Notes under the pieces: generated by a model
Told to the model about the DNA's origin: nothing
The model's database searches: none
Seen by the model: the letters and a program-made list of their open reading frames with translations, nothing else
Assembly: GCA_037447605.1 (NCBI GenBank)
Contig: CM074816.1
Coordinates: 635,873-699,872, forward strand
Reading direction: 5' to 3'
Source: Zygnema circumcarinatum SAG 698-1b
Lineage: Eukaryota > Plantae > Zygnematophyceae
DNA: 64,000 nucleotides
Translations under genes and position numbers: made by a program
Shown here: positions 1-64,000 of the stretch, piece after piece
Layout of the letters: the number at the start of each line of letters is the position of its first letter
Position numbering within the stretch: position 1 is the stretch's first letter

Positions 1-3000
1 TGATGAACCTGACCAACTTGGTTAGCTTGTGAGTTAACTCATCTTCTCCCTTGTACTGTACCTTCGATGGAAATGGCTGCTGAGGACTGCGCACATTTCA
101 GGCAGTTCATCGCACAATTTTGACATGCACTCCCTCTCTGACTTGATGGAGATTGATCAGCGAATGCTTTAAAACGGAATGTCCTTTTGGCGGTGCATCC
201 TGGAAGTCGAATTCTTTCATGGTCTGTGAGACAGTCACTGTGAACCTCGTAGTAGTTTGTGAGGGATTGCGATTGAACAAAGTTGGATTTCCTGGTGCCA
301 CATAGATTTCAAGTAACGTTGTTTTGGATTTTCATTGCACTGGTCGATTTCTATGGAACTTATAACTGAGCTAGTATTATTAATTCAACATGACAAATTC
401 ACATGTTCAGCAACAGACAGTTACACCCTATTCTGTGTATCTTCTTTGTCAGTAGTGATACAAGATGTGTTTTTCCCGCTGGTTCTTGATATGCTTCTCA
501 GGCTCAGAAATCACCGTACAACATGTTCTGAGATGCCTCACCATCAACAATAATTGTTTCAACGGAATGTTTTCCATCAATCGAGGATGCGATTACTTTT
601 TAGTTTACTGACCAAGTGGTTGTTGTGAATTTTTTGTGCTCTGCCAGAACTTTGGTAGAGAACAGTTTCACAGGCTCGGTTGATTCTTTCCTCGGAGAGT
701 TCTCCAAACTTGAATTGCTGTGAGTTACCGAAAACCTCTTGCATTGACTGGTCCACTGTTTCGTCTCTACGTATCCTGGAGTAGAGAAGAAGCATTCTGT
801 AAATACACAGGGTGTGACCCTGTTACTTTAATGCAGGTGACCGATTTGAAGGTAATTTTCTGACAGCTTGCGCAGTTCTAGTAGACAAGGTTGTCCACTT
901 CTGCAAATAGTACTGAAACGGAAATGTATTGGCCATGCAGGGACTTGGGCTCCAATAATTTCACTCTTGGGACATTTCCTGCGGTGATTGGCGGATACCA
1001 GCAGCTGAAAACGCTGTAAGTCTTCCATGCCTCAAGGAATGTTGCCCATTTCAAATGAGAGGTGACTTTGCTCATGTTGTTGATGGATGCTCTCTCATGC
1101 AGGTCTGCTTCGTTTTTTTTGACTAATTCTGTTTGGTATTGTGCGATAAATTCAGAACATGCATGTTATTTGATAATTTTCCTGTTATATCACCGTCTTG
1201 TTTTAATAATCGATGTCTTCGGGATGGCTACCATTTTAGCATCTCTATCTTGATCATTATGTTTGCTGGTGTAAGGCGGTTGTAAGTTCGAACTTCCGAA
1301 GTAAGCCGTTGGAAGCTGCTGTCANNNNNNNNNNTTTGATTTTCTTATTTGATGACTTTGAAACTGATAGAGACTGATAAACTGATACCTGCCCAGGTAA
1401 TGGCAGCTGATTTCACCTTTTCTTTCTCGTCGACTATTTGATGAAAGTATCAGCACCCGGTTGACCACTTGTTCAAACCAGTCGAAAAGTGATGCATTTG
1501 CAAACTTTCGAGTACGGTAAAGTTATTTTTTATGTTTTATATATGTGATGCAGGAAAGTTGTATCATGTGGACTGGCCGGACCTATGCCTGAAGCCTTCG
1601 GAAGTCTTCCTAACCTGGAAGTAATGTAAGGCTCCACTTCGACTGTTTCTGTATGGGATGTCAGTTCAATCTGGAGAAAACGTGCAGTGTGGAATAGCTT
1701 ATATTAATGAGTATTTGGACTTTTGAACATTCTTTTCCATTCGCTTACCAGTTTCAACTTTTCTGTGTTGAAAATTAAAATCTTTTTATGAAATAAGTAT
1801 CTGCAAGGGAGCTGTCATTGACCTACTTAGACCTGCTTTCTGGCTTGGAACAGCTTCTGAGGTTCGATATCCACCGTGTCTTCGCATGTGTTTTTGTCAA
1901 CGTGCATTACTTTATTGCAGGGATGCATCCGACAATCAAATCACACAGCTTCCTTCTGACCTCAGTGGTCTTGCAAAGTTGAAAATATTGTGAGTTTCAA
2001 ACCTTGGAAGGTATCCAGCATGGAGCCAAGGCATTGCGTAAAGCAGGTTGTGGGTACAATCTGAGTACTTGTAAAAATCACGTGTGGATTGTTCGAATTG
2101 TTGGAATTGTAGGGAATGAATATGGTCAATCTTGTCACAGCAATAGTGTGGAAATTGATACCAAGATGTATTCGAGGGTAGTTAGGTCACATGCAGGTGG
2201 ATCTGACAGCGCTGTTTTGCAGTGTTCCAATTTCATCTTATTATTTCAAGCTTAGTGCAATGATCGCAGGCAATAAGCTGACAATGTTTTGTTTCGTTGA
2301 GCTCTGCGTGAGTCTAGTAAAATTGACGTTAATGACGGAATGGAAACTGCTTATTCGACTCTCGTTGCCTGCAGAAACTTGGCAGCGAATAATCTGACCA
2401 ATATTGACCCTCTCAGTACTCTGCCAAGTTTGNNNNNNNNNNTTTATTGCAGGGATGCATCCGCCAATGAGATCACACAGCTTCCTTCTAACCTCAGTGG
2501 TCTTGCAAAGTTGTATAGACTGTGAGTTTCAAACCTTAGATTCATGACCATATTGCCGTCGATTTGTAAGGTGTACTGTAATGTTGACTGTTATTCCGTT
2601 GTGTACATACCTATTTATTTGTATTGCTCAATGGGCTCTGTAACGTATTTCACAAGAGTTAGTGCCAAAGCAAGTCGGCAACTTTATTGTTCAAGGTATC
2701 CAGCATGGAGCCAAGGCACTGCGTTGAGCAGGTTGTGGGTACAATCTGAGGACTTGTAAAAATCAAGTGTGGATTGATGAAATTGTTGGAGTTGTAGGGA
2801 ATAAATGTGGTCAGTCTTGTCGCAGCAATCGTGTGACTATTGATACCAAGGTGTATTTGATGGTAGTTAGGTCACATGCAGGTAGATCTGACAGTGCTGT
2901 TTTGCATCGTTCCAATTTTATCTTTTATTTCAGGCTTAGTGCAATGATCAGACAACAAGCGGAGAATGTTTTGTTTCATTGAGCTCTAATGAGTATAGTA

Positions 3001-6000
3001 AAATTGACGTTAATGACGGAATGGAAACTGCTTATCCGACTCTCGTTGCCTGCAGAAACTTGGCAGCGAATAATCTGACCAATATTGACCCTCTCAGTAC
3101 TCTGCCAAGTTTGNNNNNNNNNNGAGCAATATCAGCCTTTGTGGTGCATTGAAGTTTCATGAGGGCAACGGTACGTGATGAGCGGTCTCTAAACTGTCAC
3201 ATTAGCAATCGGAGGTGTTGAACTTTTTGTGCAATTTGTGGAGGCCCTTTTTTTCGGCTTATCGTTAGCTTTGTGAGTCTTTCGGAAGGGGTACAGCGCG
3301 GTAGACTTTCGAACTTCGATATGACTTTGATGCTTCTCTGTATACGGTGTGCCTTTTCACGTCAGGTTGTAGCAGATGGCTGAATTGGCTGCTGGTTTAT
3401 CATCCTCTTGAATGTATTCTCTTCAAATTTTCGACTCTGATTATGGAGTCGTTCATAATGCATGTAAATGTTCGTACTGTTGGAAAGATCACTGATGGTA
3501 GCAAAGCGTGTAATGCGATTGTGCAGGGAGCTTCAGGAAAATTCCCTAACCGGAAGATTCCCTGATTTCTCAAACTTCCTCGACCTTACTTCCTTGTAAG
3601 CCTCGCTGGGCTGCTTCGTCTGCTTCATTCTTTTCCGAAACGAGGTTAATTTTTGGGCTGAGCATAGTATAACTTCTTATGATAATGATGTATCCTCTTT
3701 GGCATGGACAAGCATTTTGCTTTACCTTGTATCGGCGCACAAGGGGACATATGGAATGCAAATGGTTTCTGACTTTGTTGGATTTTCTCTATCCAATGCA
3801 GGGACATCAACACGAATCTGCTGGAATCAAATGGCATTCCTGAATATTTTGGAAATTTCACAGAATTGACCGAGTTGTAAGTGTCGCTCTTATTCTTGCA
3901 TTGTCAAGTGTTCAGTTTACTCTCGCAGAATATGTATTATCCCTCTCTGTAGTTTCCTTATGATGTCTCTCTCAACAAAAGTCTGCTCTCTGCTTCTGCA
4001 CTTTGACTATAGCTGTTTGATCCTGCAGAAACATGGATTCAAACTATTTTGCCGGCGAAATTCCTGCGTCTCTTTCCAAGCTCACAAAATTAAAAACATT
4101 GTGAGTGCATCCCCGTCGATTGCTTTGACTGTGTGAGCATCAAATTGCTTCATGTCGGCACTTCGAGTTTGACGCTTAAAGCAGAAAGGGTCCTGTTTGT
4201 TCCCGGACCCCCTGTCCTTGTAGGAATTCAAGACCTTTGAGATGTTCTTTTTCTATTTTCGTATGCAGTTGCAGAGCTTTGCACCCTATTGCGTGTTACA
4301 GACTGGCAATGCTTAAGATCCTTGTTGACATTTTCACTGTGTACGCTCAAGTGCTGTTTATCACATGAATATTCACAGTGCCTGCACATTGTCTCTTAGT
4401 TTTTACAACGAATCTGAAGTTGAGTGATGTTGTTGTGTGCCTTTACAAGAGGGAGAAAATTGCTTGTGTTTCTGGGAGGGAAATTGCGATCACAGTTGAC
4501 TGTGACCCATTCCTGATGTTAAGAGACGACGAAGCATTTGCAATAACCGCAACTTGTCATTGTCACGTCACCTTTCATGTGAACAGGAGTTGCATTCAGT
4601 GCGGACTGACTGGGTCCATCCCTTCAGGATTGGCCAAAACGAACTTAACTTATTTGTAAGCCATCTTCTCCTCCAGCCCTGAGGAGTTGCCGAATTTCCT
4701 TTCTTCTAGTTCTTTCTTTCCTTTCTTGGATGAACTGTTGGAAGTTTACTAGTGACTGCCTTCTAGTCGTTTCAGCAAGTCTTTTTAGCTGGTGAATTTT
4801 GAACCCTGTGGCTATACTTAGTCCTCCGTTTAACATGTTTAGTCGCAGTGCAAGAGTGCAGTATTTAAGACGTGGTGTTTGGATTTGCTGTCTCACTGCA
4901 GAGATCTTAGTTTCAATTCTTTGACGGGTCCAATTCCATTTGCTGCCAGATTGCTACCTCTTGAAAACCTGTAAGAACTTCACCTTTTCCATATGAGATT
5001 CGTTTGCATATCCTAATGTTTTTATTTGAATAACATATCGAATTAAGCACGTGTCTAGTATTCTGTATAACCTCATGCTTAGAAATTAATGATCTTCATT
5101 GTTGTGTCGTTTGAAACTGATTCTTCTTTGCAACAATCTTTCATTTTCGTTGTACAGTTCGAATTGCCATCGCTGAAAGTATAAACCGACTTGGAATTAA
5201 ATTAGTTTGCTGGCGAGTTGATGAAACTGTGCTCTCCTCAGCTCTCTCTACTAACCCTGATATGCTAAGAATGAATATAAGTATGCCAAGCCAAGTGATT
5301 GCTTATTTTTCAATATTTGTTTAAGGTCACAACTTATACTCGACTTCATCTGTTCCATATATTTCGATTGTTGTTTGGAATGATTTTGAAACTCTGAGCT
5401 AATAGGCAGATGGCTTCTGTCACCTTGAAGGAAGATGGGCTTGTCTGAATGCTTACCTTCTGCAGCTCAAATGCCCACAGTATATTAGAAAAGACTTGGT
5501 TGGTCTAAAATTCGTACAGACAAAAGATCTTCATTCGAGTATCGTCAGGAAGCCTTCTTAGCGATGAAATGTTTTGAAAGTCACGAATGCGAATGAAAGT
5601 CTGACCTGACCTGTGGCTGCTCTATTGCGAGGAGATTGCAGGCGCTTGTCCTCCAATCAACTCAACGGAACTCTATACAACGCTTTCATTAGCTCCGACA
5701 ATATCCAAGAAATGTGAGCAGCTTTCTGCTCTAATTCCATTGTCGGAGGGAGGACTGCAAGTTGCTTCACGGAAGATTTCCCTTTTTATTCCTTGATTCT
5801 GCCCGGCAAACCTTTAGTGAAGGATTATATTCTGCTCGCACGTGACAGTGAGTGTTGCGGGCTGCATGCAGAATGCTGGACAACAATGAGCTCACTGGCA
5901 ACCTTTCAGGAGTGACACCCGGCCCATATTTGGAGACCCTGTGAGTCCTGCAGCTGGGCCGATGTTGCATTTAGTTGTAGGGAAAGCATTCTCGTTCCAG

Positions 6001-9000
6001 CTTACCATCTGCCTTATCGCTGCTACTTTGAGCAATTTGTCCGTCCTTTTCGTGTTCATTCTCCCCTCATCCTATGTATTCGCAAGTCCATATCGGGTTG
6101 AAGGCAGCTGCGTCTTGTCTTTTGGATTTTCCTCACTTTTGCTGAAGAATTACGTGAAATGCTCTTGTGGAAAGTCCAGAGTATCAATTGTTGAATTTTC
6201 TGGCAGTCTGCAATGAACTGTTCAATGTGTTGGGGCATGGTTGACATTACTGCGTGCGAGTTGAAATGTTGTATCAGATTCGGTCCTGTCAGTTAAATTG
6301 TTGCACCGTATGTTGCAGGTGGCTGCAATCCAATCGCTTGGTAGGTGGACTTCCACTTCCACCGATACGAGAATACGGAGACAGTGCTCTTGAACTGTGA
6401 GCTGCATTCTTTGCCTTCCTCCTTCCGCTTTTTGTTTATCAGTGGCTTATTCCTTTAGTATTAGATACGGCTGAGGAAATACTTATTACGTCAATCAATT
6501 GTTATCGTTTATTTCCTCCTTTTCTGCATTTTCTGAATGAATGAGAGCTAATCACCTGGCTCAGAGGTTTCAATCCATTGATATTTTAATCTGGCATCGT
6601 CCAAAACTAGGCAACTTTTTTTTGGAGTTTGTGCATCAGCTTGCCGGTTGTTGTTTTGTAGCAGAATGTGCTTGGCAAGTGCCCACTTTTTCATGTTGGC
6701 AGAAATATGCCTTCATTGTGGCAAGATTTTTTTCGTTCTCTCACATCACGTGAGTGCTCTTGCAGTCAGATCCAAGACAATAAGCTGACCGGAGGCTTTC
6801 CGAAGGAGTTTTTTACGGGAGATTGGAGCTACATGTAAGCTTTAAATCGCCATCCAGAGTTCACCTTCCGTCTTTACTTACCTCTCGACCTGTTTGGCAG
6901 CTTCATTGGATATTTTCCATATTCTCGTTTCTGCTGCTGAGCTTAGCTTTATGCACTGCTGCTTGTTCTCAGAGACCTGAGTAGAAATGATTTTGGCGGT
7001 TTCACATTGCCATCCGACATTGGAACTGGAGGTGCGACTGAAAACCTTGTTGCTCTGTAAGCCAAGCCTCTCTTGAAGCTCAAAATGGTTCTCTCAGAAT
7101 TCATCAGTTACAGATCACCATTGCATTCAACGATAATTTCGCGAATCAAAGACCTGTTCTAATATGCTTGCCGCCATTGAACCCCACTTAAATGTTGAAC
7201 ATGAATGTGATGCCTGGAGACTCCAGTGTGGATGGAAGTTATTACGAGTTCCTTCTCACAAGGAATGACCAATTGTAGAATGAGCTTAGGACCTTCCTTC
7301 CTTTCAGCCTCCCATGTTGAATTTTCTAGGTCTTTTATNNNNNNNNNNTTGGCGGGGACCATTCCAGCAAGTATTAATAACTTGGCTGCTCTCCAGATAT
7401 TGTGAATGTTTCTTCCGTCATCTTTTCTGTCTTGCTCGTTTTGAACTAACTAGATAGTTACAGTAAAATAAATTTTTGAATTTGTTCGAGAATGGCATCT
7501 TTGAATGTAAGTCGTTGCTAATTGCTATTTGAAACTTGACGGCCTGCTCAATAGTTGTGTGAGTCGTTGTGTGACTTTGAAGTTTCGATTGTTTCGCGGC
7601 ATATCTGTCTTCTGCAGAGATTTGAGCGATAATTGCTTCTACGGCGAACTGCCATTACTGACAAATTTGACAGCGTTGACAGAGCTGTAAGTCCAATTGT
7701 GCTCAGACCTTTTGATTCCAATGTCTGAGGAATTTTAATGCTTATATGCTTATTCGCTTCTTATTATGCTCATTCGCTTATGTTGTCTCATTATGGCTGT
7801 CTAGTGTCGCTATTTTTGTGGTTTAGATGCGTGGTCATGCCAGGGTCATACAAATCCTTCGGTCTGGTAAAGAGAGGTTGCATGCAGTTGATCATCGTCA
7901 TGCTCTTAGAAATGGCGCTTTAATGCCATCTTTTTTGAGGATTGTGATAATTTGTTTGTACAGGAGCCTCTCTAGCAATTCACTCAGAAGTGCATCTGGA
8001 AGTCTGTCCTCCGTGTTTGCCGACTCCCCTCTTCANNNNNNNNNNTGTCCTCCGTGTTTGCCGACTCCCCTCTTCAAAAACTGTGAGAAACACAACCCCA
8101 CTTTCGCAGGCTGTCTTTACATATCCCATTATTGACGGGATCAGAAGTAAACACTGAATTGTTGTGTACTGGATTGTGGTCTTGTATGACTTTTGCAGTA
8201 GATGATTTATTGAAATCTGAATTTGAAGATTCTTTACGAAGACCGATTTCAGTAATTCCTTCGCTCATGCTCCAACTGACTGCTTTCGTTTTATGCCAGA
8301 AACTTGTTTGTTTTGAATGGCTGCTTGAAAGGGCTCTCACGCATAGTCATTGGCATTGTTCAAAATCTGCAGAGACTTGAGTCAGAACAGGTTCATACTG
8401 CAAGAGATTCCAGAGCTGCCGGAGACTTACAACATCAGCCTTCTCACTCTGTGAGTTGGGAACTATTTGATCATACTCATCACAATTCACCAGACTTTTG
8501 CCATATCTTCTGCCTTCTTCCAAATATAATAACTTATGCACACAACATGAAAACTGGTGAAAGCTGTATTGGCGCCACTGTTTAAAAGTGGTTTCAATTC
8601 TCTCTATTCTCTGTATTGACTTTCAGTTTCCATTCTTCCAAGATCAGCTGGACTTCAAATTTCTCAATCCCATGGCCAGATCTTTTAGGAGTAACGCCTG
8701 CGAGACTTTGTTAAGCAGTGAAATTTCTGTAAGCTGACGTTAGTCGTGCTTGAGTGGTGATTGCAGCAATCTGGAGAATAACAGCATCAGCGGAAATCTT
8801 ACTGCAACGTTTTTGGATCGTTTTCCGAACCTTCAAGCAGTGTATGTACCCTGTGCTTCATAAAAGTGATGCTAAATTTTTGGCATACCATTAGTTTCCT
8901 TGAATTTGAATGTTCTGCTGTTTACATTGTGCTCATCGTTGCCCTTTTTGTGTTTTCCATGTAGCAATAATGTTGTGCAGTTTCGAGTCAACGATTGACT

Positions 9001-12000
9001 GACTAATTGAGTGAAACTTGCCTGACTCTGCCGCATGATCTGATCAAGTTGGACATCTCTAAGTTCCCTATTCTTGCCTGCACATGTGCAGATTCCTGAA
9101 GGGCAATGATCTGCAGGGCACTGTGCCGATAGTCGACAACCACCCAAGCCTTGAGTTTGTTTCACTCGCCGGCAACGACCTCACGCTTGCACCCGGGCAA
9201 GACATAGACCCCAACAAGTTTGAGTGAGTTTTTGCCCTTAATGTCAGCTTAATCCACTTATTCCATTCTGTCTTCTCCTCATCTGAACAATTCTTGACAT
9301 CGATTGAGAAGTGCGGTTCAAATGCACTTGTACTTTCCGGAGGTGAAAAGATCTTCGTTTATCAGAAGTATCATTATCATTTGATGGTTCTCTCAGAAAC
9401 ACATAGCTCGACATGCTCTCCTTCAGAATAAAAACGTTCAGTACAGATGTCATCTGCAGGAGTATATCTCAGGCTGAGAGTCAATTCAGACGATGGAATA
9501 TTTTTGTTATGTATTCCATTCGCCTTCAATGTATTCTCACCAGCTGCACACTTTGAGCGTGTCTGCAGTCTTGCAGGGACCCCCGCCTGCACATCCAATG
9601 CAACGCTCGCCGGCAAACCTCTCTGTCTCGGCCAGTTCTCACCTTCCACCTTCAAAGCCCAACCCTTCTGCAAAAACATCCCCTGTGCAGAGGACAATCT
9701 GCCCAGCTTCTATGTATTCAATCAAACCGGGCAGTGCAGCTGTTCTGGTTACGCCGAATACACTGCCACGTTCTATGCGACTCCACTGTCCTTCATTTCT
9801 CAGAAGGCCATCGACAACGTGCAAAGCTGGTTGCTAGAACAGCTCAAGCTCTTAGCGGTTTCTGAGCAGGTGTGAAGGGCACCCCTTCATCGCCCGCCTT
9901 TTCATGCTCACTTGAATCTTGAATGCCAAATCTGGGAAGCCGCTGCAATAAGTTCAAGCAGTGTGCGTGTCTCCATGCGTTTCTTTGAAGGTCAATTGCA
10001 GTGTTCGATTCCATCTACGGAATCTAAAAAAAAAATCAAATCTGTCGATCGCGGAAACCCTACATGCCCGTTTTCTTTTAATGTTTCCTCACCCGTGAGG
10101 AGTTAATACAGGAAAATCATAGTAGATACCTTCAGGTGCAGGAAGAAGGCTTTCCAGCCATCCCTTTTGCTCGCAGACATAGTGACTGTTCTGTTGTGCG
10201 CGCAGCTCCTCGTGGTTTCCGCGAACATCTCCAACGGCAACCTGGTCTTCGCTGTGCGCGTATTCGGCACCGACCTGGGTGTTCCTAACACTCAGGTCCA
10301 GGTGTCGCTTCAGAAGCTCGCCACGTCAGACAGCCTCGTCGGGAGTCTCGGGGGCGGCGTGGATGGCCTGGGCGTGCCCGGACCCGCTGTGCGCACAGGC
10401 CTCGTCCAGCTCTATGTGCCTCGTAAGAACTGATTGCCGTTATATGTGTGTGCGTTTTTTTTTTCACCTAACTTTGATTTTCTGTGTCATTTTGCTGGCT
10501 TGGACTGGAGGAGCAGGGGGGGGAGCATTGTGGTATTGGTGTAGGTTCAGTGACCTGCAGTTTTCAGAACACTTCCTTTTTGATTTCTGTTTTTTTTTTG
10601 CATCTCATTTATTTAACTGATTTATTTGTATGTGATGGTATTTGCATCATGCAGAGCCTCCTTCGCCGTTTCCTGCACCTCCTGGTGAGCACTTTTGGGT
10701 TCTTCTTAACCTCGTTGAAAACGGTTCTCGTTCAAGAACATGCTCCGCTATGTCCTCAAACGTGCACTTAACATGAACAGCAGTTGTAATCTCGGAATCT
10801 CTTTTTCTTGTGTAGTCGGAAGAAGTTTTCGTATCAAGACTGTGACATTGATGCTCGAATACTTTTGCGATAAGTCTCGAAACTTAGATTCGACTCATTT
10901 TCTGTCCGTCGTGCTCCTTTGGCAGGTGGAGGAGGTAGACCGAAAATCCCAGTATGGGCGACGATTTTGATCGTGGTTACAGGCCTACTTTTCCTAGCTG
11001 TCATCATCCTTGGTGCCTTTATCTATCAAAATCGTCAGTCCCTTTGGCCCTTTCTTCCTGACCGCAATGATTGTCTCTTGTAAAATGCAGTCGATATCTA
11101 TGTCATTCGAAACATCGCTGATTTATCGTCTGTGTTGTGTCAATATCCTAACATTGTGCCTGCTTTATGGTTCAGGGAGACGCGAGTCGAAGCTCACCAT
11201 TCGAGTGCAGAAACATTTTGTGAGGAATGTCGATCTGGCGGATATCAAGCATGCGACCAATAACTTCAGTAACGATGTCCTTCTTGGTGTTGGAGGATAC
11301 GGGACTGTCTACAAGGGAGTTACACCGAATGGTGAAATTTGGGCTGTGAAACGAGCCAAGAACATCTCTTTGAAGGGTCTCGAGGAGTTTGAGACTGAGG
11401 CAAGTTCTTCACCCACTCTGGTTCAGATGGTTCCATTTTATCAGTTTCAGTTTCGATTAAATTTGAGTTTAGGTGTCATTCATGAACAGTGAGAGGGATA
11501 GGTGCAAGGTGGGTGGTGTGGTCGTATCAGGCTACCATTCCCCTGGATTTGCATGTGTATATTTAGTTGTTCAGCCTTACAAGGAGTAGCATATTCATAT
11601 CTGAATACTTGTAGACGGGCGACCTTATTGTTATGCAAGTTGTTGGATGCTGCAGGTGGATGTCATCTCGAAAATGAGCCATACCAACATAGTGAAGCTC
11701 CTAGGGTTCTGCGACAGCAAAAATGAGCAGATCCTCATCTACGAGTTTATGGCGAAGGGCAGTCTTAAGGCTGTATTGCGCCCTGATGATGGTAAGCGAA
11801 TGATGTTTGCTTCATTGCCAATTTCCTACCTCTAGCGTTTGGCAGAGCAAGGGGCAGGCAGGAGAACATGTGGGCTATGAAATCCGCTTACGTGCATAAC
11901 TTGTAGAGTGTGGAGGCTCCTAATGTTACTCGCAACAGAACGAGAGATGCTGGCAGTGGTGGTTTTATTTCTGCTAGTTCACAGCTACTTCTTGGCTCCC

Positions 12001-13618
12001 TCTGCCCTTTATATACAATAATGCGTGCTGGTAAAGATAGTACTTTTAACAAACAGATTAAGTTCAAATCCCTTTTCATCTCTTGCAGACGCGGATGGCA
12101 AGCCGCCTCTCACATTCGAGCAGCGCTTAGACATTGCTATTGGAGCTGCTGAGGGGCTGCGCTACCTGCATAACTTTGCGAAGCCCGCTGTTATTCATCG
12201 TGACATCAAATCTGACAACATTCTGTTGGACGAGAATCTCATGGTCAGCACATTCTTCGCGCTAATGTTTCCGTTACCATGTATCAAGCTTCCTCCATAA
12301 TGTATTTCGCACGCTATGCTTCATTAATCGCGCTTTTTGGTGTCTTACGCAGTTGCGTCTGTGAGAATCTGGAGGCCAAAGTTGCAGATTTTGGGCTGCT
12401 GAAGGGTAACCCTACGGGCTCCATTGAGGACGCTATGAACACCCGGGTTGCTGGAACACCGGGATATGTCGACCCTGAGTACATCACCAACTACCGGGTC
12501 ATAGCCAAGAGCGATGTTTACAGGTCAGTTCATGGTACAGACGTTAGGTGTAGCAGTGTATTTGTATACGGTGGCCTGCTGGGAAAGGGTTGGGAATGGT
12601 GACATCAACTGTTTGGACCATTCACAGCTGGAAGAAATCCTGGCTTGATGATTTGTAAAGGAATCATATCAAACTAAGCAAGATCCTTTGTTTTGACAAG
12701 TTTAAACTTACTTTTACTACTGACGAAGTAAACTATCGCAAGATGGATGCCTTACTATTGTAGGTACGTTGATGAAATGGAATGTGCAGTTTTGGAGTGG
12801 TTCTCTTTGAGCTCATCACGGGCCGCTCGGCGCTGATTAAAGAGGAGACCATAACAGACCCTGACATCCCCAATGTCACCACACTGGTTAACTGGGTAAG
12901 CTGGAAAGCGGGAGGATAGAGGAGAGGGAGAGAGCAAAAGTAGAGATAGGGAGAGCGAGATTAAAGCAGCATCATGCCCTTAACCCCTACCACTCTCTGC
13001 ATAGGAAAATCCAATCAATTTTACTTTCAGCAATCGATGTTTATTTAAAATAAGAGCAGGATAAATGGGAACTCGTAGTTGATGTGTAAACTGATTGCGC
13101 TTTCCAACATTTCCGCATTGATGGTTCCAATCCTTCTTCATTTCTGAAGCAATTCTTGTGATCCAGCAAGCAGGAAGGAGAGGAGCCAAAATCGATACAT
13201 AAACTGACTTTTACTTCCAGTATTTCAAAGAATGTACTATACCAATCCTTTGCAAAAAGTAACCCTCTCTCTCTCACTATCTCCACAGGTGCAACCCTTT
13301 CTCAGCAACATCACTCCCATAGTGGACCCTCGCATGGGCCACTTCCATGATGGTGCGATGAGGATGCTGGTGATGGTTGCAGCAGTGTGTACTGAGAGAG
13401 CTGCCAAGTATCGCCCCAACATGGATGAGGTGACACGACGCCTGGCCCAAACTAAGAATGTGATGCTCGGCATCGCCGAAACTGATGTCTCTTCCTCCCA
13501 TGAAGATAGCGATGGGTCGGCTTCCTTTTCCTCCCTTCCTGAAGGCTACATCAACTTCTCATCTTCTACCACGGGCAACATGCTGCCGCCTGTTTCGGAG
13601 ACCTATGGAGGAAGGTAG
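1..13618 (+). CDS. LRR receptor-like Ser/Thr kinase, LRR-VIII-1 (HPCA1/CARD1)-like; 5' end lies upstream of the window
   Basis: Single-LRR phase-2 exons of 69-84 bp: <1-28, 648-719, 941-1015, 1554-1625, 1921-1989, 2375-gap, 2453-2521, 3056-gap, 3527-3595, 3802-3876, 4029-4100, 4587-4655, 4902-4970, 5642-5713, 5872-5940, 6319-6396, 6766-6834, 6973-7056, gap-7401, 7618-7686, 7964-8082, 8373-8450, 8767-8841, then 9092-9223 (e.g. [36 protein letters not shown]). Cys-rich/SEA-like exons 9569-9869 and 10206-10422; Pro micro-exon 10655-10684; TM exon 10926-11033 ([25 protein letters not shown]). Kinase exons 11176-11399 ([17 protein letters not shown]), 11657-11791, 12089-12243 ([11 protein letters not shown]), 12375-12523 ([13 protein letters not shown]), 12790-12895, 13289-13618. 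Confidence 0.93.
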
Positions 13619-14424
13619 ACGAAAAGGGAAAAAGAGAGCTCTATGAGGAGCTCCATGAAGGGCTTTATGAGAAGACATTGCCCTCTCTCTCCCCCCTCTC
13701 TTTATCCCCAGATGGCTGTAGTGAGGGGCCTAGAGAGAGGTATTTTGGTAGGTTAAAGAGTGCGGACTCCTCCGCTCAGGATTTGTGAAATTGTGAGAAG
13801 GTTGTAATATGCCCTCGCTTCCTGCTTTTGAGGTTGTCTCCCCCGGATTAGTTGGTCAATTAAGCTGTCATAAAGTTTCCAGTTCATTGTGTTTTCTCCA
13901 GCCAAGTTGAGGAAAGTGATTCGCTGCATGAAGCCATGCATTTTGAAGACATAATCTGTGACCTCCATGTAATGCAGACTTTAGGGTTTGCCATAAGAGT
14001 AGGGTTAATGTAAAAAAAAAATGTTGACTTCTCTGCTAAAACTCTATATTTCCAATTGAGAGTCTAATATGATCAACACATCACTGTATTTGGAGGTGAG
14101 CTATCCTTCTTGATTGCATCCCTTTGTTTAGCGCTGGCAATGTTCTCCCTCTCTCTCTCCCCCTCTCCGATCTCTATCCTCCTCTCCCACTCTCTCCCCT
14201 CTCTCGTTCTCTCTCCCGCCCCCTCACTCTCTCCCTCCCCCTCTCTCTCCCCCTCCAGTCTGCAGGCCCTTCGTCAATCCTTGTTGGAGCAAAGCCTGGC
14301 AGTCAATGGTCAATCCCTGCTCTGCCACGTGGCAGAGTCCGTACGGCCCACAGCTGTTGACGCCACGCGATCATCAGCCGCGAAACCACGAGCACTTGCA
14401 GTGCAGATCGGACCNNNNNNNNNN

Positions 14425-16126
14425 CCCTTGCCCTCCCCTCCCCTCTCCTCCCCTCCCCTCCTCTTTTTCTGGACATTCCACCCCCCTCGTTTTCTCCTTT
14501 TCACTACTGACTTCCAACAATGTGCGACAAAAGAAAAGGGGATTTGCATTGGTCTCAAGATGGTGAGGCCATCAAATAAACATGGACAAAGTCAACATGG
14601 GAACCACAAGAAATTGGTCGCAAATGAACCAAGCACAAAATAAAAAAACTAGGAGCAAAAAACTAAACTAAACTAAGCTTAAAAGCAAAAACGCAACTTT
14701 AAACGCAGCTGCAAAAGTCCCCAATGTTGGGCAACTGTTACTCGCTGTTTTCAGATTAGGATCATAGACCCCCTAATTAAGGCAAGATCTTAAGTTGTGG
14801 CCTGCTTGCTTGCAATTGGAACATTTTTTCCCTTCAGCTTACTCGAAATGGCTCTTGTCCCGGCTGATTGCCAAACTGCGCGCGCTAGAAGGTCGACCTC
14901 GTTTCTTCATAACTGGGTGGGGGTTTTGCAACTGCAATGGTTTGGCAGCCAATAGTTCATCTACCTGAGATCTACCTAGGGCGGGAGGGGAGGGCCGGGG
15001 AGGACAAGGCAAGGGAGGGGAGCGGAGGGGAGGGGAGGGGAGGCGAGGGGAGGGGAGGGGAGCGGGCGGGAGGGGAGGGCCGGGGAGGACAGGGCAGGGG
15101 AGGGGAGCGGAGGGGAAGGGAGCGGAGGGGAGGGGAGGGGAGGAGAGGGCAGGGGAGGGGGGGGAGCGGAGGGGACGGGAGGAGAGGGGTGGGAAAAAGA
15201 AATATTCAAAACTGGAGGGGTAACCAAAACGGGCAGGCAAAATTTTCAAACGCGGGGGTGCAATAGACAANNNNNNNNNNCCCTTGCCCTCCCCTCCCCT
15301 CTCCTCCCCTCCCCTCCTCTTTTTCTGGACATTCCACCCCCCTCGTTTTCTCCTTTTCACTACTGACTTCCAACAATGTGCGACAAAAGAAAAGGGGATT
15401 TGCATTGGTCTCAAGATGGTGAGGCCATCAAATAAACATGGACAAAGTCAACATGGGAACCACAAGAAATTGGTCGCAAATGAACCAAGCACAAAATAAA
15501 AAAACTAGGAGCAAAAAACTAAACTAAACTAAGCTTAAAAGCAAAAACGCAACTTTAAACGCAGCTGCAAAAGTCCCCAATGTTGGGCAACTGTTACTCG
15601 CTGTTTTCAGATTAGGATCATAGACCCCCTAATTAAGGCAAGATCTTAAGTTGTGGCCTGCTTGCTTGCAATTGGAACATTTTTTCCCTTCAGCTTACTC
15701 GAAATGGCTCTTGTCCCGGCTGATTGCCAAACTGCGCGCGCTAGAAGGTCGACCTCGTTTCTTCATAACTGGGTGGGGGTTTTGCAACTGCAATGGTTTG
15801 GCAGCCAATAGTTCATCTACCTGAGATCTACCTAGGGCGGGAGGGGAGGGCCGGGGAGGACAAGGCAAGGGAGGGGAGCGGAGGGGAGGGGAGGGGAGGC
15901 GAGGGGAGGGGAGGGGAGCGGGCGGGAGGGGAGGGCCGGGGAGGACAGGGCAGGGGAGGGGAGCGGAGGGGAAGGGAGCGGAGGGGAGGGGAGGGGAGGA
16001 GAGGGCAGGGGAGGGGGGGGAGCGGAGGGGACGGGAGGAGAGGGGTGGGAAAAAGAAATATTCAAAACTGGAGGGGTAACCAAAACGGGCAGGCAAAATT
16101 TTCAAACGCGGGGGTGCAATAGACAA
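14425..16126. repeat. ~846-bp segment present twice (14425-15270 / 15281-16126) with polypurine (GGGGA)n-like tract; probably assembly redundancy
   Basis: Copies look identical and each starts directly after a 10-N gap. Confidence 0.85.
14562..14730 (-). mobile_element. Old degenerate relic of the CRE-like element 3' UTR (repeated at ~15418-15586)
   Basis: ggtgaggccatcaaataaacatggacaaag...ctaggagcaaaaaacta aligns by eye to 16332-16500 with many G>A/C>T changes. Confidence 0.7.
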
Positions 16127-16309
16127 GACGCGGGGGTGCAGTAGAGTTACCCTTCCTGAAAACAGTCACTTTTTCGCCGGGCAGCTTGTACAAAGGATTT
16201 TTTAGCGAAAAATGTTGTTTCATACTTTTCAGAGTACAGGCTACTCACGTTATAGTGACCGTGTCGGTCCCCACGTATTTGTGTCACTATATCCGTAATG
16301 ACAACACGC

Positions 16310-16889
16310 AAACTTTCATTGAACTCGCGATGGCGAGGCCATCAAATTTACATGGATAAAGGCAAAATGTGGAACCACGAAGGACTGGTCACAAAGGACC
16401 GAAACACAATAAAACGAAGCTAGGAGCGGAAAACTACGCCTAGGCACAACAACGCAGCCCTAGAAGCAGCCGCGAAGGTCACCGATGTGAGGCACGTCGC
16501 GAGGAGGGAGCGGCGGAAGTCCACCAACACGGTCACCAACAACTGCAGCACGCCGGCGCAGCGTGAGAAGCTGCAGGCAACTGGCGGCTTACTTCGAAAT
16601 ACGCTGTCGTATAAAAGGTAGCCAAGATCGCCGGAGGAGGGCTTCCGGGGCCGTGCATCTCGAAAGAGCGATGGGCGCACTGGCGAAGGAAGGTATCCAA
16701 ACGGGTGTCGAGGCAGCCAAAAATCTCAATAGCCATAGGAACAAACTCGTCGGCTGCATCACAGTGAGCATATGCACGCTCCTTGCGAAGGGCCGCATCG
16801 CGAGCAGCCACGCCTTCATGATGTGCTGCACGTGACAATAAATCGCGACGGGTTGGATCGGCCAACACAATATCCCCAAAAATACGCCG
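16310..16889 (-). mobile_element. 5'-truncated RLE (CRE-like) non-LTR retrotransposon, copy A (end of endonuclease + 3' UTR)
   Basis: Minus-strand peptide ADPTRRDLLSRAAHHEGVAARDAALRKERAY..FVPMAIEIFGCL; reverse complement of copies B/C; candidate 10-bp TSD ccgtaatgac at 16293-16302 and 16892-16901. Confidence 0.88.
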
Positions 16890-17020
16890 ACCCGTAATGA
16901 CCCGTTTGTTATTTCACATTTATAGTGTTAAGTTATTACAGATGTTTTTGCGGTGTATCCGTACACCTTCCATACCGTACACTGTACTTTTTGTGCAGTC
17001 ATTACAGTACAGTAGGGGGT

Positions 17021-17817
17021 CCAGTTTCAGCTTGCAGCGCGACTTCGTCTCGGGCTCCCCCATCCGCCATTGCAGGGTTCTCCTCGTTGTGTTTGTGGTG
17101 ATTCGATTGATGCGCAAGGCGTTCATCTTCTTCGATGCGCACATGGGGGCGAACGCATTTTGGCTCATAATGTTGTGCGCGATGCGATTGCTGCGGTGGC
17201 TCAAGAAGCTAACTACCTTGTGCGACGGGAGCCGAGCCACTTGGTGTCCCCACGGCCGACTATTCGTGGCGAGCGTGGAGTTCGCCCTGATTTGGCTCTT
17301 ATGGATGGTGCCCGGCGCATTTTTGGGGATATTGTGTTGGCCGATCCAACCCGTCGTGATTTATTGTCTCGTGCAGCCCATCATGAAGGCGTGGCTGCTC
17401 GCGATGCGGCCCTTCGCAAGGAGCGTGCATATGCTCACCGTGATGCGGCCGACGAGTTTGTTCCTATGGCTATTGAGATTTTTGGCTGCCTCGACACCCG
17501 TTTGGATACCTTCCTTCGCCAGTGCGCCCATCGCTCTTTCGAGATGCACGGCCCCGGAAGCCCTCCTCCGGCGATCTTGGCTACCTTTTATCGACANNNN
17601 NNNNNNTCCGCCGCTCCCTCCTCGCGACATGCCTCATATCGGTGACCTTCGCGGCTGCTTCTAGGGCTGCGTTGTTGTGCCTAGGCGTAGTTTTCCGCTC
17701 CTAGCTTCGTGTTATTGTGTTTTGGTCCTTTGTGACCAGTCCTTCGTGGTTCCACATTTTGCCTTTGTCCATGTACATTTGATGGCCTCGCCATCGCGAG
17801 TTCAATGAAAGTTTCCA
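17021..17817 (+). mobile_element. 5'-truncated RLE (CRE-like) non-LTR retrotransposon, copy B
   Basis: RLRLGLP, Zn knuckle CVCG..HLLRC, HNVVRD, REP, RPDL..GD restriction-like endonuclease motifs; shared 3' UTR ending gagttcaatgaaagtttcca. Confidence 0.9.
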
Positions 17818-17935
17818 CACTTCCTCATATTTTCCACCCTGGTTCCGGGCAAAATGAGGCGAAAATATTAAATTTGCATATATAAGGTTCGTGTTACGAA
17901 TAGACGGGCGGTATTATGTTAGAGTTCATGTTGGA

Positions 17936-18300
17936 CCGTATGTATCGTACCGTATAATATCGTACCGTATCGTACTGTATCGTTTAGCGTCGTATCGTAT
18001 CGTGACATATCGTGACGCATAAGCGGAGTTTTTAGGACTATGTTGTTCGTCTCATTGATGATGCCGTACTACGGATAGTACCGTATCGGGGAGTTTCGTA
18101 TCGTATCGAACATATCGTATCGTATCGTATCGTATCGAAGTCAAGAAGACGGGGAGAAGAGCGAGCGCCTCTTACGGCGGCACGAGCGGGGAGATTCGGT
18201 GAGTTTTGCGTAAGCCCGTAACGGCTAGTACAGATAGTACGGTCAGTACGGCCAGTACGAATAGTACGGACAGTACGGCTAACACAAGTTACCGTACAAA
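17936..18300. repeat. (CGTAT/CGTAC)n and (CAGTACGG)n degenerate short-unit repeats
   Basis: cgtatcgtatcgtatcg runs at 17940-18010 and 18095-18137; agtacgg/agtacga units at 18225-18280. Confidence 0.8.
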
Positions 18301-19599
18301 AAGGTGGTTTCGGCAAAATTGGGGCGAAAATATTGAGGGCTGTAGCGTAACGGAGCTGCGTTCGACGGATTTGCGTCAGTTCGATTGTACCTGACGTATG
18401 CCTCTTCCGTGTCACGGATCAACGGAATCCAGGAGCTGCCAACGGAGATTGAGAGAAGGCGGCGCCATGCGTTGGCGGCCCACGGAACGGCACACCATCC
18501 AGCAAGGCGCACTCGGAAGCGCCGCAAGATGCCGCCGATTATCATCAGTTGACCTATCCGAAGGCTCCACGTAGTCAGTCAGGCCTCTCAGTGGGCAGTT
18601 GGCCAATCAGAGACTGTCACTGCTAAGACTCAAGATCTATTGTCAGTGTTAAGTAGATGGGATGTCAGTGATGCTTTTTTGTCTTTTAGTGCTGGGCTTA
18701 GTATTTGTATTTGCTGTGTGGTTTGTTGTCTTGTTCTTCTTTCTTCTTTTCCTTCCTCTTCAGTTACAGCAACAGATGCTAAGTAAGAGAGAGAGAGAGA
18801 GAGAGAGTTCCATGCCATAGATAGAGAGAGAGAGAGAGAGAGAGAAAGAGTCTTCTTGCTGATAGCATTTAGACGTCCCATTCAGCCCAGTTAGACAAAG
18901 ATTTCAGTGAGAAGACAATTTCATTGTAATGACATTCCCCAGCCAACCGCTGGCTGGGGTGAGTTTCCAAAATGCAACCTTTATCTAAGTTGAGCACTGT
19001 TTTCCCTTTGCTGTCACTATGCCAAGCTGCCATCTTGTCCTAATCTGCCTTACGCTTATCCCAATGACCGATGATAACTAGAAGCCTAGCTAAGAGACTA
19101 GCCGAGGAGAGGACAGGGGAAGAGAGCCCCCAAGGAAGGNNNNNNNNNNATGCTGCAGGCAGACCCACAGAACCAACCCAACCCTTCATTAGTTTCAGCA
19201 CGGACGCGCGTGTGGCCGTACAGCACCTGCAGCTAGCTCAGCAGTCTTTGTTTAACCCCACTTATCTTGTGCTACAGGGCGCACTCCTTGGGGTGGTAAA
19301 TACGAGGACCCCCCACTGTACTGTACAGTACTGTACAGTACGAACGGGTAGAAAATTGGACGGTCTGGCGGCGGACGTGTACAAACGGGTGGCAAAGTGT
19401 ACGGCCAGGCGCGTGCACGGAAGGCTAACTGTACGAAAGAACGGCAGACTGTACGGTGGATGTACAGTACCTCCCAGTACTGTACTGTACAACGACGGCG
19501 ACAGGCAACCACCAAAGTCGGCGCCGCCTGGAGGGCGGACCGATATTTGTGTCCTTACTATAGATCCGTATGTATCAAACGCGTGTATTAATCTTAAAC

Positions 19600-21257
19600 C
19601 TTTTTCCATCGGTGGCCGACGATACTCACATCATTGGCCCTGCTGACCAGGTCGTTGCCGCGTTTACTGATTTTACTACTCGATTGGCCGCTATGCGTTT
19701 GACGGTAAATTTGTCGAAGTGTTTTGCTTGGTCTCCGGTTGGTATCCCTTCTACCCTTTCGCTCCCTTGTGGTATCCATACTTGTGCTGATGGAATTGGT
19801 ATTCGTGTTTTAGGCTGCCCTTTTGGCGTTGCATCTTATGTTGATCGTTTTGTTGATGATGCTTTGGTTGAGGATACGTCTCAGGTCGATGAGCTTCCAC
19901 ATCTTTCAGATCCTCAGGTGGCTTTTTCTTTGCTTCTCAACTTTCTTTGCTTCCAATGATACATCTCTTTTCGAGCTTACCTGTAGTTCCTTCCTTCCTT
20001 TGATCATTCAAATCTTTGGATGACATTTATTTCTGTATGTCACAGTCGCCTTTTGGGTCCTGGTATTTTTGACCGGCCCGAAGGTCCGCTTGCTCGTCTA
20101 CAGGCCTCCCTTCCTATTTCTGCAGGTGGTTTGGGGCTTGTCCCCACTGCGCGTGTTGCATCCCCTGCCCTTTTGGGTAGTTGGGCTCTCGTTGCTCCTA
20201 TTTTGGCTTCGCGTTTTATTGTGGCTGATCGTCCGTTGCTTCAGTCTGTTGTCGCTCATGTTGATGATGGTGATCTTCCGTTTCAGGTTGCATTGCGTGA
20301 TGCCCATGGTTTGCTTCCTGCTAGTGCTCAGGCTCGTGTGCCCCCATTTGTTTCGCTTGCCGTCGAGTCTGTTCCACGTGTCCAGCTCACTTTGACTGAT
20401 GAGGTTGTTGCTGCTGAGTTTTCTACCCTTATTGCGGCTCTTCCTTCTGATGTTGCGCGTGCTCGGCTTCGTTCTTGTGCGGGTCCTGGAGCTGGGGCTT
20501 GGTTGGCTGTTACCCCGATATTTTCCACCCTTCGTTTGACCCCAGGCCAGTTTCAGCTTGCAGCGCGACTTCGTCTCGGGCTCCCCCATCCGCCATTGCN
20601 NNNNNNNNNTGGTGTCCCCACGGCCGACTATTCGTGGCGAGCGTGGAGTTCGCCCTGATTTGGCTCTTATGGATGGTGCCCGGCGCATTTTTGGGGATAT
20701 TGTGTTGGCCGATCCAACCCGTCGTGATTTATTGTCTCGTGCAGCCCATCATGAAGGCGTGGCTGCTCGCGATGCGGCCCTTCGCAAGGAGCGTGCATAT
20801 GCTCACCGTGATGCGGCCGACGAGTTTGTTCCTATGGCTATTGAGATTTTTGGCTGCCTCGACACCCGTTTGGATACCTTCCTTCGCCAGTGCGCCCATC
20901 GCTCCTTCGAGATGCACGGCCCCGGAAGCCCTCCTCCGGCGATCTTGGCTACCTTTTATCGACAGCGTATTTCCGTCGCCGCCCGGCGTTGCTGCAACCT
21001 GCAGCAACTGATCTTTGGAGTTGTTGGTGATGCGTGTTGGTGGACTTCCGCCGCTCCCTCCTCGCGACATGCCTCATATCGGTGACCTTCGCGGCTGCTT
21101 CTAGGGCTGCGTTGTTGTGCCTAGGCGTAGTTTTCCGCTCCTAGCTTCGTGTTATTGTGTTTTGGTCCTTTGTGACCAGTCCTTCGTGGTTCCACATTTT
21201 GCCTTTGTCCATGTACATTTGATGGCCTCGCCATCGCGAGTTCAATGAAAGTTTCCA
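19600..21257 (+). mobile_element. 5'-truncated, decayed RLE (CRE-like) non-LTR retrotransposon, copy C (RT C-terminus, thumb, endonuclease, 3' UTR)
   Basis: RT motif FPSVADDTHIIGP..LTVNLSKC..GIRVLGCPFG; QASLPISAGGLGL; GAGAWL; RPDL endonuclease; stops/frameshift at ~19940-20020; candidate 10-bp TSD gtgtattaat at 19583-19592 and 21266-21275. Confidence 0.9.
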
Positions 21258-23598
21258 AAGAGTTGGTGTATTAATACACTGTATAATACATGCGTATTAT
21301 ACAACATTTTAAAAATATAGTGTATTTTTAATGTATTTAACGTATTTTTTTTATTTTCGTGGTTAGTTGAACAAAATTTGATTATAATATTGAAATTCCA
21401 GAACTTTCGAAGTCACGTCACTTGCCAAACACTCAACACGTGTGACTTGGTCCGTACACGTTCGTACACTCATTCCGTACATAATTTCCGTACGGGTCTA
21501 TGTTCCGATTGTACGGCTGTTAACAGTTGCGTTAAGGTATTATACAGTGTATAATACAGTATTAATACTGTATTATACATTGTATCGAACCTCAAAGTGT
21601 ATAATACGGATCTATAGTCCTTACAGCCATGGGGAATCTCGAACTGAGTTCGAATTCCGTAAGGAGCTCTCGAGAAATACAGCGCAGAAGTGCCATCCAA
21701 AGTACTTCCTTCGGAAAACATTTCCACACGTGGGATATCGTGGGATCGCTGGGACGAGGGGGCAGGCGAGGGAGTGGGGGCGGAGAGAGGCGGACGACCG
21801 CCTGCCTGAGGAGGCGCGAGAGGGAGAGGGAGAGGGAGAGGGAGAGGGAGGGGGAGTGGGAGAGGGAGAGGGAGAGGGAGAGGGAGGAAAGGAGAGGGAC
21901 TGTGAGAGTGGAGGGTCTGCGAGATGGCTTCCCCTCCCTCCCTCCTCGCGCTGCTGCTCGTGGCCTTCGCCCTCGCCCGTCTCCTCCACGTGGCCGCGCT
22001 CACACGTGCGCACATGGTCACGTACGGGCCTGCCAGTGGAGACACGGCGTTGCGCCGCTGCGACGACTGCCGCAGCGAATCCATATCACTGTCCGCGCCG
22101 ATGGCCCTCTTCAACTGGACGGTCGCATCCCTCGAGGTCTCTAGCAACGGCATTTTGGGTCTGCCCTCAATCAATTCCGGTTATACTAACGCGTGCGTGC
22201 CTCCTTCCCCTGCCCCTCCCTCTCTCTCCCTCCCTCTCTCTCCCTCCCTCTCTCCTTCCCTCCCTTCCTCCCTCGCGCCCTGCTCTCTCGAGAAGTGTCT
22301 CCCNNNNNNNNNNGCAGTTGTTGGTGATCGTGTTGGTGGACTTCCGCCGCTCCCTCCTCGCGACATGCCTCATATCGGTGACCTTCGCGGCTGCTTCTAG
22401 GGCTGCGTTGTTGTGCCTAGGCGTAGTTTTCCGCTCCTAGCTTCGTGTTATTGTGTTTTGGTCCTTTGTGACCAGTCCTTCGTGGTTCCACATTTTGCCT
22501 TTGTCCATGTACATTTGATGGCCTCGCCATCGCGAGTTCAATGAAAGTTTCCAAAGAGTTGGTGTATTAATACACTGTATAATACATGCGTATTATACAA
22601 CATTTTAAAAATATAGTGTATTTTTAATGTATTTAACGTATTTTTTTTATTTTCGTGGTTAGTTGAACAAAATTTGATTATAATATTGAAATTCCAGAAC
22701 TTTCGAAGTCACGTCACTTGCCAAACACTCAACACGTGTGACTTGGTCCGTACACGTTCGTACACTCATTCCGTACATAATTTCCGTACGGGTCTATGTT
22801 CCGATTGTACGGCTGTTAACAGTTGCGTTAAGGTATTATACAGTGTATAATACAGTATTAATACTGTATTATACATTGTATCGAACCTCAAAGTGTATAA
22901 TACGGATCTATAGTCCTTACAGCCATGGGGAATCTCGAACTGAGTTCGAATTCCGTAAGGAGCTCTCGAGAAATACAGCGCAGAAGTGCCATCCAAAGTA
23001 CTTCCTTCGGAAAACATTTCCACACGTGGGATATCGTGGGATCGCTGGGACGAGGGGGCAGGCGAGGGAGTGGGGGCGGAGAGAGGCGGACGACCGCCTG
23101 CCTGAGGAGGCGCGAGAGGGAGAGGGAGAGGGAGAGGGAGAGGGAGGGGGAGTGGGAGAGGGAGAGGGAGAGGGAGAGGGAGGAAAGGAGAGGGACTGTG
23201 AGAGTGGAGGGTCTGCGAGATGGCTTCCCCTCCCTCCCTCCTCGCGCTGCTGCTCGTGGCCTTCGCCCTCGCCCGTCTCCTCCACGTGGCCGCGCTCACA
23301 CGTGCGCACATGGTCACGTACGGGCCTGCCAGTGGAGACACGGCGTTGCGCCGCTGCGACGACTGCCGCAGCGAATCCATATCACTGTCCGCGCCGATGG
23401 CCCTCTTCAACTGGACGGTCGCATCCCTCGAGGTCTCTAGCAACGGCATTTTGGGTCTGCCCTCAATCAATTCCGGTTATACTAACGCGTGCGTGCCTCC
23501 TTCCCCTGCCCCTCCCTCTCTCTCCCTCCCTCTCTCTCCCTCCCTCTCTCCTTCCCTCCCTTCCTCCCTCGCGCCCTGCTCTCTCGAGAAGTGTCTCC
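21030..23598. repeat. ~1.3-kb duplication across the gap at 22304-22313 (retroelement 3' end, promoter and exon 1 of the next gene; offset 1296 bp); probably assembly redundancy
   Basis: Identical ORFs at 21442/22738 and 21924/23220; first copy ends at the gap. Confidence 0.85.
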
Positions 23599-26500
23599 CA
23601 CCTATTTACTTAGCTTCGCTTCTCCTTGCTGGCTGGCGTCTCTCGTTTTGGCGTCTTGTGCCTTCGATTTTTAGGCAATGTTAAATTCTTCAAACAATAT
23701 CTTTTTTTTAAATTAGTAGCATAAAATATGGAAGGCATGTGCTGGTCGCGTCCTTTGGTATAATCGACAGACGGTAATTTTCTATGCGCAGAACTTCCTC
23801 GGGCTACCCCTACATCGCTCCGTTTTATTATGACGCAGGTGAGTGATAGGACGCTCCTTCACTTCCTAGGATGAAATGAAACAAAATCTGACCTCTTCAA
23901 TTATCGAATAGCCAGCCTTGACAGAATCCGTAAATTTCGAGAAAAATATTTCAGCAATAACATACGATTGCGAAAATGAGTCGTGCAACAAACGAGCACG
24001 TTCGAAAATTATTTCTCGCGCTGATTTCCTAATTTTAGCGAGGCTCATGTATTATGTTACTATCGCATTCCTTCGATTTGTGCACAAATCGCAAAACATG
24101 GAGAGGTTCAGCTCCCCTGAGAACGGCCTGCACAAGGCATGCAGGAATGAGGCAAGAGGGGCAAAATAGAACAGAAGTGGTGAAGGTTCACAGGAAGCAG
24201 GCCAGGGCTACGAAGTTAGAGAGAGGGTAAAGTTGACAGCGGAAAGGCAGTCTTTTTGAACCTCTTAAACTTCCAAGACCTACTCGTGAGCTTAAGAAAA
24301 AGCGTCCTGTTGATCCTGAAACTCTTTCATTGCATGCAATTTCTTTCCCTGCATTCGCTTGAAACCATTATCCTTTCATCACCCTTACATAATCTGCTTC
24401 TATGCCAACAAAAGCGTTTGAAGAAATAGTAGCTCTGTGAAATGTGAGCGGAAAAAGTATCATTCCGTTTGCCTTTCCACGCTTAAGCTTGGCATGCGTC
24501 AAACATTTCCTAATGCGTGCAAACGGGCAAAAGATGAGAACTGCGTAAATAATTACCAGATTTACACAGTGGCTAATTCCTTCGTCAGGTTTTTTTAGTT
24601 CTCTTGGTATTGTCTTTTCTCTCCTTCACCTGTCGTCCTTTCAAACACTCATAATCTTCCTATTTCACCTTGTCACTTGCTTTTGCTTTGCTTCAGACAC
24701 TAGGCCCGACAATGGAGGATACGTGTATTACAGGATGCTGAGCAAAGTCAACAATTCGGTGAATCTCTCAAGCCTCGCACAGGATGTGAGGAATCTGTTT
24801 CCGTTAGATGTTGAGGCTCAAAATTTTCAGCCGGATGGAGGGTTTGTGCTGTCATACATCGATGTGGGATATTTCAAGTGAGTGTGTGGGCATTCACCGC
24901 TGTTTGACTCTGAACAATGTACTTCGCGTGTCCATGATTTCTTCTCTATATTTCCTCGATTCCATTTATCGCCGCCATTCGAAGGTGGTCGATGTGGCGC
25001 CTCTGTGCTGCTTTGGGGATGGCAGAGGAGCAGAAGAGTGGCGCTGCATAGACCATCTTGGACTTGGTCATGCGTGCAGGGTCAACCTCATGTCTCGTTG
25101 AATTGGTTGACACTCGAAAGCTGCACAGTCTGATTGTGCTCACGAATTGAGTTCGTTGAAAGGCATTATTTCTTTCTCCCAGTGCTATCTATAATTTTGA
25201 AGAGTTCGATGCTACGATGCTTGATGCAAGGCGCGGATATGGTGGCAGAACGGGTTTTATCTTTGAAGTCATTCCACGTTTGTTAAACAGCAAAGCAAGA
25301 GTCGACGTCCATCGTATTTTTTATTCTTGCTGAGAGTTGCTGCATATGATGCGTTTTTTCGTTGTAGTGATTCTATGCAGCCCTTTTTCGTCTTTGGATT
25401 CAATGAGCAATAGCTTTATTCGGCAGCACCTTTCTGTTCATCCAAATGTGTTCTGCAGGCATGTTTGCGACTCTCTCCTTACTCTTGTATGTGTGTTTTT
25501 TGGCGTTGCAGCTCTCATACAGATCTTGTGAACACCTTCCAAGTCTGGCTGGCATGGACCTCGTCTGCGCGCTGGCCTCGGACATTTTGCTGTTTTCTCT
25601 ACCCTGAGGATGGACTGCGAAAAACCGACAGTAAGCGACCCTTAACTCTGAATGGCGATATATGGAAGTACCTTCGCTTTAGTTCAAGATTGAATGTTTT
25701 TGAAACTTTGAAATTCTAGAACCTCACTGGGAGTTGATTTCGTATTGTTTGTTTGTTTTAAAAGTAGATAATTGAAGCCTCAGCTATAGTTCCAGCTTCT
25801 GCGGGTTCTACTATGTGGACGGCGTGTGGATGCAGCCCCAAGTCCAAATTTATTTGCATGCTTGGACCCCCCCAGCATGAATGCAAAATTGCCCTCCGGG
25901 GGTTGAAGGGGTGCCCCTCGTGCGCGCACAGCCCTCGCGTCCTCCGGCCCTCGCATGCAAACGTCCTCGGACCGCCCCGGCCGGAGGGCGACGAGGGCCG
26001 TTCGATTCGTCGACTGGACGAATGCGCTCCCTCCGATCCGCGACCTCTGGAAGCCTCTCACAGAACGCCACGTGGATGGGCCATCGATTCGCCTCCGTAC
26101 AACCCCCGTGCATGATGTCGTAGCAACCGGGCTAAACGCCACGTCATCGTGCGTGCAGGGAGAACTATGCTCTCCTCTCCGTACGATGCTAGTCCTCCAC
26201 CGGCTCTTTCTTCTGCAAATTTAGAGTTCTTAGGGTCGTTAAGACTTTTGGGGTTTTCCCAGAGGTTCAGAACTACGATGGGCATCTCAAGGAGTCCTGA
26301 AGCGAGTGCAATCGTAGACGTTACAAATGCAAAGCAGGAGGCGCCCTGCCTCCTGCTCCGCAGAGGAAGCTGTGGAAGCTCTCAGAGAGCAATCCACTAT
26401 GTAGAATAAAAGAACATCTGCACGGGCAGGAAAAAAATTGCATGGAAAAATGGAGCATTGGAAAGTATATTTGGCATCCCCATAGTCGCATTTGGGAAAA

Positions 26501-29500
26501 AAAAACATGCAAAAAATCTGGTACAGCCAGCTGCAAGCTGATACGGCTGCACACGTGGCAACAGCTACTCGCCGTGACTGGGTCCTCACCTACTTCGATT
26601 TTGGGTATAACTTGCGACTTGTTAGCGCCCGAGCGAGCTGAGAGCGAACGAGCAAGTTTGAATGTTGGCCGGCTATTGCAATTGCCTCTATGCTGTTGAC
26701 TGTCGCTGTGTTTTGTTCTGGGTGGAGGTGAGTTCAGCTAAATCTGACATTGTGCTTACAATTAGGACAAATATGTCTCACCAATGTACTCACTTTTGTT
26801 TGTTCACATCGACCCGTGCAAGACATGAAACTTCACTGTCGCAGTTATTACTCCTTGAGCTCTTGCAGTGCTCAGATGAGCCTCAAATTCAACATTTTTC
26901 ATCACTCATAATATTTTTTCTTGAGACACAGCATTTCTTGATGGGATGAAAGGTTACAGTCGCCTCAACTCGCGATAAGTTTCCCAACATCTGAATATGT
27001 GCAGTTTACCGCAGAAGTTTAAGTCGCTTCTTCACGGAATGATGGAAGCTAGCGAGTGTACGGAGGAGGAAACAGAGGGCTTGACACTGTGATCACGTGG
27101 CGGAGTGCAGACTATAAAACTGTCGGATACTACGCAGGCAACGGGGTAATGGATCTGTTGGCATCAAGAAACGTGTCGGATCTTCCTCTCCAATCAAATG
27201 TCAACATTCCTGGAAAGTGGTGCTTCAAATTGTCAGGTTATGCTCGCATGCAACCTCTACTGTAAGGTTTATCTTCTTGCAAGCAATGAATGTACTGTAA
27301 CATAAATCTTTCACCAGAAACAATGAGTGCAGTGGTGATTTTTTCTGCCCTTCTACAGATTGTTATATTTGTTGTTACAAAAGTGAGATCGTGTGATAAC
27401 TGAATTCGGCTTATTCTAGCTCTATCTAGCTGTGTGAAACCCATAAAGTGCGGAGTGATGCAGCTTTTTGGCGGCAAAGCAAACATTAATAATAGCATGT
27501 CCATTGCTGCTGCGGCCTACTCCTATTTTTAGCGTCCTTATACAGTGGTTGCATGTCCTTCGAGGATCTACATTACAATGGCAAGAACAGATTCGTATAA
27601 AATGAATTTGCTTTCAAAGAGTCCTATTTAAGGAAGAACTTGAACATGATTACACAAGTAAACAAGGCGGAGTGGACGAAAAGGAATCTCTCTAGCCCTC
27701 AGACGTTTCTCGAGTCTCTTTTTAGAAATTCCGATCCAGAATATACGTTAGTTAAGAATCCGTTCGAAAGTCCTCCATGGAGCCACTTTTGGACCTTGAG
27801 AGGCGCCTTGTTCCATGGTTAGAAAAGGAGAGCTTTTGGAGGACGAGCTGGTTCGCTGACTGAAAGAGGGAGCGCCTTTCCTATTTCCACCATTTCATGG
27901 AGCTGCGAGCACGCAGTCGACGCGAGAGTTCCGAAGGAAAGCATAGCCGCGCTTCCGACTATGACAGCATCGGGCAACTCCTTGCAATCATTACATGCAC
28001 GGCATCAGGAGTTGCAAGAGCATCCTTTCCTCTCCTCCCTCTCGCCCTCCCTCTCCCTGTCACTCCCTTCTCGACCGACCTCACTCCCTGCTTTAGCAGC
28101 AAGAGAGGGAGCTGTTGTAGCATTGCATTGCAGAAGCCATGCGTTGCAGAGCCTTGCCTTTCCTCTCATTTTTTAATTTCCCAAATTCTTTGAATCTTCT
28201 AGATTTGTAGAAATTTCCTTTGAAGGATTATTAGGGTTCTGAGGGTCTCAATCTGCGCATCCCAAGTGGCAGCTCTGCCACCTCTTTCCTTGACAGAACT
28301 CTCCCCTCCTATTGATGCCAGTCCTCCCACCACCTGTTGCCTCTGCAGAGGGGTTAAAAGGTGGTGAAGATTGCAGAATATGAGGGAACATCCGATAGCC
28401 TCTCCGAGCGAAATAATTATAGAATCGGTCAAAATACCGCTCCAAAATACGCTTAACGAAAAATGCGCTCTGCTCCTTTCTCGCGCGATCCCTCTGTGCT
28501 TCGAGAGCGGGACAGGAGGCTGCTGCAGCTGCCGAGGCAGCATTGTTATTCTCAGAGCCTTTCCTTCTAGGGATTTCCAATTGTTAGAATTCTTCATTCA
28601 GAATTCGGCATGTTCAGAACTCTTCCAGTTTTTATGAGCATCAGGGTATTCCTGCGCAGCGGCCAGGGTGGCAACTCTTCCTCCTCCACAGTGTTCAGAA
28701 ATTCCGTCTCCGCTCAATGACAGCTCTTCCAGCTTCTGCAGATTTTGAGGGTTTGCAGGATCATCAAGTTTTTTCCGTGTTTAGTGTTTCCACAGCTGAC
28801 TCAAGAAGTGCGTAAGGAAAGCATAGCTGCAATTCTGACTATGACGAAACCCGGATGCTCTTTTCTTGCATCATTTATCCATGCATCACAATTTCATATA
28901 CGGTTTCACGTGCGGCAAGAGCTCCCTTTTCCTATCCTCCCACTCCCCCTCCTCTTCCTCTCAGTCTCCCTTGCCCTCTTCCTCTCCCTCTCACTCCCTC
29001 CACCATCGACCTCACTATCTGCTTCAACAGCAAGAGAGGTCGCGGCTGCAGCTGCCGAAGTAGTATCGCAGAAGCCATGCGTCTCAGAGCTTTTACATCC
29101 CTCTCAAATTTAGGTTTCCCAAATTTTCAAAATTCTTCATGGTTAGTTTATTAGGGTTTCGGGGTCGCTCTCTGCGCTGCTGCCAAGTTGCAGCTCTTCC
29201 CCCCCCCCCACCCCATTCAGAGCTCTCCTCTCCGATCGATGCTAGTCCTCCACCGGCTCTTTCTTCTGGAAATTTAGAGTTCTTAGGGTGATTAGGACGT
29301 TTAGGGTTTTCCCAGAGGTTCAGAACTGCCATGAGCAACTTAAGGAGTCCTGAAGCGAGTTATTCGCAGACGTTACTTGTTCCGCAGAGGAAGCTGCGGA
29401 AGCCCTCAGTGAGCAATCCATTATATAGAATAAAAGAACAGCTGCACGTGCCGGAAAAGAATTGCATGGAAAATTGGAGCGTTGGGAAGTATATTTGGCG

Positions 29501-32500
29501 TCCCCATAGTCGTATTCGAGAACCAAACAAGATGCAAAAAAACTGGTCCAGTTATCAAAAGATTGGCTCAGAGACTTGCTCTCTTGAATTTAAGGTGAAC
29601 GGGAAATGAGAGACTCCTCTCTGTGACTGTACGGGTTAGGGCTGTGGGAAGTAAAGGGAAAATATCGGATGGGACACAAGGTGCCATTTGGAATTTTGTG
29701 TGATGTTGAGTTTTTGATGCCAGTCTCTGAGTTGCGAATTCCACCACCAGAAAGTTCGTCCACCAGTCGATTACTCCTGTTCTATCCTCGCACTTCTGCG
29801 AGTTACACAACAGATTCTTTGCTCTTCCACTTATTTCCGATACTCATTTTTTTTAAGCTTATGCAGCGCTTGCTACTCCGACGGCCTTCAACTATGTGAA
29901 TTTCAATACCAGCAGTGCTCCCATCATGCAAGGCGATGCAAAAGTTGTCGCCAACAGGCTGCAGCTGACGAATTACAGCACGTGGCTGGCTGGGAATGCA
30001 TTCCATCCGGCTCCGATGACCTTGCTCAAAAACGGAGTTGGAGGTTGCGAAGCAGCTTCTTTTAATGCGAGGTTCTCGTTTCTCATATTTAACAACATGC
30101 AAGGCTGTGATGCGGATGGCCTTGCTTTCACCCTTGTTTCTTCCAACGCGGACTTGAGCAAAATTGGGGCAGTCGCGGGGGGAGGTCTCGGGTACTCCTA
30201 CGGAGGATCGGCCACAGTTGGTTCCATAGCCGTTAAATTCGACACTTTCTACAATTTTGACTACAATGAGCCTAATGGAAGACATGTTGGAATACTTGAG
30301 AACCTGAACTCCACGACCATTGCATCGGCACCTACGTCCATCCTCGACAACTTGTCGGCAACCTCCACGAAGTATGCATGGGTGGAATACAATAGCGCAA
30401 CCAGCCAGTGGTCCATATTCTTCAGCAACGCGACTAGCAAACCTGCTCAGCCTGTTATCCGTTATACCAGGTCCCTCTGCAGTGTCCTTCGGCCACCCAC
30501 CTGCGCGGACTGTGTCAATATAACATCGGCCTTTGTTGGATTTACAGCCGCAACGGGGGATTGCTATGATGCTCATCAGATTTTATCGTGGAGCTTTGAC
30601 AGCAACTGGATGGGTGCGTTTCCAAACGTTTGTACCTTCATGCGTGCCGTGAGAGTGCATTTTGCATACATAGGAATGCCCTAAGCCTTTTGAATAGAAT
30701 TTCCCTCACTTTTATCGGTTGCTTGGTCGCATGGAAGCGAGATGATCGAATTCTGAGATTTACTGAGAGATGGACAGTAACGCATTTCAAGTTGATGGAT
30801 AGCGAGTAGTTGCGACCATCGAACGTCACAAATGCAAAAGCAAAAGGAAGCGCTCTGCTTGCAGCCCCGCTGATGAAGCTGTGGAAACTCTGAAAAAGAA
30901 AATTTGCAGGATTTTTTCATGCTTAAACAGATAATTAAATGAATTATATACATTCTCCTATCCACATCTCGTTTTGCAGGAAATTGTGAGCTGTCACAAT
31001 CATCGTTTCCTGTAAAACTTAGATTATGTTGTGTAGCTAAGCTGTTGGGCGTCAAACGGTATGCTTAGCCGACTGGGACAAAAAGGCATTTAAGAAGAGG
31101 TTATAATGTGCGGTCGGCCTGCCGCCGCCACGGCCGGCCCGTCCACGCACTTTCCCTATACCTAAGTCTACATTTCCCCACTCGGTTTTTCAAGCCTGAT
31201 ACCTACTCCCTACAAAATCATTTGAAATTAGAACTATTATAGTGCTGTATGCATGTCATACAGTCTCTTCTGCAGGTTAAGTGACTACAGACTTCGTCTA
31301 ACAACCGAACTACTTCGGTTCGACTTCGTCTAGTATCTTGAAACCTAGTATATCGTGGACGTGCGTCATTTTTCCGCTCAAATGTATAACAGAGGCAGAG
31401 TTTATTCTAGCTCACATGTATAACATAATACTTAAGATTTTCTCCAAGGAGTTTTTGCTAAATATTATTACCATAACTATACCAATCAAAACCCTTGTAT
31501 AAACCAAGCATATTGAAAGTAGGCAGTTTGAATTTTTCAGATTGTCTGCACATTTAGATTTTTGCAGTTTTCACTGTGCAGTTTCCACACCTACAAGACC
31601 GCCGCCAAGTCGACCGCCTCCGCGATCGCCACCACCTCGTCCACCTCTCAGACCACCTCCCTCTCCACCCAAACCTCCACCTCAAAAGCCCCCTCCAAGG
31701 CAACCTCCACCGAAACAGCCGCCGCCGCCGCCGCCTTTTTCGCAAGGTAAGGAAGAGTTGCGTGTAATGTCCTGTATGCTCGCTCGCTTGTCGCTTTTAT
31801 CGCAAAAGCAGGAACTTCCATCTTCAGATTACCAAAGGCAGTCGATATTGTGCACGCTCGTATAAGTAATTGGTGTGTGACGAACAATGCTTCAGCTGGA
31901 TAAACCCACCAATTCCGGCAATTCAACATGGCAGCCAGAAGTCTGAGCATCTCCGAAATGGGCGCATCAATAGCTTTAAGAAGTTTTCTTGAGTTTCAAT
32001 TCTTATAATATTGCCCATTTTGTGAGCCGTAGAACAATACTGTAGAATTGCAAGACTATTTTTGCACGAGTCAGTTTTAAAAGGTTAAGCATTATTTTGC
32101 AATTCTTCTAACATGCCAAGGCTCTTTCTGTTTCTTTTAATACGTGCACCAATATCAGTTTATTTCTTTGCGCAATTATTACCACTTGTGCTCACTTTTT
32201 TTTGTGTGTGATGCAGTTGTCACCTATCCCAGCTTTACCAATTCTGGAGTCATTCGTCAATTGGCGGCAGCGGTAGTTAACTCGACCTTGCGACTCACAC
32301 CCGACGATTATTTTCTATCTGGAAATGCAGTCCATGAACGGCCCATTTTGCTCTTGCGGGACGATGGTAACGGAGGTTGCCAAGCGGCTTCATTCAAAAC
32401 CAAGTTCTCTTTCAGAATCTGGAACAACGGGAATTGTGAGGCCGATGGACTTGCATTCATTCTTCTTGGTTCCAACGTGGTATTAAGTGGGTTTGGAAAT

Positions 32501-35500
32501 CAAGCCGGTGGATCGCTTGGATATTCTTATGACTACAATACTTCTGCATTGGGAAGCATGTTAGTTTCGTTTGATACCTACACCAATTCCGACTTGGGAG
32601 AACCGGACAACCGTCATGTCGGCATACGCGAATTCTTCGATCTCTACGTCATCAAGACGCAGACATCTCCCCTTCTAGACGACCTCTCGACTGTGAAGTA
32701 TGCGTGGATTGAGTATGACGGCGCGGCCAGCATTTGGAGCGTATTCTTGAACAATGCCAACGCAAAACCCGCATTCCCACTAGTCACATACAGTCGCAAC
32801 CTGTGCAGCCAACTGCGACCAACCACGTGTACCACATGTGCCGGCGTGGTTTCTGCGTACGTCGGATTCACTGCTGGAACAGGGGCGTGTACGGACAACC
32901 ACGACATTTTGACGTGGGACATTCAAAGCAGTTGGCCAGGTATTCGAACGGAAGCGATGATGGGTTGTCATATTTCGCATAGTCGTTTCCAGTTTGACGG
33001 AGCAATGAAAATAAAGTCTCGAAAAGGACCACCGTTAAAGGTTGGAGTTAGCTTTGTATTTAGCAGTTTCAATCTCAGCTCGTTCCATATGCATTTATTA
33101 TATGGAGTTTTGTTCGTGATATGTTGTGAGCAGCTTATATTGTTCTTATTTTTTCTTTATCTTTTTTCTTATTTTTCTATTGTTTCACTTCCTCCCTTAG
33201 CACCGTCGCCACCTCGGCCTCCTCCTCTAACTCCACCTACACCTCGCCTTCCGCCAAGGCCAGTTCAACGACCGCCGCCACCCCCATCGCCACCGCCACC
33301 GCCACCACTTTCTCTAGAAGGTAATCAAGAGTCATATGTGTTAGTCTTGTAGTCTTGCACACTCGCTGCTTTGATTTTTAAGCATGTATATTCATGAAAA
33401 TGAGTCATTTCTGTCCACCACAATCCTTTCTTTGAGTATACGATAGGCTTTCCTACTGCATGTCAGAGACTTCGTAAGGGTTAAGAGGAGCCTGGGTAAC
33501 TTATGTCTTCTGTTAGCGGCACATCCTGCTAACCTGGCGGAAGTCTTGCTGCCTTTCTGAGTAATATTACCTGGTGTGTTCAGCTGAGCTTCTATATCGA
33601 GTCTTGTTATGAACACACACTGTTTACGTACACACAGCTGGTACAAGATCAGAAGACCAGGAAAGTGCTACGCTTAAAAAGTCGAATCCATCTCTATATG
33701 TTACAGCTTTGTGAAGGTTACCTGTCTGTTTTCTACTGAGTGAAGCATTATCTCAACCATTCGGTAATGTTTCTAGGATTTTACTCAGCCACATTTGACT
33801 ATGACTTCGAAATAGCAAGGTGAATACATGAAGCAGCATCGTTTTTTAATGTTCTGTTTTTAATTGCTGGTATGGCCTCATGCATGCAGCGGTCAGCCTT
33901 CTCCAGTTCAAAGATGCAATTACAAACGCTTCCCAAACCGTTCTAGGAGGTTGGCTGCCGTCGACTCCTGTTTGCAGTTGGTGGGGTGTAAATTGCACAT
34001 CCGGCGTAGTAACTAAGCTGTAAGAGCGACTTTCTACCCCACATCACACTTAAAAATCAATCCTCAAGTTGCAGATATGTTAAAAACTTACTGGGAGAAT
34101 GGAAAAAGGTATGGGGATTGATGAAGGACACAAGGAGCTAACCAATCATGTCATATTTGAAGGAGTAGCTTGACAAATCCATGTGAAGTGAACTTTCACG
34201 ACATTGTTTTTTGGATATTGTGGGCAGTGACTTGAGTACGGCGCAGTTGGATGGCCTCATCTCATCTTCAATCGGTAACTTGGCGAGCTTGGCGGAGTTG
34301 TAAGCATCTGGCAATCTTGCTTGGGCCTCCCAACATCATGAATCATCGCGTGTTGGCAATGTCTCTTTAGGTTAATTAATGACACGAAGAACTGCCACAT
34401 CGTATCATTTCGATCACCTACATGCATACAATCAGAGTTTGGGATGGTTTTGGATGAAGGCCGTGGCCCACTTCGCTTCCAATTATGTCGTCAGTTGATC
34501 CCTGCCCTTGCGATGATGTCATATGCGGAGGCATCTTCCAAGCTCATTGAACCTTCTCTAGTTTATCTGCTATACGTGGTTTTTCCTATAAGCAGGTTGC
34601 GAATTGTGTTCTGGAAGTGCAGGATCAACCAGAACTTTTCAGACCTTGCTTGACAACTATATATTTGGTGCCTCACAGGATCTTGTGCAGCAATAACTTC
34701 AGAGGAAGCATTCCGGATTCCATCGGTCAGCTTCAAAATTTAAAAAGACTGTACGTCATCATGTTTTCCTTCTATCCATTATTTTGCTCCCATATCGCTG
34801 TGCTCCTTTCCTCTAAAATTTTCGGAGTAATAATAGGGAACGGACTTCCAAGAAATGTTCGCTTTCTCATCTACATCTGCCTGGAATACCTCACACTGGG
34901 ATTGAGCACTCGACTCACTCACAAGACATTTTCGTTTTCCGTATCCATGTAGGAATATGGGACCATTGCAATAGCTTGATCATCGACGTTCTTCCTCTGA
35001 CAGTGCCTGCTGTATTGTTGCAGGATCTTGTCAAACAACTCCTTAACAGACGTGATACCTTCCTCCCTGCGGTTTTCGACAGCCCTTATGGAACTGTGAG
35101 TGGCAGAAACCTGGTTTTTGGTTTTTTGGTTTTTGGATGGTTTTTGGTTTTTTTTTTTTTTTTGTTTTTTTTTTTTTTTGTGTTTTTGTTTTTTGGATGT
35201 TTTGGATGTTTTGGATGTTTTCGGGTTTGTCTTTAAAGCAGCTGATAACGTCCTTGTCAGATTGAGACGGGCATGGATTGATTCGTCCAAGGGTAGTGCT
35301 TGCTAGCAATTGGTAAATGTTTGAAAAATATATTCTAACACAGCACATACCCCTCGGAATGTTTCTGTAGAAGCAACGCATACCACTCTGACTCTACAGA
35401 ATTGCAATTCAAAAGCTTCTAATTATGTGGTACTTCGTTCATTATTTATTTGATAAGTTAACATTGTTGACCACATGCATCTGGGCGTTTTCCAAAAAGT

Positions 35501-38500
35501 GGCTTGATGTAACTGCGGCAAGTTTGGCGAACCTGCCATCTTGCAGGGACCTGTCGAGCAATCAATTGGTCGGTAACATTCCCTCGTCCCTCGGCAATCT
35601 GACTTCACTAACGGCCCTGTGAGTGCCGATTTAATCGTAAACCCTTCTTTCTTGCACTTTTGGAAACAATGATTCTATTCTGAGCCGGTTTATGCCTTGC
35701 GGAGCACTTCACGCCTTCTTTGATCCAAAGCGATCAGTGTGCATGGTGGCGCCATCGCTCGATGACATTGTCCGATATAGAGTCATGCCCACTTTTAGCT
35801 ACCTCAGATTAATCGGGAAAGGCAACTCGCAATAATTTCGGATATCACAATTTGCAACTCAGCGGGCATTCTCAAAGGAGAGCACCCTTGATCGCCCTTA
35901 AACGTTTGAAAAAGCTTTGATTTGACTCACTAATTGCTTCCAGAAATCTTGACAAGAACAATTTGAGCGGCCCCATCCCCACATCGATTACCAACCTCAG
36001 AAGCTTAAGAACGCTGTAAGTTGCTTTACATCCATTCACTTTTCGCTGTGATTCCCTCGGGCTTCATAGATGCCCTTTGAAAAATCGAGAGAAAATTGGC
36101 GTTCGAGAGAAAATGAGAAACCGAGAGTCCGGGGCAAAGAGGGTCATGGAGCGAGAGGCACCCTGAATCCGTGCTCAGTGGAAAAACTCGAAAAATGTCA
36201 ACTGTTAATTCTTTACAGCCCATTTTGAGCAGTTTGGGAGATCTCAATGCCTAAGACACTTTTGTCACAATCGATGCTTTTATTAGTTCGGCTTACGTAA
36301 ACATCAACGTGGTGTCTCTTGGTCAGGAGGTTATCCAACAATCGACTAACCGGCGGTATTCCCACAGGTCTTGGGAGACTTGTAGCCATCAGTGAGCTGT
36401 ATGGCGACTCTCCATTATCTCCATTGTTTCTCGGAATCTTGAAATTGTTTGAAGCTCATGCTACCTGTGGAGAATTAGCCAATACCAATCATGGCACATC
36501 TTAGATCTATTACAACCACCAAAACCTCCGGTTTCACACTTAGTTTTAATCAGACTGAGGAACGGTCGTCAATGTGTGGCGTCAAACAGACGATTGGTAG
36601 CATGCCAACATCCAAAGCATGGCGTTTGCTGGCATGTGGTGTACTAGTTTTTCAAAGTTCCAAGATCAATCTAGTTCCATGGATGTCGGATACAATGCCA
36701 GTTCCGAGTTTTAAGAGCAAAGCGATTAGCTCATTGCAGCCACAATGTTGCTCCTTGCAGGTCTCTCTCAAACAACCTTCTCATTGGTCCATTAGTGCTT
36801 ACCTTTGGAGTACTATGGGAAATTTCGGTTTCCTTCCATGACAATTTCTTATCGGGCGAACTCACTGTCACGTTGAATGGCGTCAATTTAAACTCCCTTC
36901 TTCTCCCTCCCTTCGGTGATGTTGCTATGAACTGCTTCAGTGATCTCAGCATGCAAAGGGACGGTGCTTCCTGCACGGCATTTTGCAAGGCAAGCCAGCC
37001 ACAGGGCGCTTGCGGAGGCAATGGGTTCTGCTATTACAATGGAAGCCAACCGACATGCTCATGCGATGCTGGCTATAAGAACTCCGTAGATGCAAACATC
37101 TGTGTGTTTGGTGAGGACCTCTCTTCCTTCCAAGCTTTCCACCTGGTCCATTCTACAAATGAGATGTTTCTCCTCTCGCCCATCTCGTCTCCCTTCGTTC
37201 TCCCTCCCACTCGCTCTCCTTTTCTCTCCAACTCCGCCCCCAAACTCCACCGTCGCTTATCCTCTTGCCCTCCCCCGCTCTCAATCAATGTCAACCACAG
37301 AGCCTACATTGTCCTTGCATATCTGATTGTGTGCATCCTTGCCTCTTTCTGTCCTCAAATCACCCACATTGATGTCGGATGGACGCGCAGGGGGTCGCGG
37401 TTCCGGCCTTGACTCGACGCAGCCGTTGACTTTTCCGAGTCAGAATCGGTACTTCCGGTACGCGAGCGCGGGGTACTTGCGGCGGAAGAGCGGCAAGGCG
37501 TCGTGGCAGGTCGCCATCGCGTGGAACTGGACGGAGGAGGGGGCCACTCAGGCAGTCAAAGATCAAGGACTTTGCAGTGAGTAGAGAGTACTGGACAGGA
37601 AGTTTTGTGTTCGGTTTCCAGTCCTTGTAAACTGGCCACTCTAGATGGGAATTAACTTTTTTTTCTTCTGTGCCGTATGCTCTCGTGCAATATTGGTTTT
37701 TTCTCTGATCTCTTTTTTGTTTCGTGGTTTTGGACTTGTAGGTTTGTGTTGGATATTCGCTCCCATATCCGCAATAGAAAGTGCGATATATATTGTCAAA
37801 GGCGGACAATTAGACGTTCCTCTTCTTTCAGAGCAGCAAGTGCTGACTTGTTCACCCAGTGGAAAAACTTGCGATTCCGGTGGATGGCCGACAGAGGCAC
37901 TCGAATATGCTGCAAGCAACAGCCTCATTCCTGCACCAAATTTTCAAGGGTCAGACAGTTGTGCTCAGGTGAGAGACAATCACGTTCTTCTCGTTTTATG
38001 TTTGCGTTGAGCCATTGTCCCATGCAATCCAGACGAAAAAAAGTGTACTAAATGTCTGCTGCCAACTGAAGTAGACGATCATTTTTGGTGTGCAGGGAAC
38101 AAGTGCGTCTACAATTACATCCTATGAGAAAGTGCAGTTCAACGGCTGGCTGGGATTACTGCTGATCCTGCAGCAGCAGCCAGCAATTGTCTTCCTTGAA
38201 GCAAGCGGCGATAGCTTTACCAACTACAACGGAGTAAGATAGTCATCCTGCTTTGTAAATTCTCTCCTTCTCTGCGTTTTCCTGTGTTTGACATAACAAG
38301 CAGATTTCTTTTGTACCTTTTCCTTCGTAAATGCGGCGTTCATCTCCCTGTTATTACCACCATTGAGCGTACATGCCAGGTGGTGACGTCTTGCGTTCTC
38401 TCCCCCTAGCAGCATAATAACCTGAGCCTATGCGATTATGATGATCTGTTGGGAAAAGGTTGTCCCGTCGACAGTTATATCACGTGCATCCAATGCTGCG

Positions 38501-41500
38501 AAAGAAAATGATTCAGGAAAGCCGATGTCTCGATGACCAGCCGTACAATCTTCTCTATTTATTCCCTGACATGCATGCCTTTGATCGGAAGCAGGCTCTT
38601 GTGGAGTCCAAAGAATGACGAGAATGAACAGCATACCGCATGTTTGAAGAATCTCACTTTTCAAATGAATTTCAATGGTTTACCATTCTGCTTGCTGCAG
38701 GGCGTGTTTGATGATCCGGATTGCTTTTCCAACGGAGTGGATCACAGCGTGGCAGTGGTCGGGTACGACCTGAGCGCGGATCCACCCTTTTGGATCCTCC
38801 GCAACTCGTGGGGGCGCAACTGGGGCGAGCAGGGCTCCATGCGCCTCAAGATCGCCGGCGGCGCGGGCATCTGCGGGATCAACAGCCTGCCCGCGCTCAT
38901 GCCCGTCGTCAGACCCCAAGGTCTGCCGTCTTCCCCTCTGCTTTTAGGGTTTCTCGTCAAGATTAGACGTGTTACTTATCGATGAGACTCTACGTCACGC
39001 TCGTTTGACTGACTTTGTTTTTCAACAACGGAAAGAACTGTGACGCGGGCCTTCTTTGATTGGGCATTGTTTTTTGCAGACGACGATCCCTGCTTTAGGA
39101 AGAGCTACGCGAATACGGTTCTCAGGATATCGAATGGCCCTGGATCTATGAACCCATGCGGAAATGGGTTGTGTTCTCCCTCCGGCTCTACAAATCTGTG
39201 CGACTGCTCGAATGGTTTTGTGGCGGTGACCAACACCGATGGTTCCCAGACATGTGCACCAGGTGATGACTCTTTATGCTCCGATTGAGCTTTCATGCAT
39301 ATGCTTTTTTGACGGAAATATCCGTCTATTTTTTCATCGAATTAACTGCGAAACCTTGTACTATGCAATGCAGTGTCTCCGTGCACGTTTGCAGGCAGCA
39401 ATCCCTGCGGTGTGGGCACATGTCTGGACGCCACCTCCCCTCCGGGCACATACGTGTGCGCCTGCCCCATGGGCTACGCTCCCGACTCCCCCGACGGCAC
39501 TCTCACGTGTGTTCCAGGTGCGCCCTCATGACTCCTAAACGCCGAATTCTGCTTCAAAATCTATCACATACCTTATATTGTTCAGGAATCAGCTCTGAAA
39601 GACGTACCGAAGGAACTGCTGCAATTAGAACCACATTCTACGCTTTGGCTTATCGATCGAAAATCAGGAATTGTGTTCGTCCCTGTGGCATTCGTGGCAA
39701 TGACTCAAGGAAGGTTTTGAAGCATAGAATTACCATGCGACAATACCACACGAATAATGTATTTAGAAAGTGGGTGGTATTATGCGCATGACTCATTCCT
39801 TCCCGCGGTTTAAAAATGCGTGCCTAAATGAGTAAGTCAAGTGGCGGCGCCTAAAGGAGAAGCGCCAATCCGCTCATCACGCGCTGCCGTTCATACTTTC
39901 GCGCTTTTTCGCCACAACCTCGCTTTAAAGTCGAACATTGGAGTTGACACTCACATGGTAGAATGATTAGAAAGTGCCAGTGATGATGATCATCATGATC
40001 TGCCTTCATGTGAAACTGCAATGCAGTCTAATTAAAGAAGCTGGGAAAAGAGTTTATGACCCTTCTCCACGGTTGCAATTTCATCTTCCAGCTGCTCTGA
40101 GCACGGGCCCGCAAACCTTCACCGTTCCGGTTGGTGCCAACATGACTTGCTACACGATTTACACCACATTTGGAATCAGCAGCACTGATTTCTTCGCCCA
40201 AAATCCGGTGAGTCCGAATCGTTGCAAAACTTGCACATTACCATTTTAGAATATGCAAGTACGTAGAGGAAGTTCTGAGAAACCCTTTTTTTTTTTTTCA
40301 CATCCCATCCATCTCGGGCCACAATGTGTATTCTGAAAATAGTAACTGTGGGCTCTTCCTCGTGATGGTTTCCATTGCATCGGAGGAAAAAATGTTGACG
40401 TTTTCCTCATGTCAAACTCAACCCTTCCCCGCATCCACAGACTCTGAACTGCAACGTTCCAGTTCCGGGAGGCACGGTGATGAATGTGAACAATCGCAAG
40501 GACTGTTCCGTGGTTTATGCTGTCAATGGAGTGAGTTTACTCCTTTCAAATTCACCTCATTCAAATGCAGCTCCAACTGCTGTGTCTCCTTGCAAGCTGT
40601 CTCGAGGGCCTCAACACTTCACAAGCATGACCACTGTATCTGACCACTGATCTGTACATGAAACCTGAACAGTGTCTGCCACTCGTCAGCTAACGAGTTA
40701 CCGAGTATGCTTGTTGCAGGGTGATACATGTGAAACAATAGCAGCAGTTTTCAATGTGTCCTCAATCGCCGGGCCCGGATCTCCGAACCCTGAATTGGAC
40801 TGCTCGCAGCTGAAGCCATTCCAGCAGGTTTGACCTCACCTTTTGTGGGAAGTCTCCAATGCCGCGTATGCAGTCGGAGCTGATGCATTGTATTTCCTGC
40901 TATGTTTACTATGCAGGTTTGCATTCGAAGAGGAGTTTTGGAATATTTGGGACCATGCACAAGGGAATATGATGTCCAGCCTGGAGAGTCGTGCTTATCA
41001 ATTGCAGCAAATTACCTCGACAAAGACATTTGGCAGTTCTACAAGCTCAATCCCGGAGTGTATTGCGGCAAGCTGCTGCTCCGTACTAGCAGCACTGCTG
41101 AACTGGGTCAACAGGTGAGTACTCGCAAACAGGCNNNNNNNNNNGACAAAGACATTTGGCAGTTCTACAAGCTCAATCCCGGAGTGTATTGCGGCAAGCT
41201 GCTGCTCCGTACTAGCAGCACTGCTGAACTGGGTCAACAGGTGAGTACTCGCAAACAGGCTTTGAGTATCTTATGCTTCGCACGATGTAAACGCCTTGTG
41301 TATCTCCCAAGTTGTGACGTCTTTGACACAGCTGCTCACATCAACCAAGCACGAGATGAAGTTTTGAAACAAGGCATCTCGAGGTCCTCGGAACTATGAA
41401 GTGCTTCGCGTAGACTGTTCGGCCTTCATATCATGTGGTGGTGCTCTCCTCCGCGTGGCAGGTGTGCTTGGCCGCGGGGGCAGTCGGAGCCAGTGCGACC

Positions 41501-41668
41501 TGTGCTGGCACGTCGATCAACAAGCCGGCGGGAGCCACTTGCGCCGATCTCAAGAAATGCTTTCCGAAACCTTCCACGTTCAAAAAGTTGAACAGGGCGG
41601 CCTGCACAACGAAGAATTTAAAGAAAATGTCGGCGATTTGTGTCCCGCTAAACAGCCCGTGCACTTAG
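23220..41668 (+). CDS. Secreted multidomain protein (~1741 aa): SP-NIDO-L-lectin-ProRich-L-lectin-ProRich-LRRNT-LRRx~8-EGF-papain C1A protease-EGF-EGF-LysMx3-4
   Basis: 28 GT-AG exons: 23220-23488, 23792-23838, 24697-24877, 25512-25630, 27111-27236, 29867-30613, 31582-31746, 32217-32939, 33201-33320, 33890-34019, 34228-34299, 34679-34750, 35024-35095, 35547-35618, 35944-36015, 36327-36398, 36761-37110, 37391-37576, 37742-37968, 38096-38233, 38701-38920, 39080-39262, 39374-39517, 40092-40207, 40441-40530, 40720-40827, 40917-41114, 41462-41668. Sum is 5226 nt (divisible by 3), every junction is phase-compatible and no internal stop was seen. N-terminus MASPPSLLALLLVAFALARLLHVAA is signal-peptide-like; no TM helix seen. 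Confidence 0.82.
23300..27236 (+). other. NIDO (nidogen-like) domain, exons 1-5
   Basis: SESISL..LEVSSNGILG..YIAPFYYDADTRPDNGGYVYYR..VRNLFP..FQPDGGFVLSYIDVGYF..VNTFQVWL..FCCFLYPEDGL..VGYYAGNG..QSNVNIPGKWCFKL matches the NIDO pattern (IAPFWADVD, GxVYYR, NTFQ, GFNAGDG, SNVxxPGxWxF). Confidence 0.85.
26165..29550 (+). repeat. Diverged intronic repeats (26165-26520 ~ 29222-29550; 27930-28330 ~ 28810-29250)
   Basis: Shared blocks such as gatgctagtcctccaccggctctttcttctg..aatttagagttcttagggt and cagcaagaga..gcagaagccatgcgt; no recognisable protein. Confidence 0.75.
29867..30613 (+). other. Legume (L-type) lectin domain 1, single exon
   Basis: QGDA..LQLT..GNAFHPAP..SFNARFSF..DADGLAF..GGGLGY..AVKFDT..N..HVGI..AWVEYN..FVGFTAATG..HQILSWSF. 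Confidence 0.93.
32217..32939 (+). other. Legume (L-type) lectin domain 2, single exon
   Basis: LRLT..GNAVHERP..SFKTKFSF..EADGLAF..GGSLGY..VSFDT..N..HVGI..AWIEYDG..YVGFTAGTG..HDILTW. Confidence 0.93.
37520..38920 (+). other. Papain-family (C1A) cysteine protease catalytic domain
   Basis: WNWTEEGATQAVKDQGLC|SLCWIFA (oxyanion Gln, catalytic Cys), LSEQQVLTC, CDSGGW, QQP, VDHSVAVVGY (His), FWILRNSWGRNWGEQG (Asn), GICGIN. Confidence 0.95.
40092..41668 (+). other. Three clear plus one degenerate Cys-containing LysM domains
   Basis: FTVPVGANMTCYTIYTTFGISSTDFFAQNPTLNC; YAVNGGDTCETIAAVFNV..NPELDCSQLKPFQQVC; YDVQPGESCLSIAA..FYKLNPGVYC..GQQVC; GATCADL..FKKLN..C..ICVP. Confidence 0.85.
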
Positions 41669-42337
41669 GACGGCGGGGAACAAGCAGATGCAGTACAGTA
41701 CGGCTGTGAGCAGGTTCCGCTCTCTCAGGGGATTAGGGTTCGCAGCGCCGCTCTGCCTCCGCGGGGGGATGAGGGGCCGCGGGAACGTTCGCTATGCTGC
41801 GCTACATGGTTGTCATGGGGGGGGGGTAAATGAAAGGTGAAACTGGGAGGGATGCGCTGTGCAATGGAATGCTTTTGAGTTGTTTGAGGATGCTCCATGG
41901 AGATGGCATTTCATGCATTCTCACATCCCTCATGGCATGCATGTATGAATGTCATGACAATCTCGCAGTGCTCATCATTCTACCCTAAGGCCCTAAATTT
42001 GCTCAAACTTGCTCGATGACCGCTTGCATTTTGCCGACACAGTCTGCGGCATACCATACATTGCTATTCACTTCTATTCGTGCCCTCTCACGACGTTTCA
42101 TGTTTCTAAAATCACCTCAAATAAGATTTATTTGGTGGAAGGAGGATGCGATTCCACGCTAGTAAGGCTTTATGTGCCAAACAGGTGGGGTCTACTATAT
42201 ACTGCTTCCTTTCCCTGCTCACGTCCTCAATAAGTACATTTCCCACTCGCACATCTTCCTCTCCCTCTCCCCCTAGAGGTGTGAATAGTCTGAGCTTGGG
42301 CATTGAGCCGCCGTCATCTTCCACAAGCCGCAGCTGT

Positions 42338-45300
42338 TCACAGCTTGGCAGCGTTCAGGGCCCTTGCGGAGGAGGTCACGAGCGCGGCATCCTCTGCTCC
42401 GCCCACGCAGAGAGAGAGAGAGAGGGGGGGGGAGAGAGAGGAAGGGCGAGAGAGAGCACGAGAGAGAGAGGGAAGTCCTCAGAGAAGCGTCAGAAACTGC
42501 AACGGCAGCCTCCATGGACAGCGGGACAGGCACTTTCTGTGGAAGGAGTGGCACCAATTCTTAAAGGAGAGAATGGAAAGGACGAGCAAGAAGCAGCCAA
42601 CGGATTTTAGGTCTTCGCGCTTTTAGGGTTTTCAAAATCCGTCCTCCTTATCAGACAGTCAACCAGACTCTCTCATCGACCAATTAGTTTTACAGGACTT
42701 CATCTCCCCTTTTCTGTATGCTCCATATTATCTTTTTTCTATATGACAATTTGTTCCAGTTACAAAGAACTATGGAATTCAGAACGGGAAAGAGTTGGGA
42801 CGTGCACACATAAGGCTCAAGTCATGGTGCCTAGAGCTTTGGTCAACAGGCAGTCAGCAATATGAGAGGAGATTCAACCAGCAATCGGCTCTGACAGAGA
42901 TATCTACCTTCAATGCTTTCCCGGGAGGCGCTCCATGGAACATTGTCTCTGCTCTCCACAGTTCTACGGGCGACTGCCATGCTGAGAGCGAGAGCTGCAA
43001 AAATGTCCTCCCCTCTCACAAGTCCTGCGAGAGTCCCCCCAACTAAACTATCTCCCGCTCCGCTCAGATTCACAACTGATGCTGGCAAGACCGGGAAATG
43101 GAAGTACAGCGCCTTGTGACTACCAACGATCTTAGGGTTTTGCGTTTTCTCCAAACTCCCTCGTCCCGACCAACAGCCCCGACAGAATTCTCGCTTTTCC
43201 AGGTTTCCAGCAGCATCATCCGAGCAGGTACATCTGCCATGAGATTTGCACGCAGAGCAACAACTCTCCTCTCCCTTCCGAAAGCAACCTTCTTGAACAC
43301 GATGCCGACCCTGAACCCAGCGATCCTCGCTTGCCGAGAGCGCCGAAGGGGAATGTGAAGAACCAAATGCCCTCCCTCCCTCCCCTGCTTCCCTCCCATT
43401 GACGCTGCAATGCAGGCCGCACTGCGCTCGCTGTGAGCCTCTCTGTGAGCGAACGAGGAGGGCTCCCATGGGCCCAAGAGTGAGCACCACGTGGCCTACC
43501 CCTGCCGAAAGGAGCCGCTCAATATGAGGCTGCAGATGCGCCATTTCCTCCTCCAGGGAGGGGGCCAAAGGGGACGAGGAAGAGGGAGAGGAAGAGGGAG
43601 AGGAAGGTGCAAGTCTTTGGAGCTTGGCGCCCTCGCTTCCAAGGGCCTCCGCCATGGCCACAAGCTCCGCCTTGTTGGGCGAAACGTAGGAGATCTGCAC
43701 ATGGCGAAGAGGGAGGAGAGGGGGTCAAAGGAAAGGGAATCACACGGAGGTGGAGGTGCACACTTTAGCAAGCGAAGTAGAAGGAGAGAGCGGGAAGGGA
43801 AAGGGAATAGGGAGGGGAGAAGTGAGGGGGGGGGGAAGGAGGGAGGGACAGGAGGGCAAGAAGAGACGGGGGAAATACAGGAAGAAAATGAGTTGCAAAG
43901 AGAGTGGAAAAAGAGGGAGCGCGAGAGCGAGAGAGGCAGGGTAAGAAAGAAAGAGCAACAGAAAAAAGGTTCAGAAGAGAGATTGCGGAGACAGAGGGTT
44001 GGAAGAGAGGGGAGAGAGGGAGAGAACAAAAGGGACGAAGGGAAAAGAGCAAGTATAGCGGAGGAGATATGATTTCTCTGGACAAACATTACATTCGCAG
44101 CTACAATCACCCACCTCCTGAAGTACAGATGTGGCCCGTATCGCCTTTACTACCGAGACCGGCTCAAACCACACGGGAACGTTCCCTTCCCTCGCCACTG
44201 CGGACATGCAACTTTTGATGCTTCAGATGTTCGATCTGCACTCTCTTCTCTTCCTCTGGAGAGCTCTGTGACCCCTCACAGGGGCAGACGAGCTGAATCA
44301 CTAACGGAGGCACATTTCCGTCCACTGCGACTATAGGCGCTGAACGAATTTCAGTTGCAAAACGGTCGACCCACTCCGCAGAAAGATGCGTTTCCTGGAA
44401 ACAAGTGGAAACATGGAAACAAAATTGTTTTGGTCCAGCTAGCTTCCAACATAGGCGCAGCGAGAAAAATACGGAATTTGTATCTATTGTAACTTTAAGT
44501 TCTAAACTGAGCCTAAATGTTAAGTACATAGTGCCCGACGATCAACTGAATTGTGGCACGCTATCATGTCCAAACCTTTTCGAGAAAAAAACCTTGGCAG
44601 TGGAAAGCGACATGAAGAATTGAAAAAAACAATCGAGGTTTTACTGATTCAGACGAAGTCATAACAAGTCCAGAATGGATTTCGCTAGTGAAACTAATCA
44701 AGAACATTCCAAAGAAATGTAAAAACTGTAAGAGAGAGACTGAAACGGAGAGAGTGGCTGAACATACAAGGGTGCTGACATCAGCAACTGCAGCAGCCAG
44801 TTCTCCGTCCTTATCAAAGACGGCGGACACAACTGGTGTAGAATATCCACTGCAGCGCAATATTCCTGGAGTTCATAAAGACCCAACAATAAGAAAACAA
44901 AAACGAATAACAGATGCGATAAACATCAATCTATCCGATCGAAGGATTCTCTGGAGAGGATGAGGGAGAGGAGAGGAGAAAAGGAGGAAGCATTAAGACT
45001 AGGAGAGAGAGAGAGACAGGGAGATGAAAGGACGTGGAGAGGTCGAAGTGGCAGGCAGAGGGATAGGAGGAAAACGGGCAGAGGGAAGCAGGAGGGAAAG
45101 AGGAGGGCAAGGGCAGAAACGGGTGATAGCACAAAAAGAAAACAAGAGGAGAGAAGAGAGTGAGCGATAAACAAAGCAGATAAGAGTCTACATTTGTACA
45201 GCATTTTATGGAGGAGTTTCTAAACTCGCCCAAAAACCTTTCTCAAAAAATGAAGAAACACAGGAGGCATTGCAGAAGTCAAAGGGGCATTTCTGACCCT

Positions 45301-46146
45301 CTGTAGGAAGACCAAGCGAAGTCCACCTCGCCAACAAGGCATCACCTGAACCCTAAAACCCCTCCCCTCAGCGCATCAGAGTTGGCATCTTCAGCTCTCC
45401 CTAACCACTGCTACTTTCACTCTCTCTCTCTCCAATGCCTTTCGTTCGGACTAACTTTTTACTCCCCAGCGTGATAATCCGTGCTTGATAGCATGTTCGC
45501 ATTTGTGAATTCAACGCAGGCCTCAACAGGTGAGAGTCTGTCAGCTTCAGTCAGAATTCGGCATCGACTGAGTTTTCATTCCCACAAAAACCTTCAAATG
45601 AAATCCAATGTGCGGCTCACCGGCCGCATCATCGCCGAGCACACTTATGAGGAGTGGCGGAACTCCGAGCATGGCCATGCACTCCGCCACATTGCGGCCC
45701 ACACCGCCGTGGATGTATCGCACCTGCACCCGATGTGATGTGCATTGCAGAGAGAGGCAAATACATAGGTAAAGGAAGCAACTCGGAGGAGGTAGGAGGT
45801 TCGATTTCAGCAACAGATTTTTCCTTGATTCGTTCAATTTCGTTCAAACTGGCAACTATATATCTCAGCAGGACCCAACAACGGAGGTTTGGACTCAACC
45901 GGGTCGTTCAGCCACTGCCGAACCAGACTGAGTGCTGGGCAGAGGCAGGAAACGGAGTCTAGAGATTCTAGGGTTGATGAATGGTTAAAGGCCCTGAAAT
46001 ATTTTTCTAGTGTTTGCAACGAGGGTTCAGCGCACCTTGCCGGGCACCGTGGTTCCGCGGAGCACGCTCTGGGCCTCGCCAGTCACCGCCTGCACATCCA
46101 ACACCATGGCGCCCACTACCACGGGGAGGGCGCAGCCTGCACGCTC
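42338..46146 (-). CDS. PUKI: Pseudouridine kinase (PfkB family), peroxisomal; first exon uncertain, upstream to ~46960
   Basis: PVVVGAMVLDV..GTTVPGK|VRYIHGGVGRNVAECM..LGDD|..GIL..STPVVSAVFD..|VPVWFEPVSV|YVSPNKAELVAMA..VVLTLG..VVNLSGAGDSLVGG; last exon 42338-42393 ends ..LNAAKL* (PTS1). Confidence 0.9.
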
Positions 46147-48232
46147 CTGTTGGCACAGGGATACCGCAGGATAAATCATGATGTAAAGTTAAGTGATTTA
46201 TTTAGGGCTTCTGCGGGGTCTGCAGAGGCATGGCAGTGGGCTTAGAAGGCTTTCTCGGATGTTGATCACGAATGTTAGAGTTCGGCATGGCCCTGGGTTC
46301 GAAGCAGGCAGATTTCTAGGGTTCGCGAGGTGTCGTTAGGACATTGCAGGATGAAAGGTCACAAGAAAACCCTTGAGACATTTTTTTACAGGATGTAGTG
46401 TTTGAAGTTGAGGAATCGTAAGGGTGCATGCATTCAGGCGGCGCTGTAGTCTGAGTCGTAAAAATGTGCATCGCATGCAGCATCACATTACATTTGTGCG
46501 AATACTCATAACTCTGCATTTACCATTGAACATCGTCATCCGAAGCAAGAGGAAAAGTCAACCATCTGCCCCGCAGGCTGACCTCTCATTTCTCGAAGTT
46601 TGAGTCACCGGTTCGAACCTCCCAATCGCGAAATGGGGGAAGGTGGGTTAAGTGCGAGAGGGAACGAGCAGTCCGCCCTTCCAAGGCCCAGTCTTCCCGC
46701 TGGTTTGCTCACAGGATTCAGAAAAGCAACGCTGACAGATGCAGTATTGCAGAGCCAGAAACCGATCAGTACGCACACCCGTCGGCAGGCGGAGAGGGAG
46801 CGAGGGAGAGACAGCAACTGGAACTACCTCCGCTTTCTCGCTCCGGAGCTGGACGGGAGGAGGCCTGCAGGGTCCATGCTGGAATACAGAGGCAGCGCCG
46901 TTTGTTTCAACGGTCACCGTTATCCTGAGGAGGCTGCCATCCTGGACGTAGAAATGCATAGAACATGTTCAGAACCTGTTTGTTCCACGAATTTTTTGAA
47001 AGGCGTGCTGCCACGTGGCAAGGGGGCGTGTCGGTGGCACGTGGTGCTTCCTGAGGNNNNNNNNNNCACAACCCCAGCAACAGACAAGAAGGACACTTCG
47101 GGCTCTGAACCCTCCCTCTTTGTATAGCAGGCATGAGCGTAGCACATATAATGTAACGACAACAATAGTGTCCTACAACGTCCGACTTGAAAGTAAATCT
47201 GTACAATTCACCAATCAGAAGATAAATAAGGCAACGATTCCGTCGCCTCAGCTCGCAGTTGAAACGAATACCCTGCTCTGTTCTCTGCCTCTGAGCCGCT
47301 CTGCTGACTGCAGAATGGCCGAACCGACAGCTGAACTCTGTCCAGAACTTAAGACAGCGACCTAAACCTAATTGTTTCCCTACACAAGGATCTTCATTGT
47401 GCTGCGGGCTTCCCTTTCGAATATTTCGCACAGTGACCTGAGCTGCGTAACAGAGTAAAAGTCTATACAAACGTAATTCAATAAATTCATTCTTTATGGC
47501 ATAACGCCCTACCCCCTCCCCCCAACCCCCCCCCCCCCCCCCTCCCCCCTCCCCCATTCTCACATTCTGCGGGAAAGGGGTGTGTCGCAGCCCCAAAAAA
47601 GGGTGGATTTAACACTACCCCTAAAAAAATTGTAGCCATTGATTTTAAAAAGTGGTTCATTCTTCGCAGATAAAAAATAAAAATAAAAACAACCATTTTT
47701 GGAAGCGCTTGAAGCGAGAAATCGTTAGAAATGGGCTAAGTGTAATGTCTCCCTCCATTGGTCGAATATGCGATGGTCGGCGGCTGGATCGTCAGTAGTC
47801 AGAATGGTCAATGAGTGTGGTCTGGATGGTCGATTGAGAGTGGTCAAAACGGACAATGCTAACCCTCTTGTAAATGGTTTCTATTGGAAAGTTTAAGCAT
47901 AGCGCTCCATTATTTCTTCCCTGCACCCCAACACACTTCACTTCTTCGAGGGGGAAGGAAGGAGCACTCAAACGGTCTTCATACAAAGGAGAAAATATAA
48001 AAATATACTTTATTACAATTGAACCGTGTTCAGAGTGCTTACTTGTGAATTCTGCTGTAACTTATTGAGGCTCCTTGCTCGAGCCTCGGTCTAAATACCG
48101 CTCCTCACCCTTAAACAATTATACATAGACATTCTGCCGCCGTGCGACTTGGTTAGACGCGATATTCTCCACAGCAATCAAGAGATTCCAGGAACTCTTA
48201 GGCCAATAGCGGCAACACCAAGCGAGAGCCTT

Positions 48233-51200
48233 TCATGGCGTTTGTGAGGCCGACAGAGCAGTTTGCACAGCAATTCCGTTGCTGGAAATGGAGGCCTGGA
48301 CTTGCTTCCGGGCATTGTCGGCAGCCCCGGCTTCCGTCTGGGCGGCAGGGAAGAAGCTGGGCTGCTGGGTGGATGAGAGCAGCCGGGCCCACATGCGGTC
48401 GGACACGCTCACCTTGTTTGTGGTCTCTGTCACTCGCTGCTCAGACACGAAGCCCTCCCCGCTCTAGCCCATCAGGGAAACTCTTCAACCAAGGGAGGGA
48501 CGGGGAGCGGGCAAAGGGAAGAGGGGGGAGGGAGGGAGGGAGGGAGGGAAGGAGGGAGGTAGGAAGGGGCGGAGGGAGGGGGCAAGGGGGAGGGGGGAGG
48601 GGAGGGGAAAGGGGTGAGCGGGGAGGGGGATGGAGAGGGAGGGTAGGGGAAGGGGGGGTGGGGGGAAGTGGGAAGGGGAAAGGGGAGGGGGGGAGTGAAG
48701 AGTGGAAGTTGACCCACCGTAATGGGGATGTAAGCGTGACGACCATTCACAGGGCCCACAGTGAATCCGGTGTAGCCTGCCATGGCTCCGTGGATGGCGC
48801 TATGTGCGAGCAGTGTGCAGTACACATTATCGGATCCGTTACTCGGAATGGCTCGAATCATGTATGTCGGGTCTGCCAGACAAAACAGTGCCGCAGCTTT
48901 CAAGAGCATGAACACATGCATTCACATCATCAGACCGATAGTCAAATCTCGATTGACATGCTTACCGATATACTTGAGGTTCACCTCCTTGTGGATTTTC
49001 TCGAAGTGTGACTGCAACCCCCACCCAACAGAGGAAGGAAAACACGTTTTCTTTCTGCTGATTTTTAAGTGCTTGAAATGAAGAAATAGCCCGGCCATAT
49101 ATACCTCACCTTGATGCTGTCGGAGAGCCACAGCCCCACATCTTGGAGTCGACGATTTCCCGACTTATCTCGACTGTCAGTCTCCCCCATGGTGCGAGCT
49201 ATGAGCTCCTGGCCTGCTCCCTCTGCCACTACAAGCACCATATGGTTGTTTTCCCGCAGCTTCTTCTCTATATACTCGTACAACCCCCCCGGCCCCTCCA
49301 GGAAGAAGGAAGCCTCCGGAATAAGGCAGCAGTCCTGCACTCATTGCATGCCACCCTTTTAGAGGAATAACTTACACATTACATTTTGTTTCGCAGTTTG
49401 TTCTTTTTCAATATTGATTCAGGGCAGTGCTATAGAATTGCAACAGAGACTCTCTTCTCTTACCACGTCTCGGCTTGCCAGGGTTGCATACATTGCGATG
49501 TATCCTGGCCAACCCATAGGCATGAATCCTCATCAGTCAAACGTTTCATATTGCAGCCATTGAAGTACAGCATGTGGGAAACCTACAATCTTTACTGCTC
49601 AGCAAAAGTAACTTTTCCCCAAGTTCTGGGCCTGCTTGACATTCAGAGCTTTAAGGGCAGGTACAGCTTACCACAGTACCGACCCATGAGCTTCACAAGG
49701 CCGAAGCCATTCTCCACACTCTCCGCCTCAACTAAAAAGCAAAAAAAAAAAATCCCCAACTGCTCAGATTCCAAGTCGCACTTGTCGAACAAACTTTTCC
49801 GTGATTGGTTAGAACAATGGATTCGAAAGACCCACCCTCCGGTTAACACTCCATCTGGCGGGCACAGATGACAAGAAGCACAGAAGCACAGAAGTACAGC
49901 ATGCATCATAGCATGGGATTCCATCCAAAAAGAGAAACACTGGAAAAATCTCGAAGTATGGAAACAACGTAGAATTATAGCTCGTGAACACATACATACT
50001 AGACTTGACCATAATGCCAAGTGGGCAGCCAAACCTGCTTACCATGAGCGGCATTGATAGCGCGTTGCGCCTCCTCTACTGCGGTGTCAAACCCGAATGA
50101 TTTGTCAATTTCCTGCATAAGAAGTGAGACAAAGGCTATAAAGGACAATGAAGGGACAATAAAGAAAGAGAAAGATGCAAAAGCTTGTTTGGTTGATTTT
50201 GTTGCATACGGATTCAACATCAGAGTGCGACTACAAGGGAAGCAGGCAGTAGCAGCCATGGCGTAGTGAGAGAAGGCAGGAGAGGAGTGCCACAAGCATG
50301 CCATGCCATGCCATGCAATGCCATGGGGCCATGGGGCATGATGTGACGTCATACCGCAATGTCATTATCTATAGTTTTGGGGATCCCCGCCACCACCACC
50401 TTCAATCCCCGCTTCATCACCTCCTGAACATGGAACAGCCTCATGCGAATTGGAATCTCTTTGAAGAACATAGAACTCTCCATCACTATACAAAAAAATC
50501 AATACATCAGTGCGCAGCAGTTCATTCGTTTGAAACATTTGGCATGCAAGTGTGGTACATGCAAAAGGTTCATTGTCCTTAATCTGCAGTCCCGTTCACC
50601 TTGTGAATGCAGTCAGCCCCGCGTTGCGTTCCATCCCCTCCAATAATGTACACCTGCAAGTTTGAAGCGATAGAACAGAGAAAGGCGGAAGGAACGATAC
50701 AGCTTTGAATAACTGTTACTATTCCTCATCTGATATGCATCATCCAAAGCAGAGGTGGATGTCTCATACTTACTGATATACTTCTATATTCACCACTTAT
50801 CGAACCAAAATTCAGAAATCAACCCTCATGAAACTTCTTTCTAACTCTCTATCTCTCTCTCACCTGGTTGAACCCTCGATCCTGGATGGCATCCACAATC
50901 TTCTTCGTATCGTGGCCTCCCCGAGAAGTTTGCAAAACAGTCCCTCCCTTTTTGTGAATGTCGTTCACCAAATTTGGGTTCAATGGTACCACATTTCGCG
51001 CATAGAACCCGCGGTAGCCGCCCTACAACATGACAAACAGTTCTCAGTCTCTGAAGTTGTGCCAACACGGAACTCCTCTCGTCAAGGTACCAATGAAACA
51101 GGTTTACCTGAAATGCAAAATCTGAGTCTTTTCATTTACGTTCCTACCTCGATACCGTATATTTCCCGCACTCCGTACTGGTCCCAGAGTCCGTACACAA

Positions 51201-52678
51201 TTTCCCGGATGACTGTATTAAGCCCAGGGCACAGTCCGCCACATGTAACCACGCAGGCCCTAACCTCCCCTGCCTCGAACACCACCTGGAACAGACAGAT
51301 GTCCAGGTGCATTCAGGTAAAACTGGGCTTTCAAATGATAGAAGGTGCAGAAAAAGAAAACGAGACAACCGTTCGAATCCCAGAGATCCTGTAGCTGAGC
51401 GATGAACTAAACTTCAAACTTCGGAACATGTAACTTTTGCATAGGACAACCATGGCACAAATGATGCTTCATGGCATGATGAGGCCGTGGGTAACCCATC
51501 TACAGCCATAACAACCATGATCTCACCAGCTCCCTGGGACCTGCCCGACGGTACAATACGTCCTTCGAGTGGTCACGATCGTCCTTAACTACCACCTGCA
51601 CTCCAAAAGGGACCCGGGTTCAGGACTTGTAGGGTTTTGTGAAAGACTAACACAGTGGCTACATTCCCACTAGTCCTTCTGGACCAAGGAAAATACTCCA
51701 AACATTTCAATGTAAAGGGCAAAGTATTTCGTTTGCAGTTTCAAGGTAGGATCGGTTCTACTCACATTATCTTGCAACAACAAAGATGTGGGACTGGTTT
51801 CTAAGTTAAGAAGAGGCGAAATGGAATAAAGGATAATTAGTTGAAATCTACTCACATCTCTGACCACAACGTCATCTTCGTCGACAAAGAATTGTCTGCG
51901 CAACAGCAACTGCAAAAATGAATACTTAAAGTTCAAGGCCAAATTGACCCGACATAAACAGCCGAGTGGAACCAAGTGATAATCACTGCAATCAATCAAA
52001 CAGAATTTTTACGGCGAAAAACTGCATTTTAACTGATTCAAATGGATACGAAAATGATTATCTGGAAAACTTACTCCACACAAGAATAGGCTGGATTCTT
52101 TTGCAACGGATTTGGATATTCCTGCAGCCCGAAACAACGACGACTGAACTTAAGGAAAAGTTTAAGAGCAAACTTTGAATCTCCATCTCCCCCTCTCTCT
52201 CCCTTTCTCTACCCCCCCCCACCCCTTCCTCGCCCTCCCCCCTCCCCCCTCCCGCCTGCTCCCCTTCCCTCCCTCCGCCCGACGCCCTCCGACATCCTCC
52301 CAAAATGGATAAATCATGCATATTACAAGAAATGATCTGCGGGGTAAGCCGCACCGGAAGACCTGCAAGCCAATCCGAGAGATGCGGGACGTCATCCAGC
52401 AGCGCCATGCACGAAAGTTGAGGTCTTGACATTCCTCCTCGCCGCTGCGAGAACTTGCTCGCTACGGAGCTTCCAAAGAGAGAGGAGGCCCTGCCACCGA
52501 TGCTGCTGCTGCTGCAGGCCGCTCTCTCTCCCCTAAAGACGGCAACTCCATTGCAGCACCCGCCATCGCCACCGCCGAGGCCACCATCCCTGCAAGGAAT
52601 CTCTGCGATAGAATGTGTCTCCCTCCAGCCGCTAGCCAGCCCGGCATTGCTGCCGCAGCACAACCGCAGAGCATCCAT
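48233..52678 (-). CDS. PFK: ATP-dependent 6-phosphofructokinase (plant type), N-terminal extension possibly a plastid transit peptide
   Basis: ~15 exons with [112 protein letters not shown]. Confidence 0.95.
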
Positions 52679-53675
52679 GGCGCCCGCGTCCTCTTCCCGC
52701 GTCTCTTTCGCTGCTGCTGCTGCAGGACTCAGGTGCAAGCCGCACCATGTTCAAGGTTTTATGTCTATGCAGTTGAACGCTGTCCTGTTCGCAGTTAAAC
52801 TAGTCTAACACTGTGTGTTCCTTCTGCTCCAATAGGAATCCCTCAACACACGCGTGAAGGATATTTTGGGAAAAGGCGCAAGTTGGGAATATTCCGTACG
52901 GTGCGCTCCCAGGACCTTGGACGAGGCAGCCGTACGGATGGGCTGGCGTTGCTGGCCCGGGCTGCCCTTTTGGCCTTTTCCGACACTTCCGCCAAAAAGA
53001 CTGGAATCAAATTTGTCGTTTGTGTCTGTCACTGCGATGAAACTTCAGGAAAGATCAGAACTTCTAATCGGACACGAGCAAGGTGACAAGGCACATCTGC
53101 ACGAACCGGATCTTCGAATGAGTCGATGTCGTTAGTCATTGGTCAATGACTTGCAGGCTTTGACCAGAAGGAATGCAAGCGAGGCCTGACCAACGAACGG
53201 CAGGCAGGGAGTCTGACCGCACTGGCCAGCTTTGAACCCAGCGCCAGGTCTCGACTGACGGAGGACATAACAGGTCGAACCGGAACCCGATCTCAGGGGT
53301 CTTCATGTTTCAGCGTTTCTTTGGGTAGGGTTTAGGGTTTGGGGGTTCTAGGGTTCGTAACCATGTTGAAAGGTTTCATTAGAGGTAGAGGGGTGTGGAT
53401 GGGGAGGCCGTGCGCGTGCAGACAAGTCCGTGGTAAAGTTGTGACTGGTCCCTAGAGCAAGCATCATTCCGTCGCCCCCAGCCCTAGCCCGACTCGCCAC
53501 ATGACAGCAGCAAACCCAACATCAAAGCATATTCCTCTCACGCTTTGAACAAGCCGAGTTGCCGTCCTGCCCTGCGCGGCCACAGCGGCGCTTCGTGCAC
53601 TTCCTGCTCGCGGCTAACCGCGCTCGGGCGATATATCTCCGCGTATCGGATTCAGGGCGCGTGCTCATTCCACTG

Positions 53676-54062
53676 ATGGCCCCATGACCGCAGGTCCCCA
53701 TGAGGTCATGGGGCCCTGGCCTTGGGCCCCATGGGCCATGGCCCCATGTCCCTATGGCAGCATGGCCCCATGCCCCTATGGCAGCATGGCCCTATGCTTC
53801 CATGGCCCCATGCCTCTATGGCAACATGGCCCTATGCTTTCATGGCCCCATGCCCCTACTGCAGCATCCCTATGCCTCCATGGCCCCATGCCCCTGTGGC
53901 AGCATGGCCCCATGCCTCCATGGCCCCATGCCCCTGTGGCAGCATGGCCCCATGCCTCCATGGCCCCATGCCCCTGTGGCAGCATGGCCCCATGCCTCCA
54001 TGGCCCCATGCCCCTATGGCAGCATGGCCCCATGTCTACATGGCCCCATGCCCCCCATGGCC
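53676..54062. repeat. CATGGCCCCATG-based minisatellite, ~40-bp higher-order unit
   Basis: Unit catggccccatgcctccatggccccatgcccctgtggcag; translations repeat with a 40-aa period in all frames. Confidence 0.92.
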
Positions 54063-54127
54063 GAGCAATGAAGGCGAATCGTCGCCTGTTGGACTGGACG
54101 AGAGGTTCGGTTAGTTCGGTGAGGCGA

Positions 54128-54352
54128 GGAAGGAGGCAGGAGGGAGGAGGCAGGAGGAGGGAGGAGGGAGGAGGCAGGAGGCAGGAGGCAGGAGGGAGGA
54201 GGCAGGAGGGAGGAGGCAGGAGGCAGGAGGGAGGAGGCAGGAGGCAGGAGGAGGCAGGAGGGAGGAGGCAGGAGGGAGGAGGCAGGAGGAGGGAGGAGGC
54301 AGGAGGAGGGAGGAGGGAGGAGGGGAGGAGGGATAGGAGGGAGCAGGAGCGA
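54128..54352 (+). repeat. (GGAGGCA/GGAG)n polypurine tract upstream of the EXO84 ATG
   Basis: Directly visible low-complexity tract. Confidence 0.85.
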
Positions 54353-54368
54353 GGAGACTTCGGCAGCC

Positions 54369-55944
54369 ATGGCGGGCCTGAGTGTGCGCCTGAGCAGCTT
54401 TGGGAGGGCGGCGCGCAGTGCCAAGCCCTCCGACTCGGCAGAGGGCGCCATGGACGACCTCTCGGACGAGGTGAGCGAGCTCTGCAGCGGCTGGAGGGAA
54501 CAGAGCCTCCTGAAGGACCTGGAGACCTTCGAGCCGCAGGAGTTTCAGGCAGAAAAGTATCTTGAAACCAAATGCGGCACCATGAATGAAAAGGTGCGAG
54601 GCTGGCCGCCATGGATTGGATACTCCCGTAGACGAGCTTTGCGTTTTGGAAGGCGACCGGCTGGTTTTAAGCATACTGACAATGCTGAGTAGGCGACAGG
54701 GATTGTATTGCGTTAAGTGAATTTTTTGCATAACTTGAACTTTTTTTTTTTGGTTGGTTTCTTCATCTCTTCACAACCTGCATTCTGGCACTCTCATTTT
54801 CCGTCCTACTATCCCTAACTCATGTTTTAACATCCTGAGCTAAGCCTAATTGGCATTGTTTTCTTCAGTAACTTAGTAATTTTTGTGGCTTGACTTGCGA
54901 TGTGAAGATACTCCAGAGCTAGAATTGCAAATGTGGAGCGTTTGCATTGATTTTTTATTCTTGCAGGTCGTACATAGCCTGCATAAGAAAACTTTTCCAG
55001 TCTATGATTAGATCAGACATTTTTTTAAGTCCACAGTTTATTCGAAGAACAGGTCACACTTTCCAGCTTTCAGTATCACTTCGTCAACGAAAGTTCAAAG
55101 CTGCTTTGTGCTTACACGAAAGGAATTTTTTGTCTTTATCTCTTTTAGTTTGACCATAGATTTTGTCCTGAAATCAACTCGACCCTTTATGATTTAGACC
55201 CCCTCTAACCCTTTCTGGTTCCTCCCTTCTTTCAGTGATGAATTCTCCGGCCAATCATGCCCTGCATAGCATTTCTTCCATTGTTGATTAGACCAATAAA
55301 ATTGATGAAACGATGTGACCTTTGTACCATGATGTTTGTTTATTTCTTAGGAACAGAAACTGAATACTTGGTGCTTAATGACGGCGAATAAGTAGATGTT
55401 TTGAAGGAATAGTTTTTCGATGCTGATTTTTCCCAAAATTACACTTAATTCATTCATTCTGGTAATTGGATTCACTTTACTAAAGACCCATTAGTTACAT
55501 TGAAAAGGAAGCATGGTTGGTTGTCATGCAGGCTCTGAAGCGATTGGGTGCACAACTGAAGCAGCACTCTCAGTTATCGTTGGAAGACATGAGAGCTACT
55601 GTGTTTGCAAACTATGCCGCCTTCATCAGGTGGGATTATAAAGCTGCGGTGTCATGCGCAAAGTTTCATCAAAAAACATCCACATAATAGAAGTTATTGC
55701 ACGGTTCTAATACATCCAAACCTAACCTTATGCCTGTCTGACATTCAGGATTGTTGCCCCTAGAAAGCTTAAGACTACAAGCCCTTCATTGAGATGCAAT
55801 TCAGCCCCCCTCTTAGGACTCTCATCTAAGCACATGGTGCCGCAGAACCTCCAAGGAGATATCAGACCTTGAGGGCGAACTCCGTGAAGTTGGCAGCCCT
55901 ACGCGGAGATGCTGCCGCCCGTACGGCCGCCCGGGCGGGCCATA
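54369..55944 (+). pseudogene. EXO84: Exocyst subunit EXO84, 5' fragment only (3 exons)
   Basis: Exons 54369-54593 (FEPQEFQAEKYLETKCGTMNEK), 55532-55629 (EDMRATVFANYAAFIR), 55846-~55895 (TSKEISDLEGEL); similarity then stops and a TAG follows at 55942-55944. Confidence 0.8.
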
Positions 55945-56270
55945 GGGGCCATTGGGCCGGCCATGGCGCGGACCTATGGTCAGCACCCGCCCATGGAGGG
56001 CTTCTTTATGTCCTGGTCAAGCAGATTTATGACTTTTGATACTGGGAACTTTGATTTTCTGTTTGTTTTATGTTGGGTGCAGAATCCTGGTCAAGCAGAT
56101 TCATGACGTTTGACACTGGGAAACACTTTGTTTTTCTGTTTGTTTTCTAATCAAGCAGTTTGTTTTGTTGTTGGGCAGTTGGCATTTTCATGGCTTTGTT
56201 TCTGAGTCGGGTGATGATGATGGGTGGCATGGGCAGAGCAAGCTTTCCGTTCAACTGTTGCGTGAGCTGT

Positions 56271-57330
<1,060 letters not shown>

Positions 57331-59593
57331 GCAACCATGCTCCATGAACAGCCATGCTCGCCCTGCAGGCTGTCAAAAATTCCGTCCTTGCATAAGGGAA
57401 TGCAGCGACCAATGTGGGCCTGCTTCCAATCGTCATGCTTTAGCCTTGTTCAAGGTTTTGTTAGCTTGAGGTCGCTTCGGCTGCACGATGGCGTGCTATC
57501 GTCTTTGGAGCTCAGACGTGGGCCGCACGAGTTCAATTATTTTTGGGAGTTTGTTCTGGTCGGAGAAGACCGCCCCTTTGTCTTAGTGCTGTACGGAAGC
57601 AACAAGCTAGTCTCTAAACGCACTACAGTACTCGGTCCTCCGCACCATCGAATTCTCTCTTTCTATTTTTTTTAACGTAGTGCAGATGCCGGAGCAGAGT
57701 TAACAGGTCAAATTTCCCCGCGGCGTCCCTGCACGCTCGCAGATGCAGCCGGCCTGATCGCGAAGAATTTCGCAGACGAAGTAAGGCCGTACGGCCGTCT
57801 GCGAGTACTGTCCTGTAGCAAAGAGCGGCTGGACGCCGACCCCTTCGCCGTCGAGGCAATGTCCGTACCGTACGGACATCCCGGGCCGTACGAGCGCAAA
57901 AAACTGTTGGATAGCGAACACGGAATTTCGCCAACTGTAACTGTGACTGTAACTGGGTGACACGGACTGTGACATCGAACGGCGCAGCCTAACAAGACGA
58001 CACATGCAATAATCGATCCAAGCGGTTGGCCGAGAGAGCTCTGAGCGCTACTGGGCGCACGGGCGTGTTGTGTTGGAGGGAGGGAGGGAGGGAGGAAGGG
58101 AGGGAGGGAGGGAGGGAGGGAGGGCGAGGGGGAGGGGAGGGGATGGGAGGGGACGCGGAATGATCAAAGTCCTCACAATAATGGCTGCAAACAGACGTGC
58201 TCTCACACCCTCTTTGATGAGGGAGAGGCTGACTTTGGACAGGGAGAAAGTCATCGAGAAGCTGAAGTCGGCGGCTTTTCAAGGACTGTCAATTTTTTAG
58301 ATTGTCGAGAATTCAATTTTGGGCCTCTTCTTCTCTTCTCTTCTTCGTTTGGCGTGACTGTCCGCCATGCAATTTGGGTCGTTTTTTTGGGCCCTGGGAG
58401 GGTGCGGGGTGTAGGGCTTTGTGGGCAAGTGCAGGGCGGGGACGTGACGTGACATTCACATCTACCATATTCTGAGCTCAGTTCCGTGCGCCGTTCCTGT
58501 GCAGTTGGTTGCCCTCCATGTGAATCGTATTTCCTGACGCTGTGTCGTTCCAGTTTGAACTGAGCGCCCATGGACTTGCCCTGGAGGCGGTTATAACTGT
58601 CCTCTGCCTACGCAGCAGAGCTTGGCGATAACGACAAATTGGATGTACCGAAAGTTAGAAATTGGTTGGACAAGACGAATGTCGACGCTGCCGCCTGTAC
58701 ATCCAGTTGGGCGGAGGCAGCGGACGGCGTGCACAAAACGACGAAAAAAGTCGCTACGGGATGACTTGATGACGCACGAGCCTGAAATTATCACGGCACA
58801 AAGAACGTCCAGCAGCGGTAAAATCATTTTTGGGGTCCAGGAGGCGCGCCGCAAATCTCGAGGCGGATTGCGAATCGCACGGCCCAGAATTAGCGTCGGG
58901 TCCATCGAGCAGTCGTCACCATGCCACGTGGATATAACATTTATATTTTTTGTGGGCGGCAGTTTCCTGGGTTTTCCTGATGGTGACGTGGCGCGTACAC
59001 ATTTCCTGGAAATTTCTGTTTCTCCGGTATATGGAGTCAGTATCTGTGCTCGGAAATATTTTGTCGTTTTCCCCGCCCATTCATTTATCGACCCTTTGGA
59101 CGTACACCGCTAGCCTCACCGCAGCCAATCGGTTGACTTCGACGTGGCGTGAAGGCTCCCAAGGACCCGCACGTATTCCGTGCGTCTGCCAGCTGGCATC
59201 CCGGGCGGGCGGCCTTGTCCTGACGCGCGCTGCTGCGGGGGAGGCCGCCGCCCTGTGCCCCCGTCCCCTCCCCTCCCGTCCGTACAGCGACCGAGCAGGC
59301 GCGAATTTAGTTGACCGGCGCTGATTGGGCCACATCGCGTATCGGCTCGCGACCTCCTCTTGCGATGTCGGTGCCGTATGTAAAATAATGGCGGTGGAAG
59401 CATCGTCACCGTACATCATGTCGTTGGATTGTCACTGCCATCCGTACGGCTTTGGGCGGTTTCGGACGGTCTCGCAGAAAATCAACGGTAAGCAACCGTA
59501 AACCGCCAAATCTGATTGGAACGGGCCAAACGGTTGGTTCTGCTTTAGAGTTTGTTTGAAACTAGTACTTTCAGATGTCGCATTCAGTACTAA

Positions 59594-59784
59594 GTCATGA
59601 AAGGTACCGTTTGTACAGTACTACATTCCGTGGAACGATGCCTCGGTACCACGTGGCACCCACGTCGGCGCCACGTTGGCGGAAACGGGCCTCATGGAAC
59701 CCATGGGTCGTCGTACACGACGACTCCACGTCAGCGAAACGGGCTGATGGTCATGAAAGGTACCGTTTGTACAGTACTACATTC
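59594..59784 (+). promoter_or_regulatory. 35-bp direct repeat enclosing several CCACGT (G-box/ABRE-like) cores just upstream of the LRR-EGF gene
   Basis: gtcatgaaaggtaccgtttgtacagtactacattc at 59594-59628 and 59750-59784. The regulatory role is inferred from position only. Confidence 0.45.
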
Positions 59785-59803
59785 GGTAAGCCATTCCTTG
59801 GGA

Positions 59804-62800
59804 ATGACGGTGAAATCCAAACCGTCCCAAGTCAACGCGCCGACGTCCCTGTCCCGAGCCATGGCGAAGGAGAAGGGCGCCCTCCCTCCCCTCCCCGCCC
59901 TCGCCTCTGCCCGCCCCCGCGTCCCGTCCCCTGGTGTCGCTGGCGGGCGCTTGGCCGCGATGTTGCCCGCGCGATCTCTCTCTCTCGCGGCGGCGGTCCT
60001 CCTCTTTGCCGCCGCCGCCGCCCCGCGCGAAGCCGCCGCTCAGGCCATCGACCCGCGAGACAGTGAGCCGCCGCCCTCTATGGAAGAAGGGGAGAGGCGG
60101 CCTGCCCGCGGCGGGGCCTCTGCTTTTGATTTTTGAAGCGGACCGCGGCCTCAATCTTTCTTGCATCTGCTCGCGCTTGGGCGCAGGGGACGCTCTTCTC
60201 GCTGTCAAAGCGGCATTTAACAACGCACCACAGCTCTCCTCCTGGACAGCGAGTACCCCTGACTGCAGCAATTGGATTGGGATCGCATGCGATGCAAGCG
60301 GGCGCGTTACTTCTCTGTGAGTCACACTTTAACTAAACACCGCTGCAGCTGCGAAAAGGGTCTCCGGGAAGCAGCCTCCTCAGAAAGCGGCTAAGAAGGA
60401 CCGCCCGGAGCAGTCATTCTCCTGCCCGCGGCCCTTTCTTCTTCTGACGCTCTCCCTGCTAACCTGCCTTACGAAATGCTAGTCATGTCATGTCATGGAG
60501 TTCTATGGTCCTACGGCGTTGAATGAACCATTTAATCTGCCATCGGTAACCTGAATGAGGTGAAAAAGTTGTGAGACAATCCATCACATAAAGTGCCACT
60601 GATAGAAATGCTAGTTTTGGCAGCATGTTTATGCAGTGCCATTTTTTTATTTTTGGCAGAGACTTGTACTCTAATTCCCTAACGGGGTCTATCCCGGATT
60701 GTATCGGCAACCTTGCGAATCTGCAATACTTGTAAGTATTTTTCCTTATAAATTTGAAATGAAAGTGATGGAAATGCTAAAAAGAGGAATGCCAGTGATA
60801 GAAATGCCAGTCTTGTCTTGGCAACATGTTTATTCAGTGCCTATTTTTCTTTATTTTTTGCAGATCCTTGTCTAATAATGCCCTGACAGGGTTTATTCCG
60901 GATTCTATCGGCAACCTTGCGAATCTGCAAGTATTGTAAGTATTTTTCCCCATAAATCTGAAATGGAAGTGATAGAAATGTTGAACATAGGAATGCTAGT
61001 GATAGAAATGCTAGTCTGGGAGCTTGTTTATTTAGTGCCTATTTTTTTTATATTTTGCAGATACGCTGATCGAAATTCCCTAACGGGATCTATTCCGAAT
61101 TCTATCGGCAACCTTGCGAATCTGATGTTGTTGTAAGTATTTTTCCCCGTAAATCTGAAATGAAATTGATAGAAATGTCAGACAGAGGAATGCCAGTGAT
61201 AGAAATGCTAGTCGTTGCAGCATGTTTATTCAGTGCCCTTTTTTTTCGCTTTTTCTGGCAGAGTCTTGTCTGTTAATTCCCTAACGGGGTCTATTCCGGA
61301 TTCTATCGGCAACCTTGTGAATCTGAAGTACTTGTAAGTATTTTTCACCATAAATCTGATTTGAAAGTGATAGAAATGCAAGACAAAGGAATGCCAGTGA
61401 TAGAAATGCTAGTCGTGGCAGCATTTATTCAGTGCCTTTTTTTTATTTTTGGCAGACGGTTGGATTATAATTTCCTAACGGGGTCTATCCCGGATTCTAT
61501 CGGCAACCTTGTGAATCTGGACATAATGTAAGTTTTGAAGAAGCTGAGAGCCCCTCGCCCCGTATCAGATCTTACTGACGTGTCGAGAATCTTTCAACCA
61601 GTCACGTCGCAGTGCCAGATCCCCTGCGCCACTCCCGCGACCCGTCCGCCGCCGTCCCGCTCTCTCTCTCTCTCTCCTCCTACCGGTGCCGGCCCGCGAG
61701 CGGCCTTTCGCCCTTGAGAGGTCCCTTGGCGGCATCGCCTCCTTTATGCCGCGCTGCGCAGAGCCCTCCGCCTCCATGGAGGAGCAGATATCGGGAAGCT
61801 GCTCATTGGTCGGTTGGCACGTGGCAACTTCGAGCTTGGGTTTGCATTTGAGTAGTCGTTCAATCGAGTCTCAATTTTTTTTTTCTTTTTTTGCCGCAAA
61901 ACATTGGCCGAGCTCGTGAAGATGTTTATGAAGATCGGTAGATGCTAATTCGCATGCAGAGGCTTTATTAATTCTGAGGGGCGTCATCCCGAACTCTATT
62001 AAGAATCTTTTGCGAATCTGTATGATTTTTGTGATTTGTATGGCTTTTTTTCTGAATTTAGAAGTGCAGTGACTCATTGCATCTTGCAAAGCAGCAACTT
62101 TTGATGTTGTGTGTCCGTGATTGCGTGGAAAACCTTTGTCGTGTAGTTGTTTTCACTCTTGGTGTGTGTACACGAGTACGTTTTAATCTCGCACTGCGTT
62201 TTTGTGAGACTGCGTTTGAGTATTAGACTATAGAACGTGGAGTTGAATACCTGATTTATTCCTGTTCAGTCCAAAACCAGCCTTATCCTCTTCGTTGATT
62301 TTTTTTGTCGTTGCGTATGTCTGTAGGGACCTAGGCAACAACAAACTGGAGGGGAGAGTGTCCGGCTTCATCTCTAAACTCACCCATCTGTGGTACCTGT
62401 AAGCACCACTGCATCGATAACGTTGTATCTGCAGTTTGAATTTTTGCTCTCGGCCGAGCATTTGTACCTCTCAAACTATCACATTTATTTCGCGCTTGCA
62501 TGAGCTTTAAGTTTATGCCATATTTTTGGTCACTTCTGTCACGGCGTGGGCTTTTTTGACGCCCAAGAACGCGCACTTTTTGCATGCAAGAGATTGGACT
62601 TCGTCGTAGAGAGTTTAGGATTTAGAGTTTACGGATTAGGGTTTGGGTTCAGACTCTAAATTGTAGGCCATAAAGTTCGAGGGGTTTTAGGGGCTTATCA
62701 GTTAAAGGATTCAGTATCTATGGGGGGTTAGTGGGTTCAGGGTTGATGGGATTGCAGGCAGAATGGGTGTAGGGAAAGGCTTAGAGGTTTAGGGGTTAAC

Positions 62801-63298
62801 TATTTGCAGGCTGAAGGTTGCGTAGGGTCGTGAAGGAGTGAGAAACTTTGCAGACAGCACAAGCAAATATTTTCAGTGGCTATGACACAAGGAAGACTTG
62901 AACGGGTTCTGTTGGAAAGTTCCTCTCTCTCTCTCTCTCTCTCTAACGCGCCACCCTTATTGTCATCAGGTACTTCAACAACAACAAATTGACTGGCTCC
63001 ATAACTCTTGCGAGCGATTACCTTCAGGACCTAGAGATCCAAGACAACTACTTCTCTGGGCCAATCAACATTACAAAGAATGGGCAACCTTATTGCTCCT
63101 CCAACTATGCCAACAACTGCATTTATCGCGATATCGTAGGATGTGGCGCAGCTGAAGGGGAGAGATCTCCGCAAGAGTGCGCGGCCTTCTGCCATAGCGG
63201 TTCTCCTGTGGGAGCGTGCGGGGGCCGCGGCACGTGCGGGTACGATACGGCCACGTGCACATGCGACAAGGGATATGCGCTGACATCGGGCACGTGCG
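59804..63298 (+). CDS. Signal peptide-LRRNT-LRRx~8-EGF protein, 5' part; continues beyond the window (start could be 59804, 59861 or 59960)
   Basis: Exons ..60062 (SLAAAVLLFAAAAA signal), 60187-60316 (DALLAVK..LSSW..DCSNWIGIAC), 72-bp LRR exons 60660-60731, 60864-60935, 61061-61132, 61262-61333, 61456-61527, 62327-62398, and 62970-63298 (LRRs + NNC..ECAAFC..GACGGRGTC..CTCDKGY..C) ending on a phase-1 donor. Confidence 0.88.
60595..61535 (+). repeat. Tandem array of five ~200-bp intron+LRR-exon units
   Basis: Periods 204, 197, 201, 194 bp; introns share gtaagtatttttc..taaat.tga..gtgatagaaatgctagt..cagtgcc..ttttggcag. Confidence 0.95.
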
Positions 63299-64000
63299 GT
63301 GAGCTGCAACCTGCTGCTTGTAGATACTCGCAAGAAATGAAAAGTAATGGGTGGGAGAAGTTTTGGAAACTATCGCATTGCTATCAACTTTTACGCAGTC
63401 TTGCTGTCAAAGCACACTTAATGCGATCCATGTGATTCAGCCAATAGTAGAGGTTCACTTCTCGAAATTCTAGAAGTATATCGCAAATATTACTTGGTGA
63501 ACTCTGCAAGCTCATTCAGAACATGGTGTAGGGTTTACTAGGATGTATCAAGAGTGCCGCTTCGATATCATGTTTGAAGCTTTTGATAACCTTTTCGACC
63601 CATCCAAATCGCGTGCAAGCTACAACATATCTCGGCTCCATTTGCAATAGCTAGACAACCTGCGAGTTTGACTGTTGCGGATCTGGATGTAAAACAGCGT
63701 TTGGAAGACGCGGTGGGAGGCTCTCACTCCTCCCTTCCCTCTGCAATGTCGGAGTTTAAGTCTTTTCTTAAGCAAATTGAGCAAAGCTTTGGCGACTGCA
63801 CGAAGGTGCTCTTGTCGTCGTCTTATTTTTGGAGAGATCACATGTTTGTTGAAATCGAATGAAGGTGCTGGTGGTGCTAAAGGTGGTGGTTGTTTCAAAT
63901 GACAGTCAGTTGATACACTGCTCCACTTGGCTTTTCTTTGTCAATCGTTCTCCTTGTTCGCTCACTGTCTCTTTCTCCTTTCCCCTCGTTCTCCCGTGCG

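Follow-up and report, generated by a model that had tools for sequence, protein, structure and literature searches.

The locus analyzed here, in the genome of the alga Zygnema circumcarinatum, raises the question of whether lectin, LRR and LysM modules are joined to a papain-like protease in a single secreted protein and, if so, what functions such a protein might perform.

Gene structure and module composition

The gene model was rebuilt independently from the sequence, and all positions are those of the window, that is, the whole 64-kb stretch of DNA that was analyzed. The rebuilt model places 28 exons on the + strand between 23220 and 41668, all introns being of the GT..AG type, and yields 5226 nt and 1741 aa, with the terminal codon as the sole stop; the open frame of the original prediction had identical figures. 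The encoded modules succeed each other in the order leader, NIDO, lectin, proline-rich spacer, lectin, proline-rich spacer, LRRNT, six LRR, LRR cap with EGF, 45-aa segment, papain, two EGF and four LysM, and are distributed over the exons as follows:

23220-23488, 23792-23838, 24697-24877, 25512-25630 and 27111-27236, + strand: predicted signal peptide and putative NIDO, exons 1-5, aa 1-247 (weak Pfam matches)
29867..30613, + strand: legume (L-type) lectin 1, exon 6, aa 248-496 (Pfam, 5e-39; PDB lectins, 1e-14)
31582..31746, + strand: proline-rich spacer 1, exon 7, 58% Pro
32217..32939, + strand: L-type lectin 2, exon 8 (Pfam; spliced to exon 9 in reads)
33201..33320, + strand: proline-rich spacer 2, exon 9 (read-confirmed introns)
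33890..37110, + strand: LRRNT, LRRs and EGF-like module, exons 10-17 (Pfam; all introns read-confirmed)
34228, 34679, 35024, 35547, 35944 and 36327 (starts), + strand: six plant-type LRR exons, 72 nt each
36761-37110, + strand: final LRRs, cap and EGF-like module, exon 17
37391..38920, + strand: family-specific segment of ~45 aa and papain (C1A), exons 18-21 (Pfam; introns read-confirmed up to exon 21)
39080..39517, + strand: two EGF-like modules, exons 22-23 (Pfam, alignment to relatives)
40092..41668, + strand: four Cys-rich LysM modules and stop codon, exons 24-28 (weak Pfam, structure comparison)
41135..41144, no strand: assembly gap in intron 27 (41145-41260 duplicates 41019-41134 exactly)

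The module borders coincide with phase-1 introns throughout, as exon shuffling predicts, and the locus is best read as a single gene assembled through exon shuffling, a clear phase-1 case. The exon-by-exon Pfam searches recognized both lectins (Lectin_legB, 5e-39 and 2e-28), LRRNT_2, Peptidase_C1 (6e-9 and 1e-15) and EGF, with weak matches for LysM. The NIDO (PF06119) matches, obtained with the exons searched singly, were weak as well (E 2e-4 and 5e-3, under the curated cut-off), with exons 4 and 5 covering profile positions 99-126 and 144-184; in the atlas comparison, NIDO was the lead for exon 1, at 0.90. The predicted protein contains 22 N-glycosylation sequons and 63 cysteines, and its sole hydrophobic stretch, according to the hydrophobicity analysis, begins at residue 5. 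Neither a kinase domain, sought with Pfam and in the translated model, nor a transmembrane helix beyond the N-terminal hydrophobic stretch was detected, in agreement with the original prediction of a signal peptide with no membrane segment and no kinase; the signal peptide is assigned by hydrophobicity alone.

The 116 nt on either side of the gap at 41135-41144 are identical, which points to an unmerged contig overlap, and because the gap lies inside intron 27, the frame is unaffected; exon 27 is complete ahead of it, and its junction with exon 28 is colinear with ten relatives. A frame break at 41135 is thus ruled out, the gap being an overlap artefact within the intron. A candidate exon at 26159-26220 was rejected because it has no GT donor and sits in a repeat, as was an acceptor at 27005, with stops in every frame. 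Dispersed repeats that are 68-81% identical are present in introns 4 and 5 (26169-26526/29222-29551 and 28023-28345/28950-29268), hence the longer introns around the border between NIDO and the lectin. Across another gap, at 22304, a 1285-nt segment containing the promoter and exon 1 is duplicated (21019-22303 vs 22316-23599, 99.9% identical); this is probably an assembly overlap, a true tandem copy being the less likely alternative.

Transcript evidence and the joining of the modules

The region is contained in five runs, and contigs from four of these, produced in two studies, were aligned on 32800-38790; no run is recorded as RNA, and the contigs were taken as transcripts because they are spliced. 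These contigs are assemblies, not single molecules, and say nothing on inducibility. Within the aligned region, introns 8-20 were all found at the predicted sites, and a single 2222-nt contig of run X1 extends from lectin 2 through the spacer, the LRRs and the EGF module to the last papain exon. Each of the four runs examined yielded transcript-type contigs, which shows that the gene is expressed in all of them. The joins between lectin 2 and the LRRs and between LRR/EGF and papain are both spliced in reads, which rules out separate genes at either point. The proposed combination of binding modules and a protease in one secreted chain is supported, with reads confirming the stretch from lectin 2 to the papain domain, the catalytic triad of which is intact. 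In the 3' part, aa 850-1735 are colinear with a complete transcript ORF, P0277 (39% identity over 996 columns), and exons 21-28 are colinear with complete transcript-derived relatives. We consider the full 28-exon model, including the joins from NIDO to lectin 1 and from lectin 1 to lectin 2, to be likely. The word share of 0.43-0.48 (0.33 expected from the exons) was dropped as proof of the lectin 1 join because intron-containing contigs inflate the share.

The NIDO front calls for separate consideration, as a question of gene structure that is independent of the readings of function discussed below. Exons 1-5 could encode a NIDO-only secreted protein, with the lectin-to-LysM part beginning elsewhere, given that intron 5 is the longest (2630 nt), bears repeats and has a weak donor, that NIDO was present in none of the relatives fetched and that the homolog search with exon 1, the scope of which was proteins of ~49-156 aa, came out blank. 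However, the reading frame is maintained through the front exons, a heuristic scan of introns 5, 6, 7, 9 and 17 for another leader exon, one that combines a hydrophobic stretch with an in-phase donor, found none, and a double-lectin-headed relative, P0274, is a complete transcript ORF. We regard such a separate front as unlikely. Retention of intron 5 would stop translation after 9 codons.

Allelic variation clusters in the LRR-cap exon (36761-37110) and in spacer 2 (33201-33320), with changes such as T1034N and W1039A, papain exon 19 being invariant in the same contig. The allele of run X1 carries an in-frame 18-nt insertion in spacer 2 and 27 substitutions in exon 17, with 0 in papain exon 19, and an in-frame 18-nt deletion in exon 17 is common to X1, X2 and X3. 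This concentration of allelic change is a hint of a variable recognition end.

A family of algal proteins with a constant body and variable heads

The original prediction knew of no characterized protein with this architecture, but the comparison with other algae does not support uniqueness. The body LRR-EGF-papain-EGF2-LysM4 defines a large family, as yet without a name, in Closterium and Mesotaenium, and more than 150 predicted or transcript-derived relatives from Closterium, Mesotaenium and other algal transcriptomes possess the papain-EGF-LysM body, headed by a lectin or by LRR. The lectin search led to proteins in which papain and LysM are also present; a search started from these gave 200 proteins, and the 120 listed are Closterium predictions, mostly with the arrangement LRR-EGF-lectin-papain-EGF-LysM. 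A second search yielded four proteins from Mesotaenium together with Trinity ORFs marked as complete, the heads being a lectin, a double lectin or LRR. A few Closterium predictions carry added EF-hand domains (P0288, P0289). The body is constant across the family and the heads vary, consisting of LRR, a lectin, a double lectin or a lectin inserted after EGF. The family HMM gave an E of 7e-98. The Zygnema papain domain shares no more than 48% identity with that of any relative found and, in the papain tree, falls within the family on a long terminal branch outside the main Closterium clade, its exact position being weakly supported.

The proteins of Closterium (CAI6005672.1, CAI5465050.1) and Mesotaenium (ME000166S01720, ME000065S09001) and the EukProt Trinity ORFs show the same segment-papain-EGF2-LysM4 order, at 35-40% identity (up to 48% in papain), and, as in Zygnema, contain LRR-EGF and L-lectin modules and lack I29. 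The differences lie in the heads: in the Closterium members the lectin is located between EGF and papain, whereas here the lectins precede the LRR, and the Trinity members contain either LRR or one or two lectins, whereas here NIDO, two lectins and LRR are combined. Neither a head of NIDO and two lectins nor lectins ahead of the LRR were seen in any relative fetched in these length-limited searches. The Zygnema gene is a new head variant of an algal family whose body is already widespread; it is among the most elaborate members seen, yet one of many. No paper describing the family was found in a literature search that covered few subscription journals. For Zygnema, NIDO and 26 Lectin_legB architectures have been reported (PMC11096116).

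Mosaics of C1A and LysM with extra lectin/EGF modules have also been catalogued in Chlamydomonas (PMC6362431, Suppl. Table 3), and the C1A-LysM combination is said not to have been retained in vascular plants (PMC6362431). As in the Zygnema protein, the Chlamydomonas and Volvox mosaics combine papain and 2-3 LysM or chitin-binding repeats with lectin/EGF modules or a proline-rich spacer; the accessory modules in Chlamydomonas are SRCR, FTP, WSC, C-type lectin and galactose-binding, whereas LRR, L-lectin and NIDO are not listed. A wound- and pheromone-induced protein of Volvox, the subject of Amon et al. 1998, reportedly contains three chitin-binding repeats in addition to a cysteine protease and an extensin-like spacer.

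The papain domain and the segment preceding it

The papain domain contains Q1195, C1201 (37747-37749), H1335 (38743-38745) and N1355, with the NSWG motif kept, and Pfam Peptidase_C1 matches both exon 19 and exon 21. The model of a homolog (pLDDT 79) is matched by chymopapain with Z 33 and rmsd 1.6, and the family profile is nearest to ficin (E 6e-48) and actinidin. Judging from these features, the domain has a C1A fold with an intact triad and is apparently active. The residues around the catalytic Cys are unusual (CSLCWIFAP), with Ile and Pro just past the Cys where most relatives have Ala and Val. The nucleophile position in 147 relatives is occupied by Cys in 101 and by Ser in 35, with a gap in 10; the Ser-for-Cys members, about one quarter of the family, including P0283 of Mesotaenium, are probable pseudo-proteases.

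Such replacement of the catalytic Cys, together with the Ile/Pro pair and the long terminal branch of the Zygnema domain, would fit a mainly non-catalytic adhesion or agglutinating protein in which the papain fold, having little activity, would serve as a scaffold for binding. Nevertheless, Q, C, H and N are retained along with the NSWG motif, and an allele divergent enough to differ at 27 positions in exon 17 shows no difference in papain exon 19; for the Zygnema protein, we therefore find this explanation highly improbable. The catalytic fold and triad are common to land-plant C1A proteases (RD21, ficin, actinidin), but the Zygnema protein differs from these in having neither the auto-inhibitory prodomain nor granulin and in being set in a mosaic of 1741 aa. 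By its sequence, it belongs to C1A but falls outside the canonical papain-like proteases of plants.

The papain-like proteases of plants usually have the auto-inhibitory prodomain directly ahead of the mature domain (PMC6288466). Pfam detected no I29 in exon 17, in exon 18 or in relatives of full length, there is no ERFNIN motif, and only ~40 aa separate EGF from the mature domain. In the place of I29, there is a conserved family-specific segment of ~45 aa, with an FRYAS-G core and a tryptophan, which appears partly folded in the homolog model, with short beta strands (pLDDT 57-81), and aligned to no propeptide structure, the matches starting at model residue 43. The segment might inhibit the domain, act as a chaperone or do no more than stabilize it. 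The family raises the question of how a cathepsin-L-like papain folds and stays in check without I29. A possible reading, in line with the Factor C/MASP analogy of the original prediction, is a ligand-gated zymogen: the active site would be covered by the 45-aa segment, or by the LRR-EGF arm, up to the binding of a microbial glycan, whereupon the enzyme would become active and start a response. The conservation of a segment, predicted to be partly folded, where a propeptide would end is consistent with such gating in the absence of I29, and the Cys-to-Ser members could be regulatory partners; against it, P0279 has the same body with no LRR or lectin head, the segment resembles no propeptide structure, and no cascade substrate, cleavage site or activation site was identified. 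Gating of this kind appears quite unlikely to us. Limulus Factor C and the MASPs are S1 serine-protease zymogens that are autoactivated by ligand. They, too, are secreted mosaics of recognition modules and a protease, but there is no homology, the protease here being a cysteine C1A enzyme as opposed to S1.

LysM modules, lectins and proline-rich spacers

In a homolog model (pLDDT 86), the C-terminal block consists of four LysM units with the beta-alpha-alpha-beta arrangement and flanking cysteines. The best structure matches are the chitinase LysMs 5BUM (rmsd 1.4 A) and 4PXV and the fungal effector Ecp6 (4B8V); the matched chitinase LysMs are from Equisetum and Pteris. The modules are thus closest to the fern-chitinase/Ecp6 type rather than to the CERK1 type that was originally envisaged. 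In this copy, LysM1 and LysM4 are degenerate, the GD-x-C motif being missing. By analogy with the matched proteins, we infer that the block binds chitin or peptidoglycan. The fern and horsetail LysM chitinases (PrChiA, EaChiA) and Ecp6 likewise have Cys-rich LysMs that are attached to a hydrolase or secreted, the distinction being that the Zygnema LysMs are paired with a protease and not with a GH18 chitinase.

The two lectins are 50% identical to each other, which suggests a duplicated lectin-spacer cassette. Both keep the L-type fold and the Asp of loop A, the Gly of loop B and the Asn of loop C, but the Mn/Ca site (E-x-D...N...D...H) is incomplete, with the Mn-binding Glu, retained in most relatives, replaced by Lys in lectin 1 (EFDT) and by Ser in lectin 2; this loss makes sugar binding by the lectins uncertain. 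The lectin search yielded no close relative: the best match was ~42% identical, which indicates that the collection searched does not include this alga's own proteins, and large multi-lectin proteins, those with a named source being bacterial, made up most of the top matches. Among the closest lectin relatives (~40%) is a EukProt transcript product, P0003/P0151, a receptor kinase of algal type whose ectodomains are two L-lectins in tandem. The lectin head may have been derived from, or may share a common source with, tandem-lectin receptor kinases of this kind. As regards the extensin-like stalks of the original prediction, the proline-rich spacers are real, but "extensin-like" is a loose description of sequences with only two SPP motifs each.

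Possible functions of the protein

The LecRK, LRR-RK and LysM-RK receptors possess a transmembrane helix and a kinase, both of which the Zygnema protein lacks. Its mode of action would resemble that of the papain-chitin-binding mosaics of chlorophytes and the LysM chitinases of ferns. As the most economical reading, we tentatively favor, with slightly less than even confidence, a tethered protease directed at surfaces of chitin or peptidoglycan, as opposed to a Factor C-like zymogen. The protein would be secreted and probably heavily glycosylated; its four C-terminal LysMs would dock on GlcNAc polymers (chitin or peptidoglycan) of microbes at the cell surface; and docking would concentrate the papain domain such that nearby surface proteins would be digested. 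With I29 absent, the papain domain is proposed to need no removal of an I29 propeptide. The exchangeable head of NIDO, two L-lectins and LRR on proline-rich spacers could either fix the enzyme to the wall or mucilage of the alga itself or broaden its binding, and the binding modules would aim the enzyme without switching it on. In favor of this reading are the spliced contig from lectin 2 to papain, the colinearity with P0277, the catalytic triad, the LysM matches, the constancy of the body under changing heads, the phase-1 module borders and the precedents in Chlamydomonas and Volvox. The unusual CSLCWIFAP motif, the degenerate LysM1 and LysM4, the lectins devoid of the Mn-binding Glu and the expression in every run examined count against it, and the Ser substitutions in the family imply that binding may outweigh cutting.

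Instead of microbial surfaces, the protease might process the alga's own wall or mucilage glycoproteins during growth, adhesion or conjugation, with the lectins and LysMs binding self glycans. This possibility, which we deem somewhat unlikely, is compatible with the detection of transcript contigs in every run examined, with the matrix-type character of NIDO, EGF and the proline-rich spacers, with the presence of NIDO in filamentous Zygnema (PMC11096116) and with the inclusion of cysteine proteases in the Penium secretome (PMC6027541). It accords poorly with the conserved C-terminal block, which is similar to the LysMs of chitinases and fungal effectors. Furthermore, chitin is not known to be a wall polymer of these algae, which also argues against self-matrix remodeling.

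If, as the tethered-protease reading implies, the family targets microbes, it would represent a surface defense route that predates or parallels receptor-kinase immunity. In the algae most closely related to land plants, this apparently undescribed family has its LRR, L-lectin and LysM modules on a secreted papain, not on a membrane kinase. An extended version, in which such proteins were lost in land plants while ectodomains of this type moved onto receptor kinases, is very unlikely in our estimation.

Neighboring genes and repeats

Directly upstream of the promoter, at 16300-21250, there are gap-broken pieces resembling non-LTR retrotransposons in both orientations. Farther upstream, an LRR receptor-like kinase gene (1-13615, + strand) contains many 72-nt LRR exons, a membrane helix at ~10925-11030 and a kinase from ~11176. 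On the other side, EXO84-like exocyst exons followed by a sugar-kinase-like fragment, as judged by eye, occupy ~54500-57330 (+ strand). At ~59861-64000 (+ strand), a second family-like gene begins with a leader, LRRNT and five near-identical 72-nt LRR exons and runs off the window; its LRR exons recur with a period of ~200 nt and are 75-84% identical at the DNA level, introns included, and its LRR-cap and EGF exon is 34% identical to exon 17.
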